Shown one piece after another: positions 1 through 64,000 of a stretch of 64,000 nucleotides of DNA (within the stretch, counting starts at the first letter, position 1; each line of letters begins with the position of its first letter). The position numbers and the translations under genes are program-made. The DNA is from an uncultured bacterium (lineage in GTDB: Bacteria > Omnitrophota > Omnitrophia > Omnitrophales > Aquincolibacteriaceae). The notes under the pieces were generated by a model. The model ran no database searches, was not told where the DNA came from, and saw only the letters and a program-made list of their open reading frames with translations. The stretch is from contig CAYLPP010000002.1 of the NCBI GenBank assembly GCA_964385615.1, forward strand, positions 192,944 through 256,943, in the 5' to 3' direction.

Positions 1-757
1 AGGTGCCTTTGCGCTGTCCCTCTAATCTTGTTTCTTGGATTAAAGCCAAAACTAGAATAACGGTAAAGACGAGCGAGGACCCGATGGTCCCAAAATCGAT
101 ACCGCCTTTTTCGGAGGATTTGGTCAAAAAATCCCCAAAAGTGGCTCCGAAAGGCCGGGTCATGACGAAAGCAATCCAGAACAGCAGGATTTTCGAGATT
201 TTCGTGAAATAGTGCAGAAGGGCAGTCAAGATCAAGAGGAGCGATAAAATAATGGCGCTGGCCATAAATCCAAGCCCCAGATTGTCAGCAAGAAAATCGC
301 CGGCCGCCGTACCGAGCGTGTTCGCGATCAAAAAAGCAATCCAATAATAAATTTCCGAAGAGGATGACGTAATATATTCAACGTCAATCGACTTATCCTT
401 TTTGTACCACAGACCTAGCACAGCCAGTAGGGACAGAATTAAAACAAGAGACCCCCACATGTAACCCAGCCCCAAAGTGCGGTCGATAAAATCAGATATA
501 GCTGTGCCTGCAATGGCGCTCGCCGTAAAAGTCATCCAATAAACAACCGGATGGTAGCTTTTTAAAAAAAGTTTGATAGTTAGAAAGACGAGAAAAAAGC
601 CCATGAAAATTAAGATGGTTGACGCATAACCTAAATTAAAAGTCATTGAAAACATGTCCGCGCCTGTTTCACCCAAAGTCGTGGAAGCAATTTTGATAAC
701 CCAATAAATAAAAATAATATGGGGGACTCTATTGACGGCGGATTGATTCATTTTCAT
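1..757 (-). CDS. Polytopic membrane protein, partial (3' end runs off window start); repeated LGxxAGDFL / LGLG modules
   Basis: Minus-strand reading frame is open from about 757 to the window edge. The translation is highly hydrophobic with repeated GDFL-containing helices. A GGAAGG Shine-Dalgarno-like motif lies 6 nt before an ATG near 751. The gene is not in the ORF track because it lacks an in-window stop; it overlaps the likely spurious ORF at 3..212 on the plus strand. Confidence 0.45.
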   Translation of the reverse strand, partial: MKMNQSAVNRVPHIIFIYWVIKIASTTLGETGADMFSMTFNLGYASTILIFMGFFLVFLTIKLFLKSYHPVVYWMTFTASAIAGTAISDFIDRTLGLGYMWGSLVLILSLLAVLGLWYKKDKSIDVEYITSSSSEIYYWIAFLIANTLGTAAGDFLADNLGLGFMASAIILSLLLILTALLHYFTKISKILLFWIAFVMTRPFGATFGDFLTKSSEKGGIDFGTIGSSLVFTVILVLALIQETRLEGQRKGT

Positions 758-826
758 CCTTCCCATGGTATAAAAAATAAAAAAGGCGCTGCGAGATTAT
801 ACACCCGCAGCGCCTTTTGGTAAAAA

Positions 827-899
827 CTCCCCCGCGTGGGCTCGAACCACGGACAAGCGCGTTAACAGCGCGCTGCTCTACCAACTGAGCTACAGGGGA
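827..899 (-). tRNA. tRNA-Asn (anticodon GTT), no encoded CCA
   Basis: The reverse complement reads TCCCCTGTAGCTCAGTTGGTAGAGCAGCGCGCTGTTAACGCGC...GGTTCGAGCCCACGCGGGGGAG. It folds as a cloverleaf: 7-bp acceptor stem with one G-U pair, anticodon loop CTGTTAA, T-loop TTCGAGC. It is close to the E. coli tRNA-Asn pattern. Confidence 0.85.
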
Positions 900-972
900 A
901 TGAATCGATTAAAACAGGGAGGTATTATATGAGAGACTCCCTATACGGTCAAAGCAAAACTCTGTGCTATAA

Positions 973-1260
973 TTGGCGCCTCAGCCCATGAAAAAACCTT
1001 CGAAATTCAATGATTTGCTGGAAGTGCCCGGTATCGGTAAAAGTCTGGCTGAAGATTTGATGAATATTGGTGTCCGCCGTGTCGCGGATCTGAAAGGCCG
1101 TGACCCGGAGAAACTTTACCGCAGGCTCTGTGAGTATGAAGGGGTCCGGCTCGACCCTTGTGTGCTTTACACGTTTCGGTGCGCGGTTTATTACGCTTCA
1201 AATGCGCGTCATAAACCGGAACTCCTGAAATGGTGGAATTGGAAAGACCGTAAACTTTAA
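973..1260 (+). CDS. Small helix-hairpin-helix (HhH) DNA-binding protein, Cdd1-like; the true start may be the ATG at 988
   Basis: 95-aa ORF with an HhH signature LLEVPGIGKSLAEDL near the N-terminus. Size is typical of small HhH proteins. Confidence 0.5.
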   Translation: MAPQPMKKPSKFNDLLEVPGIGKSLAEDLMNIGVRRVADLKGRDPEKLYRRLCEYEGVRLDPCVLYTFRCAVYYASNARHKPELLKWWNWKDRKL

Positions 1261-1271
1261 CCGGAGGTTCC

Positions 1272-1649
1272 ATGACCAGCGCGCATTCTGAACATTTACA
1301 CAAAAAACATTATCATTCATTTATTCACCGCGGGCTTTATTCCCTCGGCTTGATCAGCGCCGTCCTTTTGGCGGGCACGGCCGGTATGCACCTGTTGGAG
1401 CGTTTCTCCTGGCTGGACGCTTTTTATTTTACCAGCATGATCGCGACCGGCCAGGGCCCCGCGCCCAATGTGGTTCCGGTGACGGCCGGAGGAAAAATTT
1501 TCACCTGCTTCCTCTCGTTCATCTCAGTGGGTTCCATGATCGCTTCACTCGGATTTTTGTTCGGCCCGTTTTTCGGTCAGCTGTGGCGGGTGGGAGTTGT
1601 GAAGCTGGAAGACGAAATCGAGCACCTCAAAAAGAAGTCTGAAAAATAA
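1272..1649 (+). CDS. Two-transmembrane ion-channel-like protein (Ion_trans_2-like) with a non-canonical selectivity filter
   Basis: TM1 is LGLISAVLLAGTAGMHLL. The pore-helix-like segment WLDAFYFTSMIAT is followed by GQGPAP where K+ channels have TVGYGD. TM2 is IFTCFLSFISVGSMIASLGFLF. Confidence 0.5.
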   Translation: MTSAHSEHLHKKHYHSFIHRGLYSLGLISAVLLAGTAGMHLLERFSWLDAFYFTSMIATGQGPAPNVVPVTAGGKIFTCFLSFISVGSMIASLGFLFGPFFGQLWRVGVVKLEDEIEHLKKKSEK

Positions 1650-1665
1650 GAGCGTTTAAAACGGC

Positions 1666-2370
1666 TCAAAATTTTCCGGGCCGGTAAGCGGACAGCGACT
1701 CCCGCTTCCGTCCGAATCCCTCGTGAATCTCCAGAGTAAATCCATTTTTTTTCAGGGCTTGCTTCAGCGCGCTGTTGCACGCGTGTGTCGCGACGAAGCA
1801 GGGCCGGGCGGAAGCTTTTTCGAAAAAACTTTCCAGGAATTCGGGCTCCCAGAGCTGGGGGCAGGTTTTGGGGCTGAAGGCGTCAAATAGAATGGAATGG
1901 GATTCAGGCGGAACGGTTTCTTCAACCGGACCTGAAAATTCGAGCCGTCTTTCGTTCAGCATTTTTAAGAGAAATATTTTCGCTTCCTTCGCGGGGCTGG
2001 CGTATTTTTTAGAATAGAGTCCGGCGATTTCTTCATAAACGGGAGACAGTTCAGAAGGGGAATCTTTCAGCCAGTCCGTGAAAAATTCTTTCAGGGAATC
2101 GATCGACTCATAGCTGACGATCTTCGCCGGTTTCTGCCCGCGGCGCAGAGCTTCGAAAGCAATGAGGAGTTCGTTGTAGCCCAGGCCTAATCCCAGAGAA
2201 AGAAAAACCGGTTCTTGAACCGTGTCGAAAGCGTTTTCAATCACGGGCTGGTAAATAATCTGCCGTTCCGTGAACGCGCCTTCTTCGGCGTGCATTCGCT
2301 CCCACGTAGGCCCCACGGACAGCGTCGGGCTTCCGTCCGCGGTTACGAAATGTTTGTATTCAAAAGTCAT
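1666..2370 (-). CDS. MnmC-like SAM-dependent methyltransferase domain protein (DUF752-like), probably leaderless
   Basis: The ORF track gives 1666..2388 from a TTG. An in-frame ATG (MTFEYKHFVTADGSPTL) lies at 2370. A minus-strand TATAAT (plus coordinates 2377-2382) sits 6 nt upstream of that ATG. The N-terminal pattern is as I recall for the MnmC methyltransferase domain. Confidence 0.55.
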   Translation of the reverse strand: MTFEYKHFVTADGSPTLSVGPTWERMHAEEGAFTERQIIYQPVIENAFDTVQEPVFLSLGLGLGYNELLIAFEALRRGQKPAKIVSYESIDSLKEFFTDWLKDSPSELSPVYEEIAGLYSKKYASPAKEAKIFLLKMLNERRLEFSGPVEETVPPESHSILFDAFSPKTCPQLWEPEFLESFFEKASARPCFVATHACNSALKQALKKNGFTLEIHEGFGRKRESLSAYRPGKF

Positions 2371-2382
2371 GGGGGGATTATA
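2371..2382 (-). promoter_or_regulatory. -10 box TATAAT followed by CCCCCC, directly abutting the ATG of the MnmC-like gene (candidate leaderless start)
   Basis: Minus strand reads ...TTTTTTATTGGTGTATAATCCCCCCATGACT. There is no room for a Shine-Dalgarno sequence. Confidence 0.35.
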
Positions 2383-2390
2383 CACCAATA

Positions 2391-2428
2391 AAAAAGGCCG
2401 GACGGTTTTACCCGCCCGGCCTTTTTAA
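2391..2428. terminator. Rho-independent terminator at the end of the groEL operon (stem-loop flanked by A/T runs on both strands)
   Basis: Sequence AAAAAAGGCCGGACGGTTTTACCCGCCCGGCCTTTTT. The minus-strand hairpin GGCCGGGCGGGTAAAACCGTCCGGCC is followed by TTTTTTATT, immediately after the groEL stop at 2438. Confidence 0.6.
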
Positions 2429-2437
2429 ACCTGCCGA

Positions 2438-4075
2438 TTAAGAAACCGAGTTGCTGTAAGCCGATTTCTCTTTGTTCTTCTTGTCTTTGTCGTCATCCTT
2501 TTTGGGCTTGTCCGAAATCGCGCATTCGGTGGTCAAAAACATGCCGGCGATGCTGGCAGCGTTTTCAATCGCGGAGCGCACGACTTTGGCGGGATCAATC
2601 ACGCCTTCGGCGATTAAATCAGTGTACTCGCCGGTAGCCGCGTTGAAGCCGTTGGAGCCTTTGGATTCGAGGATGGTTTTCACGACGACCGAACCGTCAA
2701 AACCCGCGTTCTGCGCGATTTTGCGGGCCGGCTCTTCAAGCGCGCGGCGGATAATATCCACGCCGGTCGCTTCGTCCCCTTCAGCCTTGATGCTGTCGAG
2801 CGCGGCAATCGAGCGCAGGAAAGCGACACCGCCGCCGGGCACAATGCCTTCAGCCGCGGCCGCGAGGGTCGCGTGCTTGGCGTCGTCAAGGCGGGCTTTC
2901 TTTTCCTTCATCTCAACTTCCGTCGCGGCTCCGACTTTCAGCACGGCCACGCCGCCGGAAAGTTTCGCGAGACGTTCCTGAAGTTTTTCCTTGTCGTACT
3001 CCGAGTCCGACTTGGCGATCTGAGCGCGGATCTGTTCACAGCGTTCCTTAATGCTTTTCTGTGAACCGGCACCGCCCACGATCGTGGTGTTATCTTTATC
3101 AATCACGACACGCTGAGCGGAACCCAGCACATCGGTATCGAGATTTTCAAGCTTCTGACCCAGGTCTTCAGCGATGAACTGACCCTTGGTCATGATGGCA
3201 AGATCTTCCATCATGGATTTCCGGCGGTCGCCGAAACCAGGGGACTTAATCGCGGCAATCTGCAGAACCCCGCGGATTTTGTTCACGACCAAAGTTGCAA
3301 GCGCTTCACCTTCGATATCTTCAGCAATCAAAAGAAGCGGACGGCCGAGGCGGGCGACTTTTTCCAGAATCGGAATCAGTTCCTTGATGGCCGTGATCTT
3401 CTTTTCATACAGAAGAATGTAAGGGTCCTTCAAAACGACTTCCATGCGTTCAGCGTCGGTCACGAAATAAGGGGAAATGTAACCGCGGTCAAACTGCATA
3501 CCCTCCACCAGCTGAAGTTCAGTCTTCATGGTGTTGGATTCTTCAACCGTGATCACGCCGTCCTTGGTGACCTTTTCGATAGCTTCCGCCAAAAGCTCGC
3601 CAATTTGGGCATCTCCGTTGGCGCTGATCGTGCCGACGGCCTTGATATCCTCTTTGCCCTTTACAGGCTTGGCGAGTTTCTTGATGGATTCCACGACCTT
3701 GGCAGTTGCCAGATCGATACCGCGTTTAAGCGACATCGGGTTGGCGCCGGCCGTGACGTTCTTCAGACCTTCGGTGATGATGGCCTGCGCGAGAACGGTC
3801 GCGGTGGTGGTGCCGTCTCCGGCCATGTCCGCGGTTTTCTCAGCCACTTCCTTGACCATCTGCGCGCCCATGTTTTCGTAGCTGTCTTTCAGTTCAATTT
3901 CTTTGGCTACGGAAACGCCGTCTTTGGTGATGGTTGGCGCGCCGAACTTACGGTCGATCACAACGTTGCGTCCGCGGGGACCCAGCGTAACGCTGACCGC
4001 GCGGGCGAGGATATCCACACCGCGTTTAAGTTTGCGGCGTGCTTCCTCTGAATACGACAGTTGTTTTCCTGACAT
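2438..4075 (-). CDS. groEL: Chaperonin GroEL paralog lacking the C-terminal GGM tail (charged K/D-rich tail instead)
   Basis: 545 aa with canonical GroEL blocks ([43 protein letters not shown]). The C-terminus is ...[24 protein letters not shown]. Confidence 0.95.
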
Positions 4076-4155
4076 TTAAGACTCCTTAAGTTAAAGGTTC
4101 CTCGCACTTGAACTGATGGTCCAAGTGCGAAGGCTGGCCGGTTCGTCGAACCGGT

Positions 4156-4449
4156 CTAGCCTTCGTATACAGCGACTAAATCGGCTTCTTTGAGAATCTT
4201 GTGTTTTTTGCCGTCGATGGTGATGTCATCGCCGCCCCATTTGCCGAAGATCACGCGATCACCCTTCTTGACTTCAATCGCCTGCACTTTTCCGGATTCA
4301 AGCACTTTGCCCGAACCGACAGCCACGACTTTACCTTCGCTCTTTTCTTCCTTCGCGGTTTCCGGAAGAAAAATACCGCCGCGGGTTTTTTCTTCGGTTT
4401 CAAGAATTTCAACCAGTACTCTGTCGCCTAACGGTTTAATTTTTCCCAT
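4156..4449 (-). CDS. groES: Co-chaperonin GroES
   Basis: 97 aa, MGKIKPLGDRVLVE...GGIFLPETAKEK...AVGSGK, a typical GroES. It lies between the two groEL genes on the same strand. Confidence 0.95.
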   Translation of the reverse strand: MGKIKPLGDRVLVEILETEEKTRGGIFLPETAKEEKSEGKVVAVGSGKVLESGKVQAIEVKKGDRVIFGKWGGDDITIDGKKHKILKEADLVAVYEG

Positions 4450-4556
4450 TTTTAATTCTCCTTATATTGAGATTTGTTTTAAAAGTTCAATTCTTGGTTA
4501 CCTTCACGGACGGGGCTTTCAAAGCCCCGCCGTGAGGTAATTGCGCATTGGCGCAA

Positions 4557-6266
<1,710 letters not shown>

Positions 6267-6336
6267 TTACGTCTTGTTTGGCACTTGCTCTAATGCGCAA
6301 GTACAGACAGGCACGGCTAAGGAGGCCGTGTCCTGT

Positions 6337-6363
6337 CTAGCACTCAGGTTATCGGAGTGCTAA
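6337..6363. promoter_or_regulatory. CIRCE element (HrcA operator) upstream of the groEL-groES-groEL operon
   Basis: cTAGCACTC-aggttatcg-GAGTGCTAA matches TTAGCACTC-N9-GAGTGCTAA at 17 of 18 positions. It lies 130 bp upstream of the groEL start at 6206. An adjacent 13/14-bp imperfect inverted repeat is at 6305..6338. Confidence 0.85.
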
Positions 6364-6403
6364 ACGGCACTATTTTATAAAGATTGAGGGGAATGTCAAC
6401 CGG

Positions 6404-7165
6404 TTAGGTACGGCAGAGGCCTGTATAAATGGAATACAGGGAATAAACGGAGTGCTTTGGATCCAGAATTTCGAAAGAACGGGTATAGGACCGAAGGTGA
6501 GAAGCGAAACCACCGGTCGCGATGACTTTCATAGGGCCGTATTTGGTTTTAAAACGTTCCACCAGGCCGTCAGCCATGGCTCCGTAACCTTCCAGAATTC
6601 CTGACTTCATGCAGTCGTAAGTATTCGTTCCTAAAAAAGATACAGCCTTTTTAGGAAGCCTGGCCTTCTTGGGCAGGCGCGCGGCTTTATGGATTAACGC
6701 CTGAAAAGCCAGCTCTGGGCCGGGAATAATCATCCCGCCCTCAAAAACTCCCTTCTTGGAAACATAATCAAAGGTGATGGCAGTGCCAAAATCAATGACC
6801 AGAAAGGGGGGCTCAAAACGGCGTAAAGCTCCATAAACATTCACGATACGGTCGGCGCCCAGGCTCCTGAGGGGTTTATAGCGGTGCTTAATCGGGACGG
6901 GAAGGTTTCCGCCAATCACCCAGGCTTTGCCCTTGAGGGCTGAAACAGCCTTTTTGATTTTTAGAGTTAATGGTGGGACAACAGATGATATAACGACATT
7001 AAAGTCTTTAATCGCCCCACTCTTATAACAATTATTGATCAATTTTGGGATATCGTTATGAATGGCCGATCCGGAACGAATCAGACGGCCACTTTTAAAA
7101 AGTCCCCAGGTTGCGGCGGTATTTCCGATATCAAGAACGAGAAGCATAGAGCTCCTGGAGGTCAA
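6404..7165 (-). CDS. coaX: Type III pantothenate kinase (CoaX)
   Basis: 253 aa. The N-terminus MLLVLDIGNTAATWGLF is typical of CoaX, with an ASKHA-fold GG motif (IATGGFA) later. It carries an odd KKARLPKKARLPKKA insertion. Confidence 0.85.
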   Translation of the reverse strand: MTSRSSMLLVLDIGNTAATWGLFKSGRLIRSGSAIHNDIPKLINNCYKSGAIKDFNVVISSVVPPLTLKIKKAVSALKGKAWVIGGNLPVPIKHRYKPLRSLGADRIVNVYGALRRFEPPFLVIDFGTAITFDYVSKKGVFEGGMIIPGPELAFQALIHKAARLPKKARLPKKAVSFLGTNTYDCMKSGILEGYGAMADGLVERFKTKYGPMKVIATGGFASHLRSYTRSFEILDPKHSVYSLYSIYTGLCRT

Positions 7166-7682
7166 TTTCGAATTGGGCCAGCAAATCCCGGAGGATTTCT
7201 TCCCGGTCGAACTTCTGATGTTTGACTTCTTTCATGGAAACCGCTTCCGGCGGTAATTCCTCGGTATTCGCGTTCACATTGAGCCCGATTCCGATGACCA
7301 TGCTTTTAACCTGGGAACCTTCCGTGGAAGATTCCACCAGAACCCCGCAGATTTTTTTGCCGTGTACCATAACATCGTTTGGTCTTTTGAAAGTTGAAAC
7401 GACTCCGTGTTTTCCAAGCACTTGCGCCACGGTACGGCAGGCAATTTGCGTAACAATCGGCGCCTGAGCCGCGGTGACGGGCGGACGGATCAAAAGAGAA
7501 AACAAAAGATTTTTTCCGGCCGGGGATTCCCATTTTCTTCCGGGTTTTCCGCGCCCGCCGGTTTGATAATCCGTAACAATGACAAGGCCTTCGTCCGCGC
7601 CCGCAACCGCGCGCTGCTGAGCCAGGGTGTTGGTGGATTCCAGCTGATCAAATTTTTCGATTTTAAAATTCAGCGTAGTCAT
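7131..7682 (-). CDS. birA: Biotin-protein ligase BirA (catalytic domain; no obvious N-terminal HTH)
   Basis: The ORF track shows 7131..7772, but the upstream part overlaps alr. An in-frame ATG at 7682 (MTTLNFKIEKFDQLESTN) gives a gene abutting the alr stop. It carries the GRGRxGRxW-like motif GGRGKPGRKWESP. It overlaps coaX by 35 nt, as in birA-coaX (baf) arrangements. Confidence 0.8.
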   Translation of the reverse strand: MTTLNFKIEKFDQLESTNTLAQQRAVAGADEGLVIVTDYQTGGRGKPGRKWESPAGKNLLFSLLIRPPVTAAQAPIVTQIACRTVAQVLGKHGVVSTFKRPNDVMVHGKKICGVLVESSTEGSQVKSMVIGIGLNVNANTEELPPEAVSMKEVKHQKFDREEILRDLLAQFEIDLQELYASRS

Positions 7683-7684
7683 TC

Positions 7685-8857
7685 TCAGGAACCGCTCGGC
7701 TGTGAGAAATAAAATCTCGGCAGGCGGGGAGAAAGACGCGTTACGATTTCGTAGGGAATGGTTCCCGCCCATTTGGCCAATTCTTCGGCTGTGATGGATT
7801 TGCCGTTATCTTCGCCCAGCAGAGTGACTTCATCGCCCGCTTTGGCGTTTTCACCCATCAGATCAATCGTGATGTAATCCATGGAAACACGGCCCGCGAT
7901 CGGGAAACGCTTACCTTTATAGAGAACGAAACTCTTGCCGGACAGGCTCCAGGGATAGCCGTGGCTGTAGCCGATCGGCAGAGTCGCGAGTGTGGTCGCG
8001 CGCGAAGCTGTGTAGGTGCGCCCGTAGCCGCAGGTTTGGCCGGCCTCGACTTTTTTAACCAGAATGATGCGTGATTTTAAAGAAAGAACAGGCTTGAAAC
8101 CGCCGGTTTCGATTTGCGGATCCGGCGAGATTCCGTAGAGGATCAACCCTGGCCTGACCAGGTTGAGGCCTTTGATGGCGGGTTTCTCCAGGCAGATATT
8201 GCCCGCGCTGTTGGAAGCGTGGACAAAATGAAAACGGATACCGCCGCTTTCAAATTTATAGAGGATCTCATTCAGAATCTCGAGCTGTTTTTCCGTAAAA
8301 CCGTCTTCGCGTTCAGCAGTTGGGAAGTGCGTGTAAATGCCTTCGACGGTAATTCCAGGCAGAACCATGATTTTCTTTATTTCACGAAAGGCCTCAGCCG
8401 CGGGAATGCCCAGCCGTCCCATGCCGGTATCGACTTTGACATGGACTTTCGCTTTGAGCACGAGAGTTTCGGCGGCTTCGGAAATTTCAGCCGCTTCTTC
8501 GAAAGAGGAGACGCTCAAGGTGGCGCCATTTTTAAGGGCGGCCGCGATTTCTGAACCGAACAGCCGGCCAAAAAGAAAAAGGGGACACTTGATGCCGTGT
8601 TCCCTGAGCTCAAGGATTTCAGACAGGCTGGAAACTCCCAAATAAGCGACACGGCTTGAGATCGCCCGGGCGGTTTCCACCAATCCGTGACCGTAGGCAT
8701 TGGCTTTAACAACGGCCATGACCTGCGGGGCGCTTCCCTTGGCTCCCAGAATTTTCTTAAGAAAGGCAAGATTCTCCGACAGCCGGTCGAGACGGATTTC
8801 AATCCACGAGCTTCGCGCGCCGCGGTCCGTGAGGGGCAGAGTTTCAGCAAGAGGCAT
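7685..8857 (-). CDS. alr: Alanine racemase
   Basis: PLP-site motif VVKANAYGHG plus a C-terminal beta domain. The ORF track start at 8953 overlaps tsaB; an internal ATG at 8857 (MPLAETLP) is more plausible. Confidence 0.85.
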   Translation of the reverse strand: MPLAETLPLTDRGARSSWIEIRLDRLSENLAFLKKILGAKGSAPQVMAVVKANAYGHGLVETARAISSRVAYLGVSSLSEILELREHGIKCPLFLFGRLFGSEIAAALKNGATLSVSSFEEAAEISEAAETLVLKAKVHVKVDTGMGRLGIPAAEAFREIKKIMVLPGITVEGIYTHFPTAEREDGFTEKQLEILNEILYKFESGGIRFHFVHASNSAGNICLEKPAIKGLNLVRPGLILYGISPDPQIETGGFKPVLSLKSRIILVKKVEAGQTCGYGRTYTASRATTLATLPIGYSHGYPWSLSGKSFVLYKGKRFPIAGRVSMDYITIDLMGENAKAGDEVTLLGEDNGKSITAEELAKWAGTIPYEIVTRLSPRLPRFYFSQPSGS

Positions 8858-9554
8858 GAGCGTTTTTTCTTTCTTCAGCTTCGGAAAGCCTGAAATAAAA
8901 GGGGAGCAGTTTCCGGCGCGGAATTTTCTCGACCTTGGAATCTCCCTTTTCAAAAAGAGAGATCAGCGAAGAAGCATTTGGAAACCAGTTCTTTTCATCC
9001 GTGAAGATTATTTTTTTGGCGGAAGATTTTTTGAAAATGGACGCATATTTTGCCAGCGCGTTTCCGGTCACCGTGACTTCGCCCGGCAAAGCCGCTGCGG
9101 TTTCTTCCGCGGATAAAACTTTGGGTTCGTTTTCCGGAATCCAGCTCCCATGCCCGCGCCGATAGACACGAAGATAAATTCTCTCGCGGAATGCGTCCAG
9201 CGCGACGGCCAGGTGAGAGCCTTCCGGCATTCTGCTGAAATTTTTATTTTCAGCAATCAGGTCCATGCTGAGCGCGCCGTAGCAGGGCACTTCCGCTCCG
9301 GCCAGAAAACCTTTGAGTGTGGCAAAGCCGACGCGCAGGCCTGTGAAAGAACCGGGGCCTTTGCCGATCAGGAAAGCGTCAATGTCTTTAAAAGAGGTTT
9401 TTGATTTTTTAAGAAGCTCATCCAGCAGGGGAAGGATTCTTTCCGCGTGATTCATCAGTCCTTTGACAGAACGGGCGTGGACTTTCCCCGAAGTGTCTTT
9501 CAGGGCAAGACTTAAAACAGGACTGGATGTGTCGAGGGCCAGGAGAGCGTTCAT
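8844..9554 (-). CDS. tsaB: tRNA threonylcarbamoyladenosine biosynthesis protein TsaB
   Basis: MNALLALDTSSPVLSLAL... is the typical TsaB N-terminus (ATG at 9554). The 79 aa of the ORF track upstream of it are probably not translated. Confidence 0.75.
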   Translation of the reverse strand: MNALLALDTSSPVLSLALKDTSGKVHARSVKGLMNHAERILPLLDELLKKSKTSFKDIDAFLIGKGPGSFTGLRVGFATLKGFLAGAEVPCYGALSMDLIAENKNFSRMPEGSHLAVALDAFRERIYLRVYRRGHGSWIPENEPKVLSAEETAAALPGEVTVTGNALAKYASIFKKSSAKKIIFTDEKNWFPNASSLISLFEKGDSKVEKIPRRKLLPFYFRLSEAEERKNAHASC

Positions 9555-9645
9555 GCGTGTGAGGTATTCTAATCGTTTCGGGCAGGATTTCACCTGTTTT
9601 TTGTCCTTGCCCGGCTCATTCGGGCCTCTTATAATACCCGCCTCT

Positions 9646-10896
9646 ATGGAATCTAACCGTTGGCTCGAATTCGTTTCCTCCAAAATCAAGTCGCAGATCT
9701 CTTTTGAGAATGCCCGCAAGGCCGAAAACTGGGCCGTGGCGCTTCTGGCCTTTCTGGCTTTGGGCGGGGCTTTCGCGGCGGTTGGAAGCAAGGAAGCCGG
9801 CAGCGACGTTCTTTTTGCGTCAAAAGTTCTCTTTCTCGCTTTATCACACCTTATTTTCGCTTTGGGAGTTTTTCTTCCCGCGGTTCTTCAGAAAGGCCGT
9901 AAACCGCTTGCCAAGCTTTTCGGCATCCGGGATTTCACCAGCCTCTTCACGGTTTTCTTTCTTTTAACTTTTTACGCGGTTGTTATTGCCAATGTCGGCT
10001 GGCAGGCGGCAACGCATCATCCCGCTTACAGCCATTTTTCCGGGTTTTTTCAATTCGCGATGTGGGTCAATCTGCTTCCCGCGTTTTTCTACTGCGCTCT
10101 CGGGCTCTGGTCTTTTCTGGGTTTGGCGTTCTGGCCTTCGGCTTTGAGTAAATTCGCCGAGAAGAGCGGGCGTTCTTTTGGAATCATGCTCGGCGTTCAT
10201 GCCGTGTTTTTTGCCCTGCTTACGATTGCGTACGCGGAAGTAGGGGCTATCGGCAGCCCTGTCTTTTTTGAAACGCTCCGCATTGCCGGACTTTTCTGGG
10301 TTTTTATCGCGAGCTCTTTGTTTTTAGCGGGCCGTCTGCTTGAACCGTCTTTCATTCAGCCGTTGTCAGCGCTTGAGCTGGAAATTACCGCGGGTCGCTT
10401 GGATCGCCCCGAAACCATTCTTTCCCGCTACAAAGATGTTTTTGTTTCTTCCCGTCTTGAGTTCTGGGTTCGCCGCGCGGCCCGTGCCGCTTCTGAGCGC
10501 GCGCATGAGATTGCCGCGCATTGCCATGAAGCGATCGGTTTGGTTAACCGCGAAAAACCTTCTGAGATTGATCTTCGGCAGGTGGATGTGCGTTACCGGA
10601 TGGCGGAAGCGCAGTACAACAAGCTTGAAAAGGAAAGCAGCCGTTTCTTTTTTAACTTCGCGCTTTGGAACCTGAATGAAGTTGAACAGCAGAAAGCCGA
10701 AGATCTTCGGGATCAGTTTTCCAAGGAACTCAGAAACGCCAAGCTTGAAATCGTCAGCGTGCGCAAGCGCATTGACGAACGTTTGATGGCCCTGTGCCCC
10801 ATGCTTCAGCCGGCCTCTCCGGTCGCGGTTTTGTCCGCGCCCGAAAAGACCGAAGTGGTTTCTTCGGAAGAAACCACGACGACTTCTTCCCGCTAA
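9646..10896 (+). CDS. Integral membrane protein with C-terminal coiled-coil region, function unknown
   Basis: ATG at 9646 (MESNRWLEF), downstream of the divergent tsaB start. About 7 predicted TM helices precede a charged helical tail (EAQYNKLEKESS...KELRNAKLEIVSVRKRIDERL). A TATAAT lies at 9630-9635. Confidence 0.6.
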   Translation: MESNRWLEFVSSKIKSQISFENARKAENWAVALLAFLALGGAFAAVGSKEAGSDVLFASKVLFLALSHLIFALGVFLPAVLQKGRKPLAKLFGIRDFTSLFTVFFLLTFYAVVIANVGWQAATHHPAYSHFSGFFQFAMWVNLLPAFFYCALGLWSFLGLAFWPSALSKFAEKSGRSFGIMLGVHAVFFALLTIAYAEVGAIGSPVFFETLRIAGLFWVFIASSLFLAGRLLEPSFIQPLSALELEITAGRLDRPETILSRYKDVFVSSRLEFWVRRAARAASERAHEIAAHCHEAIGLVNREKPSEIDLRQVDVRYRMAEAQYNKLEKESSRFFFNFALWNLNEVEQQKAEDLRDQFSKELRNAKLEIVSVRKRIDERLMALCPMLQPASPVAVLSAPEKTEVVSSEETTTTSSR

Positions 10897-10947
10897 GCTT
10901 TCTTTTATTCGATTGCCTGACCCCCTCGGCTCCTGTATTCTGTTTCC

Positions 10948-11985
10948 ATGAGCGATCACTGCTGTAAGCATGATCTAAAGAAGCCTAAGCCTTTCTATAA
11001 AACCCTCCTGTTCTGGACCTTTTTTTTAAGCGCGTTACTGTACGGCATCTCTTTTATTTTTCCGGCGTTTGGGTCTTTCCGGCGTGAATTCAGCATGTAC
11101 CTTTCCATGATGTTTTGGCCTGTCGCCCTGGGCTTTATCGCGGGGGGGCTTATGGATCACTATGTTCCGCAGGAATATGTTTCAAAGTTTCTGGCCCAGC
11201 ACCGCAAACGGACGATTTTTTACGCGGCAGGGCTGGGGTTTTTGATGAGCGCGTGCAGTCACGGTATTCTCGCGCTTTCAATGGAGCTTCATAAGAAAGG
11301 GGCTTCCGGTCCGGCAGTTATCACGTTTCTACTGGCCAGCCCCTGGGCGAATCTGCCGGTGACTTTCCTGCTTTTTGGATTTTTTGGAGTGAAAGCTTTT
11401 GTGATTATTTTTTCAGCGCTGATTATCGCCGTGATTACCGGACTGATTTTCCAGCAGCTTGACCGCAAAGGCTGGATTGAGAAAAACCGGCATACGATGC
11501 ACGCGTCTCCCGGATTTTCAATCCGCAAAGATGTTGCCCGGCGCATTAAAGATTACCGGTTCACTTTTGAGGCTGTTAAAAAAGACGCGAAAGGAATTGC
11601 TTCGGGAATTTGGGGGCTGATGGATATGGTCCTGGGCTGGGTTTTGATCGGGGCTTTACTTGCCAGTTTGATGTCGGCTTTTGTTCCTGAAGAGATTTTT
11701 CATCAGTGGTTAGGCCCTTCACTTAAAGGCCTTCTGGTGACTCTTGGGTTTGCCACCATCATTGAAGTCTGTTCTGAGGGGACAGCTCCAATCGCTTTTG
11801 AGATTTACAGAATCAGCAAAGCTTTCGGAAATTCTTTCGCTTTTATGATGGCCGGGGTCGTAACGGACTATACGGAGATTGGGTTGATTTGGAGCAATAT
11901 CGGCCGGAAAACCGCCCTCTGGATGGTGGCCGTGACTTTGCCGCAAGTCATTGTCCTGGCTTGGGTTTTTAACCATATCTTTTAG
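10948..11985 (+). CDS. Permease family protein (DUF318/ArsP-like two-repeat permease)
   Basis: 345 aa, polytopic, N-terminal Cys pair (MSDHCCKHD), internal two-fold repeat. This is a recall-based assignment. Confidence 0.65.
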   Translation: MSDHCCKHDLKKPKPFYKTLLFWTFFLSALLYGISFIFPAFGSFRREFSMYLSMMFWPVALGFIAGGLMDHYVPQEYVSKFLAQHRKRTIFYAAGLGFLMSACSHGILALSMELHKKGASGPAVITFLLASPWANLPVTFLLFGFFGVKAFVIIFSALIIAVITGLIFQQLDRKGWIEKNRHTMHASPGFSIRKDVARRIKDYRFTFEAVKKDAKGIASGIWGLMDMVLGWVLIGALLASLMSAFVPEEIFHQWLGPSLKGLLVTLGFATIIEVCSEGTAPIAFEIYRISKAFGNSFAFMMAGVVTDYTEIGLIWSNIGRKTALWMVAVTLPQVIVLAWVFNHIF

Positions 11986-12054
11986 CTATTTTGGCGGGGG
12001 TTTGAATAAGGGCGCTTAGCCAGCGTCTTAGTTATAACTAGAAATGTAGCGGTA

Positions 12055-12082
12055 TTGACTTTTGACTAGCATCAGCTATCAT
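12055..12082 (+). promoter_or_regulatory. Sigma-70-type promoter TTGACT-N16-TATCAT for the small acidic secreted protein gene
   Basis: TTGACT at 12055-12060 and TATCAT at 12077-12082. AGGAGG at 12097-12102 sits 7 nt before the ATG at 12110. Confidence 0.45.
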
Positions 12083-12109
12083 TTCTTTCAAATCTAGGAG
12101 GAGTACCCA

Positions 12110-12364
12110 ATGAAGACGAAATTGATGTTGCTGCTGTTGCTGTTGGCTTTTACGGTTCACCCCGCATTTGTTCATGCTGAAGATAAAGCTCCGGCAGCGC
12201 CCGCCGAGGCTGGTATGGATGAGGCTGCGATTGGAGATGAAGACATGGTTCTTGAGGATGAGGATTTTCCGGCGGATGAAGATCTTGCGCTGGACGAGGA
12301 CCTTGGCGCGGTTGATCAAGCGGCTGACGCAGTGCTCCCCGAGACCGCTGAAGCAAAGCAATAA
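12110..12364 (+). CDS. Small secreted acidic low-complexity protein (signal peptide followed by a D/E/A-rich region)
   Basis: MKTKLMLLLLLLAFTVHPAFVHA followed by AEDKAPAAPAEAGMDEAAIGDEDMVLEDEDFPADEDL... It has a strong RBS and promoter. Confidence 0.6.
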   Translation: MKTKLMLLLLLLAFTVHPAFVHAEDKAPAAPAEAGMDEAAIGDEDMVLEDEDFPADEDLALDEDLGAVDQAADAVLPETAEAKQ

Positions 12365-12377
12365 CTTCTATCTTTGT

Positions 12378-13493
12378 TCAGGCCGGTTGGAAAGCAGAGC
12401 CTTTCCTCCCGGCCTGATCCAGAAGCTGACAGACACCTTCCTTATTCATTTCTTTCCCGAAAACCTTTTCCCAGACTTCCGGTGATTCCATTGAAAGGTA
12501 AAGCGTCACTTCAGGCGCTTGGGCGCGGATCATTTCAGCCATCTTTTTATAAATTTCGATTCTCCGCGGTTTGAAGTAGCGCATTTTTCCGTCCATGCCC
12601 GTGATCCATTCCGCCAACGGCAGGGTGGACTTCGGGAAGCGTGACTGCATGATGGGTTTGAGTTCCGGCATGAAGCGCAGGCAGCCGATACTGATCCACG
12701 CGACAGCGCTTTCATTGACCGCCGTGAAAAGTTTTTCGATCGTTTTTTCGTAATCTTTTTCCCATCCCGGGTAATCAATAATCGGGTCAAAGTGGAATCC
12801 AGCCCGGTAGCCCGAAGCGATAATTTTTTTAGCGGCTTCCAGCCTTTCCGCGAGGCTCGCGCATTTGTGTTCTTCTTCCTTCTGGATTTTTTCCGCGTTC
12901 ATGGACCACGAAACGATTGTTTTGCCGCCATGTTTCAAGGGGAGCAGGGCATCCACGCAGTCACTTTTGGTTTTAAGTTCCAGGAGCGCGTTTTTCTGTT
13001 TCGCGAAAAACGGCACCAGGGTTTCTGAAAATCCCGTGATCGGATCCAGCGAAAGAGAATCCGCCAACTGGCCCGTGCCGATTCGGAAAAGTTTCTGCGG
13101 GTTGGCGTCCAGAACTTGCTGAAGGCTTTCCAGAATTTCTTCGAGATTTACGAAAATAGTCAGAAACGGATTGGTCAGATAAGCCTGCAGAATACAATAA
13201 CTGCATTCCAGGTTACAGCCTTCTTCGACGTGCAGGGTGAAGTAATCACAGGAGAGATAAGGTTCTGATTCAGGGAACGGTTTGAACGAACGGCCCTTAT
13301 CCTTTTTGAGAAGCAGATAACGTTTACCTTCTCCTGACGGGTCTGGTTTGCTTTTGACGGCTTCGATTAACGGCTTGGAATCCTCGATGATTTCATGCGG
13401 TACACCGGTCAGACGGGACAGAATGATTCGGGTGTGCGGATAATCTACGGCGTCTTTCTCAATATAGATTCTCTGCGGGCGGTAGGGTTTCAT
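12378..13493 (-). CDS. Radical SAM protein of the spore-photoproduct-lyase (SplB)-like family
   Basis: 371 aa with a CxxxCxxC cluster motif (CNLECSYCILQ) in a SplB-like context. Confidence 0.75.
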   Translation of the reverse strand: MKPYRPQRIYIEKDAVDYPHTRIILSRLTGVPHEIIEDSKPLIEAVKSKPDPSGEGKRYLLLKKDKGRSFKPFPESEPYLSCDYFTLHVEEGCNLECSYCILQAYLTNPFLTIFVNLEEILESLQQVLDANPQKLFRIGTGQLADSLSLDPITGFSETLVPFFAKQKNALLELKTKSDCVDALLPLKHGGKTIVSWSMNAEKIQKEEEHKCASLAERLEAAKKIIASGYRAGFHFDPIIDYPGWEKDYEKTIEKLFTAVNESAVAWISIGCLRFMPELKPIMQSRFPKSTLPLAEWITGMDGKMRYFKPRRIEIYKKMAEMIRAQAPEVTLYLSMESPEVWEKVFGKEMNKEGVCQLLDQAGRKGSAFQPA

Positions 13494-14314
13494 AGTGCCG
13501 TCCCAATCAGAGTTTCGATTTCAAGGGCTTCTTTTTCTTTCCCGCGTTTCAAGGCGCCTTGAATATAGATGCGTGATTTTTCTTCCAAAGTTTTGCGCGT
13601 AAGTTCAGTTTGAGAGGCATCCAGTTTTCCGGAAGCCAGAAGTTTGACTAGTGCCTGAATCCGGAAACGGTCCATGGCCGGGAATTCCTGAGAACGCTGG
13701 TCTTCATGCCCGCCGTAGCGGATCACGCAGTTCTGTTCAATGAGACCTATCGGGAAACGGCAGGCGATACGCAGCCAGAGATCATAATCTTCGCAAGCGG
13801 GAAGCGATTCATCGAACAGGCCGACTTCGTCAAAAAGACTGCGGTGAATCATGACCGCTGAAGGGCTGACCATGCAAAGAGGCAGGCATTTGCCGAAAAT
13901 CCAGCCGCCGTATTTTTTGTGTTTGTTCATGGGGTTGACCCGCACGCCGTTGCGGATCCAGATTTCTTCAGTCTGGCAGATGCTGTAGGCCGGGTGTTTT
14001 TCAAAATAATAAAGCTGGGTTTTGAGTTTGTCCGGCGTCCACTCGTCATCGGAATCCAGGAAAGCGAGCCATTCGCCGCGCGCGCGTTCGATGCCTCTGT
14101 TGCGCGCCGCCGAAGGCCCTTGATTTTCCTGCCAAAAATAACTGACGGAAGGAAAATCCTTTTGGATCATTTCTCCGGTGCCGTCCGTGGAACCGTCATC
14201 AGCCACGATGACTTCAAAGCAGACGTCTTCCTGAGCCAGAGCGGAAGAGACCGCTTTGGCGAGCCTTTCACGCCTGTTGAATGTGGGAATAATCACGCTG
14301 ACCGCGGGGTTCAT
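13490..14314 (-). CDS. Family 2 glycosyltransferase
   Basis: N-terminus VSVIIPTFNRRERL...ADDGSTDGT...DSDDEW (DXD). 4-bp overlap with the upstream radical SAM gene. Confidence 0.8.
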   Translation of the reverse strand: MNPAVSVIIPTFNRRERLAKAVSSALAQEDVCFEVIVADDGSTDGTGEMIQKDFPSVSYFWQENQGPSAARNRGIERARGEWLAFLDSDDEWTPDKLKTQLYYFEKHPAYSICQTEEIWIRNGVRVNPMNKHKKYGGWIFGKCLPLCMVSPSAVMIHRSLFDEVGLFDESLPACEDYDLWLRIACRFPIGLIEQNCVIRYGGHEDQRSQEFPAMDRFRIQALVKLLASGKLDASQTELTRKTLEEKSRIYIQGALKRGKEKEALEIETLIGTAL

Positions 14315-14410
14315 AGGAGCCGAGAATATATCACGATTTTGCCTTGATTGACAGTCTCCCGGCCCGGCCCCTATACTACTTCTTCACATACGGATAACCT
14401 GGGGACAGGC

Positions 14411-15022
14411 ATGAAAAAATTTACCGGTTTTACCCTCGAAAACTACCTTCAAGAACTTTCCGGCCCTGAACCTATTCCGGGAGGGGGCAGTGTCGCGGCC
14501 TACTCCGCGGCCCTGGCCATGGGGTTGACCCAGATGGTCGGCCGTATTTCCCTCAAGCGCAAAAAAAAGGCGGGGCTGACTTCTAGTGAGGAGCAAAAAG
14601 AAGACACCCGGCGCGATACCATCCAGAGAATTATTGATGCGGTGGAGAAAACAAAGCGCGACGCTTTTAAGATTGTGGATACAGACCCTGAGAGCTATCA
14701 GAAAGTCCTTCAGCTTTCCGGACAGCCCGAAAAGATTGAAAGCGCTCTGCATGAAGCTTTTCAGATTCAGGCGGAGCTCGGGTTTTTGATTGTGATGGCC
14801 CGCCGCTGGAATGAACAGATGAAAGGCCTGGTTTCCGGGTCGATTAAAAACGATCTTCTGGTCGCGGACCATCTTTTTCATGCCGCTTTTGAGGGGGCTT
14901 ACCATACCGCGCATATTAACGTGGTTTATTTCAAGGACGGCGTCGCTAAAGAAAAAGCGGAAGCCGCGCTTGCGGAGCTGAAAAAAAATTACGAAAAGGA
15001 AGTCGCCCATGCCCGTTCATGA
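14411..15022 (+). CDS. Formiminotetrahydrofolate cyclodeaminase domain protein (FtcD/FchA-like)
   Basis: ATG at 14411 (MKKFTGFTLENYLQELSGPEPIPGGGSVAAYSAALAMGL) shows the typical cyclodeaminase N-terminal motif. Translationally coupled to folD. Confidence 0.8.
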   Translation: MKKFTGFTLENYLQELSGPEPIPGGGSVAAYSAALAMGLTQMVGRISLKRKKKAGLTSSEEQKEDTRRDTIQRIIDAVEKTKRDAFKIVDTDPESYQKVLQLSGQPEKIESALHEAFQIQAELGFLIVMARRWNEQMKGLVSGSIKNDLLVADHLFHAAFEGAYHTAHINVVYFKDGVAKEKAEAALAELKKNYEKEVAHARS

Positions 15023-15902
15023 AGCGCGTTTGCTGGAAGGCAAGGTTCTGGCCGCTAAAATTCAGGAAGAGATCAAGTCCGCGGTGCAGAGCTTCAGCGC
15101 CAAGCCGAAACTGGTAGCGATTCAGGTCGAACCCGACAAAAATATTCCAGCGGAAGTTAAAAACGCGGATTCGGCGGATTGGTATGTAGGAGCGCAGGAA
15201 AAGCTGGCGGCCAAACTTGGAATTATTTACGAAAAAGTGTGCGTGGCCAGAGATCAGAAACAGCTTGAAGAGAAAATTATTCAGCACTGTAACGATAATA
15301 ACTGCCACGGTATCTTTGTGGCGATGCCTCTGCCCGCGGGTTTCAATACGGATAAAGTGCTGACGGTATTTAGTCATTCCAAGGATTTGGAAGGCATCAC
15401 GCCGGCGAGTTTAGGCCACATTGTTTTGAGAAAAGCCCGGCTGATTCCATCGACGGCTTATTCGGCGCTTCATTTAATTGAGTACGCGGCGAAAGAAGCC
15501 GGGAAAGATTTGAAAGGGATGAAGGCTGTGATTGTGGGCCAGAGCGCGATTGTCGGAAGACCACTTCAGCTCCTTCTCGCGGAGCGCCGAATCACAACGA
15601 TTGTTTGTAATACGGGAACGACTCATGCCGATTTGGAATCTTTTGTCGGTCTGGCGGATATTGTGGTCAGCTGCGCGGGCCAGCCGGGCTTGATCAAAGG
15701 GAACTGGATCAAGGAAGGCGCGATCGCTATTGATATCGGCACCACCGAAGTTAACGGAAAGCTGGTGGGTGATATTGAGTTTGAAGAAGCGAAAAAACGC
15801 GCGGGCTACATCACGCCTGTTCCGGGCGGTGTGGGGCCTTTGACCGTGACGATGCTGATGCAGAATTTAATTCATGCCTACCGCTGGCAAAAAGGACTTT
15901 AA
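15009..15902 (+). CDS. folD: Bifunctional methylenetetrahydrofolate dehydrogenase/cyclohydrolase FolD
   Basis: 297 aa with FolD motifs (GxSxxVGxP: VIVGQSAIVGRPL; C-terminal TPVPGGVGPLTV). Confidence 0.9.
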   Translation: MPVHEARLLEGKVLAAKIQEEIKSAVQSFSAKPKLVAIQVEPDKNIPAEVKNADSADWYVGAQEKLAAKLGIIYEKVCVARDQKQLEEKIIQHCNDNNCHGIFVAMPLPAGFNTDKVLTVFSHSKDLEGITPASLGHIVLRKARLIPSTAYSALHLIEYAAKEAGKDLKGMKAVIVGQSAIVGRPLQLLLAERRITTIVCNTGTTHADLESFVGLADIVVSCAGQPGLIKGNWIKEGAIAIDIGTTEVNGKLVGDIEFEEAKKRAGYITPVPGGVGPLTVTMLMQNLIHAYRWQKGL

Positions 15903-16692
15903 GTTGCCGTCGACACCTAAAAGTTTACTGACCAAGAAAAAGAGACGGGAAAAAATCACGGCTTTGACCGCGTACGATTTTCCTTTTACGTCCATTTTAG
16001 ATAAAGCTGGAATTGATGTCATTCTGGTCGGGGATTCCCTGGGCATGGTTCTGTTGGGTTTTGAAACCACGCTTCCGGTCACGATGGAGCACATGATTCA
16101 CCACACGCGGGCCGCGGCGCGCGGAGTCAAAAACGCACTGTTGGTCGCGGATATGCCTTTTAAATCTTATGACACGCCGGCGATGGCGCTGAAAAACGCG
16201 AAACTTTTGATTAAGGCCGGGGCTAAAGCGGTGAAGCTGGAAGGCGGCAGCCGGGCGGCCGGTCAGATCCGCGCGCTGGTCAAGGCCGGTATTCCGGTGA
16301 TGGGCCATCTGGGCATGACCCCGCAGTCGGTCAAACAGTTTGGCGGTTACAGGGTTCAAGGCCGTGACCGTAAAAAAGCGGAAGAAATTTTTAATGACGC
16401 GATTCTGATCGATAACCTGGGTGTTTTCGCCATGGTGATTGAGTGCGTGCCGGCGGAGTTGGCCGCTTTCATCACGCGTTCAGTTAAGTGCCCGACGATC
16501 GGTATCGGCGGAGGCCCTGAAACCGACGGTCAGATTCTGGTGCTCCACGATATGCTGGGTTTTGAAAGCAGTGTGAAACCGCGTTTCGTCAGGCGTTACG
16601 CTTCGCTGGATGAAGAAGTCACGCGCGCGGTTACGGATTATAAAAAAGACGTTCTGTCAGGCCATTTTCCTTTAAAGGAGGAGAGCTACTGA
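15874..16692 (+). CDS. panB: 3-methyl-2-oxobutanoate hydroxymethyltransferase PanB
   Basis: ITALTAYDFPFTSILDKAGIDVILVGDSLGMV is the typical PanB N-terminus. KLEGG motif present. Confidence 0.85.
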   Translation: MPTAGKKDFKLPSTPKSLLTKKKRREKITALTAYDFPFTSILDKAGIDVILVGDSLGMVLLGFETTLPVTMEHMIHHTRAAARGVKNALLVADMPFKSYDTPAMALKNAKLLIKAGAKAVKLEGGSRAAGQIRALVKAGIPVMGHLGMTPQSVKQFGGYRVQGRDRKKAEEIFNDAILIDNLGVFAMVIECVPAELAAFITRSVKCPTIGIGGGPETDGQILVLHDMLGFESSVKPRFVRRYASLDEEVTRAVTDYKKDVLSGHFPLKEESY

Positions 16693-16696
16693 CCTT

Positions 16697-18133
16697 ATGC
16701 GGATTCTTGTGGCGGAAAAAGACGCATCCCTGCGTTCCCTGATAGCCACACGCCTGAAAACACGCCATTACGAAGTAACAGAAACGGCGGACAGCGAGGA
16801 AGTGGTCCGGCTTCTTGAAAGATACCCCACCGATTTAATTTTAATTTCAACGGAAATGGAGCGCGTCGGCGGAAAGCTTTTGATTGAGAAAATCCGCACT
16901 CAGCCGGCATTTACTTCCGTGCCTGTGATTTTAATGACGACGGAAGATAAAATCGCGGAACTCGTCATGAGTCAGGAAAGAGGTTTTGATGATTTCCTGA
17001 TCAAGCCTTTTAACCCGTTAGTGCTTCAACTGCGCGTGGCCATGAATATCAGCCGTGCGCGTCACCGCTCTGAAGCCAACGCGTTGACTCATCTCCCGGG
17101 CAACCCTTCAATTGAAAGAGTCATCCGTACCAAGATTGAGCGTGGTGAAAAATTTTCAGTTCTTTACCTGGATATCGGTAATTTTAAATCTTTCAATGAT
17201 CGCTACGGTTTTGAGAAGGGGGATGATGTCCTGCGTCAGATGGCGACTCTCCTGATTCAAACCGCCCAGTCTTTCGGTGATGACGGCTGTTTTGTGGGTC
17301 ATATCGGGGGAGATGATTTTATCGTGGTGCTCGCGGTGGACCGTGAGGAAGCCTATGCCCGGCGGGTGATTGCTGAGTTTGACCGTATCATGCCAACCTA
17401 CTATAATGACGAAGACCGGAAGCGCGGGTACATCCGCGCGGTCAACCGCCAGGGCAAACCTGAAAACCTGCCCCTCATGTCGTGTTCCATCGCTGCCTGT
17501 AATAATCTTCACCGTCCCTATAAAAGTGTCGGCGAAATCGCGCAGGATGCCGCGGAGGTCAAAGCGTTTCTGAAATCACAGCCCGGCGGAAGCCATTACC
17601 TGCGCGACCGCAGATCGTCGCCGATTCAGGAAGTGAAAGAAGCTTTGGAGATTCTGGCTCCAGAAATGCAGGAGCCGAAAAAAGAAGAGCCGGTTGATCC
17701 GCTGGGCCGGGTGCTTTTAAGCGCCGGATTGATTACGCAGGATCAGCTCTCGGCCGCCTTGAAAAGACATTTTGAGAGCGGGCAGAGACTCGGGCAGGTT
17801 TTAATCGCCATGAATGCCGTAAAAAGTGAAGACGTCGGACATATGCTTGAAAAAAAATTAAACGTTCCTTACATCAGCTTAAAACATTTGAAACCGGGCC
17901 GTGAAGCTTTGCGCCTTTTCAGCCTGGAATTTATCCGCTCTCACCGCGTAGTGCCTGTGGCTCTGACCGGAGAAGGCGTGAAGCTTGGTATGTGCGATCC
18001 TTTTGATCTCAAAACTCTGGACGCGATTGAACGCATCACGCGTCTTAAACCCATTCCCTGCCTTGCGCTGGAAGATGAGTTCGAAGCCTTTCTGGAACGC
18101 TATCAAGGCGGTTTTCAGGAGGAGGCTGTCTAA
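16697..18133 (+). CDS. Response-regulator receiver plus GGDEF-like domain (GGDDF variant) plus C-terminal MshEN/T2SSE_N-type c-di-GMP-binding domain
   Basis: REC domain (MRILVAEKD...). The GGDEF domain motif reads GHIGGDDF. The C-terminal about 120 aa resemble the MshE N-terminal domain (LGQVLIAMNAVKSEDVGHMLEKKLNVPYISLKHLKP). Confidence 0.75.
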   Translation: MRILVAEKDASLRSLIATRLKTRHYEVTETADSEEVVRLLERYPTDLILISTEMERVGGKLLIEKIRTQPAFTSVPVILMTTEDKIAELVMSQERGFDDFLIKPFNPLVLQLRVAMNISRARHRSEANALTHLPGNPSIERVIRTKIERGEKFSVLYLDIGNFKSFNDRYGFEKGDDVLRQMATLLIQTAQSFGDDGCFVGHIGGDDFIVVLAVDREEAYARRVIAEFDRIMPTYYNDEDRKRGYIRAVNRQGKPENLPLMSCSIAACNNLHRPYKSVGEIAQDAAEVKAFLKSQPGGSHYLRDRRSSPIQEVKEALEILAPEMQEPKKEEPVDPLGRVLLSAGLITQDQLSAALKRHFESGQRLGQVLIAMNAVKSEDVGHMLEKKLNVPYISLKHLKPGREALRLFSLEFIRSHRVVPVALTGEGVKLGMCDPFDLKTLDAIERITRLKPIPCLALEDEFEAFLERYQGGFQEEAV

Positions 18134-18970
18134 ATGGAGCTTTCCTCGGTTCTTCTCGGGATTTCCGTCTTCTTTTATTCCGCGGCTTTTGGGTTTTATC
18201 TTTTCTCTTTTTTGAATCCCGTTCAGGAAAACAGCCACCGCATTGCTCTGGTTTTTCTCCGGGCCGGTTTTCTGGTCTCCACTTTTTATCTGGGAGAGGA
18301 AGCTGTCGAACAGGGGTTTTTCCTCCCTGTCGTTAATTTTCCGCAGGCCATGGCTTTTTTCGCCTGGTCGCTGGCGTTTGTTTACCTTGTCCTGCTGGTT
18401 AAAAATCATTCGGAGTCCTTTGGTTTAATCGTCGCGCCCGCGCTTTCTATTTTAACTGCCGCGGCTTTGATCGCCAAAATGTCCGGGGCCGCGGCGATCA
18501 CACCCAAACCCGTTCTGATGCATCCTTATTTCACGCTTCACATTGCCACAGCTTTTTTCGCGTACGCGAGCTTCACGCTTTCTTTCGCGGCGGGGCTCTT
18601 GTACCTGATTCAGCACCGGGAATTGAAATCCAAAAGGCCCGGCGCTTTTTATCACAAACTTCCGGCGCTGGAAAATCTCGAACGGCTGATTTATCTCCCG
18701 ATTTTTTGGGGAGCACCTTTGCTGACGGCAGCGATTGTCATCGGGCTTTTCTGGTCTAAATCCGCGTTTGGAGAGTTTTCGATTCTTGATCCCAAGACGA
18801 TTGCCACAGCGGTAACCGGTTTTTTTTATTTTTTGATCCTGGGTCTTCGCGCGGGGTCGGTGCTTCGCGGACGCCAGGTTGCCTGGCTGAGTCTTGCGGC
18901 TTTCGCGCTGGTTGTTTTCAGTTTTGTCGGCACCCGGTTTATTCCGGGCAGTCATCACTACATGCAGTAA
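18134..18970 (+). CDS. CcsA/ResC-family membrane protein (HemX-like) preceding hemA
   Basis: 278 aa, 8 TM helices, tryptophan-rich region; positioned as hemX is in hemAX operons. Confidence 0.6.
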   Translation: MELSSVLLGISVFFYSAAFGFYLFSFLNPVQENSHRIALVFLRAGFLVSTFYLGEEAVEQGFFLPVVNFPQAMAFFAWSLAFVYLVLLVKNHSESFGLIVAPALSILTAAALIAKMSGAAAITPKPVLMHPYFTLHIATAFFAYASFTLSFAAGLLYLIQHRELKSKRPGAFYHKLPALENLERLIYLPIFWGAPLLTAAIVIGLFWSKSAFGEFSILDPKTIATAVTGFFYFLILGLRAGSVLRGRQVAWLSLAAFALVVFSFVGTRFIPGSHHYMQ

Positions 18971-18979
18971 AAGGGGAAT

Positions 18980-20236
18980 ATGGGTTTTTTCGTTTTAGGC
19001 ATCAATCATAAGGATTGCCCGCTGGACGTGCGCGAAAAACTGCACTTCAGCTCCCGCCAGCTTGAAAGCGCGCTGAATTTCGCGCGTGAAGAGGCTGTGC
19101 TTTCCGAACTGGTGATTCTCTCCACTTGTAACCGCGTTGAATTTTACGGTTTCTGGGAACAGCCCGGAGTGCCTGAAGATGCCTGCGTGGCGATTCTGCG
19201 CAAAACGCATGAAAGCGTGCCCGAACACATCAGCCGGTATTTCTACCGCCACGAAGGCAAGGAAGCTAAACGGCATTTGTTCCGTGTCGCGGCGGGGCTT
19301 GATTCTCTGGTGATCGGTGAAAATGAAATTCTCGGCCAGCTTCGCGACGCGTTTAAAAAAGCCAATGAAATGGAAACCGTCCATTCGATTCTTTACCGTC
19401 TGATGGAAAAAGCGCTGAAGGTCGGCAAAGATGTGCGCACGGAAACCAAATTAAATGAAGGTGCCGTCAGCGTTTCTTCGGTCGCTGTGGAATTGGCTGA
19501 AAAGATTTTCGGAAAGCTCGGCGGGGAAAAAATTATGGTCATCGGCACCGGCGAGATGAGCGAACTGACGCTTAAAAGCCTGCGCGCCGCCGGAGCGGAA
19601 CCTACTTATATTGCCAGCCGGAACGAAGACCGGGGCTGTAAGCTGGCGGTGGAATTCGGCGCGGAGTGGATCACTCTCGACCGCTGGCCTGAAAAACTTC
19701 AGGATGCCGATATCGTGATCTCTTCAACCTCCGCTCCGCACCCGATCCTGAAACTCGAGCAGGTTAAAAAAGTCATGGCGGTCCGCTGGCAGAAACCGCT
19801 TTTTCTGATCGATATCGCGGTGCCTCGTGACATGGAGCCTGAAATCAACACGCTGGACGATGTGTACCTTTACAATGTTGATGACCTCAAAGGCGTGGCC
19901 GCGGGCAATTTGAAATTCCGGCAGAAGGAAATCCGCGCGGCGGAACAGCTGGTTGAGCGCGCGGTGCTTGATTACCAAAGCTGGCTGGAACGGCTGAAAG
20001 CGCGGCCGGTGCTGGAAAGTTTCGAAGGGTTTCTTGATGGTGTGCTTGAAAAAGAACTCGACAGCCTGGCCCGGGAAAAGACGATTACTGAAGAACAGAA
20101 AAACCTGGTGCGTGAACGCATCCGCGCCAAACTGATGCACCCCCCGCTTGAAAAAATCAAGGAAGCTTCGCAGAACGGAGGAGTGAAGCGCTACCTCGAG
20201 GCTCTTCATTCGCTGTTTAATCTGGATAAAAAATGA
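18980..20236 (+). CDS. hemA: Glutamyl-tRNA reductase
   Basis: LSTCNRVEFY active-site motif plus NADPH-binding GTGEMSE. Confidence 0.9.
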   Translation: MGFFVLGINHKDCPLDVREKLHFSSRQLESALNFAREEAVLSELVILSTCNRVEFYGFWEQPGVPEDACVAILRKTHESVPEHISRYFYRHEGKEAKRHLFRVAAGLDSLVIGENEILGQLRDAFKKANEMETVHSILYRLMEKALKVGKDVRTETKLNEGAVSVSSVAVELAEKIFGKLGGEKIMVIGTGEMSELTLKSLRAAGAEPTYIASRNEDRGCKLAVEFGAEWITLDRWPEKLQDADIVISSTSAPHPILKLEQVKKVMAVRWQKPLFLIDIAVPRDMEPEINTLDDVYLYNVDDLKGVAAGNLKFRQKEIRAAEQLVERAVLDYQSWLERLKARPVLESFEGFLDGVLEKELDSLAREKTITEEQKNLVRERIRAKLMHPPLEKIKEASQNGGVKRYLEALHSLFNLDKK

Positions 20237-21168
20237 AATCTTCCATCCGCATTGGAACCCGCGGAAGCCAGCTCGCGCTTTATCAGGCTGAGATGGTCAA
20301 GACTCAGCTTCAGCTTGAACTTCCCATGATTTCCGTGGAAATTCTCAAAATTAAAACCAGCGGAGACATGATCCGCCGGGGCGGTACGGCGCCGTTTGAT
20401 ACCAAGAGAATTTATACCCGCGAGATCGAAGACGCGCTTCTGAACGGTGAAGTGGATTTGGCCGTGCATAGCGCCAAAGATATGTCGGTTCATATGCCGG
20501 CGGGTTTGAAAATCGGCGCCGTGCTTGAGCGTGAAGATCCGCGCGATTGCCTGATTTCCAAAGATCACAAAAAACTTTCCGAACTTCCGCTGGGTTCACG
20601 CATCGGCACGAGTTCACTCCGGCGGAAAATGCAGCTTTTACGCCGGAGTCCCGAGGTGATCGTGCAGGAAATTCACGGCAATGTGGACAGCCGTATTCGT
20701 AAATTGGAGTCCGGGGAATGTGACGCGATTGTGCTGGCGTATGCCGGCATCAAGCGCCTGGGGCTGACGCATTTGGTTACCGAGATTTTTTCCGAGGAAC
20801 ATTTTTATCCTTCGCCGGGGCAGGGCATTATCGCTGTACAGTCCCGTGAAAATGACTCCGAAGTTGACGCGATTCTCGAACCCATTCACTGCAAGAATTC
20901 CGCGAAGCGTTTGATTTGCGAGCGCGCGTTTCTCCGCAGGCTCGAAGGCGGATGCCAGCTTCCGTGCGGAATCGCCACCCATCTGGAAGGTGCTTTTTTA
21001 AAAGCCTGGGGCGCGCTTTTTTCGACGGATGAAGATCATGCCGTGGAGAAAACGTGGGGCGGTGTCTCCGAAAATCCTGAACAGGCGGGGATTGAGCTCG
21101 CGGATTCTATTTTGGCCGACGGAGGCCGGCAGATTCTCGAAAAAATTCGTCATGACAAAAAAGATTAA
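20233..21168 (+). CDS. hemC: Porphobilinogen deaminase (hydroxymethylbilane synthase)
   Basis: IRIGTRGSQLALYQA... is the typical HemC sequence; the cofactor-binding Cys is present near the C-terminus. Confidence 0.9.
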   Translation: MKSSIRIGTRGSQLALYQAEMVKTQLQLELPMISVEILKIKTSGDMIRRGGTAPFDTKRIYTREIEDALLNGEVDLAVHSAKDMSVHMPAGLKIGAVLEREDPRDCLISKDHKKLSELPLGSRIGTSSLRRKMQLLRRSPEVIVQEIHGNVDSRIRKLESGECDAIVLAYAGIKRLGLTHLVTEIFSEEHFYPSPGQGIIAVQSRENDSEVDAILEPIHCKNSAKRLICERAFLRRLEGGCQLPCGIATHLEGAFLKAWGALFSTDEDHAVEKTWGGVSENPEQAGIELADSILADGGRQILEKIRHDKKD

Positions 21169-22699
21169 GAAAGGCCGTGTTTATCTCGCGGGCGCCGGCC
21201 CCGGCGATCCCGGGCTGATTACGGTCCGCGCTTTTGAAATTCTCAGACAGGCGGATGCGGTTGTTTATGACGCGCTGGTTAACCCTTCCTTGGCCGCTTG
21301 TTCGCCGGCCGGCTTGAAAATTGACGCGGGCAAACGCCACAGCGGGAAATCTCTGGAGCAGGAAAAAATTAACGCTTTGCTTGTTCGTCTCGCGAAACAA
21401 GGCAAAAAGGTCGTCCGTCTGAAAGGCGGTGACCCTTTTGTGTTCGGGCGGGGCGGGGAAGAACTCGATGCTCTGAAAAAAGCGGGCATTGATTTTGAAG
21501 TGATTCCCGGCGTTTCCGCGGGGCACGCGGTTCCGGCTTATGCCGGGATTCCCGTAACCGACCGGCGCTTTGCTTCCATGGTGACTTTTGTGACGGGCCA
21601 TGAAAATCCTGAGAAACCGAATTCTTCCATTCACTGGAAAAGCCTGGCGCAAAGCACCGGAACCCTGGTTTTTTTTATGGGAGTCGGCAATTTGAAGCAG
21701 GTATGCGCCCGGCTGATCGCCGATGGAGCGGACCCCCGCAAACCCGCGATCATGATTCAGGAAGGCAGTCTGCCTGGGCAAAAAGTGATCGAAGGGAACC
21801 TGAAAAACATTTCAGCGCGGGCGGAAAAAGCCGGAATCCGGCCTCCGGCTCTCACAGTGATCGGAGATGTGGTCCGGTTCCGGAAAAAATACGATTGGTT
21901 TAAACCCGCGGAAAGAACTTCAAAGCTTCAGGGCAAGCGTGTGGTCATTACGCGGCCGCGCGCGCAGGCATCTTCGCTCTCTGAACTTTTGAGAGGCCGG
22001 GGCGCGGAAGTGCTCGAATTCCCTTCAATTGAAATTCTTCCCCCAAAATCCTGGGCTGGAATGGATAAAGCTGTTCAGAATCTGAAAGAATTCGATTGGA
22101 TTCTTTTTACCAGCGTTAACGGTGTTCAGTCTTTCATGGAACGTCTGAAAAAATCAGGCCGTGACGCGCGCGCCCTTTCCGGCCTCAAGATCGCCGTGAT
22201 CGGCGAGGCGACTCAGAGCCTGCTGGAGCAATCCGGTCTTCGCGCTGATTTTACTCCCCGTCAATTTACGTCTGAAAGTCTGGTGCGGGAGCTTTCATCC
22301 AGGTATTCGCTTGCCGGGCGGCGGTTTTTTCTGCCCCGGACGGATATTGCTCCCTTAAAACTTTGCCGGGACCTCGAGGCGAAAGGCGCGAAAGTGACGC
22401 AGGCGGAGGCTTACCGGACGGTTCCCGGAGCCAGGGAAGCCCATAAAAAAACCTTGCGGCAATGGGTTCGGGGTAAGAAAATGGACTACATCACGTTTAC
22501 CAGCTCTTCCACGGTCAGGAATTTTTTTGAATCCTTCCCGGGCGGTTTCCAAAAGGAATTAAAAAAAGCCGGCGTCAGAATGATTTCCATCGGCCCGGTG
22601 ACTACGGAAACTCTAAAAGATTACGGCTTCAAACCTTACCGAGAAGCCGGTCAGCATACGGTAAACGGTCTTGTGGAGGCGATGCTTCATGGATCCTAA
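21152..22699 (+). CDS. Fused uroporphyrinogen-III C-methyltransferase (SUMT/CobA) and uroporphyrinogen-III synthase (HemD)
   Basis: ATG at 21152 (MTKKIKKGRVYLAGAGPGDPGLIT, SUMT N-terminus). The C-terminal half has the HemD fold pattern. The ORF track start at 21029 overlaps hemC. Confidence 0.85.
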   Translation: MTKKIKKGRVYLAGAGPGDPGLITVRAFEILRQADAVVYDALVNPSLAACSPAGLKIDAGKRHSGKSLEQEKINALLVRLAKQGKKVVRLKGGDPFVFGRGGEELDALKKAGIDFEVIPGVSAGHAVPAYAGIPVTDRRFASMVTFVTGHENPEKPNSSIHWKSLAQSTGTLVFFMGVGNLKQVCARLIADGADPRKPAIMIQEGSLPGQKVIEGNLKNISARAEKAGIRPPALTVIGDVVRFRKKYDWFKPAERTSKLQGKRVVITRPRAQASSLSELLRGRGAEVLEFPSIEILPPKSWAGMDKAVQNLKEFDWILFTSVNGVQSFMERLKKSGRDARALSGLKIAVIGEATQSLLEQSGLRADFTPRQFTSESLVRELSSRYSLAGRRFFLPRTDIAPLKLCRDLEAKGAKVTQAEAYRTVPGAREAHKKTLRQWVRGKKMDYITFTSSSTVRNFFESFPGGFQKELKKAGVRMISIGPVTTETLKDYGFKPYREAGQHTVNGLVEAMLHGS

Positions 22700-23714
22700 A
22701 ACCGGAAATTTTCCTCAAGTCCGCCTTCGGCGCCTTCGCTCCAGCGAAGCTATGCGCCGTTTGGTGCGTGAAACTTTTCTTTCCTTGGACCAGCTGGTTA
22801 TGCCCTATTTCATTAAGGAAGGACGGAATGTAAAAGAGCCGATTGAATCGATGCCCGGCCAGTTCCGTTTTTCAATCGACACACTGCTGACTGAGCTCGA
22901 AGGCTTGCAGGATCAGGGCGTGCGGAGCGTTCTTTTATTCGGAGTTCCGGACGAAAAAGACTCCAAAGGTTCCGGGGCTTATGCTTCTGAAGCGTTGATT
23001 CCCCGCGCGGTCCGGGAAATCAAAAAACATTTTTCAGACCTTCTGGTGATCACGGACGTCTGCCTGTGCGGTTACACGGATCACGGGCATTGCGGTTTGA
23101 TCAATGAAGCAGGGGAAATTGAAAATGATACGACACTGCCGTTGTTGGCGCGGATGGCCTTGGCGCATGCTGAAGCCGGTACTGACATCGTGGCTCCTAG
23201 CGACATGATGGATGGCCGGATTGGCGCGATCCGCAGGGCATTGGATGAAAAAGGATTTTCGAACACGGCGATCATGAGTTATGGAGCAAAATACGCCTCC
23301 GCTTTTTACGGGCCTTTCCGTGACGCGGCCCATTCGGCGCCCGCTTTCGGCGACCGTAAAACTTATCAGATGGATTCCGCGAATATTCAGGAAGCAATCC
23401 GCGAGCTCGAGCAGGACGTAAAAGAAGGCGCGGACATTCTAATGATCAAGCCCGCGCTGGCTTATCTGGATGTGATCCGGGAAGCCGCGGTTCAATTTTC
23501 ACTTCCGGTCGCGGCTTACTCCGTCAGCGGGGAATATTCCATGATTAAGGCGGCTGCCGAAAAGGGAATGCTGGATGAGAAAAAGGCAGTGCTTGAGATG
23601 GCTTCCGGCATGGTTCGGGCCGGGGCACGCATCCTGATTACCTACTATGCCCGCCAGATTGCCGAATGGCTCTGTTCCGACGGGAAAGAATCTTCGCAAG
23701 TCAATACCCAGTAA
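22689..23714 (+). CDS. hemB: Porphobilinogen synthase (delta-aminolevulinate dehydratase)
   Basis: FPQVRLRRLR N-terminal motif; active-site lysines in the MIKPA region; Cys-rich metal site CLCGYTDHGHCG. Confidence 0.9.
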   Translation: MDPKTGNFPQVRLRRLRSSEAMRRLVRETFLSLDQLVMPYFIKEGRNVKEPIESMPGQFRFSIDTLLTELEGLQDQGVRSVLLFGVPDEKDSKGSGAYASEALIPRAVREIKKHFSDLLVITDVCLCGYTDHGHCGLINEAGEIENDTTLPLLARMALAHAEAGTDIVAPSDMMDGRIGAIRRALDEKGFSNTAIMSYGAKYASAFYGPFRDAAHSAPAFGDRKTYQMDSANIQEAIRELEQDVKEGADILMIKPALAYLDVIREAAVQFSLPVAAYSVSGEYSMIKAAAEKGMLDEKKAVLEMASGMVRAGARILITYYARQIAEWLCSDGKESSQVNTQ

Positions 23715-23809
23715 AGAGTTAAGACTTTAATCCTCCCCTAAAATTGTAATTTCCTCTGCTGACAGGTAGACTTTCTTCAGATGTCGCGTCCAAAGGGAGG
23801 AAGGCAAAG

Positions 23810-25540
23810 TTGCCGAACAAAGACCTCGAAAGCTTTCAGGTGCTCCTAGTTGATCAAGACGCCGACTCCATCCATTTAATTCAAAAAGGCCTCGAAGAAA
23901 ACGGTTTTTTCCGCTCTGAAGTTGTTCACGCCTCCAACATGAAAGAAGCTCTGGCCCGGCTGAAAGAACGTCATTTTCATCTGCTGTTGGTGGACACTTC
24001 CCCGGAATCTGACGAAGGTTTGAAACTTTTCGCTGAAACCCGCAGGCTTAAAATGGAAATACCTTTTGTTTTGATGGCGCCGGTGCGTGATGATAATTTT
24101 GTCCGTCAGGTGCTGGAAGCCGGGGTGGAAGATATTATCGTTAAAAACGAAAATCATTTTCAGGAGCTGGCCCGTAAACTCCGCGAATGTTACGACAAGT
24201 TTCACACGGGTGACGGCGCGAAGGGGCTTCCGGAATTCCGCAGAAAGATCAAAGAAAAACTGGGTCAGCATCTTGTTGTTAAACAAGAAATGTCGACCCG
24301 CGATGATCTGACCGGGCTTTACAATCACAGTTATCTTCATGACCGCGTTGTCCGCGACTTTTCAGCGGCGGTCCGTTACGGCTATCCGATTTCTTGCCTG
24401 ATGATTGATATCGATCATTTCCGCTCGATCAATGAAAAATTCGGGTACCGCGCGGGCGAACAGGTTTTAAAACAGTCCGCCAAACTCCTTTTTGATAATT
24501 GCCGGTTAAGCGACTGCATCGCGCGTTACGGCGGAGAAGAATTCGCGATTGTCCTTCCGCATATTGACTACACCGGCGCGGCTGAATTGGCCAATCGTCT
24601 GCGTCTGCTTTTTGCCCAGCATAAGTTCATGGTCGAAGGGCAGGAGATTCAGATCACTCTTTCCATCGGCGTTACGTCTTTCCCCGAAGATCCGGTCAAG
24701 AACCGCGCGGATCTTCTGATTTTCGCGGATCAGGCGCTGTCACGCGCTAAAACAGTAGGCCGGAACACCGTTTCCATGTACCGCGATATCGAACCTCTTT
24801 TCGGCGAAGCTTTCCCCGCGCTCAAAATCAGCGAGGACAAGATCGTCGACTTTCAACGGCGGATGACGGAGATCTCCATAACTGCCCGCAAGGCGTACAC
24901 AGAGGCGTCCAAAGCGTTAATTAAAGCCCTGGAAAATAAAGACCGTTATACGGTCGGCCATGCGGGCAGTACCGCCCGATATGCATTTTGGGTTGCCGAA
25001 TCGATGGGAATGGGAACGGACGAATGCGAAATGGTTCAGCACGCGGCGCTCCTCCATGACATCGGCAAGATATGCATTCCTGACGCGATCCTTCTCAAGC
25101 CCGGCCGCCTGACTCTGACGGAGTTTGAAACTATGAAACAGCATCCTTATCTGGGTTATAAGATGCTGAAGCCCGTGAAATTTCTTCAGCAGGAAGCCAT
25201 CATGGTTCTTCATCATCACGAATGGTTCAACGGAGAAGGTTACCCCTGCCGTTTGAAGGGGAATGAAATTCCGCTGGGCGCCCGGATTATCGCCGTGGTG
25301 GATTCTTACGACACCATGCGTACCGCGGGCGGGCGTTATAAGAAAACAATTACGGTTGAGATGGCGGTCAATGAATTGATCAATTGCGCCGGCACTCAGT
25401 TTGACCCTGAAGTTGTTCGTGTTTTCGTGGAAGTCCTTAAAGCCCGCGGAGATTTGCAGGCCGGTAATTATAATCAGGCCCGTCTTGACGAAGCGCTTCT
25501 GGCGCATCCCACTCCAGTCCAAAAAACTTTCCTGCAATAA
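23810..25540 (+). CDS. Response-regulator receiver plus GGDEF (GGEEF, active-type) plus HD-GYP phosphodiesterase
   Basis: REC N-terminus; RYGGEEFAIVLP; HDIGK...HHHEWFNGEGYP. Confidence 0.85.
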   Translation: MPNKDLESFQVLLVDQDADSIHLIQKGLEENGFFRSEVVHASNMKEALARLKERHFHLLLVDTSPESDEGLKLFAETRRLKMEIPFVLMAPVRDDNFVRQVLEAGVEDIIVKNENHFQELARKLRECYDKFHTGDGAKGLPEFRRKIKEKLGQHLVVKQEMSTRDDLTGLYNHSYLHDRVVRDFSAAVRYGYPISCLMIDIDHFRSINEKFGYRAGEQVLKQSAKLLFDNCRLSDCIARYGGEEFAIVLPHIDYTGAAELANRLRLLFAQHKFMVEGQEIQITLSIGVTSFPEDPVKNRADLLIFADQALSRAKTVGRNTVSMYRDIEPLFGEAFPALKISEDKIVDFQRRMTEISITARKAYTEASKALIKALENKDRYTVGHAGSTARYAFWVAESMGMGTDECEMVQHAALLHDIGKICIPDAILLKPGRLTLTEFETMKQHPYLGYKMLKPVKFLQQEAIMVLHHHEWFNGEGYPCRLKGNEIPLGARIIAVVDSYDTMRTAGGRYKKTITVEMAVNELINCAGTQFDPEVVRVFVEVLKARGDLQAGNYNQARLDEALLAHPTPVQKTFLQ

Positions 25541-25583
25541 CTTCTTGAGCCCCGGCTCTTTTGTGTGGATAATAGCCCCCGCT

Positions 25584-25919
25584 ATGGGTCTTGAAACCTT
25601 TCCTGAAATCGAAAGTTTTAATAAACTTCCCCGGCAGGTGATCGTCAAGGCAGGCAGTTCCACCTATGACGAAAAAGACGGCGCCCGCCTGCGCGGTATC
25701 GTGATCAATAATACCGGTCACGCCATCCGGGAAATCTGGGTCAGAGCCATTGTGCTTGATGACGACAGCATTCCGGTCGTAAGCACGGGGATTGCCCCTG
25801 ATCCCAGCGTGCTTCATCAGGGAGGTATTGCCTCCTTTTCGGTTCAAGTCGAGAATTATGCCCGGAAAATTTCCAACTGCCATCTGACCGTGGACTGGAA
25901 ATTCGATGACAGCCAGTAA
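25584..25919 (+). CDS. Hypothetical small beta-rich protein
   Basis: ATG at 25584 within the ORF track entry 25401..25919; the upstream part overlaps the HD-GYP gene. No recognisable motifs. Confidence 0.4.
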
Positions 25920-27876
25920 AGATTCGATCGAAGCCCTTTTCGAAGAAACCCGCGTTTTTAAACCTTCTCCCGTTTTCCGCGACCAGGCCAACGCCAAAGA
26001 TTCTTCCATTTATGAAAAAGCCGCGGCGGACCCTGAAGCCTACTGGGCTAACTGGGCGCGCTCGCTGGATTGGAGCAAGCCCTGGAAAAAAATTCTCGAA
26101 TGGAAAGCTCCGCACGCCAAGTGGTTCATCGGCGGCAAACTCAACGCCAGCGTGAACTGTGTCGACCGTCATGTTTATCCCTCCACCAGCTGTGAATCCA
26201 AGCGCAATAAAGCCGCGATTATTTGGGAAGGTGAGCCGGGCGATACCAAAACGCTGACGTACTGGGAGCTTTACCGCCAGGTCAATCAATTCGCGGATGT
26301 CCTTAAAAAACGAGGTGTCAAAAAAGGCGACCGGGTCGCGATTTATATGCCCCTGGTTCCTGAGCTTGTCGTGGCGTGTCTGGCATGCGCGCGCATCGGC
26401 GCGGTGCACAGTGTCGTGTTTGGCGGTTTCAGCGCTGAAGCGCTTCGTGACCGTATCAATGATCAGGAAGCCAAACTGCTTGTCACGGCGGATTATGGCT
26501 ACCGGCGCGGTCAGAAAATTCAGCTGAAAAAAGCCGCGGATGAAGCGCTTAAAGATACGCCTTCCATCGAAAAGGTTATTGTGTTCAAACGCGGTACGGA
26601 AAATTTCGAATGCGCGATGAAAGAAGGCCGTGATCTCTGGTGGCAGGATTTAATGCGTGACGCTTCCATGAATGTGGAACCGGCGGAAATGGACGCTGAA
26701 GACCTTCTCTTTATTTTGTACACATCCGGCACTACGGGAAAACCCAAGGGGATTGTGCATACGACCGGCGGATACATGACCGGTGTTTACGCGACCACGA
26801 AATGGGTTTTTGACCTGAAGGATGAAGACGTTTACTGGTGCACGGCGGATATCGGCTGGATCACCGGGCACAGCTATGTTATTTACGGGCCTCTTTCCAA
26901 CGGCGCGACCGTGTTTATGTATGAAGGCGCGCCGGACTGGCCCGAAAAAGACCGCTTCTGGCAGTTGATTGAAAAGTACGGGGTTACGGTTTTTTATACC
27001 GCGCCGACGGCCATTCGCGCTTTTATGAAGTGGGGAACAGAGTGGCCCGCGAAAAGAGATATGTCGACCTTGCGTTTGCTCGGCAGTGTGGGCGAGCCGA
27101 TTAATCCTGAGGCCTGGATGTGGTATCACGAGCATATCGGCCGTGAAAAATGCCCTGTGGTGGATACCTGGTGGCAGACGGAAACCGGAGCGATCATGAT
27201 CACGCCATTGCCCGGTTTGACGCCGACCAAGCCCGGTTCGGCGACCCGGCCATTTCCCGGTATTTCCGCTGAAGTACTGGATGAGCAAGGCAATCCCGTC
27301 AAACACGGCGGGGGGTATGTGGCCATTACCAAACCGTGGCCTTCCATGATGCGCACGCTTTACAAGGATGACGAGCGTTACGTGAAAACTTATTGGTCGC
27401 GCTGGAAGAAGGATATTTATTTTCCGGGCGACGGCACCAAGAAAGACGCCGATGGTTATTTCTGGTTCATGGGCCGGGTGGATGACGTTATGAATGTCGC
27501 CGGGCACCGTATCGGCACGGCTGAAGTTGAGAGCGCGCTGGTGGATCATCACGCGGTCGCGGAAGCGGCAGTCGTCGGCAAAAACCATGAAATTAAAGGC
27601 CAGGCGATCGTGGCTTTTGTGACTCTGAAGGAAGGCGTTAAATCTTCTTCTGAACTTGTCACGGATTTAAAACAGCACGTGGTTCAGAAAATCGGCGCGC
27701 TGGCGAGGCCGGAAGAAATTCTTTTTTCCGCTGATCTTCCCAAAACACGTTCCGGAAAAATCATGCGCCGGCTTTTGAAAGATATTGCCGAAGGCAAAGC
27801 TTTAGGCGACACGACAACGCTTGCCGATCCGACGATTGTTCAGAAGCTGAAACAGCAGTACGAGGAAGAAGAGTAA
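25906..27876 (+). CDS. acs: Acetyl-CoA synthetase
   Basis: 656 aa with AMP-binding motifs [11 protein letters not shown] and [12 protein letters not shown]; lysine in the SGKIMRR motif. Confidence 0.9.
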
Positions 27877-29046
27877 TTGAAAAAATCCTCGATGGCTCTG
27901 CTTTTTTTTTCGATTCTTTTTTCTTTCGCGCTCGCGGAAGCAGGCGCGCGCCTCGTTTTCCCTGAAGCTCCGTCCGCGCCCCGTCCTAAAGTGCTTGTGC
28001 ATGAAGCAAGCCCGAATCTGAAGCTTCTTTATCACCCTTCTCCGGGCGCTTCCAATGACGCTTACAAAGTTCCCAACACGATCAACAGCCTGGGTTTTCG
28101 CGACCGCGAATTTCCGTTTGAAAAAACGCCGGGGGTCAAACGGATCGTTTTTCTGGGCGATTCCGTGGTTTACGGGTACGGGGTTTTAGTTGAAGACAGT
28201 ATTCCCAAACAGCTCGAAAAGGTTTTTCGGGAAAAAGGCGAGAAGGTTGAGGTTTTGAATCTCGGGGTTTCCGGTTACGAAGCGGAGCAGGAAGTAGAGT
28301 TTTTCAAAGAGCTGGGCCGGAAATTCCATCCGGATTTGGTTTTGGCCGGATATACTTTGAACGATAGCATTTACGCTTCCATGGAGCTGGATTTTTTTCA
28401 TGATCAGTCTCATTTAAGCGTTACGGTGGAGCGCCCGGAATTGAGCCGGCGTTTTTTTCTGTGGCTTTTCAAATATTCGCGCTTTCTCCGGCTTCTGGAT
28501 CAACAGTTTCATGTTCAGAAAGCGTTTAAATTTTTAAGGGGCTATTACGATCAGGATATCTGGTTCTACCTGGAAGACCGGAACCGTAAATACAAAGACT
28601 CGCTGGATTCTCCTTATCAGCGCGTCAGGACAGCCATTGTCGAAGAGGCTCATCGGCAGGGCACCAGCCCGGAGGCTTTGAAATTGATGCTGGGTTTTAC
28701 CGGAATTGATAACAGCGAGTTTTATTCGTCTCACTGGAATGTTTCTTACCGCGCGTTTCAGGAGCTGGCGGAACTGTCGTCCCGGGAATCTTTTTCCGTG
28801 ACGGCCGTGATTTTTCCTTACATGACGGATCCTGAGCATTACGCTTTGGGCCCCATGCACGATTTTTTAAGCGCTGAATTCCGTAAATTGGGATTCGGCG
28901 TTATTGACCCTTCAAAAAAAATCTTTGAAGCCTATCAAACTCAGGGCCGGAGCCTGATTAACGATCCCGTGCATTTCAGCCCCCCAGGAACCCGCTTGAT
29001 CGCGGAAACTCTTTATGAAGAACTTAAAGCGTCCCAAAAAATCTAA
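27877..29046 (+). CDS. Membrane-anchored SGNH/GDSL-family hydrolase or acyltransferase-like protein
   Basis: N-terminal TM; GDS block FLGDSVVYG; C-terminal DPVHFSP (DxxH). Confidence 0.65.
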   Translation: MKKSSMALLFFSILFSFALAEAGARLVFPEAPSAPRPKVLVHEASPNLKLLYHPSPGASNDAYKVPNTINSLGFRDREFPFEKTPGVKRIVFLGDSVVYGYGVLVEDSIPKQLEKVFREKGEKVEVLNLGVSGYEAEQEVEFFKELGRKFHPDLVLAGYTLNDSIYASMELDFFHDQSHLSVTVERPELSRRFFLWLFKYSRFLRLLDQQFHVQKAFKFLRGYYDQDIWFYLEDRNRKYKDSLDSPYQRVRTAIVEEAHRQGTSPEALKLMLGFTGIDNSEFYSSHWNVSYRAFQELAELSSRESFSVTAVIFPYMTDPEHYALGPMHDFLSAEFRKLGFGVIDPSKKIFEAYQTQGRSLINDPVHFSPPGTRLIAETLYEELKASQKI

Positions 29047-30316
29047 ACTGTTCTCAAAAGCTTTGAGCCTGATTCCGGGCGGGGTGAATTCCCCGGTCCG
29101 GGCCTTTCGCGCCGTGGGCGGCGACCCTGTTTTCGCGCGCAGGGGAAAGGGCGCTTATTTTTCGGATGAATCCGGGAAGAAGTACCTGGATTTCTGCTGT
29201 TCGTGGGGCGCTCTTTTATTCGGGCACGCGCCGGCGGGGCTGGTGAAACAGATTTCAAAAACAGCTTCGGAAGGCATGAGTTTCGGAATCGCGACCCGGC
29301 GTGAAGTCGAGCTGGCGGAGCGGATTCAAAAGATTTATCCCTCCATGGAAAAAATGAGGATGACCTCTTCGGGCACCGAAGCGGTTATGTCCGCGGTGCG
29401 TCTGGCGCGCGGTTTCACCGGCCGGAATAAAATCGTGAAGCTCGACGGCGGGTATCACGGTCATGTCGACAGCCTTCTCGTGAAAGCCGGTTCGGGCGCC
29501 GCGACTTTCGGCGTTCCGGATTCCGCGGGGATTCCCAAAGAACTCGCGGGTTTGACGCTGAGCATTCCTTTCAATGACACCGCCGCGGCTGAAAAGATTT
29601 TTAAGAAACACGGCCGGGATATCGCGGCTTTTATTTTAGAGCCGGTTCCCGCCAACATGGGCGTGGTTCTGCCCCGCATGGATTATTTAAAAACCGCGCG
29701 GGAGATTACCCGGAAATATAAATCCCTTTTAATTTTTGATGAAGTCATTACGGGCTTTCGCGTCGCGGAAGGCGGAGCCCAGGCATTTTTCGGCGTGAAG
29801 CCGGATCTGACGGTCATGGGAAAAATTCTGGGCGGAGGGATGCCTTTGGCCGCGTTCGGAGGCAGGCGTGAAATCATGGACTGCCTGGCTCCGTTGGGAC
29901 CTGTTTATCAGGCGGGAACTTTGTCGGGCAATCCGGTCGCGGTTTCCTCGGCTCTCTGGGTTCTTCAACAGCTCAGCTCTCCGGCCATGAAAAAATTTCA
30001 GAAACGGGCGCAGGATTTCCGCCGGCGTCTGCACAGCGAAATGATGCGCAGAGACTGGCCGGTTCAGATGAACAGTTTGGGCTCCATGTTCACCCTGTTT
30101 TTTTCAGACAAACCCGTGCTCGACTATGCCTCCGCCAAACACTCCGACACGAAACGCTACGCCCGCTTCTTTCACGGCTGTCTGGAGAAGGGGATTTATC
30201 TGGCCCCGTCACAGTTTGAAGCCAATTTCATCTCCACGGCCCATTCTGAGGCGGATCTGGATAAGGCCTTCACGGTCTTTACCGGGCTGATTTCAAAGCT
30301 TTCCAGAAAAGCCTGA
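29015..30316 (+). CDS. hemL: Glutamate-1-semialdehyde 2,1-aminomutase
   Basis: LIPGGVNSPVRAF N-terminus; PLP lysine region. Confidence 0.9.
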   Translation: MKNLKRPKKSKLFSKALSLIPGGVNSPVRAFRAVGGDPVFARRGKGAYFSDESGKKYLDFCCSWGALLFGHAPAGLVKQISKTASEGMSFGIATRREVELAERIQKIYPSMEKMRMTSSGTEAVMSAVRLARGFTGRNKIVKLDGGYHGHVDSLLVKAGSGAATFGVPDSAGIPKELAGLTLSIPFNDTAAAEKIFKKHGRDIAAFILEPVPANMGVVLPRMDYLKTAREITRKYKSLLIFDEVITGFRVAEGGAQAFFGVKPDLTVMGKILGGGMPLAAFGGRREIMDCLAPLGPVYQAGTLSGNPVAVSSALWVLQQLSSPAMKKFQKRAQDFRRRLHSEMMRRDWPVQMNSLGSMFTLFFSDKPVLDYASAKHSDTKRYARFFHGCLEKGIYLAPSQFEANFISTAHSEADLDKAFTVFTGLISKLSRKA

Positions 30317-30326
30317 TTCTTCTATA

Positions 30327-31328
30327 ATGCGCCCCATGCAGTCACCCATCACGCTTGATGATATTTATTCGCCTGTCGACACCCGGCTGAAAACGGTTCC
30401 GTCCGCGATTCTGGACATTCTTTCGACTGACAACGCGCTGGCCAGCGACGTGATCCGTTATTTCTTTTCCTCCCAGGGCAAAATGCTCCGGCCCGCGCTC
30501 ACGCTTTTGGGCGGCGCGATTAAAGGCGGGAAGCCGGAAATTGAAAAACGTCTGATCACGCTTGCCGCTTCTTTTGAAATTTTTCATTCCGCCACCTTGA
30601 TTCATGATGACATTATTGATAACGCGTTCGTGCGCCGGAATATTCCCACGATCAACGCTAAATGGAGCCCCCAGACCGCGGTGCTGGTGGGCGATTACCT
30701 TCACGATAAAGCGATCGGCGCTATTTTTCATGTGGGGAATGAAAAGATTTTTTCTTTGTTTCTTCAGACGGCCGGAAAGGTTTGCGACGGCGAAATCCAC
30801 GAGCTGAAAGAAAACCAGAATTTTAATCTCAAGGAAGAGGAATACCTCGAGATCGTGGACAAGAAAACCGCGGTGCTTTTGGCCTGCTGTGTGGAAGCCG
30901 GGGGAATTCTCGCGGGCGCTTCGCCCGAAGAAGCGGAAGCTTTGAAGCGTTTCGGCACTTATTTTGGGATCGCGTTTCAGATTATTGACGACTGCCTGGA
31001 TTTTACCGGCAACGAGGAAGAATTCGGCAAGACGCTCGGCAAAGATTGCGCGGGCGGTGTTCTGACGCTTCCGTTGATCCGCCTGATTCAGCTGGTGGAT
31101 GAAAAGAAAAAGAGCGAAGTCTTCAAGATTTTTAAATCCGAAATGGTGACCAATAAATTCCAGACCCTGCTGGCCATGATTCGCGAATATGGCACGCTTC
31201 AATACTCGCTCGACCGGGCGAAAGAGTACGCGGAAAAAGCCCGCCTCGAGCTTTCGGTTTTCCCGGACAATTCCGGCAAGGCCAGTCTGGAAAAACTTCT
31301 GGATTACGTTTTGGAACGAAATAAATAA
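30327..31328 (+). CDS. Polyprenyl diphosphate synthase (trans-IPPS, IspB-like)
   Basis: FARM motif LIHDDIIDN and SARM motif IIDDCLDF. Confidence 0.8.
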   Translation: MRPMQSPITLDDIYSPVDTRLKTVPSAILDILSTDNALASDVIRYFFSSQGKMLRPALTLLGGAIKGGKPEIEKRLITLAASFEIFHSATLIHDDIIDNAFVRRNIPTINAKWSPQTAVLVGDYLHDKAIGAIFHVGNEKIFSLFLQTAGKVCDGEIHELKENQNFNLKEEEYLEIVDKKTAVLLACCVEAGGILAGASPEEAEALKRFGTYFGIAFQIIDDCLDFTGNEEEFGKTLGKDCAGGVLTLPLIRLIQLVDEKKKSEVFKIFKSEMVTNKFQTLLAMIREYGTLQYSLDRAKEYAEKARLELSVFPDNSGKASLEKLLDYVLERNK

Positions 31329-31329
31329 A

Positions 31330-32010
31330 TTGCTTTCGATCGTTCCCACGCCCATCGGCAATCTTCGCGATATCACCCTCCGGGCCATTGACGCGCTTAA
31401 ATCCTGCGATTTAATTCTTTGCGAAGATACCCGCCACGCCTCCAAACTTTTGCAGACGTATGAAATTTCAAAACCCCTGATGAGTTACCATGAACACACC
31501 GGGCAGGGGCGGACGGACGAAGTCATCCGCCGGCTGGGAGAAGGCGAAAATATCGCGCTGATCTCCGACGGTGGAATGCCTCTGGTTTCCGATCCAGGTT
31601 TCGAACTTTTAAACATGGCCATCCGCAAAGGTCTCGCGGTGGAAGTGCTTCCCGGAGCTTGCGCCGTTCCGATGGCCCTGGTGGCCAGCGGTTTAGCCAC
31701 AGATTCCTTCAGTTTTTACGGTTTTCTCTCCAATAAGTCCGCCTCGCGCAGGAAGTTTTTGGCCTCTATTGAAGCGCGTGAGGAAACCGCAGTATTCTAT
31801 GAATCCCCGCACCGCGTGGCCCAGCTTCTGGAAGACGCATTCGAAACTCTGGGTGACCGGGAGGCGGCGGTCGCGCGTGAGCTGACCAAGAAATTCGAAG
31901 AAGTTTCGCGCGGGAATCTTTCTCAGCTGGTTCAGAAATTCAAAGGCAAAAAAACGCTCGGCGAAATCGTCGTGCTCATTTCCGGAAAAGACCGGAAAAA
32001 ACTTTTTTGA
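31330..32010 (+). CDS. rsmI: 16S rRNA (cytidine1402-2'-O)-methyltransferase RsmI
   Basis: Probable TTG start at 31330 (LSIVPTPIGNLRDITLRAIDAL). Tetrapyrrole-methylase-fold motifs are present. The ORF track start at 31189 lies inside ispB. Confidence 0.7.
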   Translation: MLSIVPTPIGNLRDITLRAIDALKSCDLILCEDTRHASKLLQTYEISKPLMSYHEHTGQGRTDEVIRRLGEGENIALISDGGMPLVSDPGFELLNMAIRKGLAVEVLPGACAVPMALVASGLATDSFSFYGFLSNKSASRRKFLASIEAREETAVFYESPHRVAQLLEDAFETLGDREAAVARELTKKFEEVSRGNLSQLVQKFKGKKTLGEIVVLISGKDRKKLF

Positions 32011-33065
32011 TTAAAAAACTCTTTTATCTCTTTTTCTTTTTTTGCTCGATTTTCATTCTGGCCGAATCCGGCCTCAGGCTCCTGCTGTCTTTTAACACGC
32101 CTTCTCTGGCGGGTCTTCGCAATCCTTACAACTTTACTGAACGCAACGCGCAAGATGATTTCTGGAAGCTTTACGCTCTCTGGAACGGATCTTTGACCCG
32201 CACTCCGCAAAGGGTGCATCCGGTTCTGGGCTGGTCTCAGGATCTGATTACGAAAGAAAACCCGCTGGGCTTCGAGCAGAGAACCCTGGACCTGATTCCT
32301 AAAAACGGGAAACAGGATTTTTTGTTCTACGGAGACTCTTTCGTGAAAGGTCTCGCGAGTGAAGAGTATTTCATGGCCCGCTACATGAACCGCTTGATGC
32401 CCGAAGTGGACGTGGTGGATTTAAGCGTTGGCGGGTATGGCTCTGACCAGATGCTTCTTCTTTTTCAGAGAACCTGGATGTCTTTTGAGAAACCCGTTGT
32501 CATTGTGGGGATGCTTTTGGAAGACGTAGACCGCGCGGTTCTTCAGATTTTTTCCAACCCCAAACCGCGTTTCGAAATTTCTTCCGAAGGAACGCTTGAT
32601 TTGAAAGGGGTTCCGGTGCCGTCCGATCCGGCCGTTTTTTTTAAAACGCATCCGCCGGAAATTAAAAGTTATCTGGCCGGGTATTTTTTAATGAAATTCA
32701 GAAAAGTTCCACAGAAAAGGGATTTGAAGAAGCGGATCAATTCCAAGATTATGGAAGAGTTCAAACGGGTTTGCGGCCAAGAAGGAATGCCTCTGATCTA
32801 TGTTCTTTTCTACGGTCAGGAACAGCTTCGGACGCTGGACTGGCGTGAGACTTTCCTGAAAAACGAACTCGAGAAGAACGGAATTCCTTATTTTGACAGC
32901 AAACCGGCTTTGATCGCATACGCTCAAAGTCACGGTCTGGATTACAGCGAGTTTTACACGAAAAAGCCCGGAGACGGCCATATGGTCGACCTGGGAAATA
33001 AAGTGATCAGTGAAGCTTTGGTGGATTACCTGACGGCGAAGGGGTATTATCATTCTCAGAATTAG
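32007..33065 (+). CDS. Membrane-anchored SGNH-like protein, paralog of the gene at 27877
   Basis: The N-terminal TM and LAESGLRLL motif parallel LAEAGARLV in the paralog. GDS block is FLFYGDSFVKG. Confidence 0.55.
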   Translation: MIKKLFYLFFFFCSIFILAESGLRLLLSFNTPSLAGLRNPYNFTERNAQDDFWKLYALWNGSLTRTPQRVHPVLGWSQDLITKENPLGFEQRTLDLIPKNGKQDFLFYGDSFVKGLASEEYFMARYMNRLMPEVDVVDLSVGGYGSDQMLLLFQRTWMSFEKPVVIVGMLLEDVDRAVLQIFSNPKPRFEISSEGTLDLKGVPVPSDPAVFFKTHPPEIKSYLAGYFLMKFRKVPQKRDLKKRINSKIMEEFKRVCGQEGMPLIYVLFYGQEQLRTLDWRETFLKNELEKNGIPYFDSKPALIAYAQSHGLDYSEFYTKKPGDGHMVDLGNKVISEALVDYLTAKGYYHSQN

Positions 33066-33086
33066 CGGGGAAACACGGAGGCGAAA

Positions 33087-33707
33087 ATGAGCCGGTTAGC
33101 TGTTTTCGTATCGGGAAGCGGTACGAATATGGAAAATCTGATTAAGGTTTCGCAGGCGGGAAAACTCGCGGGCGGGGAAGTTGTTTTAGTGATCAGTGAC
33201 AAGCCCGAAGTTCCGGCCATCGAAAAAGCTCAAAAAGCCGGCGTGACGGTTTCCGTGATTGACCGCAAAAGATACAAAACCCGCGAAGAGTTTGAAGAAG
33301 TCATTATTGATGAACTGACCACCGAAAGAATCGACTGGCTGGTGCTGGCCGGTTTCATGAAGCTTTTGAGCACTGAGTTCGTGCGCCGTTACGCGGGCAA
33401 AATTATCAATATTCACCCCTCCCTGCTTCCCGCTTTTCCGGGGGCTCACGGCATTAAAGACGCCTACGAAGCCAAAGCGCCGGAAACCGGCGTCACCGTT
33501 CACTTTGTGGACGAAGGGGTGGATACGGGCCCCATCATTCTACAGAAGAAGATTCAGGTTAAACCAGGGGAGTCCCTCGAGAGCCTGGAGGGCCGGATTC
33601 ATGCCCTGGAATACGAGATTTACCCTGAGGCCCTGCGCCTGGTCCTGACCGGGAAGGTCCGCCTGCCCAGCCACCACCGGGAAGACGAATTCTGGACAAA
33701 AGACTAA
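33087..33707 (+). CDS. purN: Phosphoribosylglycinamide formyltransferase
   Basis: AVFVSGSGTNMENL...; INIHPSLLPAF; HFVDEGVDTGPII. Confidence 0.85.
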   Translation: MSRLAVFVSGSGTNMENLIKVSQAGKLAGGEVVLVISDKPEVPAIEKAQKAGVTVSVIDRKRYKTREEFEEVIIDELTTERIDWLVLAGFMKLLSTEFVRRYAGKIINIHPSLLPAFPGAHGIKDAYEAKAPETGVTVHFVDEGVDTGPIILQKKIQVKPGESLESLEGRIHALEYEIYPEALRLVLTGKVRLPSHHREDEFWTKD

Positions 33708-33750
33708 GCTTTCCCTATAATTTCCAAACTTCGCCATGATACTTATTTAA

Positions 33751-35139
<1,389 letters not shown>

Positions 35140-35162
35140 GCCGCCCTCACCCCGAAGGGGCC

Positions 35163-35678
35163 ATGAAAAAACCGTTCTTCGCGCTCTGGATTTTAACGCT
35201 CGCGCTTTTCGTTTTTTCATGGGTGTATCTTCCCGGCATTTCCAAGTACCGCGATCTAAAGATCAAGCAGGAACAAATTGAAACTGAGATCAAAGTTCTG
35301 GATGAAAAACTGAAGGCTGTGCGCGAAGAGCGCGACCTTCTCAAGAACGACGTGCAGTATCTTGAAAAAGTGATTCGTGACGAGCTCGGGCTGGTGAAGC
35401 CGGGGGAAGTGGTTTACAAGTTCGTGCCTGAAGCCCCGCCTGAACCTCCCAAAAAAGAAGAGGCGCCCGCTCCGGTGCCGGAAGTTTCTAAAGCGCCCGC
35501 TTCCAAAACGCAGGTTTCTCAAATGCCCGCGATTTCGATTCAAGCCCTCAATGACGCGGCCGAAGGCCAGCTGGCGACGCCCGTTGTCACGCCTGAGTCA
35601 GACGACCCGATTGATGTGAACGCCCACGAATTGACGGATACCGACGAACCTGTTTATCCCCGGAAGGAAATCCGCTAG
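35163..35678 (+). CDS. Septum formation initiator family protein (FtsB/DivIC-like)
   Basis: TM helix, then a coiled coil, then a Pro-rich tail; sits downstream of eno. Confidence 0.6.
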   Translation: MKKPFFALWILTLALFVFSWVYLPGISKYRDLKIKQEQIETEIKVLDEKLKAVREERDLLKNDVQYLEKVIRDELGLVKPGEVVYKFVPEAPPEPPKKEEAPAPVPEVSKAPASKTQVSQMPAISIQALNDAAEGQLATPVVTPESDDPIDVNAHELTDTDEPVYPRKEIR

Positions 35679-35746
35679 TTTTTATTAATTGATAAAAGGG
35701 ATTAGTCGTTATGCGGTCATCTGGGGATAAACGGAAAATATTTAAA

Positions 35747-35787
35747 TTGACAGCCCTTTTTTTTGAAATATAATGTAAACGTTTACA
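35747..35787 (+). promoter_or_regulatory. Near-consensus sigma-70 promoter TTGACA-N16-TATAAT overlapped by the palindromic operator TGTAAACGTTTACA (LacI/cre-like)
   Basis: TTGACA at 35747-35752, TATAAT at 35769-35774, perfect 14-bp palindrome at 35774-35787, immediately upstream of the GTG start of the LacI-family gene. Confidence 0.6.
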
Positions 35788-35804
35788 TTTTTAAGGCGCG
35801 ATTA

Positions 35805-36821
35805 GTGAATATAAAACAAATTGCTGAAAAAACCGGGGTTTCGATTGCTACCATTTCAAGAGCTGTCAACTTTGAGACCCGCCACAAGCTTAAGCCTGAG
35901 ACCTTGCGAAGAATCGAAAAGGCTCTTCGTAAATACCATTACACGCCTCATGCGGCCGCAAGGGACCTGCGCAAAACCTCTTACAAAACCATCGGGGTCC
36001 TGTTTCCGCATCGCGCCGGCGCTTTGTTGTCGGACTACTATTCTCAAATTTTATCAGGGGTTGCTGACGAACTCCTGGAAACGGATCATGGGATGAAGAT
36101 GATTCTGATCAAGCCTTCGGAGTCGCAATGGAATCATTATGATTTCAGGCGCGGCGAGGGTGTTGACGGACTAATCATGACATACTGGCACTCTTTGTTT
36201 TCCCGGAAAGAAGTTTTTCGAAATTTGGGAATCCCTTGCGTGATTATCAATAACGCTGAAAAAAATGTCAGGGCCCGATTTGTCGCTGGCGATCATTTTG
36301 CTGGAGGGAGAATGGCGGCGGAATATCTTTACGGTGCGGGTCACCGCCGGATTGCCTTGTTTACGGGAAAACACTTTGCCCCTGACGCGGAAGCGCGCCT
36401 AAAGGGATTTCGGTCCTTTTTGAAAGAAAAAGGGTTCCCACTTTCTGCGGAAGCCGAATTTGATGTGAACTTCGAAGAGGAAAAAGCCTATGCGATGACA
36501 GACCGGGTTTTAGCGGCACGTCCGGTCTTTACCGCGGTTTTTTGCATGAACGACAAGCAGGCCTTTGGTGTTCTCCGGCGTTTGAAAGATTTAAACCTCG
36601 CATGCCCGGAACGTCTTTCTGTGATGGGGTATGATGACGACCGGCTAGCAGAGCATTCGGCTCCGCCTCTTACCACGATCCGCGTGCCCGTTTATCAGCT
36701 TGCCCGCAATGCCGCGGCCGACCTTCTCAACCAGTTAAAACATAAAATGCGGGAATTCTACACACCCGCGTATCTTCCCGTTTCTCTCATTGAAAGGAAA
36801 TCGGTAAAACGCTTAACTTAA
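35805..36821 (+). CDS. LacI-family transcriptional regulator
   Basis: GTG at 35805 gives VNIKQIAEKTGVSIATISRAVN (HTH) followed by a periplasmic-binding-protein-like sugar-binding domain. The ORF track start at 35763 would include the operator. Confidence 0.8.
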   Translation: MNIKQIAEKTGVSIATISRAVNFETRHKLKPETLRRIEKALRKYHYTPHAAARDLRKTSYKTIGVLFPHRAGALLSDYYSQILSGVADELLETDHGMKMILIKPSESQWNHYDFRRGEGVDGLIMTYWHSLFSRKEVFRNLGIPCVIINNAEKNVRARFVAGDHFAGGRMAAEYLYGAGHRRIALFTGKHFAPDAEARLKGFRSFLKEKGFPLSAEAEFDVNFEEEKAYAMTDRVLAARPVFTAVFCMNDKQAFGVLRRLKDLNLACPERLSVMGYDDDRLAEHSAPPLTTIRVPVYQLARNAAADLLNQLKHKMREFYTPAYLPVSLIERKSVKRLT

Positions 36822-36850
36822 ATAGAAGTACAACCTGAAGGAGTCCTTAT

Positions 36851-39800
36851 ATGAATTCCCCAAAGCGAGCAGGAGCCAGCAAGGTTTGTTCGTTGATCAT
36901 TGCGGTTTTTTTTCTGTTCCAGCAATCCGGCTGGCCTGCTTCCGAAATGGCCCGGCTAAATGAATATGAACAGGCGGTCAAACCGGCCGGAGCGATCGCT
37001 CCAGAAGCTGCCGCCGTCCCAGTCCAGGCGGACATTACGGCCCTGGATTTTCTGCAGCAAGAAAATCCTCTTGCGCCGTCTGTGGAACCGGAGCTCTTAA
37101 CCGAAGAGGAAATAGCCAAACCGCAAACTCAGTCTAATGAATACGACCGCTACAGCGTTGATGAAGCGCTCGACCTCTTGCGGCCGGAGTATGCGGCTGC
37201 CGTGATTGTCAAAAGTGTCAGCGCCGATGATCTTCGCCGCTTGCGGGAACTTTCATTTGAAACTGCCATCGTGGTTTTAAGCGGAGAAATCGTGCTTTTT
37301 AGCACTGGGAATGAATCCGAAATTGGTGCTTCCGCGCAAACTCAAGAACTTTTGAAAAAAGCAACTTTTGTTTCTCACATGCATCCGGCGGAAGCGAATG
37401 AAGACGGCCCCTCAGCTTTTGATCTCAGTCACGCGGCCGATGCGCCAGATGTGGAGTATGTTGTGACCGCTTTGGGAGCGTATGCGTACAACAAGCAGGG
37501 CTTGCAAAACGGAGGTCAGGCCTTCAGCCTCGAAGATATGGCGCGCAAGATTCAGACGGCTCAGGATTCAGCGCGGCAAAGCGAAGGAAACGGGCAGGTT
37601 GCGGCGCGCGCGGACTTGAACGGTTTTATTCGGGAAATGGATTTATACAATCAGTTGCAGCTTGACGATCGGGAAACCTTCCGCCGGGGCGATCCGGTGC
37701 CGGTCAGCACGATTCAGGGCTTGATGGATATGCAAAATGATCTAACAGGCGATTATTACCTAGTTAACGATATCGATCTGTCCGGAGTTAATTGGCAGCC
37801 CATTGGCGCGGGCAATAATCCGTTCCGCGGATCATTTAACGGCAACGGATTTACGATCCGTAATTTGACGATTGACCGCCCGAATCAGGACTACATTGGA
37901 CTTTTCGGATCGTTGGAATCCGCGGGTACGATTGAAAACGTGAAACTGGAAAATGTTTCCATCACCGGGCGCAACAATGTTGGCAGTCTTTCCGGTTATA
38001 TCTTTTTGACTTCTGTTAGTGGAAGCTCGACCGAAGGCGGAAGCGTGACCGGTACAGACCGTGTCGGCGGCCTGATCGGAGAAAGTTACAACGGCCTGGG
38101 CATCAATAATTCCCACACGAGTGTTGCGGTCCAGGGGCATGATCAGACCGGCGGTATCGTTGGAAAACTTTGGGACGGAGTTCTCAACAATATCAACCAG
38201 GGTTATTCCCTGGGGACGGTGAACGGGCATAATCAGGTCGGCGGGCTGGCCGGATATTCCAAGAGCGGAGACTTGGTGCGCAGCTATGCTTCTGGAAATA
38301 TTACCGGTCAGGACAGTGTCGGCGGGCTGGTGGGCTCTACGACAGAGAACGCGGGAATCAAAAACAGCTATTACTCGGGCGGAACGGTCAGCGGTACGAC
38401 GAATAATGTCGGCGGCATTGCCGGATATTACAATTCGTATGATGACGGGATCTACAATACGTATTTTGCGGGCATAGTGACGAGCACAGCATCAGCCGGC
38501 GGATTTTTAGGCACGTACAATGCCGGGGTAATTTCAAGCAATTACTGGGATGAGACGCTGAATCCCGGACTGCAGGATTCGGTGAACCGTGGTGACATGG
38601 CCAATATCACAGCTGAAACCACAGCGGCCATGAAAACTCAGAGCACTTATGAAGGCTGGGATTTCAAGGAAATCTGGGTTCTCGACGGGTATCCGAAACT
38701 GCGGCAGGCGATTGCCATCAGCACGCTCGAAGAACTGCAGGCGATGAGCGGAAATTTGACCGCGAGATATTATCTGGTCAATGACATCGATGCTTCCGGT
38801 GTTAATTGGCAACCGGTCGGCACAGGCAATGATCCGTACCGCGGCGTGTTTAACCCCAATGCGTTCCGCGGATCATTTAACGGCAACGGATTTACGATCC
38901 GTAATTTGACGATTGACCGCCCGAATCAGGACTACATTGGACTTTTCGGATCGTTGGAATCCGCGGGTACGATTGAAAACGTGAAACTGGAAAATGTTTC
39001 CATCACCGGGCGCAACAATGTTGGCAGTCTTTCCGGTTATATCTTTTTGACTTCTGTTAGTGGAAGCTCGACCGAAGGCGGAAGCGTGACCGGTACAGAC
39101 CGTGTCGGCGGCCTGATCGGAGAAAGTTACAACGGCCTGGGCATCAATAATTCCCACACGAGTGTTGCGGTCCAGGGGCATGATCAGACCGGCGGTATCG
39201 TTGGAAAACTTTGGGACGGAGTTCTCAACAATATCAACCAGGGTTATTCCCTGGGGACGGTGAACGGGCATAATCAGGTCGGCGGGCTGGCCGGATATTC
39301 CAAGAGCGGAGACTTGGTGCGCAGCTATGCTTCTGGAAATATTACCGGTCAGGACAGTGTCGGCGGGCTGGTGGGCTCTACGACAGAGAACGCGGGAATC
39401 AAAAACAGCTATTACTCGGGCGGAACGGTCAGCGGTACGACGAATAATGTCGGCGGCATTGCCGGATATTACAATTCGTATGATGACGGGATCTACAATA
39501 CGTATTTTGCGGGCATAGTGACGAGCACAGCATCAGCCGGCGGATTTTTAGGCACGTACAATGCCGGGGTAATTTCAAGCAATTACTGGGATGAGACGCT
39601 GAATCCCGGACTGCAGGATTCGGTGAACCGTGGTGACATGGCCAATATCACAGCTGAAACCACAGCGGCCATGAAAACTCAGAGCACTTATGAAGGCTGG
39701 GATTTTTCTTCAATTTGGGTGATGGACGGCTATCCGCGTTTTCGGCCGGAGTCAGTCGAAGGCGGAGACGGTTCGGTCAGCGTCCGCGCCGATAATGGAT

Positions 39801-42800
39801 TTGTGACCTCGCCGTATGCCTCGGTGACTTTTGAGGCACCGGAAGGAACCACGGAAATGCGCTACGGCTATGTCAATGGAAACGGTCCGGTCCAACTGGG
39901 AGGTTGGGGCAGTTATCAGCCTTCAGCCTCGGTTTCAATAAACACGGCCAATGTTGGCGGGCAGGACGGACTAAAAACTTTTTATGCGCAGTACCGCAAT
40001 GCCGCGGGTGTCGAAACCGCGATTGTGAGCTACTCGTTCACGGCCGACACGCTTCCGCCTTCGGGCACGGTCCAGATTGCAAAAGGAAGTTCCGACACCG
40101 GATCTCACGATGTGAACATTGCTTTGGCCGTAGATGACGCGGTTTCAGGTATTCAGGACATGAGAATTTCCGTGGACGGCGGCGCTTTGTGGACGGCTTG
40201 GGGAACGGTGCAGAGTCCGGTGCAAGTCCATCTGCCGCGCGGAGGAGGAGAAAAAGAGGTCCGGGTGGAAGTCCGCGATGCGGCTGGTAATAAAGCCGTG
40301 ATCAGCGACACCATCGTTATTGAAGAGGATCTTCTCTCAGACATTGTGGCTGATGCGGATTCCGCGCAAAGCAATCCTCTCGAGGGCGATATTTCTGGCC
40401 TTCGGACTGGGGACCGCTACACGATCAGCGGGATCGATGCGATTGAACACGAGACCGTTTTTACGTTCGACCAGGGGCTGGATATGCGCGGGGACTCTTT
40501 GGCCTTTCGCTTTAATGTGCTGGAAGGCAGCGGCGAAGCGAAGTTGGAGTTAAAGGAAAAACTCGCGAACGGGTCTTACGTGACCCGCGAAATTTTTTCG
40601 CCGGTTCCATTCCATAACGCGGGCAGCGGCGAGCGCGAGATTATTTTTCCTCTGGCTTACGCGCAAGAACTCTCCAAAATCAACGCGGTGGTGCTCACGG
40701 TGCAGGGCGAGGGCGGGCCTTTCCAACTGGAGATTTCCGATTTTGATTTGCGTGCTTCCGGTTATGAGCCGCCCGCGGTTTCGAACGGCGACGTTCTGAC
40801 CAACAGTATTGCGCTCTACACCTTCCTTAATGTCAACGGCCAGTCCAGCCACACCGGCGAATTTTTTCCGGAAAACTGGGGCCTGACGGAAACAGGAGCC
40901 TACCGGTTTTCCGGCGTTCAGCAGGGCGGAACCGAGACATCGTTTTTCCAATACCCGGCCCGCGTGCTTGATGCGGCGGGAAAAATCCTGCGTATCGTCT
41001 ACGAATCCTCGACCGGCGCTCCCGGCGCGAAGATTACGCTGCGCAATGCTCAGGGCTCGCAGGTTTACGAGCTGCCGCTGACAGCGGAGTTTGAAGCCAC
41101 CGCTTCCGGCGAACGCAAAATCCTGGAATTCCAGATCCCCGATGAGGCGGAGTGGCAGGAAATCGACCAGATTATTCTGGCCACTTACGGCCAGGGTGCG
41201 ATCGACCTTACGCTCGACGAGGTGCGGGTAACCGGCGCTTCGCAGCCTGTGCTGACCGATCCCTTGAGCCTCATCGCTCAGCAGGACCCGGGAAAAATCT
41301 TTCTTTCCCCGGAATTGTTCGCGGGCCTTGATCCGGACAAGACGATTGCCGATGTACTGCGCGACGCGCAAAACCGGATCGTGCGTATTGAAACACAGGA
41401 AGATGTTTTCGCTTACTTTTACGATGCGCAGGGCCGGCTGGTGCAAACGGTCCAGGCCGCCAAGGAAAACGGCGAGATCATTCCCGAAAATCAATACGAC
41501 TACGGGTATGAGCCGGTCAACGGAGGCCCGGAATCGCGCCTGCAGGATATCCGCGAATATCATTTCATCACGGAGCGGAACAATGCGGCAAGGGGAGTCA
41601 CACCCGCCGCTTCGTCCTCGCTGAAGCCGGACCCGAATGCCGCCCAGCCGCCTTTCCCGCCGGCCAATGCGACCGACGGCAGCGGCGGAGACTCGTCGCG
41701 GCCCTGGATTGCGGCTTTGAACGATCCGAATCCTTCCCTGACGCTGGACTTGGGGCAGTGGCGGATGCTTGACGAGGTCCGGGTCGACGCGCGGTTTTTC
41801 AGCCCCGTCGCGTCTGTTATTTACCCGACGCATTTTGTCCTGTCCGGTTCGCTCGACGGCTCGACCTGGTTCGACCTGGCGACGTATGATTCGCCGGAAT
41901 TCCAGGAAGGCACGAACAAGGTTTACAAATTCGAAATCGGTCCGGTTCAGGCGCGCTTTGTCCGCATCCGCGATATCCAGGCCGTGATTCCGTACTGGGT
42001 TCCGGATTTGCAAAACTATCCGGAATTCGCCGGCTTTCCCGTGCTGGACATTAAGGCCTATGTTTCGGAGCTCGAAGTTTTCGAAGCCTTGCGCACGCCC
42101 GTGCTGACCCATGTTTACCGGCCCGAGTACGGCTGCCTTTACGGCTGCGACACGGCGGCGGGCAATCCGGTTGCAAAAATCAGCAAGAACCGCGTGACGG
42201 AGACCGGCGAAATTTCCGCGCCCGAAGTCACTCTGGTTTCGAGCCGGTTCACGCAAGACGAAACCGTCTTCCTTGATTTCCTTGTAGACGGCGAAAACGT
42301 GCGCCGCCAAGTTCCCGGCCCGCTTCAGGAAGGAAACAACCTGTCTGTTTTTAGTTTCGAAAATGAAGACGGTTCGCAAACGCTGGTGCCGGTTAATGTA
42401 GTCCTGGACCGCGTGAAACCTTCCGCAACGCTTGCCGGCGTTTCAACGGGAAATCCCGCGCTCGGCCAGACGTACCGCGACAGCCGTTTCAATCTTACCG
42501 GTATTACGGACGCTGCTTCCGGCCTTGCCGAAATACGCTATCGTGTTGACGGCGGAGCGTGGACGCTTGTGCCCTTACCGGCCGGCGCTGATCTCGCGCT
42601 CGACATCCGGTTCCCCGAAGGCTGGGGCGATCGCGATGTTGAAATCGAAATCGAAGACCGCGCGGGGAATATCCGCACGCTTTCGCAAACCGTAACCATT
42701 GAAGTCAGCGCCTACCTTGCCGACGTAGACTTCAAATATTTTACGGACCCGTACAATGCGGCCCACGGGGCTTTTGAATCCACCCACAGCTATCCCAACG

Positions 42801-44941
42801 AAGGGTACAGCCAAAGGCTCTACACGCAGCCGACCGACTTTGGTTTTACGGCCCAGCTCCTTTCCAATCTTATTGCGGGCCGGATTGTGGTGGATTACAT
42901 GACACGCGACCAGGCCATCGCGATTTTCAAAAACATGATTACGCATCTTCTTGATGATCAGACAAACTCCAAGATTGGCGTGATGGGCCTTTTGCCCTGG
43001 ATGAATTTTGATTCGTCCACCCAGGACTGGCGGCGCGACCTGGATTACGGGAAGGGGATCGCCACGAAAAACGGGCGGCGATTTATGGCGGGCGATAATC
43101 TGAACATGGCTATGGCCTTTGCGGCGTCGCTAGGCGCGTTGAGCCAGACCGAAGACAACGGGGCTGGAGACATTGCCGTGATTAAATCCAAGCTGCAAGC
43201 ATTCCTCAACAATCAGGCGGCCGGTTATGCATGCCTCGCCAGCAACGTTGGCGGTGACAATCCGGATGGCGCGATACGGCGCGGGATTATTATTTCTGAA
43301 AACGCCGGGTCAGATTACGCTGTCTCCAGCTGCAATGATGTCCGCAATGGCGGCACCACGGTGGCGTTCGTGAATGAAGCGGACACGCTGAACCCCGACC
43401 GCAGTATCAATGTTGCATTCGAAAGATCGTTTGGTTCCGAATTCCGGGCCGGCATTTTGTTTGCCGTCCTGAATTACAATCTTCCGAATTCGGTTTACAA
43501 AAACCTCAAGGTCGAAATCGAGAACTACTCCAAAGGTAATGGCTGGACGTATGTTGTCGCTACGGGACAAGGAAGCGCTTTCCAGATGCTTTGGCCGACT
43601 CTGGGCACGCCTGAGACCTTGAATCGCGCGCAGTTGAGAATGCAGGAAAACTTTGTGGATGCGGCGCTTGATTATGCGGGCAAGACTTTACAGCCCGGTT
43701 TTCTTTCCGCGGCCTACGGGTCCTCCGGAGGGTACATTCCGGGAATCGGAATTCCCGATATCGCCATTTATCCGGCCGGGCTGAACGCGGTTTCCACTTC
43801 GCTGTACACGCTTGGAGCGGCATTCGGCGTTGACCCGGACCGCATCACGCCTTTTCTCGAAACCATGCTGCAGCGGTTCCCGGGGCTTGTGACAAGTCAC
43901 GGCCTTTGGGAAGGCGTGGACATGCAGACTTCTTCCGGCGCGGTGATTCAGCAGCAGATCAATCCGAATGTGGCCAGTTTCATTCTGGGCATTCTGGGCA
44001 GTGGAGCCCAGGACTTGCTGGAATATCTGACGCCTGCGCAGGAAACCCGGCTTAACACGATTCTGTGGCAGCCCGCGGGAGCGGATTATGATGTGGTCGC
44101 ATCAAGCCCAGATGCGTTTTCCTGGCAGATGGCGGGCCAGCCGGCCTTCACGTCCAGCCGGAATGGTGATGCTTACCATATTCAGGCCGGAAGCCTTGTC
44201 GGGATTGGAACCGCATTTAAGCAGGGCAGTTCTGGTTCGATCAACACTTCCGGCAAGCGGCTGTTGATTAACTACCGGGCGAGCACGAATGCGGCGTCGG
44301 CCACGGCCGCGAACCTGAAAATTGAATTTAAGGATGTCAACGGGCTTGTGATCCGTCAGCAGGTGAATTTGGTCGACTTGCGCAACACGGGGCAGAATGT
44401 CGTCAATCAGGTGGTTATCGACCTGCCGGAATTTATTGGCACGGCTCAGATTAATGAAATTGTGTTTGTCCTGACCGGGTCCGGCAAAAGCCTTGATGTG
44501 ACTTTTGAGGACGTGGACCTGATCGATCTGGATTCCACTCAGCCTTTGGTGCCCGGCGGCGGAGGCGGAGGCGGCGCTCGGCCCGGGCCTTCGGATCCCA
44601 ATAAAGCAAAGTCCCAGGAATACACACTACAGTCTTACGAGTTGTTTATCGGCAAGGCCCGTGTGGATGCCGAAGCGGGAGCGGCCAAAATTCAACAAAG
44701 GCTGGACGAACTTAAGAACATCAAAAACAAGAGTAAGGAAGAAAAAGCCGAAGAGAAACAGCTCAAAGCCCAGCTCCAGGACTACAAAGCTATTCTCGAC
44801 GATATTGTAAAGTTTGAAAATCAACTGGAAGGAGACTGGAAAATCCTGGCCCATAAAGGTACTCTGAGTGATTCATTGCTGGATGATCTCCTCATTCGAT
44901 ATGGCGGGATCTATGCCTTTCTATACCCAAAGGAACATTAA
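36851..44941 (+). CDS. Giant secreted multidomain protein (2696 aa): signal peptide; two large GLUG-motif repeat modules; Ig-like region; discoidin-like (F5/8 type C) domain; putative six-hairpin glycosidase-like region; Gly-run plus coiled-coil C-terminus
   Basis: AAGGAG RBS 7 nt before the ATG. N-terminal hydrophobic signal peptide. Repeated VGGLxGy / VGGIAGY blocks as recalled for the GLUG motif. LDLGQWRMLDEVRVDARFF...YKFEIGPVQARFVRIR is discoidin-like. VMGLLPWMNFDSS...NLNMAMAFAASLGAL resembles an (alpha/alpha)6 glycoside-hydrolase-like domain (inference). The tail runs GGGGGGARPGPSDP then a heptad-rich segment. Confidence 0.85.
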   Translation: MNSPKRAGASKVCSLIIAVFFLFQQSGWPASEMARLNEYEQAVKPAGAIAPEAAAVPVQADITALDFLQQENPLAPSVEPELLTEEEIAKPQTQSNEYDRYSVDEALDLLRPEYAAAVIVKSVSADDLRRLRELSFETAIVVLSGEIVLFSTGNESEIGASAQTQELLKKATFVSHMHPAEANEDGPSAFDLSHAADAPDVEYVVTALGAYAYNKQGLQNGGQAFSLEDMARKIQTAQDSARQSEGNGQVAARADLNGFIREMDLYNQLQLDDRETFRRGDPVPVSTIQGLMDMQNDLTGDYYLVNDIDLSGVNWQPIGAGNNPFRGSFNGNGFTIRNLTIDRPNQDYIGLFGSLESAGTIENVKLENVSITGRNNVGSLSGYIFLTSVSGSSTEGGSVTGTDRVGGLIGESYNGLGINNSHTSVAVQGHDQTGGIVGKLWDGVLNNINQGYSLGTVNGHNQVGGLAGYSKSGDLVRSYASGNITGQDSVGGLVGSTTENAGIKNSYYSGGTVSGTTNNVGGIAGYYNSYDDGIYNTYFAGIVTSTASAGGFLGTYNAGVISSNYWDETLNPGLQDSVNRGDMANITAETTAAMKTQSTYEGWDFKEIWVLDGYPKLRQAIAISTLEELQAMSGNLTARYYLVNDIDASGVNWQPVGTGNDPYRGVFNPNAFRGSFNGNGFTIRNLTIDRPNQDYIGLFGSLESAGTIENVKLENVSITGRNNVGSLSGYIFLTSVSGSSTEGGSVTGTDRVGGLIGESYNGLGINNSHTSVAVQGHDQTGGIVGKLWDGVLNNINQGYSLGTVNGHNQVGGLAGYSKSGDLVRSYASGNITGQDSVGGLVGSTTENAGIKNSYYSGGTVSGTTNNVGGIAGYYNSYDDGIYNTYFAGIVTSTASAGGFLGTYNAGVISSNYWDETLNPGLQDSVNRGDMANITAETTAAMKTQSTYEGWDFSSIWVMDGYPRFRPESVEGGDGSVSVRADNGFVTSPYASVTFEAPEGTTEMRYGYVNGNGPVQLGGWGSYQPSASVSINTANVGGQDGLKTFYAQYRNAAGVETAIVSYSFTADTLPPSGTVQIAKGSSDTGSHDVNIALAVDDAVSGIQDMRISVDGGALWTAWGTVQSPVQVHLPRGGGEKEVRVEVRDAAGNKAVISDTIVIEEDLLSDIVADADSAQSNPLEGDISGLRTGDRYTISGIDAIEHETVFTFDQGLDMRGDSLAFRFNVLEGSGEAKLELKEKLANGSYVTREIFSPVPFHNAGSGEREIIFPLAYAQELSKINAVVLTVQGEGGPFQLEISDFDLRASGYEPPAVSNGDVLTNSIALYTFLNVNGQSSHTGEFFPENWGLTETGAYRFSGVQQGGTETSFFQYPARVLDAAGKILRIVYESSTGAPGAKITLRNAQGSQVYELPLTAEFEATASGERKILEFQIPDEAEWQEIDQIILATYGQGAIDLTLDEVRVTGASQPVLTDPLSLIAQQDPGKIFLSPELFAGLDPDKTIADVLRDAQNRIVRIETQEDVFAYFYDAQGRLVQTVQAAKENGEIIPENQYDYGYEPVNGGPESRLQDIREYHFITERNNAARGVTPAASSSLKPDPNAAQPPFPPANATDGSGGDSSRPWIAALNDPNPSLTLDLGQWRMLDEVRVDARFFSPVASVIYPTHFVLSGSLDGSTWFDLATYDSPEFQEGTNKVYKFEIGPVQARFVRIRDIQAVIPYWVPDLQNYPEFAGFPVLDIKAYVSELEVFEALRTPVLTHVYRPEYGCLYGCDTAAGNPVAKISKNRVTETGEISAPEVTLVSSRFTQDETVFLDFLVDGENVRRQVPGPLQEGNNLSVFSFENEDGSQTLVPVNVVLDRVKPSATLAGVSTGNPALGQTYRDSRFNLTGITDAASGLAEIRYRVDGGAWTLVPLPAGADLALDIRFPEGWGDRDVEIEIEDRAGNIRTLSQTVTIEVSAYLADVDFKYFTDPYNAAHGAFESTHSYPNEGYSQRLYTQPTDFGFTAQLLSNLIAGRIVVDYMTRDQAIAIFKNMITHLLDDQTNSKIGVMGLLPWMNFDSSTQDWRRDLDYGKGIATKNGRRFMAGDNLNMAMAFAASLGALSQTEDNGAGDIAVIKSKLQAFLNNQAAGYACLASNVGGDNPDGAIRRGIIISENAGSDYAVSSCNDVRNGGTTVAFVNEADTLNPDRSINVAFERSFGSEFRAGILFAVLNYNLPNSVYKNLKVEIENYSKGNGWTYVVATGQGSAFQMLWPTLGTPETLNRAQLRMQENFVDAALDYAGKTLQPGFLSAAYGSSGGYIPGIGIPDIAIYPAGLNAVSTSLYTLGAAFGVDPDRITPFLETMLQRFPGLVTSHGLWEGVDMQTSSGAVIQQQINPNVASFILGILGSGAQDLLEYLTPAQETRLNTILWQPAGADYDVVASSPDAFSWQMAGQPAFTSSRNGDAYHIQAGSLVGIGTAFKQGSSGSINTSGKRLLINYRASTNAASATAANLKIEFKDVNGLVIRQQVNLVDLRNTGQNVVNQVVIDLPEFIGTAQINEIVFVLTGSGKSLDVTFEDVDLIDLDSTQPLVPGGGGGGGARPGPSDPNKAKSQEYTLQSYELFIGKARVDAEAGAAKIQQRLDELKNIKNKSKEEKAEEKQLKAQLQDYKAILDDIVKFENQLEGDWKILAHKGTLSDSLLDDLLIRYGGIYAFLYPKEH
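37821..39705 (+). repeat. Intragenic tandem duplication, period 1041 bp, with an 844-bp core that is 100% identical (37821-38664 and 38862-39705)
   Basis: Seen directly in the sequence. The ORF track independently shows identical ORFs at 37832..38230 versus 38873..39271 and at 38286..38477 versus 39327..39518. The flanks of each unit (YYLVNDID.SGVNWQP... and YEGWDF..IWV.DGYP) are similar but diverged. Confidence 0.95.
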
Positions 44942-45115
44942 AAAGTCTTAGCGCTTCAAGGTGCCTCTCCTAAAACGGCGGGGCACCTTGAAGTTTCAGC
45001 ATAAGATTCTTGTTGAATAAACTCGTTGAAAAAGCAAACCCTTCATTATAGAATACCGAACTTGTTGTTTTCTGGCCTTATATCTCCAGTAGCAGTAAAC
45101 TTCAAAACAATTCAT

Positions 45116-45194
<79 letters not shown>

Positions 45195-45204
45195 TACAAC
45201 AAAA

Positions 45205-45236
45205 GGGGTTGCGATAAAAATCGCAGCCCCTTTTTT
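45205..45236 (+). terminator. Rho-independent terminator supplied by island DNA downstream of the reconstituted tRNA
   Basis: GGGGTTGCGA-taaaaa-TCGCAGCCCC followed by TTTTTT. Confidence 0.6.
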
Positions 45237-45252
45237 CTGTCTAAAAACGGTT

Positions 45253-45272
45253 TTGGGAACATTTTGGGAACA
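45253..45272 (+). repeat. Pair of direct TTGGGAACA boxes 11 bp apart (candidate integrase arm-type sites, attL side)
   Basis: TTGGGAACAttTTGGGAACA. The same doublet with the same spacing occurs at 60601..60620 near attR. Confidence 0.45.
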
Positions 45273-45957
45273 AAATGCCCCAAAATTCGTTAACCCCAAT
45301 CCTGCCGCATCTCAAAATATTTTTGCCCTTCCGCACTCCCTTCGCTTTGGTTTTGGGCTTTTAGCCTGTACCAATCGCCTGACCACACCCTCTCATCGTC
45401 GAAATTCGTTCGAGAGGTTGTGGTCAGACGAACGCTCAGGGGTGCGGAAAAACACTCAAAAAATATTTTCCCCTCTAAAAACTTTGACTAGGTTGGAACG
45501 GCCCCCTCCTTTTTGCCCAATACTATGAAGATAAAAATAAAAAAAGCAGCAAGCTGAGTCATAAACCTTGGTTGCTGTAAGGCCATAAAGCCTTAAGCAG
45601 TACCCCGGAGAGTGAGTGTGAGAAATAGGAGTTTTGGAGGCGAACCTGAAAGTGTCTAAAAAATATTTTCAGTATAGAAACTTTGAAAAAGTGTACACGG
45701 CCCCCTTGTTTTTGCCCAATACCATGAAGATTAAATTATTAATCATCCACCCAGCCTTGAAGCTCGGTGTAAAACCAGGCCGTGAAGCCATAAGCAGCAA
45801 AATTGTGTGTGATTGTGATCGTGATTGAGAGTGAGATTTTAAGTATGAACGTGATTCAAAAGGACTGCTGTGTTGAAGGAAAATCTTGGGCGTATACCAG
45901 GATTCTTCGGCGCGTCAATCTTTGAGAATCATCAGTAGTGCGAGTAAGGGAGTGCGT

Positions 45958-46158
45958 TTGGAAAACAGGAAATTACTGACCGTGAAAGAACTTTCGGAAT
46001 TGCTGGGTGTGCCCGTTTCCTGGATTTATCAGAGAACGAGAATGGGGCAAGCCGCGATTCCGCATGTGAAATTTGGAAAGTATGTGCGCTTTGATTCAGA
46101 CGCCGTCATCCGCTTTTTTGCGGAGAAAGACGGCGGGGAGCTGAAGCAGGCGGCATAA
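45958..46158 (+). CDS. Excisionase/AlpA-like helix-turn-helix protein
   Basis: LLTVKELSELLGVPVSWIYQRTRMGQAAIPHVKFGKYVRFDSDAVIRFF, directly upstream of the integrase. Probable TTG start at 45958 with AAGGGA 6 nt upstream. The ORF track entry starts at 45886. Confidence 0.6.
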   Translation: MENRKLLTVKELSELLGVPVSWIYQRTRMGQAAIPHVKFGKYVRFDSDAVIRFFAEKDGGELKQAA

Positions 46159-46170
46159 AAGAGAGAGTGA

Positions 46171-47331
46171 GTGTGTGAGATGAGAGGAAGCATCATCAAG
46201 CGGTACCGCAAGGTGAACGGCCGCCGCGAAGCGGTTTTTCACATTCGGTACAGAATCGGAGCAAGGCAGTATTCGTTAAGTGTCGGGACGAACAAGAAAG
46301 AAGCCGAACGGATTTTGTCGGAGCGTATTGCGCAGATCCACTATGGCACTTTTTCGCAGCCGAGCCGGGTTCTTTTTTCAGAATTCGGAAAGAAATGGCT
46401 GGAAGATTATGCCATTACAGCGGTGAAGCCTTCGACTTACCGGGCTTATGAAAGCGTGATTACCAAGAGCGTGAATCCGTGCCTTGGTCATTACGCGATT
46501 TCGAAAATCACCCCGGCAATGATTCAGAGTTATTTTGCCGGAGTAGTCCGCGAGCGGCACAGCACCAAAACCGCGAACAATCACCTGGTGCTTTTGAAGA
46601 CCATGTTCAAGCACGCGCGGAAGTGGGGCTATATTCGTGTGAGCCCTGCGGATGATATTGACCGCGCGCGCATCGAAGAAAAAGAAATGGATTATCTGCA
46701 GCCGGAAGAGATCCGTCTGCTGTTGAACAATTCCGACGAACCTTACCGGACTTTGTTCATGACGGCCGCCTTGACCGGAATGCGGCGCGGAGAAATTCTG
46801 GGTTTGCAATGGGGCGATATTGATTGGCAATCCAATCAAATTCGCGTGAGGCGGAGTCTGTTTTGGCAAACCCATGCGGAAAATAAAATCCGCAGGCAGG
46901 ACAAACGCTCGATGTTCACTTCGCCGAAATCAAAGCGCTCGGTCCGTGCGATTGTCATGTCTCCTGCGCTCCGTGAAGCACTTGAAATTCACCGGATTAA
47001 ATCGCCGGTCAGCCCGTTCGATCTCGTTTTCTGCAACACGAACGGAAATCCGATTGATCCGGATAATATGATTCACCGCGAATTTCATCCGGCACTTGTC
47101 CGCGCGGGCCTTCGTAAAATCCGCTTCCACGATTTGCGGCACACCTACACAACTTTGCTGATCGCCCAGGACGCCAACGCCAAATTCATTCAAGCCCAGC
47201 TCGGCCACGCCTCCATCCAAACCACCTTTGATCGCTACGGCCATCTCCTGCCAATCAAAGGCGACGAAGTCGGCCTGCGCCTGGATGCCACTGTTTTTGG
47301 AGGAGCAAAGGAGGTGGTTCAGCAAACCTGA
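46171..47331 (+). CDS. Tyrosine-type site-specific integrase
   Basis: 386 aa with an N-terminal arm-binding-like domain (SAM-like core). C-terminal catalytic motifs R...HDLRHTY...Y (FDRYGHLLP). Confidence 0.9.
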   Translation: MCEMRGSIIKRYRKVNGRREAVFHIRYRIGARQYSLSVGTNKKEAERILSERIAQIHYGTFSQPSRVLFSEFGKKWLEDYAITAVKPSTYRAYESVITKSVNPCLGHYAISKITPAMIQSYFAGVVRERHSTKTANNHLVLLKTMFKHARKWGYIRVSPADDIDRARIEEKEMDYLQPEEIRLLLNNSDEPYRTLFMTAALTGMRRGEILGLQWGDIDWQSNQIRVRRSLFWQTHAENKIRRQDKRSMFTSPKSKRSVRAIVMSPALREALEIHRIKSPVSPFDLVFCNTNGNPIDPDNMIHREFHPALVRAGLRKIRFHDLRHTYTTLLIAQDANAKFIQAQLGHASIQTTFDRYGHLLPIKGDEVGLRLDATVFGGAKEVVQQT

Positions 47332-47552
47332 TAATGACGGGCTAAACGTGATAACAAACACGATAGTAGCTATGTGGCCAAATAAGTGGCCAAAATCTGA
47401 CCCAGTGAGTTTGTAACTATAATCAATCATTAGAGGTGCGATTAAAAAGAAGTGGCCAAAAAAGCGGACATGGCTGCTTTCTTATGTAATCTCATACAAT
47501 CTTATATAGTTAGGTATATAAGATTCATAACCTGTTTATTTTAAATAGGTTA

Positions 47553-47623
47553 TGCATGAAAACTATATTTCATGTAACGAATTTGACATAGGAAGTCAAT
47601 TTTACGACATGAAATATAGTTTT
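47553..47623. promoter_or_regulatory. Nested palindrome upstream of hsdR: perfect 17-bp inverted repeat (47559-47575 and 47607-47623) flanking a 31-bp spacer with an inner TTGAC/GTCAA inverted repeat
   Basis: AAAACTATATTTCATGT ... ACATGAAATATAGTTTT. Three GTGGCCAAA direct repeats lie just upstream (47374, 47386, 47452). More short palindromes occur at 47497-47524. Confidence 0.45.
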
Positions 47624-47705
47624 TGCGGGGCCATTATAAATACCTTGATCTTTGAGAGCCGTCCGCTAGAATTACCTATATGATTACCCATTTAAAGGTG
47701 CGCCA

Positions 47706-50489
47706 GTGAACGAAGCTGAAACACGCAAAGAAATCATCGATCGGGAATTGTCTAAGCGCGGCTGGGATTTAAAAAATCCAAGCCAAGTCATTGTCGAATT
47801 TGAAATGGAAAGTCGATTTCCAGAAGAGAATAAAATTAAGGTACAAGCGGAAGAATATGGAACCAGTTTTTCTGGAAAAGAATTTGCGGACTATTTGCTG
47901 CTTTCCCGCGATGGTGCGACACCCTTTGCGGTAGTTGAAGCAAAACGAACCTCAAAGAATCCGCGCTTGGGTCAGCAACAGGCAGTTGGTTATGCTGAAA
48001 ATATCAAATCTAAATTCGGGGTAGATCCTTTTATCTTTTTGACCAACGGGGAATCCACTCTTTTTTGGGATCGCAGTCGTTATGCACCCCGAAAGGTTTA
48101 CGGCTTTTTCGACATTAAAGACTTAGAACGCCTGAAATATTTACGCGAACAGCAAGTTGATCCTACAATTCTTGAAATTCGCAAAGATATAGCCAGCCGC
48201 GTTTATCAGCATGAAGCCATACGCCGCACGATAGAGACATTCTCAAAAGGCCATCGCAAGGCATTAATTGTTATGGCAACGGGAACAGGAAAAACCCGCA
48301 CCGCGATGGCCTTGATTGATTTGCTCATTCGCGCTAAATGGGTTAATCATGTTTTGTTTTTAGCGGATCGCAAGATGTTGCGCGACCAAGCTTATGGAAA
48401 AAAGGGCTTTCAAGGATTCTTTACGGAGTCCATGACGAAAATCAAAAGCGGTTCGTTTGATAAGAATCAGCGCCTTTACGCCTCAACGATTCAAACACTT
48501 GAAGAAGTTTATCGGGAAATCTCGCCCGGGTTTTTCGATTTAATCATCATTGATGAATGCCATAGATCTATTTACAACAAGTGGCAGGATATCCTTTCCT
48601 ATTTTGATGCTCTTCAGGTTGGATTAACCGCAACACCGGCAGAATTTGTTGACCGGGATACTTTTCGTTTTTTCCAATGCGACGAAGGTCATCCGACTTT
48701 TAACTACACCTACGAGTCGGCCATTGAAGAAGAAATTCTAGTGCCCTTCATCCCTTATCATGCAAAGACTAACTTTCAAATTAAAGGATTGAAATCAGGG
48801 CAGATTCCAGAAGAGATCAGAAAGAAACTAGTCGAGGAAGGCAAAACAGAGGAAGAGCTAGACTTTGAAGGTACAGATTTTGAGAAGAAGTTTACGAACA
48901 AAGAAAGTTTGGAGTCCATGGTTAAGGAATTCATGGAGGTTTGTAATAAAGACGAAACCGGCTCTCTTCCAGGTAAGACCATTTATTTTGCTATTTCCAA
49001 AGAGCATGCTTACCGATTGCTCGATACTTTTGAACGACTTTACCCAGAATATAAAGGACGGCTCGCAGAAGTTATTGTTTCAGACGACAGCCGTGCGGAT
49101 GGATTCTTAACCCGATTCGAAAACGATTCTTTTCCTCGCATCGCTATCTCCGTTGATATGCTTGATACAGGGGTGGACATTCGCGAGGTGGTGAATCTGG
49201 TTTTCGCCAAGCCCGTATTTAGCAAAATCAAATTTTGGCAAATGATAGGCCGTGGAACGCGCACGATTGATTCAGAAAATGCCAAGCCTTGGTGCGCGTT
49301 TAAAGATTCATTCCTGATAATTGACCACTGGAGCAATTTTGAATATTTCAATTTAAAGCCTGAAGGCGAAATTCAAGCTCCGCAGGATTCTTTGCCTACC
49401 CGGCTCTTTCGCCTCCGTTTGCAGAAGCTGAAGCTCCAGCTGGCTTCTCAAAACCAAGAAGCTTGTGAGGCTATTAAACAAGACCTGTTAACAAGCATTC
49501 GTGCCTTGCCTCAAGATAGCGTGACCATCCTCGAAAAGAAGGAGTCTTTGACCAGAGTTTTAAGCGAGGCTTTTTGGAAGCACATTGATATTGGTTATTT
49601 AGAAAAGGAAATTGCGCCTCTCTTACGCTTTACCCAGGATGTGAATTTGAATATCTATGCATTTCTTATAAAGTGCGAGCGTTTAGAGATCGCGGCGATC
49701 AGCAAAGAAGAAAAAGCAATCAAGGAAATTGGAGAATCTATTCGTGAAGACCTGCGTTTGCTGCCGCTAAATCTCAGACAAATTCAGCAAAAAGAAGAAC
49801 AGGTTTTACGGGCTTCATCAGATCGTTTTTGGAGTTCTTTCCAGATGAATGAAGTGGGTTTTCTCAAAACAGAGATTGCGCCTTTGATGAAATGGCGCCG
49901 TGAGAGAACGCATACAGTAATTGAGTTTGATCTTAAGGATGAAATTTTAGAGCGTAAATGGATTGAGTTTGGCCCTTCCGGAGAAGGCGATTATGTTCAT
50001 CAATACAAAGAGAAAGTAGAGAAAGAAATCCGAACTTTGGCAGATCAAGATTCTGCCTTGAAAAAAATCAAAGAGGGCCACCCTGTTAGCGAAGAAGAGC
50101 TCGACCGGCTGGAAGACAAATTGAATCAGCCAGATTTATATATCAACGAGCGTAATTTGCGTGAAACCTATGGGCAGCCCACGGGAACCTTCAAACAATT
50201 CCTTCTCAAAATATTTGACAAATATGACTTCCCAAGTCGTGAGCAGCTTATTCAAAGGTCCTTTGAGACTTTTGTTCATGAGAAGCCCTGGTTTTCTGCG
50301 GATCAAATTCATTTTCTGCGTATCGTAAAAAATGTTTTCATTGAAAAATGCAAGCGTCGGGAAAAGCTTTCCGTGCATGATTTTTACGAAGGGCCTTTTG
50401 AGGCTCTCGGGCAAGACGCCGCAGATAAGCTTTTTAAGAAAAACGAGCTTGAAGAAATCGTTGAGTTTTTTAACAGTCAGGCGGCCTAG
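47706..50489 (+). CDS. hsdR: Type I restriction enzyme R subunit
   Basis: GTG start. MNEAETRKEIIDRELSKRGW is the HsdR N-terminus. Walker A ATGTGKT, DECH box, helicase C-terminal motifs; 927 aa. Confidence 0.9.
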   Translation: MNEAETRKEIIDRELSKRGWDLKNPSQVIVEFEMESRFPEENKIKVQAEEYGTSFSGKEFADYLLLSRDGATPFAVVEAKRTSKNPRLGQQQAVGYAENIKSKFGVDPFIFLTNGESTLFWDRSRYAPRKVYGFFDIKDLERLKYLREQQVDPTILEIRKDIASRVYQHEAIRRTIETFSKGHRKALIVMATGTGKTRTAMALIDLLIRAKWVNHVLFLADRKMLRDQAYGKKGFQGFFTESMTKIKSGSFDKNQRLYASTIQTLEEVYREISPGFFDLIIIDECHRSIYNKWQDILSYFDALQVGLTATPAEFVDRDTFRFFQCDEGHPTFNYTYESAIEEEILVPFIPYHAKTNFQIKGLKSGQIPEEIRKKLVEEGKTEEELDFEGTDFEKKFTNKESLESMVKEFMEVCNKDETGSLPGKTIYFAISKEHAYRLLDTFERLYPEYKGRLAEVIVSDDSRADGFLTRFENDSFPRIAISVDMLDTGVDIREVVNLVFAKPVFSKIKFWQMIGRGTRTIDSENAKPWCAFKDSFLIIDHWSNFEYFNLKPEGEIQAPQDSLPTRLFRLRLQKLKLQLASQNQEACEAIKQDLLTSIRALPQDSVTILEKKESLTRVLSEAFWKHIDIGYLEKEIAPLLRFTQDVNLNIYAFLIKCERLEIAAISKEEKAIKEIGESIREDLRLLPLNLRQIQQKEEQVLRASSDRFWSSFQMNEVGFLKTEIAPLMKWRRERTHTVIEFDLKDEILERKWIEFGPSGEGDYVHQYKEKVEKEIRTLADQDSALKKIKEGHPVSEEELDRLEDKLNQPDLYINERNLRETYGQPTGTFKQFLLKIFDKYDFPSREQLIQRSFETFVHEKPWFSADQIHFLRIVKNVFIEKCKRREKLSVHDFYEGPFEALGQDAADKLFKKNELEEIVEFFNSQAA

Positions 50490-50491
50490 CG

Positions 50492-51535
50492 ATGAAGTCA
50501 TTTAGCGAAGAATATTTTAAAAACTTATTTACGCCTCCTGAGATGCTCCCGACTTTTACTGCTTTGGGAGAATACAAGGGGAAGGAATTGCTTTTCCAAA
50601 GGCAATCCCGCGATGTTCTTGAAAAAATGGTCATGGTTGCCAAAATTGAAAGTGCGGAATCTTCCAACCGTATTGAAGGTGTCATTGTTCCTCATAAGCG
50701 TGTCGAGGCTCTTTTTAATAAAAGCATGCCTAAAAATCGCTCAGAGCAAGAAGTGGCCGGGTATCGTGACGCTCTTCAAAAAATACATGAAATGCATGAC
50801 GGTATGCCTATTTCCAATAATGTGGTACTGATGCTGCATTCCAGTCTTTATAAATATGTTACGGGTGTTAAATCCGGGGAATGGAAGCGAAGCGACAATG
50901 AAATTATTGAACATCTTCCGGATGGGAATACGAAGCTGCGCTTTAAACCTGTTTCTGCGTTTCAAACAGCGCATTACATGGAAGAGCTAGTGCGTCAGTT
51001 TAATCATGCGATGCAAAAACGGCGAATGGACCCACTCGTATTAATCCCTCTTTTTGTTTTGGATTTTCTCTGCATCCATCCATTTCTTGATGGTAATGGT
51101 CGTGTAAGTCGTCTTTTGACTTTGCTGTTGCTTTATCACGCGGGTTTCGGAGTTGGGAAATATGTCAGCTTGGAACGCTTAGTCGAAGAAAGTAAAGAAA
51201 CCTATTACGAAGCGCTTTACGATTCTTCGCAAGGTTGGCATGAAGGAAAACATAATGCGCTTCCATGGGTGCGCTATTTTTCTGGTGTGCTAACAGCAGC
51301 TTATAAAGAGTTTGAATCTCGGGTTGGTATTTTTAAAGAGTCAGGGACTAAAAGCGAGCGTTTAATCGAAATTATCAATCGTTTCGAAAATCCGTTTTCT
51401 GCCTCTGATCTTCAAAAGGCCTGCCCAGATGCGGGTATTGACCTTATCCGCAAAATCCTTAAAGACCTCCGCCGTTCTGGGGATATAGAGCCCCTGGGAC
51501 GAGGGCGCTACGCCCAATGGCGGCGAATTAGGTAA
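50492..51535 (+). CDS. Fic-family protein (canonical HPFLDGNGRVSR motif, N-terminal SxxxEG inhibitory-helix motif, C-terminal winged-helix-like tail) embedded between hsdR and hsdM
   Basis: Fic motif HPFLDGNGRVSRLL; SNRIEG lies upstream. The start is 2 nt after the hsdR stop. Confidence 0.85.
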   Translation: MKSFSEEYFKNLFTPPEMLPTFTALGEYKGKELLFQRQSRDVLEKMVMVAKIESAESSNRIEGVIVPHKRVEALFNKSMPKNRSEQEVAGYRDALQKIHEMHDGMPISNNVVLMLHSSLYKYVTGVKSGEWKRSDNEIIEHLPDGNTKLRFKPVSAFQTAHYMEELVRQFNHAMQKRRMDPLVLIPLFVLDFLCIHPFLDGNGRVSRLLTLLLLYHAGFGVGKYVSLERLVEESKETYYEALYDSSQGWHEGKHNALPWVRYFSGVLTAAYKEFESRVGIFKESGTKSERLIEIINRFENPFSASDLQKACPDAGIDLIRKILKDLRRSGDIEPLGRGRYAQWRRIR

Positions 51536-51605
51536 TAGCCTTATTTAATTAGGTAAAAATACAATAAAATACCTAATTGACAGAGGGGGCTTACCTAATT
51601 AGAAT
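51525..51605 (+). promoter_or_regulatory. Internal promoter for hsdM-hsdS (TTGACA-N17-TAGAAT) overlapped by four 9-bp AATTAGGTA / TACCTAATT boxes
   Basis: Boxes at 51525-51533 and 51547-51555 (AATTAGGTA) and at 51570-51578 and 51592-51600 (TACCTAATT). TTGACA at 51577-51582, TAGAAT at 51600-51605. AAGGAG RBS at 51661. Confidence 0.5.
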
Positions 51606-51670
51606 GCTCCTATTCTCAAGCCTGTATATGCAGGCAATTGAGAAGCGGAATCATTTCTTTAAGGAGCCCT

Positions 51671-53161
51671 ATGTTAAAACCTGAGCTAAAAAGTCAAATC
51701 GATAAACTCTGGAATCGTTTCTTCGCCGGAGGCATCGCGAACCATCTCACCGCAATTGAGCAAATTTCCTACCTTATTTTTATGAAGCGCCTTGAAGATA
51801 TGGATTATCAGCATGCTCGGGCAGCTGAAAGGCGCGGAGAAAAATATGCTTCGATTTTTAAGGGGCAAGAAAATTGCCGTTGGTCGCATTGGATTCAAAT
51901 GCCGGCTGACGAAATGTTGGCCCATGTTCGCGACAAGGTTTTTTTATTCATCAAAAATTTAAAAGGCGAAGAGAGTCTTTTTGGAACAGCGATGAAAGAT
52001 GCTGTTTTTATGATTCCCAAGCCTTCGCTTTTACAAGAAGCCGTTAAAATTATTGATGAACTTAACATCTCGCAGCAAAACCTCGATACCCAGGGCGATA
52101 TTTACGAATACCTTTTAAGCTCTCTTCAAAGCTCTGGACTCACAGGTGCTTTTAGAACGCCGCGCCACATTATTCGCATGATGGTCAAATTGGTTGATCC
52201 TAAGATTGGCGAAAGAGTTTGCGATCCAGCTGCTGGAACAGCAGGTTTTCTTGTAAATGCTTTCTTGCATATTCTTGAACAGAACACATACAAAGATTCT
52301 GTTGAGTATGACGAAGACGGAGTTCCGCATCATCTCGTCGCTGAAAAGCTTGATAAAAAGCAGCGTAACTTCTTAAAAGAAAAAGCCTTTTATGGTTTTG
52401 ATTTTGATACGACCATGGTTCGTATCGGAATTATGAATCTTATCCTGCACGGCGTTGAAAAGCCTCAATTTCAATATACAGATACGCTATCTAAGTCCTT
52501 CGAGCAGCGTGAAAAATACGATGTGATTCTGGCGAACCCACCCTTCAAAGGCTCTATTGATAAAAGCGATATTTCGGATCAATTCAAAGTGAAGTCCACG
52601 AAGACAGAGCTTCTCTTTATGGAATTATTTATACGGCTTCTAGTAACAGGTGGTCGTGCGGCAGTGATTGTTCCAGATGGTGTTCTTTTTAGTTCATCCA
52701 ACGCGCATGCTGGCGTGCGGAAAATGCTCGTGGAAGAAAACCAGCTTGAAGGCATCATCTCGATGCCTTCGGGTATATTCAAGCCCTACGCTGGGGTTTC
52801 AACCGCTATTGTCATTTTTACTAAAGGTGGCGAGACGGACAAAGTTTGGTTTTATGACATGACAGCAGATGGACTATCCTTGGATGATAAACGCCAAAAA
52901 ACCGAAGAAAATGATATCCCAGATATTGTTTCAAAATGGAAAGCGCGGGATATCAAAAAGAAGCCCTCAGCAGGAGAGAAATGGTTTTGGGTAGATGTTA
53001 AAGATATACGCAAGACTAAATATGACCTTTCGATTTCTAATTATAAAGAAATCCAATATGAAGAAGTTCAGCATGAGAATCCCGAGGAAATTTTAAATAA
53101 AATTTTACAGTTAGAACGGGAAATCCAAGAAAATGTTAGCGCTTTAAAAGGCTTCAAATGA
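51671..53161 (+). CDS. hsdM: Type I restriction-modification DNA methyltransferase M subunit
   Basis: ATG at 51671 (MLKPELKSQIDKLWNRFFAGGI) with AAGGAG 5 nt upstream. NPPF motif (LANPPFKGS). SAM-binding DPAAGTAGFL. Confidence 0.9.
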   Translation: MLKPELKSQIDKLWNRFFAGGIANHLTAIEQISYLIFMKRLEDMDYQHARAAERRGEKYASIFKGQENCRWSHWIQMPADEMLAHVRDKVFLFIKNLKGEESLFGTAMKDAVFMIPKPSLLQEAVKIIDELNISQQNLDTQGDIYEYLLSSLQSSGLTGAFRTPRHIIRMMVKLVDPKIGERVCDPAAGTAGFLVNAFLHILEQNTYKDSVEYDEDGVPHHLVAEKLDKKQRNFLKEKAFYGFDFDTTMVRIGIMNLILHGVEKPQFQYTDTLSKSFEQREKYDVILANPPFKGSIDKSDISDQFKVKSTKTELLFMELFIRLLVTGGRAAVIVPDGVLFSSSNAHAGVRKMLVEENQLEGIISMPSGIFKPYAGVSTAIVIFTKGGETDKVWFYDMTADGLSLDDKRQKTEENDIPDIVSKWKARDIKKKPSAGEKWFWVDVKDIRKTKYDLSISNYKEIQYEEVQHENPEEILNKILQLEREIQENVSALKGFK

Positions 53162-54312
53162 AAGTCAATGCTCCCATGAAGTTAGAAGAAATCTGTGAAT
53201 TCATTAATGGAGGCACGCCCCCACGTCACGTGAAGGAATATTATCATGGAACAATCCCCTGGGTTACGAGCGCTGACATTAATGATGATCAAATAAACTT
53301 TGGTCGTAACTATATTAATAAAAAATCAATTGCAGAATCTTCAACCAATTTGGTTGCACCAGGCACCGTATTGCTTGTGACTCGAACGGGTGTTGGTAAG
53401 GTCGTCATTGCTGATCGCGAACTTTGTTTTAGTCAAGATATAACCGCAATTTCACCCGACCCTAAAAAAATACGTGGCGACTATCTAGCTTATTTTTTAA
53501 AAAGCAAAATGGCCTATTTTAAAAATCATCAAAGAGGCGCGACGATTAAAGGGATAACTCGTGAAGTTGTCAGCCGATTGCAACCATTCTTGCCGGTTTT
53601 GGAAAAGCAAGAAAAAATCGTTAGTATTTTAAAAAAGACGGAATTTTCCCTTGAGGAACGCCGGGAAGCAATTGGCCTGCTCGACAATTTCCTCGAATCC
53701 ACCTTTGTGAACATGTTTAATAGAAAAGATTATCCCAAAGAAAAAATAGAGAAATTTATTATCGATACAGAAATCATCGACCCTTCAAGAAAACCTACGG
53801 ATAATTTTTTTTATGTGGATATTGAAAGCGTTGATAGTAAGGAGGGTGTCATCAAGGGGGCGAAGGAGCTAACAGGCGCAGAGGCGCCCAGTCGGGCAAG
53901 AAAACGAATAAAAAAAGAAGATGTCTTAGTTTCTACGGTGCGCCCCAACTTGAACGCAACCGCTCTTGTTCCTGAAAATTTGGATAACCAAGTGTGCTCA
54001 ACGGGTTTTGCAGTGTTGAGATGTTCCGGTGATCTTCGCCCGGCTTATTTGTATATGTGCACCCGCTTGAATTTTTTTATCGCGCAATTAGTCGCAAAGA
54101 CAAAAGGGGCATCTTACCCGGCCGTCTCCAATCAAGATGTTCTTGATACGAAAATCCCTTTTCCTCCAATTGAAGAGCAGAAAAAATTCGAAGCTATTTT
54201 TTTGAAGGTTCAGCAGATTAAACGGAAAATGAGATCTTCGGAAGCCGAGCTTCAAAACCTTTTCAATTGCCTGATGCAAAAAGCCTTTAAGGGAGAGCTA
54301 TTCAATGCCTAA
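53158..54312 (+). CDS. hsdS: Type I restriction-modification specificity subunit
   Basis: ATGA overlap with hsdM. Two target-recognition domains separated by conserved helical repeats (LPVLEKQEKIVSIL / FPPIEEQKKFEAIF). Confidence 0.85.
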   Translation: MKVNAPMKLEEICEFINGGTPPRHVKEYYHGTIPWVTSADINDDQINFGRNYINKKSIAESSTNLVAPGTVLLVTRTGVGKVVIADRELCFSQDITAISPDPKKIRGDYLAYFLKSKMAYFKNHQRGATIKGITREVVSRLQPFLPVLEKQEKIVSILKKTEFSLEERREAIGLLDNFLESTFVNMFNRKDYPKEKIEKFIIDTEIIDPSRKPTDNFFYVDIESVDSKEGVIKGAKELTGAEAPSRARKRIKKEDVLVSTVRPNLNATALVPENLDNQVCSTGFAVLRCSGDLRPAYLYMCTRLNFFIAQLVAKTKGASYPAVSNQDVLDTKIPFPPIEEQKKFEAIFLKVQQIKRKMRSSEAELQNLFNCLMQKAFKGELFNA

Positions 54313-55183
54313 ACGAAAGCGGTCTCAGAAAAGGCATAGACGGCCTCGGGCCAAGAAGAAAGTTTTACGCAGATCTGGCCTTTCAGTTGTTCAAAGGCAA
54401 AACATTAGATTGTTGGCTGAACAAATTGGTCGATTGATTCCATGGTCCAGCTTTGGCGGTAAGCTCACACTAACGTCATTGGCTAAGAAACGAGGATTGA
54501 AGAAATTTTTACCAAAGAAAACGTCTTCCAAGAAGGACGGAACGGTGCATTTCCTTGAACTTTTATTGGTAAATAAGCCGCGGGTTTTAAAGAAGCTGAT
54601 TCGGGAAATTCTCCCGCTTGCCGTTGAACGTCGGCACGCCCAGGGAGATCCGCTTCTTTCGCAGGAGGCTGGGGTTCTTTCTGATCGGTTGCTTTTACTT
54701 GGAGTTAATCTAAAAAAAGAAATAAAAGAAATGAATCTTCCGGTGGCGTGGCCACGTGTCGTTCCGCCTTCCGTCGAAATCCAGCAGACTTTAAGCAAGC
54801 TCCCATTACATTCCTTGTTGTTACCCGAATGCAGAGATTTATTCCTCAAAGGTCACATCAACGAATCGGTTAGGAAGGCTGCTGAAAAATTTGAAGTCCG
54901 TGTCCAAGGCTTGAGCGGGATTGCTGACAAGATCGGTAGAGACTTAATGGCAAACGCATTCTCGGAAACAAATCCAAAGATAAAGCTTAACGGCTTGACC
55001 ACAGCTAATGAGAAGAACGAGCAGGAAGGTTTTAAGCTGATTTCTATGGGCGTGATGGCTTGGTGGAGAAACACCACTAGTCATGGTGATGAGCCTCAAA
55101 TGGCTCCCCAGGACGGCCTTTCCCGTTTGCTAACAATCAGCAACTTGTTGCATATTTTGGACGAGCGAACAAAGCCCGCTTAA
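54305..55183 (+). CDS. Protein with highly basic N-terminal region and C-terminal TIGR02391/Hypoth_Ymh-like domain
   Basis: The start overlaps the hsdS stop by 8 nt. The N-terminal 40 aa are very basic (KRKRSQKRHRRPRAKKK). C-terminal motifs ECRDLFLKGHINESVRKAAEKFEVRVQ, GRDLMANAFS and WWRNTTSHG match my recollection of the Hypoth_Ymh family, which is often found in restriction-modification or Abi loci. Confidence 0.6.
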   Translation: MPKRKRSQKRHRRPRAKKKVLRRSGLSVVQRQNIRLLAEQIGRLIPWSSFGGKLTLTSLAKKRGLKKFLPKKTSSKKDGTVHFLELLLVNKPRVLKKLIREILPLAVERRHAQGDPLLSQEAGVLSDRLLLLGVNLKKEIKEMNLPVAWPRVVPPSVEIQQTLSKLPLHSLLLPECRDLFLKGHINESVRKAAEKFEVRVQGLSGIADKIGRDLMANAFSETNPKIKLNGLTTANEKNEQEGFKLISMGVMAWWRNTTSHGDEPQMAPQDGLSRLLTISNLLHILDERTKPA

Positions 55184-55187
55184 AAAT

Positions 55188-55934
55188 ATGGATGAAATAA
55201 CCAATAAACTTTTAGCTGGCGATATAATCATTACCAGTCAAAATAAGTTTTCTTTCTCAACTTCTCTTTTTATTCGCTTTGGAAATTTTTCAAAGTATGG
55301 ATTTTCTCGTCGCGGGTGGACTCATGCGGCTTTGTATGTCGGCGATGGTGAAGTTGTAGAAGCTTTTCCCACGGGAATTGTTAAGCGCAGTTTAAAAGAC
55401 GCTTACCTGAATGGAGACTACCGCATAAGTGTTTTGCGAAGAAAGGGTGGGGCATCGCAAAGCCTTGGCCAAGCGGTTGAGTTTTGCAAGAGCAAGGTAG
55501 GTAAAACCTATGATCAAAAGGCGCTTATTTATTATGTGATCGTTCAAATTCTGCCGCCTATTCTTCAGTTTCTTTTAAACACAAAAGCGGTAGATCAATG
55601 GTTAAATAATAAGGACGCTTTTTACTGTTCGGAGCTTGTTGCCCAAAGTCTTTTAGAAGCGAACACCTATTGTTTTGATCGAGCGCCTGACCGGATTATG
55701 CCGGTCGATTTATACAGTAACGAGTACTGCTTTGAGCGCATTCTTGAACTGCCGGCCCCAAAGCAGAATTTCATCAAGAAAGCAGCGATCTGCTTGGGAT
55801 ACACCATTGCAATATTGATTTGGTTGGTTCTTAGCGCAATCATAGTTTTTGTTGCGGTTCAGCTTGTTATTCGTGCTTTAGCTGCAACAAAAAATCAGCA
55901 AAAAGATGCTAGTTCTGACGAAGCTAAAAAATAA
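55188..55934 (+). CDS. Permuted papain-fold (NlpC/P60-superfamily, YiiX/C92-like) putative amidase with C-terminal transmembrane anchor
   Basis: His block WTHAALYVGDGEVVEA precedes Cys block AFYCSELVAQ (permuted order). The C-terminal hydrophobic helix is ILIWLVLSAIIVFVAVQLVI. The start lies 4 nt after the upstream stop. Confidence 0.55.
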   Translation: MDEITNKLLAGDIIITSQNKFSFSTSLFIRFGNFSKYGFSRRGWTHAALYVGDGEVVEAFPTGIVKRSLKDAYLNGDYRISVLRRKGGASQSLGQAVEFCKSKVGKTYDQKALIYYVIVQILPPILQFLLNTKAVDQWLNNKDAFYCSELVAQSLLEANTYCFDRAPDRIMPVDLYSNEYCFERILELPAPKQNFIKKAAICLGYTIAILIWLVLSAIIVFVAVQLVIRALAATKNQQKDASSDEAKK

Positions 55935-55951
55935 ATGTTTTGAGAGGTTTA

Positions 55952-56764
55952 ATGACTAAAGAAATTATTCGAAAATTAATCGGTGTGGAAGTTCGGTTGG
56001 GATTTCTTTATATCCCAGCGAATGCGATTGAGTGGATGCCGCCGCAAAGTGGAAAAATCATGGTGGCTATGCCAGACGGTTTGAATTCCCTTACATATAA
56101 CGTCGATTACAAACGAATTTTTGGTTTAACAAAGTGGTATAAAAAATTCGATTCGAAGGTTGGAGACGAGGTTGTTTTAGAAAAGACCGGCTCTAACTAC
56201 TCAATTAAGTTTCGTCCGAAGAAGCAGCCTGTCGAATCGGAACAAGAAGCTGAAAATCTTATCGATATATCCGGCCTTTCATCTCAGGCAAAAGGAAATA
56301 TTGTTGAAGACCGCATAAAAGAATTGATTGTTTTGCAGGGACAAGGCATTTTGAATGTTTATCGTCCGGTCACCGATAATCATGGCATTGATTTGATCGT
56401 CACAAAAATTGGAAATTTTCACCCGATATTTCTCCAGGTAAAAAGCCGGTTTAATGTCCAGAAAGCCGGCTATTTCCTCATGGATATCTCCAAAAAAACT
56501 TTTAAATCGCACCCTTCTTTTTTTGTGTTAGGGGCTTACTTTAACCCTCAAAAATTAGAAGTGCATGACAGTTTATTGCTGGTGCCGAGCGTTGAGATTG
56601 AGAAGCTTAAGTCATTTGAAACGAAAAACGGACCTCGCTATCGTGTGATGAATTACTTGAATCCGGAATCTCAAGGTAAATGGGCGAAATATTTGATTAA
56701 AAAAACAGACTTGGCCAATCAGCTGCTTGAGCGGTTTGAAGAAATGGAAAAGTTTTTACGGTAA
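55952..56764 (+). CDS. Putative nuclease: N-terminal B3-like pseudobarrel-type DNA-binding region plus C-terminal PD-(D/E)xK-like motif
   Basis: ATG at 55952 with GAGAGG RBS. GLTKWYKKFDSKVGDEVVLEK resembles the B3/EcoRII-N pattern (GW..F....L..GD.V.F). HGIDLIVTK...IFLQVKSR gives D...QxK spacing typical of PD-(D/E)xK. The call is tentative. Confidence 0.5.
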   Translation: MTKEIIRKLIGVEVRLGFLYIPANAIEWMPPQSGKIMVAMPDGLNSLTYNVDYKRIFGLTKWYKKFDSKVGDEVVLEKTGSNYSIKFRPKKQPVESEQEAENLIDISGLSSQAKGNIVEDRIKELIVLQGQGILNVYRPVTDNHGIDLIVTKIGNFHPIFLQVKSRFNVQKAGYFLMDISKKTFKSHPSFFVLGAYFNPQKLEVHDSLLLVPSVEIEKLKSFETKNGPRYRVMNYLNPESQGKWAKYLIKKTDLANQLLERFEEMEKFLR

Positions 56765-56779
56765 GGCGGAAAATTTACG

Positions 56780-56801
56780 ACGGGCAATAGCCCGTTTTTT
56801 T
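56780..56801 (+). terminator. Rho-independent terminator ending the hsdM-hsdS-three-gene transcription unit
   Basis: ACGGGC-aata-GCCCGT followed by TTTTTTT. Confidence 0.55.
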
Positions 56802-56841
56802 GTCTTTAATTAACAGTAGTGTTTTAGAAAGTGGATTGAAT

Positions 56842-57756
56842 ATGCTCAAAACAACAATAAAAGGCTCTGATTTTTTGGCGTCCTTTAGTCAGTTAATTAA
56901 GGGCGCTTATCTTGATAAGAGCAATAAAACGAAGTTGGATTTGTTTGTTCTTAATTTAGATTCAAATGAATTCGACTATGAAACATTTAAAAGACGATTG
57001 ATTGATCCAGTGATTGATTTTTCTCTTTCGCGAAAAATTAAGCAACAGTACAAAACGCAGCCCGGTACTCAATCTAAAACAGCGCGGGAAAAGTTTAAAC
57101 ATTATATGGAGAATACTGGAGAGCTGGGAGAGTTCCTCCTATTCTGTTTTTTGGAGACTCACCTGAATGCACCCAAAATTCTCACAAAGATGGAAATAAA
57201 AACATCTACTAGTCACTACACACACGGGTCTGACGGAGTCCATTTTCTTGAGCTAGCGGATGGGAATTTCCATTTAATTTTCGGAGAATCAAAAACAGAA
57301 AAAAGGTTATCTAAATCTATAGCGAATGCCATTCAGTCGATTCATGATTTTAAGAATTCTATTAACGCTAAAGGCAAGAAAAAAAGCGGCATGGCTTATG
57401 AAAAGTCATTAATTTCCAGCGAAATCTTAAAAGAGACATTTTCGAAAAAAGAAAAAGATTTTATCGAAGCTATGATTTACCCGAAAGCATCGAATGACTT
57501 TGACGTTGATACCGCATTTGGTATTTTTCTTGGATATCAAATGAGTATAAATATCGCCGATAAGAAGCTCTCCAATGAAGAGTGCCGGAAAAAGATTTAT
57601 GCCAAAATAGAAAAACAAGTGACAAAATCCTTTAAGACGATAATGAAGAAAATTGATGAAAAGGGTTTAGCAGGACACCACTTTTATATTTATATTTTGC
57701 CGTTTACAGATTTGGTCAAAACACGAAAAGATATAACAGAACACATCTCCTCATGA
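56842..57756 (+). CDS. hamA: Hachiman HamA-like protein (DUF1837-type PD-(D/E)xK nuclease-like)
   Basis: The ORF track gives a TTG at 56800 inside the terminator T-run; ATG at 56842 (MLKTTIKGSD) is preferred. The motif GSDGVHFLEL...LIFGESK has D...ExK spacing. The size (about 300 aa) and pairing with a downstream SF2 helicase via ATGA overlap fit Hachiman. Confidence 0.6.
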   Translation: MLKTTIKGSDFLASFSQLIKGAYLDKSNKTKLDLFVLNLDSNEFDYETFKRRLIDPVIDFSLSRKIKQQYKTQPGTQSKTAREKFKHYMENTGELGEFLLFCFLETHLNAPKILTKMEIKTSTSHYTHGSDGVHFLELADGNFHLIFGESKTEKRLSKSIANAIQSIHDFKNSINAKGKKKSGMAYEKSLISSEILKETFSKKEKDFIEAMIYPKASNDFDVDTAFGIFLGYQMSINIADKKLSNEECRKKIYAKIEKQVTKSFKTIMKKIDEKGLAGHHFYIYILPFTDLVKTRKDITEHISS

Positions 57757-60311
57757 CGAACAAGTCTCTCGCGGATGAATTAACGGAAAAGATTTTTAAA
57801 GACACTTATTTTATTAAACTAATAAGTAAAGCGGAAGCTATAGCAGCGGATAACTTCTTTGGAATTAATCAGAACCAACAACAATTAAATGAAAAAGAAG
57901 TTTTAGGCTTGTTAAGATTTGCTGATATTTTATCTCACTCAAGCAAGCCTCAGGCTAGAAATCTTGCCTATAAAATCATCAGTACTTTGGCAGAGCAGAA
58001 AGTTGATAGCGCTGATTTTAGCATTTTTGCTACAGCAGTTTTATCCAAACTTGGAAATTTTCCGGCTTTAAAGTATTTTTCAGATAACTTTAAACATAAA
58101 CAAATCCTTCCCTTCGAGAGAGAGCTTGAAAAAATTCTTAAAGAGGAAATTCAAAAGGTGCCCTTTGAAGAAAATATATTTACAGATGCCCAATATGCGA
58201 TATTTGAACAGTTAAAGAATAATAATCATTACAGTTTCTCGGGGCCGACCTCTTTAGGTAAGTCATTCATAATCGAAGCCTTTGTAAAATATCTAGTTTC
58301 GCGTAGTGGGGTTAATGAAAATATAATTATTCTAGTTCCCACACGAGCGCTTATTAATCAAGTGTCGCTGAAGTTGAAAAACAGTTTGAAAAATGAAGGA
58401 AGCTACAAGGTTTTAACGCATCCGATCGTCCCTGAGTTTTTTAAGAGAAATGCTCAAGGTTTTGTCTTTGTTTTTACACCGGAACGGCTAATTCTTTTCC
58501 TCTCGAACTACAATAATCCTAAGGTTGAATATTTATTCGTTGATGAGGCTCAAAAAGTAATTTCGGAACGAGATACTAGAAGTCCACTTTATTATCACTC
58601 TATTTTGCAGGCTGAAAGGAAGTCCATTAAGCTTTTCTTTTCTTCTCCGAATATTCCTAATCCAGAAGTGTTTCTTCAAGTTTTTGAAAAGAGCACAGAT
58701 GAAGTTGTTTCTGTAATTGATTCGCCGGTTTCTCAGAACCGATACTTTCTGGATTTAATAGAGAGAAAGGTGCTCTTTTTTCCAGACATGGATAAAGAGA
58801 GACAAATCGATATTACTATCGACAACGATAAGATTTTTTATTGGTTAAAGAGACTTGGTGAAGGACAAAAAAACATTGTCTATTGCAACACCATAGAAGA
58901 CACGATTAATTACGCACGTGACTTTTCTTCCGAGTTACCAAATAAATCAAGCTCAAAATTAGACGAATTGATTAATTTAATCAAAGCCTCATTACATAAA
59001 GACTATTTTCTCATCGATTGTTTGAAAAAGGGGGTGGCGTTCCATTTTGGGAAACTACCGCAAAGAATCCGTTTGAAACTTGAAGAATTGTTTCGTGATA
59101 AGGTTATAGATTGGGTTTTTTGCACCTCGACTTTATTAGAGGGTGTAAATTTGCCTGCAAAAAACATCTTTATATTAAGCAATGCCATTGGGGCTTCAAA
59201 ATTTACAGATATTGATTTTTGGAATTTAGCGGGACGCGCTGGCCGATTATCAAAAGATCTGTCAGGTAATATTATTTGTTTGAGAGGTATAGAAAAGGAT
59301 GGACGTTGGGATAATCCAGAAAAAGACCTAGAAGTGGTGCGCAATAAAGAGGTTAGTCCTTTACAGCCCTTGATCATAAAAGGGCAAAAAAGTTTCTTCA
59401 AAAACATCGAGAACTCCTTATTACAACAGAATTTTACAAGAAAAAATGCTTCACAGCCTGAGAAGGATATATGGAACTCTTATGCAAACATAACTGTTAT
59501 TCATGAGCTTCGAAAAGATGAGTCGGTTTTAAGAGCCAACTTTATAGAAAGAAATGCTGGGGGCAGAGAGCTTTTGAAGAAGCTTGTTAAGCAGAACAAA
59601 GTGCCTGAAAAAATACTAACAGCTTCTTCCTCCATAAAAGTAAGGATACAAAATGAAGTTTATGAAAAATTGAATGATAAAGATGCTTTACCTCAGCCAG
59701 TAGGCTACGACACAATTCTATCGGTGTTGGAAAGTCTTTGTGTTAAATACGATTGGGAAAATGAAGAATCTGGTGGAAGAAATCCTATGATCAAGAAAGG
59801 AAGAGGAGTACTAAAGTACTACGCTACATTGATGAATGAATGGATGCAATCTTCCCCTCTAAATCAAATGGTTCGTATTGCAATTAAGTATTACGATGAA
59901 CGTGGAGAGATATGGCTTAATAACCATATCAAAGAAACATTCGATCGAAATAATCGGACACATATTAATGCGATTATTAATGATTTAATCGGCGACATTG
60001 ATAATGTTTTAAGATTTAAACTCGAAAAATATTTCAATAATTACTTTTTATTAATACGGCATAAATTCGGTGAAAAGAAAGCTGGGGCCAATTGGGCAGA
60101 ATATCTAGAGTATGGAACTACGGATAAAAAAATTATTGAACTTCAAAATATTGGTTTTTCACGGCATTTAGCTAAATATATTCTAGACAATCATGAAGAT
60201 TGTGTTTCCTTTAATGATGAAGGCGTTTTAGAAAAAATAGATAGCGAAAAACTATTACTGACTTTTGATAAGACTACAGATGAATACAAAGAATATGAAG
60301 AGGTAGTTTGA
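57753..60311 (+). CDS. hamB: Hachiman HamB-like SF2 (DExH/DEAD-type) helicase
   Basis: 852 aa. Walker A GPTSLGKS, motif II VDEAQ, motif VI NLAGRAGR, long C-terminal extension. Start overlaps the hamA stop. Confidence 0.7.
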   Translation: MTNKSLADELTEKIFKDTYFIKLISKAEAIAADNFFGINQNQQQLNEKEVLGLLRFADILSHSSKPQARNLAYKIISTLAEQKVDSADFSIFATAVLSKLGNFPALKYFSDNFKHKQILPFERELEKILKEEIQKVPFEENIFTDAQYAIFEQLKNNNHYSFSGPTSLGKSFIIEAFVKYLVSRSGVNENIIILVPTRALINQVSLKLKNSLKNEGSYKVLTHPIVPEFFKRNAQGFVFVFTPERLILFLSNYNNPKVEYLFVDEAQKVISERDTRSPLYYHSILQAERKSIKLFFSSPNIPNPEVFLQVFEKSTDEVVSVIDSPVSQNRYFLDLIERKVLFFPDMDKERQIDITIDNDKIFYWLKRLGEGQKNIVYCNTIEDTINYARDFSSELPNKSSSKLDELINLIKASLHKDYFLIDCLKKGVAFHFGKLPQRIRLKLEELFRDKVIDWVFCTSTLLEGVNLPAKNIFILSNAIGASKFTDIDFWNLAGRAGRLSKDLSGNIICLRGIEKDGRWDNPEKDLEVVRNKEVSPLQPLIIKGQKSFFKNIENSLLQQNFTRKNASQPEKDIWNSYANITVIHELRKDESVLRANFIERNAGGRELLKKLVKQNKVPEKILTASSSIKVRIQNEVYEKLNDKDALPQPVGYDTILSVLESLCVKYDWENEESGGRNPMIKKGRGVLKYYATLMNEWMQSSPLNQMVRIAIKYYDERGEIWLNNHIKETFDRNNRTHINAIINDLIGDIDNVLRFKLEKYFNNYFLLIRHKFGEKKAGANWAEYLEYGTTDKKIIELQNIGFSRHLAKYILDNHEDCVSFNDEGVLEKIDSEKLLLTFDKTTDEYKEYEEVV

Positions 60312-60600
60312 TAAATATAGAAGATTTTCCGCACAGTGTGTGGAAAATCATGAGATCAAGTTAAGCCCGGAAGGCTAGGTGGGCTTTACATACTTGGTTG
60401 CATTGCTTTTAATTACCCAGGTTTTAATTTTAGGTGTTACTAAAAAATGATTTTTATAATCAGAGAGATAATCTGATACGATCTTTTGACCTTAAATTTT
60501 GGCGGGTGGTGCGGGCGGCGGCGAAAAATGCAGCCGGGAAACAACGAAAAACATCAGCAGAAAGCAGCAGCAAACTAAAACAAAAATTTGTGCTGAAATT

Positions 60601-60620
60601 TTGGGAACAAATTGGGAACA
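60601..60620 (+). repeat. Second TTGGGAACA-N2-TTGGGAACA doublet (candidate arm-type sites, attR side)
   Basis: TTGGGAACAaaTTGGGAACA has the same box and 11-bp register as 45253..45272, 119 bp inside attR. Confidence 0.45.
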
Positions 60621-60738
60621 AAACAGGCAGAAAAGCCGTCAAAAACGAAAAACCAGCATTAAAAACTTTCACACTTAAATCATGCTCACAGAAATAGTTA
60701 TAAAAAATAATCAAAAATCAGAAAAATCGTTTCGACCC

Positions 60739-60785
60739 CTCATAACCCAAAGGTCCCAGGTTCAAATCCTGGCCCCGCTACCAAT
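60739..60785 (+). repeat. attR core: 47-bp copy of the tRNA-fMet 3' end (not a complete tRNA)
   Basis: Exact match to 45148..45194; the upstream sequence does not continue the tRNA. Confidence 0.9.
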
Positions 60786-60798
60786 CGCAAGTGAAGAA

Positions 60799-60829
60799 GC
60801 CATCGGGTTTTAAACCCGGTGGCTTTTTT
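60799..60829 (+). terminator. Rho-independent terminator, probably the ancestral tRNA-fMet terminator now separated from the gene by the island
   Basis: GCCATCGGGTT-tta-AACCCGGTGGC followed by TTTTTT, 14 bp after the attR core. Confidence 0.55.
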
Positions 60830-60858
60830 GCTCTTCAGGCCTGAGAATACCCGGTCAA

Positions 60859-62286
60859 ATGCTCTTCAACTCACTGCCTTTTCTTGTTTTTTTCCTGATT
60901 GTCATCCTGGTTTATCAATTACCGATGACTTGGCCGATGAAGAAACTTTTTCTGCTGGCCGTCAGTTATTTCTTTTACGCTTCCTGGAATCCGCCGTTTG
61001 TCATTCTTCTCTGGTTTTCCACGGTGGTGGACTGGTTCGCGGCCAAGGGGCTCTATGCCGCGCGGGGGAAAACGGCCCGGCGCCTTCTGCTTATCGCCAG
61101 CCTCGCGGTCAATCTGGGCATGCTTGGGTTTTTTAAATACGGCAATTTCATTCTGGATAACATTTCATTTCTTTCGCAGGTTTTTCATTTTTCATATTCA
61201 CGCCCGCATTTTGACATCCTCCTTCCGGTCGGCATTTCTTTTTACACTTTTCAGACCTTGTCCTACACGCTTGATGTTTACTTCGGGCGCAGAGCCCCGG
61301 CGGATTCCTTCCTGGATTACGCGCTCTACATTGCTTTTTTCCCTCAGCTGGTGGCGGGGCCGATTGTGCGTTCTGAGGATTTTATTCCTCAGTGCGCGGT
61401 GGAGCCCAAACCGACCCGCTCTCAATTTCACACGGGGCTGTCGCTGATGGTGCTGGGGCTTTTTGAGAAAGTAGTCATTGCTGATTTTTTAATGGCGCCG
61501 GTGAGCGAGCGGATTTTTAACGCGCCTTCGGTGCCGGGATTTATGGACTGCTGGCTTGGAACCCTGGCTTTTTATGTTCAGATTTTCTGCGATTTCGCGG
61601 GTTACTCCACTTGCGCTATCGGAACGGCTCTTTGCTTTGGATTCGCGCTGACCCGCAATTTTCATTTCCCGATGGGGGCTGTCGGATTTTCAGATTTCTG
61701 GAGACGCTGGCACATTTCACTTTCCACCTGGCTGAGGGATTATCTTTATATCCCTCTCGGCGGAAACCGCAAAGGCCGGGCGCGCACCTATTTTAACCTG
61801 ATGCTGACCATGCTGATCGGCGGGCTGTGGCACGGGGCTTCCTGGACTTTTGTGGTCTGGGGCGGACTGCATGGAATCTTTTTATGCGCGGAACGTTTTT
61901 TGAAAGGCCTCGCGGGGCATTGGGCTTTGTGGAAACAAGGCTGGACGCGTTTGGTGTTCGGGGCCGTGACTTATCTGGGCGTTTCGATTGCCTGGGTTTT
62001 CTTCCGCTCCCGGAGTTTTCCCCAGGCTTTGGACATGATCCGCGCGATGGTCTCCATCCCTTCAAATTTTCAATCTTCCGGTCTGCTGATTCCCGCGCAG
62101 GAAAAAATAGTTTGGGTTACCGCCGGTGTTTTGCTTATGATACACACGGTTTTTCGCGGTCAAACGTTGAAGCGTATCGCCGTGCGCGTTCCCTGGTGGA
62201 TGCGAGGCGTAGCGCTGGCCGGCATGGTCCTGCTGATTCTGACCTCCAGCGGTGACGACCGGGCTTTCATTTATTTTCAATTTTAA
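60859..62286 (+). CDS. MBOAT-family membrane-bound O-acyltransferase (AlgI/DltB/PatA-like)
   Basis: 475 aa, polytopic, with the conserved His in the WHGASWTFVVWG region and an MBOAT signature. Confidence 0.85.
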   Translation: MLFNSLPFLVFFLIVILVYQLPMTWPMKKLFLLAVSYFFYASWNPPFVILLWFSTVVDWFAAKGLYAARGKTARRLLLIASLAVNLGMLGFFKYGNFILDNISFLSQVFHFSYSRPHFDILLPVGISFYTFQTLSYTLDVYFGRRAPADSFLDYALYIAFFPQLVAGPIVRSEDFIPQCAVEPKPTRSQFHTGLSLMVLGLFEKVVIADFLMAPVSERIFNAPSVPGFMDCWLGTLAFYVQIFCDFAGYSTCAIGTALCFGFALTRNFHFPMGAVGFSDFWRRWHISLSTWLRDYLYIPLGGNRKGRARTYFNLMLTMLIGGLWHGASWTFVVWGGLHGIFLCAERFLKGLAGHWALWKQGWTRLVFGAVTYLGVSIAWVFFRSRSFPQALDMIRAMVSIPSNFQSSGLLIPAQEKIVWVTAGVLLMIHTVFRGQTLKRIAVRVPWWMRGVALAGMVLLILTSSGDDRAFIYFQF

Positions 62287-62298
62287 TCCAAGGAAAAA

Positions 62299-63483
62299 AT
62301 GCCCTCTACTGCCTCGAAGAAAAAGTACAGCATCCTGCCGACTGTTTTATTTCTTTTAGGCGTTCTCGCCGTGGGGGAACTGGCCTGCCGGGGGCTGGAC
62401 GTTTATGACGGTTACAAACGCTACCACCGCCTTCTGGGTGAAACGGCTGTTTACCGTGATCAGGTCTACAGTATTTCCAAGCCGAAAGGCGTGAAGCGGG
62501 TGCTTTTGCTGGGGGGATCCGCGGCGCATGACACGGTAAAAAATTATCAGGAGTCCTGGCCCTACCTTTTAGAGCAAAAACTCAAAAAGTCAGCGGGTGA
62601 AAAAATCGAGCTCATTAACATGGCTTTTTATTCAGAGTCATCCATTGACGAACTTTTCAAATTGAATCAATTCGGGCTCGACATGATGCCCGACCTTGTC
62701 ATTGTTTTTGACGGTTCCAACGACGTTTACAATCTTTACCGCCAGCACGATTACTGGAAAAAACTTTACGAAGAAAAAGACAAACCGATTCTTTTTGAGA
62801 AGAAGCACCATTTTTTAACCAAGTTCGCCGGGTCCATCCGCAAGAAAAGCTCGCTTTATCAGCATCTGAATCTTTGGAAACGCAGTGTCACTCTGGCATT
62901 AACCGATTGGGCTGAAGGCATGAGAAAACAGCCGTCTTCACCCGCTGTCTCTCAGGCTCCCGCGCCGGAGTCCGGAACTCCGCAGGCGAGCGCGCCCGCT
63001 CCCGCCTCCGCGCCAGCTGAAACGGCCGGGCCCAGCTTTGATCAGTTTTTTGAGGATGAATCCAGATGGCCGGTTATTCAGGAAGACTATGTTGAAATTT
63101 ACGGGTCCAATCTGGAAAAGATGGCGAAGCTGATCCGCAAGACCGGCGCGAAAGGTCTTTTTATTTTTCAGCCCGATCTTTCTTACAAACCGGTTCTGAC
63201 GGATCAAGTCAGCGCGGGGGAAACCGCTGAGTATTTGAAAATTATCGGAAAGCATGATGAAGCCTGCAGAAAAATTCTGGCTCAAGCCTTCCCGAAGGGG
63301 ATTGAGCTCATGCGTAAAACCGCCGAAACGTACGGGCTTGTGTTTTATGATTTTAATCCGAAGATTCTTCTGGGCGGTGATGTGCAGGACCTCTTTGAGG
63401 GGAATGTACACTTCTCCGAAAAAGGCCGGGAACGTATTTCTGATGAGCTGGCCTCGATTATTCTTGAGAAAAAATTGATCTGA
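62299..63483 (+). CDS. Membrane-anchored SGNH-like protein paired with MBOAT (AlgJ/AlgX/PatB-like O-acetyltransferase partner), with Pro/Ala-rich linker
   Basis: N-terminal TM; LLLGGSAAHD block; low-complexity linker QAPAPESGTPQASAPAPASAPAE; lies directly downstream of the MBOAT gene. Confidence 0.55.
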   Translation: MPSTASKKKYSILPTVLFLLGVLAVGELACRGLDVYDGYKRYHRLLGETAVYRDQVYSISKPKGVKRVLLLGGSAAHDTVKNYQESWPYLLEQKLKKSAGEKIELINMAFYSESSIDELFKLNQFGLDMMPDLVIVFDGSNDVYNLYRQHDYWKKLYEEKDKPILFEKKHHFLTKFAGSIRKKSSLYQHLNLWKRSVTLALTDWAEGMRKQPSSPAVSQAPAPESGTPQASAPAPASAPAETAGPSFDQFFEDESRWPVIQEDYVEIYGSNLEKMAKLIRKTGAKGLFIFQPDLSYKPVLTDQVSAGETAEYLKIIGKHDEACRKILAQAFPKGIELMRKTAETYGLVFYDFNPKILLGGDVQDLFEGNVHFSEKGRERISDELASIILEKKLI

Positions 63484-63540
63484 AAAGGCTGAATTAAGAA
63501 ATTCGCGGGCAGGCCGATGGATTAAGCATCAGGAGGCGCC

Positions 63541-63738
63541 ATGAAAAAACTCAAGAAACTCTCAACGAGTAAAGTGACGATCTTCAAGATTAAGAACCGC
63601 CGGGGATTCGCGGCCGTTTCGCTGAATAATCTGACGGAAGGAAATACGCCGGTTCAGGCTTTCAACCGTATGGCCAAAGCGGTCAAGCGGTTGGGTTATG
63701 AATTCAGCGGTACTGTGCCTCGCCCGAAATCCCTCTGA
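63541..63738 (+). CDS. Small basic hypothetical protein (65 aa)
   Basis: AGGAGG RBS 6 nt upstream of the ATG; followed by a clear terminator. Confidence 0.5.
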   Translation: MKKLKKLSTSKVTIFKIKNRRGFAAVSLNNLTEGNTPVQAFNRMAKAVKRLGYEFSGTVPRPKSL

Positions 63739-63764
63739 TTTAAACTCGTTCTCAATGAAAAAAA

Positions 63765-63791
63765 GCCGGTCCATTTGGGGCCGGCTTTTTT
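63765..63791 (+). terminator. Rho-independent terminator
   Basis: GCCGGTCC-atttg-GGGCCGGC followed by TTTTTTATTTT. Confidence 0.6.
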
Positions 63792-63891
63792 ATTTTGAAC
63801 AAGATCAGGATTTAGCTCGAGTCTACAAAAACGTAGGTTTTTAAGCCCTGCTAACGGCTTCCTCTATTAAGTTCCCCGCTAGGGCCTATAT

Positions 63892-63907
63892 TGGCATAGA
63901 ATCTGCT
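63892..63907 (+). promoter_or_regulatory. Possible sigma-54 (-24/-12) promoter TGGCAT-N5-CTGCT
   Basis: GG and GC elements are spaced exactly as in TGGCACG-N4-TTGC; ATG at 63921. Confidence 0.25.
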
Positions 63908-63920
63908 TGGTACCCCCGAG

Positions 63921-64000
63921 ATGAACTTCCTCCAATATAAGACAGATAACTTTTATGATGAGCTTTTCACGGACGACGCGCTCGCCCGTGATCTGGCCAA
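63921..64000 (+). CDS. 5' end of a gene (MNFLQYKTDNFYDELFTDDALARDLA...) running off the window
   Basis: Open frame from the ATG at 63921 to the window end. Weak RBS. Identity unknown. Confidence 0.3.
   Translation, partial: MNFLQYKTDNFYDELFTDDALARDLA

Follow-up and report, generated by a model that had tools for sequence, protein, structure and literature searches.

The window, the 64,000-nt stretch of DNA analysed here, carries a giant open reading frame (36851..44941, + strand; 2696 aa by ORF list and translation) with two tandem β-helix modules whose cores are identical over 844 nt. This identity is probably the outcome of a recent intragenic gene conversion between two ancestral β-helix modules. 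In the proposed scenario, the ancestral gene would have contained two tandem IgA1-protease-type modules, each with its own head, core and tail. Very recently, non-reciprocal intragenic recombination would have replaced the 844-nt core in one module by a copy of the core in its neighbour, leaving the head and tail linkers with their older, position-specific sequence. Module 1 was probably the donor and module 2 the recipient.

Base-by-base comparison at an offset of 1041 nt revealed a single exact run of 844 nt shared by 37821-38664 and 38862-39705, bearing out the length, position, spacing and complete identity given by the sequence-only reading. Outside this run, ungapped identity drops at once to 16-40% per 50-nt bin. 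The offset equals 347 codons, and both core copies share the reading frame of the giant gene; at the protein level, residues F325-F605 are the same as F672-F952 (281 aa). Identity thus covers 281 of the 347 residues in each period, or 81% of its 1041 nt. A repeat search detected no second long exact repeat in the 64-kb window. Chance is excluded as the origin of the match, since 844 matches in succession have a probability of p ~1e-96 when the 77% identity of the adjoining paralogous sequence is taken as the reference. Across approximately 202 synonymous sites there are 0 differences (dS = 0, with an upper bound of ~0.015 at 95%), and because selection at the protein level cannot hold synonymous sites identical, the identity does not stem from such selection. 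Two antisense ORFs of 132 aa each (37832-38230 and 38873-39271, minus strand) lie within the core copies. They are indeed duplicated, as had been pointed out in favour of the repeat, but their duplication follows mechanically from that of the core itself and carries no independent information.

Each module is composed of a head (consensus xxSTLxxLxxMxxxLxxxYYLVNDIDxSGVNWQPxGxGNxP), a core extending from FRGSFNGNG to GWDF, and a tail (xxIWVxDGYPxxR), and identity is confined to the cores. Head 1 (37697..37820, + strand; aa 283-324 by translation) comprises the N-terminal cap and linker of module 1 and lies outside the identical tract. It is followed by core copy 1 (37821..38664, + strand), which encodes the β-helix body and the C-terminal helix up to the GWDF motif. 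The 197-nt inter-copy linker (38665..38861, + strand) was resolved by head/head and tail/tail alignments into tail 1 (KEIWVLDGYPKLRQA) and head 2 (IAISTLEEL...NWQPVGTGNDP...), after which come core copy 2 (38862..39705, + strand) and tail 2 (SSIWVMDGYPRFRPE; 39706..39753, + strand), the latter in register with tail 1 and 62% identical to it. The two heads are 77% identical over their proximal 69 nt, where the differences are mostly synonymous, and 46% identical over their distal 48 nt. Judged by these alignments, the linker is old paralogous sequence. The divergence at the edges of the repeat, observed earlier from the letters alone, is therefore real, but it represents this older linker and not recently duplicated sequence whose ends have decayed.

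A 27-nt indel sits at the left edge of copy 2. Here, the codon view and a MAFFT alignment showed an extra, lineage-specific segment of nine codons, YRGVFNPNA (38837..38863, + strand), which matches the first 27 nt of the core (FRGSFNGNG) at 19/27 positions. Head 1 has a 27-nt gap exactly opposite this segment in the MAFFT alignment, and the modules of the relatives P0002, P0003 and P0004, described below, lack it in the alignment. From its sequence, the segment looks like a relic of module 2's own older core start. At its right end, on the conserved GWDF motif, the tract keeps register; at its left end it meets the indel, so that either the junction is out of register or the indel pre-existed.

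The giant protein begins with a signal-peptide-like N-terminus (judged by eye) and a conserved N-terminal domain. After these come the two β-helix modules, domains of the Ig-like and F5/8 type C kinds, a large C-terminal region that is uncharacterised, and finally a coiled-coil tail. Pfam analysis identified Peptidase_M26_N (two stretches), F5_F8_type_C, Big_3_2 and RHS. The whole protein scored 43.9 bits against Peptidase_M26_N (PF05342; cut-off 27.7), and one module alone scored 25.9 bits, slightly under the cut-off. The Glug motif (PF07581) reached 16.5 bits, below its Pfam cut-off of 20.5, and is present in homologues at ~33% identity. The initial description of a GLUG-repeat gene is thus approximately right, with Peptidase_M26_N as the family that passes its threshold and Glug as the one that does not.

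AF2 modelling of module 1, with 22 homologous modules, predicted a β-helix (pLDDT 90.4, pTM 0.90). Residues 1-42 of the model, corresponding to head 1, hold the cap helix; the identical tract spans the full helix body and the C-terminal helix without reaching the N-terminal cap or the last strand. Foldseek searches with the predicted module returned 3n6z (E 4.8e-7, probability 1.0), which is the Bacteroides ovatus ‘putative IgA1 protease’ BACOVA_03286, as well as 6xja, 7uvk and 7jgj (probability 1.0), with modest TM-scores of 0.47-0.52. At the sequence level, phmmer matched 6xja (E 0.002). The predicted modules thus match IgA1-protease-type (Peptidase_M26_N/GLUG-like) β-helices and, in both sequence and predicted fold, resemble the N-terminal β-helix of the Gram-positive IgA1 metalloproteases (PDB 6XJA, 7JGJ). 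Unlike these enzymes, the giant protein has no M26 catalytic domain: Pfam gave no match to Peptidase_M26_C, and no HExxH motif occurs in its 2696 aa. We therefore rejected its assignment as an M26 IgA1-specific metalloprotease (ZmpA/B/C). In the S. pneumoniae enzyme IgA1P, the substrate Fab is bound by the β-helix, which also gates access to the active site (PMC7695701). In the giant protein, the role of the modules is likely that of binding or of a spacer.

Pfam identified no anchor domain in the giant protein. Its C-terminal motif YGGIYAFLY (44880-44938) is conserved in P0002 and follows a Gly-rich stretch and a coiled-coil-like segment; it might be a sorting or anchoring signal. The N-terminal domain (aa ~95-282; 37133-37696) is conserved within, and specific to, a small orthologous family. 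It carries an invariant GNESEIG ... SHxH(x9)SxxD pattern that by eye resembles a JAMM/MPN+ metal site. This resemblance found no support in other searches with the domain, as there was no match in Pfam or by sequence in the PDB, and its AF2 model, of moderate quality (pLDDT 68.8), gave no significant fold match.

Full-length relatives date the two-module layout to a time before the identical tract. Besides P0001, an identical protein from a 300,917-bp NCBI contig, the protein collection includes P0002 (57% identity, 3062 aa) and P0003 (54% identity, 2641 aa), both of which carry the two modules at the corresponding position. Within each protein the two cores have diverged, being 72% (P0002) and 68% (P0003) identical at the protein level; at the DNA level, the core pairs show 55-87% identity per 60-nt bin, and no exact run exceeds 21 nt (P0002) or 17 nt (P0003). 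A further relative, P0004 (59% identity over the parts it has in common with the query), has one module followed by the relic of a second head (RLQQSSAISTLKYL; compare RLQQAIAVSTLKEL in P0003). Tail-head linkers orthologous to that of the window are present in P0002 and P0003 and, as a relic, in P0004. Candidatus Omnitrophica is the label carried by partial relatives of the giant protein, and the enolase of the genome is 82% identical to that of a MAG labelled Planctomycetia.

Closer relatives did not emerge. Scanning the GTDB representative genomes with the family-specific N-terminal domain gave no match, and a scan of JGI metagenomes yielded one relative only, at 26% identity; no close strain was found in these two sets or in the protein collection. 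Exact look-ups of the giant protein and of the enolase returned no record of a second strain or an independent assembly. Protein searches aimed at fragments from the junction regions brought up no near-identical piece; they also missed the parent protein, apparently through a limit of the word index. As an independent trace of the genome we found only a Logan contig of 2.2 kb (run SRR16481187); it matches 32598-34707 with 100% identity and stops short of the giant gene.

Since P0002 and P0003 have both modules with diverged cores, the two-module layout is ancestral, and the identity of the cores is recent and lineage-specific; the identical tract is younger than the paralogous copies that contain it. 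This identity includes the synonymous sites and breaks off sharply at the flanks, which are paralogous but diverged (77%, 46% and 62% identical). From the 0 differences at ~202 synonymous sites, the synonymous divergence since the event is less than ~1.5%. A fresh 1041-nt duplication would have made the entire period identical; the diverged linker rules it out. Among the options offered by the sequence-only reading, gene conversion thus gains support from the orthologues with diverged cores and from the diverged linker, and a very recent duplication loses ground because the period is not identical throughout.

We infer both the conversion event and its direction. Module 1 is the probable donor because, just ahead of copy 2, module 2 still has the 27-nt remnant of what looks like an older core start; only this remnant points to the direction, which the tree of the cores does not resolve. 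Relative to the deeper homology, the left junction is shifted by 27 nt, even though a better match in register was available a few codons upstream. A purely homology-guided event does not readily account for this shift unless the indel pre-existed. The offset may reflect a pre-existing indel that stopped the heteroduplex, or a junction at the short microhomology AAT-NCG-TT. There are also hints that this conversion may be the last of several rounds. The cores group by genome in a neighbour-joining tree, with weak bootstrap values of 53-57%. A 7-residue insertion is common to the second-module heads of P0002 and P0003 and to the head of P0004; it is missing from head 2 of the window, which resembles head 1. 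Both modules of P0002 share an insertion of 13-15 aa seen nowhere else. With such short heads and low bootstrap values, the support for these older rounds is weak. Two other candidates were rejected: a mobile element, because the tract is in frame and homologous throughout to the cores of the orthologues, and the template/variable repeat pair of a diversity-generating retroelement, because the tract has zero mismatches and is far too long.

Exact repeats of this kind recur in the wider family. Among the 120 best homologues, all of them giant proteins with the same module, 31 carry an exact internal repeat that is 50 aa or longer, and in 17 it is 100 aa or longer. The homologue P0013 of Bacillus sp. 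SCS-151, encoded on a 4.98-Mb contig, has an exact run of 2583 nt at an offset of 2178 nt. The number of modules per protein ranges from 1 to 5 among 56 homologues. In a Cellulosilyticum cluster (P0010/P0135) with a repeat period of 419 aa, members at least 96% identical to one another are separated by clean gaps, either 417-419 aa or 1257 aa long, and thus differ by one or three modules; the underlying sequences are metagenome assemblies, and the differences in copy number could have arisen during assembly. Like the window gene, P0013 and the P0010 cluster have homologous modules (37% and 31% identity) arranged in tandem with long exact stretches. There, however, the sequence beyond the exact stretch is nearly identical as well, giving mosaics of young repeats, whereas the window, in contrast to these and most other homologues, has a single sharply bounded tract in modules that are otherwise 46-77% identical. 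Several of the homologues with exact module repeats (P0032, P0075, P0079, P0096, P0117 and P0119) combine 3-5 β-helix modules with flagellin N- and C-terminal domains (PF00669/PF00700), and one of them, from Candidatus Adamsella, is named ‘flagellin’; these are giant flagellins with highly identical inserted modules.

A possible, if unlikely, alternative to conversion is an assembly effect, in which two (or more) near-identical cores are real and the perfect identity, the copy number or both were made by the assembler. Bubble popping or polishing could have homogenised differences at a few sites, or a graph loop could have been traversed once where the array is in fact longer. An exact 844-nt repeat with a unique 197-nt spacer forms a simple de Bruijn loop, and the way such assemblers work makes its multiplicity unreadable from the sequence. 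The source is, moreover, a contig of 300,917 bp from an uncultured organism, the searches described above found no independent assembly of the giant gene, and the length classes in Cellulosilyticum could partly reflect the same problem. Nevertheless, all four junctions (head 1-core, core-tail 1, head 2-core and core-tail 2) are in frame and fit the two-module architecture of the orthologues. Cores ~70% identical, as in those orthologues, are not mergeable by an assembler, so the near-identity at least must be real. The 64 kb hold no other exact repeat, and equally exact module repeats occur on the 4.98-Mb Bacillus contig, both of which argue against an artefact. What could be a product of bubble popping, polishing or loop resolution is the perfection of the identity and the count of exactly two copies, and the finding flags a site at which the copy number and sequence of an assembly are not to be trusted without long reads.

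Quite improbable, in our judgement, is a broader version of the conversion scenario in which homogenisation in this orthologous family is recurrent and limited to the β-helix body, the caps and linkers staying position-specific. Selection would then favour identical cores together with distinct linkers, for example as an in-frame 347-aa copy-number switch in an uncultured bacterium with relatives in Planctomycetota or Omnitrophota. The pattern behind this reading is a grouping of cores according to genome and of heads according to position.

A very recent module duplication followed by a trimming rearrangement, for example a 1041-nt tandem duplication to three modules and then an in-register deletion, seems very improbable. 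The out-of-register left junction at AAT-NCG-TT is of the kind made by illegitimate duplication, and module numbers do change in the family, yet this route takes two events against a single one for conversion. One tandem event would not suffice, as it leaves the whole 1041-nt period identical, and the 197-nt linker is present once and diverged. The two-module state and the orthologous tail-head linker are, furthermore, common to P0002 and P0003. Of the ‘tandem duplication’ originally proposed for this locus, the two identical copies stand, and a fresh duplication of the full period does not, the linker at 38665-38861 being non-identical.

Elsewhere in the window, an integrase-borne defence island (45116-60790) lies directly downstream of the giant gene. 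It starts at a tRNA-Met gene (45116-45192), the 3′ 52 nt of which recur at 60739-60790 with 96% identity as putative attL/attR, and GC content falls to 0.35-0.48 between the two. The island encodes a tyrosine integrase (46171-47331), a type I restriction-modification locus (HsdR, 47706-50489; Fic, 50492-51535; HsdM, 51638-53161; HsdS, 53158-54312), a Hypoth_Ymh and a C92-like protein, and a Hachiman-like pair formed by HamA (56800-57756) and a DEAD helicase (57753-60311). Between the tRNA-Met and integrase genes lies a non-coding 84-nt direct repeat (45456-45539 and 45655-45738; 75% identity, 199 nt apart). At the other end of the window, paralogous neighbours of ~545 aa (2438-4075 and 4557-6206, minus strand) show ~73% DNA identity at an offset of 2131-2134 nt. 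This pair goes back to an old tandem duplication and, in contrast to the β-helix cores, shows no homogenisation.

Close counterparts of such repeats are the tandem domain repeats of bacterial surface proteins that undergo concerted evolution and intragenic gene conversion, among them the Periscope Proteins (SasG, Aap, Rib, Sgo_0707, Esp and CdrA), in which high DNA identity between adjacent domains aids intragenic recombination and length variation; they were sought in a screen for long, highly identical tandem repeats (PMC8201768). As in these proteins, adjacent folded domains of the giant protein are (near-)identical in DNA, the period is in frame and the number of modules varies in the family. 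Unlike them, the window gene has two copies and no long array, with 81% of the period identical and the linkers older and position-specific. Its repeat is a ~330-aa β-helix, not a small Ig-like or SHIRT-type stalk domain, and the domain that follows the modules is not a wall anchor. The organism is, in addition, uncultured and environmental, and the gene is known here from one sequence. Homogenised repeat modules are a common and well-known behaviour of giant bacterial surface proteins, and since the literature on such proteins amply describes both identical tandem modules and the gain or loss of modules by recombination, the present case opens no new question. Its distinction would be that, in an uncultured lineage, two old modules of one giant secreted protein share a single conversion tract that is clean and datable.

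RecA-dependent recombination between direct repeats is well established. We infer that the 844-nt direct repeat, with its copies 197 nt apart, is a substrate for unequal recombination of this type, by which exactly 347 aa would be lost or gained in frame. Such unequal exchange would yield variants with one module or with three. Length variation of the giant protein by recombination is therefore plausible, given that the period is in frame, that members of the family have 1 to 5 modules and that clean one-module indels separate members of a related cluster.

Follow-up and report, generated by a model that had tools for sequence, protein, structure and literature searches.

We propose that the three genes behind hsdS in this window (a 64,000-nucleotide stretch of DNA from an uncultured Omnitrophota bacterium), here called A, B and C, occupy a cargo position, variable in content, within an integrative defence island of 15.6 kb, and we consider it probable, if well short of certain, that they are three independent single-gene accessory modules rather than one three-component system. 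The island is inserted at tRNA-Met and runs from attL (45148-45199) to attR (60739-60790), the left and right copies of a 52-nt direct repeat, which are 96% identical; attL overlaps the tRNA-Met gene at 45116-45192 and comprises the 3' half of the tRNA plus 7 nt. All features given here lie on the + strand. A tyrosine integrase (46171-47331; Pfam Phage_integrase, 1.6e-26) is followed by hsdR for the Type I restriction subunit (47706-50489), a Fic/DOC-family gene (50492-51535; Pfam Fic, 1.4e-16; PADLOC SoFic, 2.3e-37), hsdM (51638-53161) and hsdS (53158-54312). DOC/Fic toxins are known in restriction-modification (R-M) operons (PMC3710099). Downstream of the cassette lie the Hachiman genes for HamA (56800-57756; PADLOC HamA, 8e-108) and the helicase HamB (57753-60311; PADLOC HamB, E = 0).

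Gene A (54305-55183) encodes 292 aa, gene B (55188-55934) 248 aa and gene C (55952-56764) 270 aa; the frame of C is open from 55940, and homolog alignment favours the ATG at 55952. Since each has full-length homologs (E 1e-47 to 1e-122), these are real genes rather than chance open reading frames. The start of A overlaps the end of hsdS at 54312 by 8 nt (ATGCCTAA), and gaps of 4 nt and 17 nt separate A from B and B from C. The cassette is closed at 56779-56801 by a terminator-like hairpin (56779-56796; -16.6 kcal/mol, z = -3.8) with a T-run, the only strong + strand site of this kind past hsdM. Immediately 5' of hsdM, TTGACA-17-TAGAAT (51577-51605) is the best sigma-70-like site in the 47-61 kb scanned; it is a consensus match only and a candidate promoter for hsdM-hsdS-A-B-C. 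With this site before hsdM and the lone strong terminator after C, co-transcription of the five genes is plausible from the sequence. GC content varies from gene to gene, in line with their independence: it is 46% in A, 41% in B, 39% in C, 34% in HamAB and 41-42% in the hsd genes. An earlier sequence-only reading had described this same-strand arrangement, its terminator and its position between a Type I R-M system and Hachiman, all of which is borne out, as are the domains it assigned: a poly-basic N-terminus with a Hypoth_Ymh/TIGR02391 domain in A, a permuted papain fold (His before Cys) with a C-terminal anchor in B, and a B3-like domain joined to a PD-(D/E)xK nuclease in C.

The same reading took A, B and C for one module and named co-occurrence of the trio elsewhere as the test. 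We compared HMM profiles of the three proteins with six-frame open reading frames of 92 related loci, with tblastn alongside, and found the trio in the window only; with the trio in no other locus sampled, the three-gene module therefore fails that test. C alone was present in 29 loci, B or a B-like gene alone in 58, and A alone in 4. By the profiles, the 29 C loci hold no A, no B and no Ymh-like frame, and the 4 A loci neither B nor C. The one remaining locus (L032) is the sole B locus with a Ymh gene, a distant and weakly A-like one that shares an operon with a PDDEXK_1 gene. Taken singly, each of the three genes recurs beside R-M or other defence genes; the part of the earlier reading left unsupported is their union as a single module.

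A sibling island (L093) bears directly on this point. Its integrase and gene A are 97% and 95% identical to those of the window at the amino acid level, and its HsdR, HsdM and HsdS are only 24-31% identical, marking an unrelated Type I system. It carries AbiE where the window has Fic, and CBASS (CD-NTase and Cap15) where the window has B, C and Hachiman. Nucleotide homology between the two islands is confined to 46578-47624, 54280-55173 and 60390-60469; the middle block covers gene A almost exactly and breaks at the A/B boundary.

Gene A matches Pfam PF09509 Hypoth_Ymh (5e-24, 84.9 bits, cut-off 25) and, above its cut-off, TIGR02391. Its HEPN domain (aa 168-284) carries R255-x4-H260 and E187-x3-K191, the Rx4-6H and Ex3[KR] motifs of R-M-linked HEPN toxins. 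The poly-basic tip belongs to a conserved helical N-terminal domain of about 140-165 aa, for which no recognisable relatives were found. Ymh has been described as a HEPN family occurring in R-M operons, with an analogy drawn to PrrC (PMC3710099), and A, a predicted endoribonuclease by sequence, fits this published class. The sequence-only reading, which could name no defence system with the domains of the cassette, had missed that Ymh is a known HEPN RNase family linked to R-M. A is therefore not unlike all known defence systems, and a toxin describes it better than the nucleic-acid-binding adaptor suggested there. Homologs fall into 37 database clusters, and the few contexts sampled (n=6) repeatedly place the gene within Type I hsdM/hsdS or immediately behind them: hsdM-hsdS-A in two loci (L091 and L093) and hsdM-A-hsdS-hsdR in another (L092). 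This is the position of prrC in the paradigm PrrC-EcoprrI, and the operon of A shares a Fic/DOC gene with the R-M loci described in that work. By analogy with PrrC, A may be a latent second-line toxin, as proposed for R-M-linked HEPN proteins, cutting RNA once R-M is inhibited or circumvented. In contrast to PrrC and RloC, A has neither an ABC-ATPase nor a paraMORC regulatory domain and carries its helical N-domain instead. Moreover, 95%-identical A proteins stand beside HsdM/S that are only about 25% identical, and no Type I system lies closer than 8 kb to two A homologs (L089 and L090), both of which argue against a PrrC-like contact model.

Gene B scores above the cut-off for Pfam Peptidase_C92 (32.2 bits against 27) and is predicted from its sequence to be a tail-anchored, circularly permuted NlpC/P60 enzyme of the YaeF/YiiX-like kind. 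H46 precedes C147, and the invariant residues comprise a triad (H46/E58/C147) and Y50; hydrophobic stretches lie internally (aa 112-131) and at the C-terminal membrane anchor (aa 199-234). The family is rare: the homolog search gave 12 database clusters, and among 1.84 billion, about 35 representatives of 50%-identity clusters match at E<=1e-30. In a small sample of about 10 distinct contexts, at least 7 are defence operons: B lies inside Type I operons (L030/31/39, L038, L032 and L035), downstream of Thoeris (L033) or of two DNA methylases (L045), and recurs beside SIR2-like genes; one homolog (L043) sits between Mla-type and Kdp genes, a housekeeping-type context. Our literature search found no report of such enzymes in R-M or defence operons. 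Permuted NlpC/P60 enzymes bind or cleave lipids (PMC3142127), and the type 6 secretion toxin Tox-Act1, a phospholipase A1, shows that this fold can work as a membrane phospholipase toxin (bioRxiv 10.1101/2024.09.27.615498). B shares with YaeF/YiiX, LRAT/PLAAT and Tox-Act1 the His block before the Cys block, the conserved Tyr and a third polar residue, and with PLAAT proteins the single C-terminal hydrophobic anchor. It differs in not being orthologous to YaeF (40.7 bits, cut-off 279), in falling outside LRAT by sequence (14.5 against 24.3), in being cytoplasmic and tail-anchored rather than secreted or a lipoprotein, and in belonging to a small family located in R-M and defence operons. By analogy with YiiX, LRAT/PLAAT and Tox-Act1, the most likely role of B is that of a membrane effector working on lipids: it would act on membrane-lipid acyl chains from the cytoplasmic face and may damage or remodel the membrane.

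Gene C is, as predicted from its AlphaFold2 model (pLDDT 84), a solitary restriction-type endonuclease. Its family is unannotated and widespread, comprising at least 314 sequence clusters. A B3-like pseudobarrel (aa 1-88), matching plant B3 domains in fold, is joined by a disordered linker (91-104) to a PD-(D/E)xK domain whose fold matches include I-Ssp6803I (the best), Hjc and the SPARDA DREN nuclease; Pfam PDDEXK_5 scores 21.5, below its cut-off of 26.1. The invariant nuclease residues are E119, D147 and Q162-x-K164, with Q replacing the usual acidic residue of (D/E)xK. In bacteria and archaea of many phyla, members of the family close defence operons, R-M operons of Types I, II and III among them; in 13 of the 29 genome loci, C follows Type I R-M genes downstream on their strand. 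The nearest homolog adjoins Type II R-M. Elsewhere the direct upstream neighbours are AAA_13, OLD-like ATPase, HerA, ResIII with TnsA-like, deaminase, KAP NTPase, GmrSD, DEAD with MZB, or YgjP genes, and Type III methylases and GajB are present in remaining loci.

Defence nucleases are modular sensor-plus-nuclease proteins (PMC12191111), and in C the B3-like domain would sense DNA and the PD-(D/E)xK domain cut it. Like EcoRII-type (Type IIE) enzymes, BfiI, the NgoAVII/CglI R-protein and UbaLAI, C joins a DNA-binding pseudobarrel and a nuclease in one polypeptide, with the B3-like domain N-terminal and the PD-(D/E)xK domain C-terminal as in EcoRII. However, C is much shorter, matches no Pfam B3 or EcoRII family model, has neither the EcoRII nor the BfiI chain among its best 50 PDB fold matches, and differs further in its nuclease core, closer to I-Ssp6803I, Hjc and DREN, in Q162 and in having no constant methyltransferase partner. 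This last feature is the one basis for suggesting that C most likely works independently of a methylase, in a Type IV-like manner; no known modification-reader domain is present. The layout resembles that of Mrr-type Type IV enzymes beside Type I systems in the immigration control region, which are likewise solitary and pair a DNA-binding domain with PD-(D/E)xK; in L091, a gene for an HTH and Mrr_cat nuclease fills the equivalent place after hsdM-hsdS-A. C differs from these enzymes in its DNA-binding domain and nuclease subfamily.

A single novel defence system, with A as sensor or adaptor, B as membrane effector and C as nuclease, would accord with the tight packing of the three genes on one strand ahead of a lone terminator and with the defence-type domains in all three. 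We regard this reading as close to refuted, given the survey of the 92 loci, the very unequal family sizes (314 clusters for C, 37 for A and 12 for B) and the sibling island, which keeps A and has CBASS in place of B and C. Also very unlikely is a PD-lambda-3-like pair of A and C interrupted by an unrelated B. The HEPN half of A does align to the PADLOC model PD-Lambda-3_B of this two-gene E. coli system (1.1e-11), a PD(D/E)XK nuclease appears among the PD-lambda-3 domains in a review table (PMC10952713), the L091 homolog of A overlaps its Mrr_cat nuclease gene by 4 nt, and Ymh and PDDEXK_1 genes share the L032 operon. Yet the alignment covers profile positions 137-265 of 270, the HEPN domain only, and a PD-Lambda-3_A-like partner is absent because neither B nor C has a PADLOC match; for C the search extended to E<=0.1 and detected no kinship to PD-Lambda-3_A. 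The L091 nuclease matches Type IV mREase models instead of PD-Lambda-3_A, no nuclease adjoins A in L092 and L093 and none was recognised beside it in L089 and L090, and the C loci have no Ymh-like frame.

It is also conceivable, if doubtful, that B and/or C are passengers without a role in defence, B being an envelope enzyme that modifies lipids or lipoproteins and C a repair nuclease or a free-standing, homing-endonuclease-like selfish gene that inserts at operon ends. The best nuclease-domain match of C is indeed a homing endonuclease, I-Ssp6803I; across many phyla the gene upstream varies widely, with C at -13 to +31 nt from it, and C is unusually conserved (its nuclease core averages 68% identity). 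For B, the YiiX-like enzyme LnsA is reported to acylate lipoproteins, and one homolog has Mla and Kdp genes around it; neither protein matches a PADLOC model. Against this, Type I R-M operons account for almost half of the C loci and recognised defence genes occur in most of the rest, a neighbourhood for which we roughly estimate an expectation below 1% by chance for a random gene, and B favours defence operons. Neither B nor C was matched in 50,697 phage records, and in 72,556 plasmid records C had no match and B only weak ones (about 27% identity) to hypothetical proteins, all carried by 9 plasmids of Bacillus thuringiensis.

The reading of three separate accessory genes is thus the one we favour. 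It is possible that A, B and C cooperate in this particular island, despite their lack of co-occurrence elsewhere. In our proposal, the three genes are stacked behind hsdM-hsdS, probably read from the hsdM promoter, and each would travel separately between defence loci.

We propose that the three genes that follow hsdS in the window, which we call A, B and C, are best explained as three independent single-gene additions stacked behind hsdM-hsdS. The locus begins with an integrase gene (46171-47331), followed in order by hsdR, a Fic/DOC gene, hsdM, hsdS, A, B, C, HamA and HamB. A 52-nt direct repeat has one copy in the 3' half of a tRNA-Met gene (45148-45199) and the other at 60739-60790, the two being 96% identical, and GC content, 52% in the flank, drops to 34-46% within. 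Together, the integrase, the direct repeat at tRNA-Met and the drop in GC identify the cluster as a 15.6-kb integrative island, which by annotation carries Type I restriction-modification (R-M) genes, Fic, A, B, C and Hachiman. The Fic/DOC-family gene (50492-51535; PADLOC SoFic, 2.3e-37) separates hsdR from hsdM, beginning 3 nt past the hsdR stop, a position that agrees with the R-M plus DOC layout described in PMC3710099. Just inside both island ends are copies of a TTTTGGGAACA-type motif (45251-45275 and 60588-60623), putative sites that may serve for arm-type binding of the recombinase. An 84-nt imperfect direct repeat, 75% identical, occupies 45456-45539 and 45655-45738, between tRNA-Met and the integrase gene. 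Immediately 5' of tRNA-Met, a 2696-aa reading frame (36851-44941) matches F5/8 type C, M26 N-terminal and RHS-repeat models and resembles a giant host protein, either exposed at the surface or secreted.

All three genes are on the forward strand: A at 54305-55183 (292 aa), B at 55188-55934 (248 aa) and C at 55940/55952-56764 (270 aa from the ATG at 55952, the start favored by alignment with 30 homologs). The end of hsdS at 54312 gives an 8-nt overlap with A, and gaps of 4 and 17 nt separate A from B and B from C. Good Shine-Dalgarno-like sequences, GGGAGAG and GAGAGG, stand ahead of A and C, respectively; none could be read ahead of B, which fits translational coupling. The highest-scoring sigma-70-like promoter match between 47 and 61 kb is at 51577-51605, directly 5' of hsdM, and the sole strong terminator-like element on the forward strand after hsdM is a hairpin at 56779-56796 with a T-run behind it (folding energy -16.6 kcal/mol, z = -3.8 relative to shuffled sequences). 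Rfam and repeat scans found no RNA family and no structured repeat within the A-B-C cassette. These signals confirm the three tightly spaced reading frames and the terminator described in a sequence-only reading of this DNA, and A, B and C are likely co-transcribed with hsdM-hsdS.

That genes of a defence island are tightly packed in an operon is not enough to make them one system. The same reading had assigned a domain class to each protein, and all three assignments hold: A carries a Ymh domain (5e-24), B scores above the cut-off of the C92 peptidase family, and C combines B3 and PD-(D/E)xK folds. The further proposal that A, B and C form one novel multi-gene defence system does not survive comparison with related loci. 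We collected these by a genome scan with a C profile (29 loci), a metagenome scan with a B profile (50 loci) and look-ups of individual homologs (18 loci), and searched all six-frame reading frames of the first 92 with tblastn, using the window proteins, and with profile HMMs of A, B and C. The best homologs come mostly from Omnitrophota and Planctomycetota metagenome-assembled genomes. Among the 92 loci the trio is found in the window and nowhere else, neither A nor B occurs in any of the 29 C loci, and the four A loci have neither B nor C. Since neither tblastn nor the profile HMMs recovered a second instance over the fetched loci, we reject a three-gene module and regard a true trio as very unlikely. 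A two-gene B-C module is likewise rejected, because, among the fetched loci, C is in no B locus and B in no C locus. One B locus (L032) has a distant Ymh gene together with B, with a DUF4917 gene between them.

The clearest case is a sibling island on a Logan contig (SRR32919025; L093). At the protein level its integrase is 97% and its gene A 95% identical to those of the window, and its HsdR, HsdM and HsdS just 24-31%; the 8-nt overlap between hsdS and A is the same in both islands. The sibling has AbiE where the window has Fic, and a CD-NTase plus Cap15 CBASS where it has B, C and Hachiman. At the DNA level the two are homologous only over window positions 46578-47624, 54280-55173, which is almost exactly gene A, and a short right-end segment at 60390-60469. 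This confinement of the cassette homology to A, along with the CBASS replacement, indicates that A is separable from B and C by recombination. On sequence comparison, the pair illustrates clearly how cargo is exchanged on a shared island scaffold, and in the sibling A presumably functions without B and C.

In gene A, residues 168-284 match Hypoth_Ymh (PF09509; 84.9 bits against a cut-off of 25), and A also matches TIGR02391 (2.2e-16, 60.1 bits against 39.45) and, more weakly, two PADLOC models, PD-Lambda-3_B (1.1e-11, in the HEPN half) and an Argonaute-associated HEPN model. Ymh was described as a HEPN RNase family by Anantharaman et al. 2013, where it is tabulated as "in operon with R-M" (PMC3710099), and the HEPN motifs as defined there, Rx4-6H and Ex3[KR], are present in A as R255-NTTS-H260 and E187-SVR-K191. 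Residues N256, H260, E187 and K191 are invariant across 24 homologs, and R255 is replaced by K in three. Most of the 37 homologs found are full length (268-301 aa), and conservation extends over the first ~165 residues with their basic tip. AF2 predicts a purely helical fold for A (pLDDT 90), and a Foldseek search of the PDB with this model gave no significant match, with nothing below E = 2. The public annotation of A begins at an internal GTG (codon 81) and yields 212 aa. Residues 26-80, within the disputed region at 54305-54547, are conserved in the 24 homologs and modeled at high confidence, which suggests that the annotated protein is truncated and supports the longer frame of the sequence-only reading.

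A is thus shown to be a predicted member of the HEPN RNase family embedded in an R-M locus, and it is an instance of an already described class, the R-M-linked HEPN proteins. Related genes stand within Type I hsd operons 3' of hsdS, as in the sibling island and in L091, or between hsdM and hsdS (L092), and two others (L089, L090) stand outside hsd operons, in other defence islands. In L091, the gene after A in the hsdM-hsdS-A operon (4587-5378) encodes a Sigma70_r4-like helix-turn-helix fused to an Mrr_cat nuclease with weak matches to Type IV restriction enzymes; it takes the place held by B and C in the window and is a positional analogue of C. The embedding of a HEPN gene in a Type I operon recalls PrrC and RloC, and by analogy with the PrrC paradigm A would be latent and become activated when R-M fails. 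However, PrrC and RloC have an N-terminal ABC-type NTPase regulatory domain, whereas residues 1-165 of A have no ATPase match in Pfam, NCBIfam or PADLOC and are modeled as helices only. Moreover, the occurrence of A proteins 95% identical to each other beside Hsd proteins only ~25% identical argues against co-evolved A-Hsd contacts. Both the lack of an NTPase regulatory domain and this indifference to the adjoining Hsd proteins weaken the case for PrrC-like latency.

Gene B matches Peptidase_C92 (PF05708) at 32.2 bits, above the gathering cut-off of 27, and its residues H46, Y50, E58 and C147 are invariant in 12 homologs, with the catalytic His preceding the Cys. Weak profile matches in the PDB (E about 0.25-0.3) place the His box opposite the catalytic His of Spr/MepS, and beyond these the sequence-profile search returned nothing. 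B is not an orthologue of E. coli YaeF (NF008552 equivalog, 40.7 bits against a cut-off of 279), and its score against LRAT (PF04970) stays below the cut-off (14.5 bits against 24.3) and covers the His box only; the catalytic domain followed by a C-terminal anchor is therefore an architectural resemblance to LRAT/PLAAT proteins and not membership of that family. Residues 199-234 are strongly hydrophobic, and basic residues lie ahead of this anchor. Since B also has no signal peptide, we infer that it is tail-anchored, with its catalytic domain facing the cytoplasm. Between its His and Cys blocks, B has another conserved hydrophobic segment, ALIYYVIVQILPPILQFLL (residues 112-131; 55521-55580), which may dip into the membrane or form part of a lipid pocket. 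These features show B to be, by prediction, a permuted NlpC/P60 enzyme with its catalytic residues in place and a membrane anchor. Permuted NlpC/P60 enzymes have a hydrophobic pocket, which in YiiX held a fatty acid (PMC3142127), and the type VI secretion toxin Tox-Act1, from the same permuted group, is a phospholipase A1 (bioRxiv 10.1101/2024.09.27.615498). By analogy with these relatives, B would hydrolyze or transfer acyl groups on membrane lipids at the inner face.

The B family is small, with 35 proteins at E <= 1e-30 in an exhaustive profile search of 1.84 billion representatives. Its members head Type I operons after a small HTH_17 gene in L030/31 and L038, and the B-hsdR-hsdS-hsdM order of these loci recurs in L039. 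At the tail of Type I operons, B follows a DUF4917 gene (PADLOC candidate PDC-S21, 4e-100), which lies directly 5' of it in two otherwise different loci (L032, 7004-8810; L035, 6942-8756). B may therefore have recurrent partners other than A and C, namely DUF4917 and HTH_17 genes. Elsewhere B follows a Thoeris cluster (L033) or two DNA methylases (L045), and once it is found among housekeeping genes (L043). Just past hsdM, three of the loci encode 26 residues that share 77-81% identity with the C-terminus of the window HsdS (L030, 15186-15263; L031, 10012-10089; L039, 9057-9134); these may be what is left of an hsdS 3' end, or they may mark a conserved junction. Our literature search found no paper joining NlpC/P60 with antiphage or defence-island terms, and a preprint on TIR systems makes no mention of NlpC/P60.

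Gene C encodes two domains joined by a disordered linker (residues 91-104) in its AF2 model (pLDDT 84). In Foldseek searches of the PDB, the N-terminal domain matches plant B3 domains (1yel, 7et6, 6j9b and 5yzy; E 9e-5 to 4e-4, target TM 0.60-0.66); a Pfam sequence search with C gives no B3 or EcoRII-N match. The C-terminal domain matches the homing endonuclease I-Ssp6803I, Hjc resolvases and the SPARDA DREN nuclease (2ost, 2eo0 and 9qcc; E 1e-4 to 7e-4, probability 1.0) and, more weakly, NhoI; I-Ssp6803I and DREN are known to form tetramers or filaments. In line with the alpha-beta-beta-beta-alpha-beta core of PD-(D/E)xK nucleases, the domain has a helix (111-130) and strands at 134-137, 148-152 and 159-166, and E119, D147, Q162 and K164, invariant in 31 homologs, are positioned on the expected helix and strands, Q162 standing for the D/E of (D/E)xK. 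No Pfam model reaches its cut-off, PDDEXK_5 (PF11645) scoring 21.5 bits against 26.1 (E 2.5e-4), and a sequence-profile search of the PDB found no relative of C. The models, together with the invariant residues, show both predicted folds and a candidate catalytic site.

The C family comprises at least 314 clusters of ~270 aa, all unannotated, from Omnitrophota, Planctomycetota, Bacteroidota, Actinomycetota, Gammaproteobacteria, CPR and archaea; identity averages 47% over the B3-like domain and 68% over the nuclease core. The family is almost always found in R-M or defence loci. In 13 of the 29 loci C is 3' of Type I hsd genes and on the same strand, often only -13 to +31 nt from the preceding gene, and those without upstream Type I genes have Type III methylases and GajB-like helicases. 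The preceding gene varies: HsdR, an AAA_13 ATPase, an OLD-like ATPase with PHP, HerA, a ResIII helicase with a TnsA-like nuclease, a deaminase, a KAP NTPase, GmrSD, a DEAD/MZB helicase or a YgjP-like peptidase. The closest homolog (71% identity) adjoins a Type II R-M pair, and none of the genes called around it encodes a Ymh or C92 protein. An EcoRII-like Type II pair needs a constant cognate methyltransferase; C, in contrast, has none, its neighbours being Type I, II or III systems, GmrSD, ATPases or genes with no recognised methylase. We found no SRA, EVE/PUA or Mrr-N modification-reader domain in C, and a Type IV-like assignment is suggested by its solitary occurrence and by its positional analogy with the Mrr_cat gene of L091. 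From this solitary, promiscuous distribution, we propose that the B3-like domain would direct DNA cleavage with no need for a cognate methylase, a mechanism in keeping with the modular build of defence endonucleases from a sensor and a nuclease (PMC12191111).

Several other readings of the cassette deserve consideration. A and C could form a pair resembling PD-lambda-3, as the PADLOC PD-Lambda-3_B match of A, a review table (PMC10952713) and the layout of L091 might suggest, but such a pairing is improbable given that no Ymh gene occurs in the 29 C loci and that C is unmatched by the PD-lambda-3 models. The PD-Lambda-3_A model matches neither C nor the L091 nuclease. Membership of PD-lambda-3 itself we reject, since just the HEPN half of A matches PD-Lambda-3_B and neither B nor C has any PADLOC match. 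It is also conceivable, though unlikely, that B or C is a non-defence passenger, for example a homing-endonuclease-like or lipoprotein-modifying gene; this would be a poor fit to the neighbourhood data. An origin on a phage or plasmid was dropped, because C is unmatched in both collections and B has no match in phages and only ~27%-identity matches, on Bacillus thuringiensis plasmids, in the plasmid collection.

We therefore favor independent additions, in which the Type I system of the island would be supplemented by separate layers, namely Fic, the HEPN protein A, the membrane enzyme B and the solitary nuclease C, with Hachiman after them. It is tempting to go further and hypothesize that B represents a new defence-effector class, a cytoplasm-facing, tail-anchored permuted NlpC/P60 phospholipase or acyltransferase that has repeatedly been recruited into Type I R-M operons, as well as to places beside Thoeris and SIR2-like genes, and would damage or remodel the membrane when the first line fails, and that C in parallel founds a widespread family of solitary restriction enzymes with a plant-B3-type pseudobarrel as DNA sensor, a two-part proposal that we hold to be doubtful as it stands.

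The stacking of toxins on R-M operons and the existence of mosaic integrative defence islands are already known, and the window provides three unrelated accessory genes stacked in what is probably one transcription unit of such a mosaic, integrase-driven island. Pfam, NCBIfam and PADLOC hold no defence annotation for the B and C families, and the literature within the reach of our libraries has no report of either as a defence gene. B and C are thus plausible new candidates for single-gene defence, each of a general kind already known, a membrane-targeting effector and a sensor-nuclease fusion, respectively. Both look like good candidates for testing, B as a member of a rare family of permuted NlpC/P60 enzymes that carry a membrane anchor and lie within R-M operons. 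Should B indeed target lipids, the idea of multi-pronged R-M defence, so far based on RNases and Fic/DOC toxins, would gain a new toxin chemistry.

Follow-up and report, generated by a model that had tools for sequence, protein, structure and literature searches.

A probable intact type I-A Hachiman gene pair at the distal end of a tRNA-Met-integrated island in an Omnitrophota genome

Characterised Hachiman systems and identity of the gene pair

Hachiman is a well-studied family in which subtype I-A is the majority class. The type I-A systems of E. coli ECOR31 (PDB 8VX9, 8VXA and 8VXY; Tuck et al. 2024, PMC12278908) and E. coli DEC14B (Cui et al. 2025, PMC11914072) consist of two genes, hamA first, encoding a HamA that has only a DUF1837 domain with an intact D...ExK motif and a HamB that is a Ski2/Hel308-like SF2 helicase. 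Mutation of the E-x-K pair abolishes defence in both ECOR31 HamA (E138A/K140A; PMC12278908) and DEC14B HamA (E150A/K152A; PMC11914072), and the essential residues of S. thermophilus HamA are D90-E93-D127-E147-K149, spaced by 3, 34, 20 and 2 residues (PMC13064477). The type I-B system AbpAB (YfjL/YfjK; 8ZUE) of E. coli K-12 prophage CP4-57 likewise pairs a helicase with a DUF1837 protein, and its two genes overlap and are carried by a mobile element, but in its AbpA a Cap4-type nuclease stands N-terminal to a DUF1837 that is inactive. A further solved system (9WH1, 9WHK and 9WHU) has a HamA of 528 aa with an extra N-terminal region; a literature search found no publication for PDB 9WH1, the text matches being unrelated.

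The pair described here lies in a 64,000-nucleotide stretch of Omnitrophota DNA (the window) and shares with the ECOR31 and DEC14B systems the two-gene order, the single-domain HamA with its motif intact, and the helicase type:

56842..57756, + strand: hamA, 304 aa, ATG at 56842 and TGA at 57754-57756; DUF1837 domain only, predicted PD-(D/E)xK-type nuclease
57753..60311, + strand: hamB, 852 aa, ATG at 57753; Ski2/Hel308-like SF2 helicase
57753..57756, + strand: hamA/hamB start/stop overlap ATGA, read from the sequence

The first-pass annotation had proposed a Hachiman architecture for these genes, and profile searches bear this out. HamA matched the PADLOC model HamA1 (PDLC00156) with an E-value of 7.5e-108 over profile positions 7-296 of 298, and Pfam PF08878 (HamA/DUF1837) with 183.4 bits against a cut-off of 25. 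HamB matched the PADLOC model HamB1 (PDLC00176) with 1072.9 bits and an E-value of 0 over profile positions 2-843 of 845, and Pfam DEAD, Helicase_C and ResIII were found in it as well. The gene content at 56842-60311 is thus far above chance, and both proteins have full-length matches, with the type I sets HamA1 and HamB1 as the best PADLOC models for the pair. The genes are adjacent, co-oriented and overlapping, which is the operon arrangement of type I Hachiman.

The HamA1 profile spans residues 7-302 of the 304 in HamA, so that there is no room for a second domain, and a Pfam and/or PADLOC scan of the neighbouring ORFs from 45886 to 63483 found no HamC or DUF3223, which would have indicated type II. 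With neither an extra HamA N-terminal domain nor a nearby HamC, the pair is therefore predicted to be type I, subtype I-A. This placement, by the classification of Cui et al. (2025), follows from a HamA that has DUF1837 only and, judged from its sequence, keeps the PD-(D/E)xK residues. Taken together, we consider that the locus is, with a probability of about 0.93, an intact type I-A Hachiman system whose two genes form a self-contained cassette, located distally in a defence island that integrated at tRNA-Met. What the analysis shows is membership of the family, motifs left intact, a gene pairing that is conserved and placement on a mobile island; the anti-phage role is predicted. The pair is new yet ordinary within Hachiman; its exact proteins occur once in NCBI, without a name in the collection that was searched, and the names HamA and HamB can now be given to them. 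Beyond annotation the pair matters little.

Conserved residues, predicted folds and distance from known systems

The D...ExK nuclease-like motif that had been read in a first protein of about 300 aa is in place, and it is preceded by a second conserved motif, G93-E-L-G-E97:

57232-57234, + strand: HamA putative catalytic residue D131
57286-57288, + strand: HamA putative catalytic residue E149
57292-57294, + strand: HamA putative catalytic residue K151 (E149-S-K151)

Residues D131, E149, K151, G93-E94-x-G96-E97, E105, H107 and K112 are invariant among 25 homologues of 52-71% identity, and D131, E149 and K151 are also invariant in a separate alignment of 21 sequences. E149 and K151 form the pair that is needed for defence in ECOR31 and DEC14B, and the spacing of E94-E97-D131-E149-K151 (3, 34, 18 and 2) mirrors that of S. 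thermophilus HamA. An alternative hamA start at TTG 56800 was rejected, as it lies inside the T-run of an upstream terminator and the homologues (302-305 aa) align from residue 1-2. The predicted HamA model is of moderate quality (pLDDT 67.6). Its top three Foldseek hits, which are the only significant PDB matches, are the solved HamA chains 8VXY_A, 8VX9_A and 8ZUE_A, with TM-scores to solved HamA of 0.40-0.49.

HamB has the length of 852 aa and the GxxxxGKS, DEAQ and AGRAGR motifs of the SF2 helicase described in the first-pass annotation:

Residues F143-Q147: Q motif
58242-58265, + strand: motif I, G164PTSLGKS171
Residues 242-245: TPER
58542-58553, + strand: motif II, D264EAQ267
Residues 297-300: SSPN
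Residues 458-469: motif V, TSTLLEGVNLPA
59229-59246, + strand: motif VI, A493GRAGR498

No variation was seen among 18 sequences in motifs Q, I, Ia, Ib, II, III, V and VI. The AF2 model (pLDDT 87.6) has as its best fold match ECOR31 HamB (8VXA_A, query-normalised TM-score 0.68), with Hel308, Hjm and PolQ next, and type I-A Hachiman proteins are the top fold matches for both window proteins. Both sequence and fold place the helicase with HamB and the clade of Ski2, Hel308, PolQ and Brr2; UvrD and RecQ chains were absent from the sequence and fold matches listed for it, and the NCBIfam RecQ and UvrD models did not match it.

Judged from sequence and structural alignments, every characterised Hachiman system is distant from the window pair. 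HamA of the ECOR31/DEC14B type shares about 10-12% identity with window HamA in structural alignment. For ECOR31 HamB the structural figure is 14-15%, phmmer aligned only residues 389-508 (E 6e-11), and about 300 of its 1174 residues are without counterpart in the 852-aa window protein. K-12 AbpB is 24-29% identical to window HamB over motif blocks (E 1.9e-21). The closest solved helicase is the 853-aa 9WH1_B, at 34.9% identity end to end (E 3.7e-120), and among solved or characterised HamB proteins it is the only one to which window HamB is homologous over its full length. Its partner differs from the short and catalytically intact window HamA, having no D, E or K in DUF1837 where D131, E149 and K151 align. 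Because the HamA of the 9WH1 system is a 528-aa protein with such a DUF1837, details of mechanism, among them the trigger and the DNA-end preference, may differ in the window pair. A search of 5,426 complete E. coli genomes for distant DNA matches found none for the hamB core, and a search of plasmid proteins found only relatives of at most 36% identity.

We tentatively raise the possibility, which we think doubtful, that the system belongs to an uncharacterised Hachiman clade with a HamB of about 850 aa and a catalytically intact HamA of about 300 aa. If the roughly 300 residues missing relative to ECOR31 include the OB/winged-helix elements that sense 3' single-stranded DNA, a different DNA trigger would be possible, and double-stranded DNA, as reported for type I-B, would be one candidate; the regulation of HamA could then differ in this clade too. 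The sole scientific opening we see is this widespread group with a HamB of about 850 aa, which has no characterised member; one of its systems would be a reasonable subject to compare biochemically with those of ECOR31 and K-12.

Island context and related loci

Within a 15.6 kb island the pair comes last among the cargo genes, and a 47-bp repeat of the 3' half of a tRNA-Met gene marks both ends:

45116..45194, + strand: tRNA-Met (CAT), tRNA at 45116-45192, with its 3' part as attL; proximal island end
60739..60785, + strand: attR, a 47-bp exact copy of the tRNA-Met 3' part at 45148-45194

The hamB stop lies 428 nt before attR, in agreement with the distal position first assigned to the pair. 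The other cargo, in order, is an integrase, a type I restriction-modification system that includes a SoFic-like gene, and three unassigned genes; the locus illustrates cleanly how a defence island is built at a tRNA-Met site. The three genes directly upstream (54305-56764) were considered as Hachiman parts and rejected, since no homologue of them stands beside HamAB in 21 related loci. GC content is 0.35 for the pair, 0.42 for the rest of the island and 0.52 for the flanks. Homologues of the MBOAT protein encoded in the flank come from scattered taxa.

In all 18 related loci where the order could be judged hamA is directly upstream of hamB, and 12 of these 18 have the identical 4-bp overlap. 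The hosts include Candidatus Moraniibacteriota, Gammaproteobacteria, Campylobacterota, Bacteroidota, Clostridia and Thermoplasmatales. The scan of representative genomes for related loci gave no match above 61% identity; L021 (SRR33375179) is the closest relative at 70% amino acid identity, and L001, from a Candidatus Moraniibacteriota MAG, is at 60-61% for both proteins. Both of these uncharacterised pairs equal the window pair in protein lengths and in the 4-bp overlap, but their flanking genes are unlike those in the window and homology ends at the cassette borders. DNA homology to L021 covers exactly 56839-60315, and hamAB therefore moves as a unit. We conclude that hamAB came in as a separate cassette of lower GC content. 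The ATGA overlap at 57753-57756 had been given as evidence of translational coupling; the overlap is read directly, and coupling is what it would suggest.

Expression signals, alternative readings and proposed mechanism

The proposal that the pair forms its own transcription unit, beginning right after a terminator, holds for the terminator:

56779..56803, + strand: intrinsic-terminator-like hairpin followed by T7 (terminator scan); 7-bp stem (56779-56796) with 5 G-C pairs and a 4-nt loop

This element lies 15 nt past the stop of the upstream gene and 38 nt ahead of the hamA ATG, and RNAfold gave -16.6 kcal/mol for 56765-56812. In the 38 nt that separate the T-run from the hamA ATG, a scan for sigma-70 promoters gave no match, the consensus being one that may not be the host's, and by eye only a weak and unconvincing TTGTCT-17-TTTAGA with an upstream TG was seen before hamA. 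The separate transcription unit is thus unproven, and since no promoter was identified the expression of hamAB is unproven as well.

These signals bear on an alternative that we regard as improbable, in which the pair is Hachiman by descent yet a silent passenger here, insulated by the terminator, promoterless and non-functional in practice. The terminator-like hairpin, the 38-nt gap lacking a sigma-70-type match, and the GC difference between the pair (0.35) and the host (0.52), which suggests recent acquisition and poor codon adaptation, would fit it. A silent gene is however expected to decay, whereas both ORFs are intact, of full family length and with all catalytic residues kept; the promoter scan covered the sigma-70 consensus only, and read-through into hamAB is possible from the upstream genes, all genes from 47706 to 60311 being co-directional.

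Two other readings, both far less probable still, would change what the pair is. It is very hard to see it as a housekeeping DNA-repair module of helicase and nuclease, Hel308- or RecQ-like and without a part in defence: the DNA-repair helicases Hel308, Hjm and PolQ are indeed the next-best relatives of HamB (Brr2 helicases are also among its structural relatives), but HamB scored only 43.4 bits against the NCBIfam Hel308 equivalog, whose cut-off is 1200, and the HamB models are best for the helicase by a wide margin. Its partner moreover is DUF1837/HamA, the pair sits on an integrase-bearing island adjoining restriction-modification genes, and the patchy spread across phyla is typical of horizontally moving defence genes. 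Equally remote is an AbpAB-like variant (type I-B, I-C or I-D), in which DUF1837 would be a scaffold only and killing would fall to another effector domain. The closest solved HamB, 9WH1_B, does have such a partner, extended at the N-terminus and with a DUF1837 that is catalytically inactive, but this variant is already contradicted by the domain architecture of window HamA, which at 304 aa leaves no space for a Cap4-type or other further domain and has D131, E149 and K151 present and invariant; BLASTP also found no pairwise similarity between it and K-12 AbpA.

For an intact type I-A Hachiman system, we infer complex formation, trigger and abortive outcome by analogy with characterised homologues (PMC12278908, PMC11914072 and PMC13064477). 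HamA, as a DUF1837 nuclease of the PD-(D/E)xK type, and HamB, as an ATP-dependent DNA helicase, would be made in roughly equal amounts from the overlapping genes and would form a heterodimer. The complex would survey intact double-stranded DNA with HamA restrained by HamB. Upon phage infection, HamB would load on aberrant DNA, for example where 3' single-stranded ends are free, and hydrolyse ATP, and the activated HamA would then degrade phage and host DNA indiscriminately, so that the infection is aborted and the cell is lost.

Downstream of hamB there are two hairpins:

60323..60349, + strand: 3' stem-loop of 12 pairs including one G.U, 3-nt loop, no T-run; 12 nt past the hamB stop
60790..60832, + strand: 20-bp hairpin then a T-run, just outside attR

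The nearer one (-14.7 kcal/mol) had been described as a 13-bp-stem hairpin without a T-run; the hairpin and the missing T-run are confirmed, and the stem has 12 pairs, because 13 would leave a 1-nt loop. Twelve different hairpins with 12 or more pairs occur in the window and make 19 records, since the same hairpin may be counted with loops of different size; ten Markov shuffles gave 3-9 records. The hairpin is thus not rare in itself and is noteworthy only through its position relative to the hamB stop. It has no counterpart downstream of hamB in the closest relative, and Rfam over 44000-64000 gave tRNA only, so that neither this hairpin nor the spacer of 390 nt ahead of attR matches a known family; the hairpin may stabilise the 3' end of the mRNA or act as a weak terminator. 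The farther hairpin (-33.3 kcal/mol for 60786-60860) is the first canonical + strand terminator downstream of hamB and probably belonged originally to the tRNA gene.

Family identity of the hamA-hamB pair

The pair of genes listed here is a canonical type I-A Hachiman system, a new member of its family, carried on a tRNA-Met defence island. Both genes were located by ORF listing and by direct reading of the sequence.

56842 (ATG)-57756, + strand, hamA, 304 aa
57753 (ATG)-60311, + strand, hamB, 852 aa

The first-pass annotation had described an ORF of about 300 aa overlapping an 852-aa ORF by ATGA, and this overlap is present at 57753-57756, where the two co-directional genes have these four bases in common. 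Every motif it had cited (D...ExK; GxxxxGKS, DEAQ and AGRAGR) was found, as D131 ... E149-S-K151 in HamA and as G164PTSLGKS171, D264EAQ267 and A493GRAGR498 in HamB, which also has TPER (242), SSPN (297) and TSTLLEGVN (458). A TTG at 56800 was considered as a longer hamA start. Because it lies inside the T-run of the upstream terminator, and homologues of 302-305 aa align from the ATG, the start was placed at 56842.

Profile searches bore out the description of the first protein as DUF1837-like: HamA scores 183.4 bits with Pfam PF08878 (HamA, formerly DUF1837; cut-off 25) and is covered almost entirely by PADLOC HamA1 PDLC00156 (E 7.5e-108), with 20 more HamA models behind. HamB scores 1072.9 bits with PADLOC HamB1 PDLC00176, the alignment taking in positions 2-843 of the 845 in the profile, so that both halves of the proposed Hachiman architecture are matched over essentially full length. 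The Pfam domains of HamB are DEAD, Helicase_C and ResIII. In the NCBIfam scan HamB matched no RecQ or UvrD model, a grouping that would have spoken against Hachiman, and the Hel308 equivalog scored 43 bits, far below its cut-off of 1200.

Among solved structures, the best sequence match of HamB is 9WH1_B, which aligns along its full length (E 3.7e-120) and is 34.9% identical on re-alignment, followed by 8ZUE_B (E. coli K-12 AbpB, 1.9e-21) and 8VX9_B (E. coli ECOR31 HamB, 6e-11), with the Ski2-like helicases SLH1, ASCC3, Hel308, Brr2, PolQ and Mtr4 behind these HamB chains. The AlphaFold2 model of HamB (pLDDT 87.6, pTM 0.87) has 8VXA_A, ECOR31 HamB, as its top fold match (query-normalised TM-score 0.68), ahead of Hel308, Hjm, the PolQ helicase, 8ZUE_B and Brr2. 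The predicted structure of HamA is more modest (pLDDT 67.6, pTM 0.71). Its significant PDB matches are exactly three, all HamA chains (8VXY_A, 8VX9_A and 8ZUE_A; probability 1.00 each, TM-scores 0.40-0.49); the restriction endonuclease EcoO109I and Cap4 come next, below significance.

The protein collection searched already contained the exact HamA and HamB proteins, recorded from NCBI but unnamed. The finding is correct and ordinary, with one modest opening: the pair belongs to a widespread clade with HamB of about 850 aa that has no characterised representative.

Subtype and predicted mechanism

No DUF3223/HamC gene is present around the pair, which makes the system type I rather than type II. 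Its HamA retains the catalytic residues and lacks an N-terminal fusion, which places it in subtype I-A, the subtype of 86.4% of HamA representatives (Cui et al., PMC11914072).

HamAB is a heterodimer in which HamA is restrained by HamB on intact dsDNA (Tuck et al., PMC12278908). With the type I-A HamAB of DEC14B, diverse DNAs are degraded only by the complex, and degradation requires E150/K152 and the Walker A motif (Cui et al., PMC11914072). The S. thermophilus Hachiman has the same dependence, and its cleavage is stimulated by ATP binding (Tian et al., PMC13064477). Mutation of the E-x-K pair abolishes defence both in ECOR31 (E138A/K140A; PMC12278908) and in DEC14B (E150A/K152A; PMC11914072), and D90-E93-D127-E147-K149 are essential in S. 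thermophilus HamA (PMC13064477). The spacing of E94-E97-D131-E149-K151 in the window HamA mirrors that of the S. thermophilus residues, a correspondence drawn from spacing only. Across 25 HamA homologues (52-71% identity), G93, E94, G96, E97, E105, H107, K112, D131, H134, E149 and K151 are invariant; 18 HamB sequences have 142 invariant positions, with every SF2 motif included.

Each residue found essential in these three studies has a conserved counterpart in the window pair, which makes action by the same mechanism as the characterised homologues the best-supported explanation. Since every characterised system is a distant one, the mechanism may differ in its details. K-12 AbpB has 24-29% identity to the window HamB, in motif blocks only, and K-12 AbpA has no detectable similarity to the window HamA; ECOR31 HamB is 322 aa longer than the window HamB. 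The nearest solved helicase, 9WH1_B, has as partner a fused HamA with a dead DUF1837, whereas the window HamA is unfused with catalytic residues kept.

The tRNA-Met island and its transcription signals

A complete island of about 15.6 kb (45116-60785) is integrated at the tRNA-Met gene. Its final cargo is hamAB, and all genes between the att repeats lie on the + strand.

45116-45192, tRNA-Met gene
45148-45194 and 60739-60785, attL and attR, exact direct 47-bp repeat (3' 45 nt of tRNA-Met plus two further bases)
45886-46158, +, AlpA/excisionase-like HTH ORF
46171-47331, +, tyrosine integrase
47706-50489, +, hsdR
50492-51535, +, SoFic-like Fic gene (PADLOC SoFic E 2.3e-37; Pfam Fic)
51638-53161, +, hsdM
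53158-54312, +, hsdS
54305-55183, +, Hypoth_Ymh/HEPN-like gene (TIGR02391)
55188-55934, +, C92 permuted-papain peptidase gene
55940-56764, +, weak PD-(D/E)xK gene
56779-56796, then T7, terminator-like hairpin (7-bp stem, 5 G-C pairs; -16.6 kcal/mol)
60323-60349, 3' hairpin (12 pairs, one G.U, 3-nt loop; -14.7 kcal/mol), no T-run
60790-60832, +, first canonical terminator downstream of hamB (20-bp hairpin and T-run, -33 kcal/mol), just outside attR

The hamAB genes have a GC content of 0.35, compared with about 0.42 for the remaining cargo and about 0.52 for the flanks; the integrase end is host-like (about 0.51) and the cargo ranges over 0.35-0.44. This pattern is consistent with a mosaic island that received the Hachiman cassette in a separate step.

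The Fic-domain gene sits between hsdR and hsdM, inside the type I restriction-modification operon. The HEPN-like protein has a very basic N-terminus and weak PADLOC matches to PD-Lambda-3_B (1.1e-11) and Aga_HEPN; the C92/YaeF-type peptidase has a C-terminal transmembrane helix; and the 274-aa product of 55940-56764 has a sub-threshold PD-(D/E)xK_5 match (21.5 bits, cut-off 26.1).

The pair had been assigned its own transcription unit. The upstream terminator, between the preceding stop codon (ending at 56764) and the hamA ATG, is convincing, but a separate unit is not established: a sigma-70 scan of the 38 nt between T-run and ATG found no promoter, with a consensus that may not be the host's. 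From 47706 on, all genes run in one direction with very short gaps, which makes read-through a live alternative to an own promoter. The 3' hairpin, annotated with a 13-bp stem, is real and has no T-run, but has 12 pairs; without a T-run it is not a canonical terminator. Such hairpins are not rare: the window holds 12 distinct ones of this size, which give 19 records because a single hairpin may be counted at more than one loop size, and Markov shuffles gave 3-9 records. What is suggestive about the 3' hairpin is only where it lies, 12 nt beyond the hamB stop codon. The 60790-60832 terminator is probably the original terminator of the tRNA. At attL, the reconstituted tRNA-Met is followed immediately by a second strong terminator, carried by the island (45201-45234, hairpin with a 15-bp stem and T-run). 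Between the hamB hairpin and attR, about 390 nt (60350-60738) are AT-rich and apparently non-coding, with no Rfam match; the sole ORF (60434-60697, 87 aa) is low-complexity and has no PADLOC match.

Related loci and the mobile unit

Scanning one genome per species, we found 20 loci with HamB relatives at 40-61% identity, from Candidatus Moraniibacteriota, Flavobacteriia, Gammaproteobacteria, Alphaproteobacteria, Campylobacterota, Bacteroidota, Clostridia, Candidatus Dojkabacteria and Thermoplasmatales archaea. In each of the 18 loci with a judgeable upstream region, the gene directly before hamB encodes a HamA homologue, and 12 of these loci have the same 4-bp overlap. The closest relative of all is L021, a metagenomic contig from SRR33375179, both of whose proteins are 70% identical to those of the window. 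DNA similarity to L021 is confined to 56839-60315, exactly hamA start to hamB stop, which argues that the two-gene cassette is the unit that moves; the upstream terminator and 3' hairpin do not travel with it.

Homologues of the three genes directly upstream of hamA were found beside HamAB in none of 21 related loci, so these unassigned genes are not part of Hachiman; lying between hsdS and hamA (54305-56764), they may be separate, undescribed defence genes. Type I restriction-modification genes adjoin HamAB in five of the 21 (L017, L013, L012, L004 and L002), with hsdR and hsdM of L017 at 40-47% identity to those of the window, which suggests a recurrent pairing in defence islands.

In L021, 155 nt after the hamB stop codon, a 17-nt fragment (11637-11653, CTCATAACCCAAAGGTC) is identical to the opening 17 nt of the att repeat in the window, the tRNA-Met anticodon arm (chance expectation about 2e-6). 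The L021 locus has no tRNA gene, and the fragment may have been left behind by a comparable integration at tRNA-Met.
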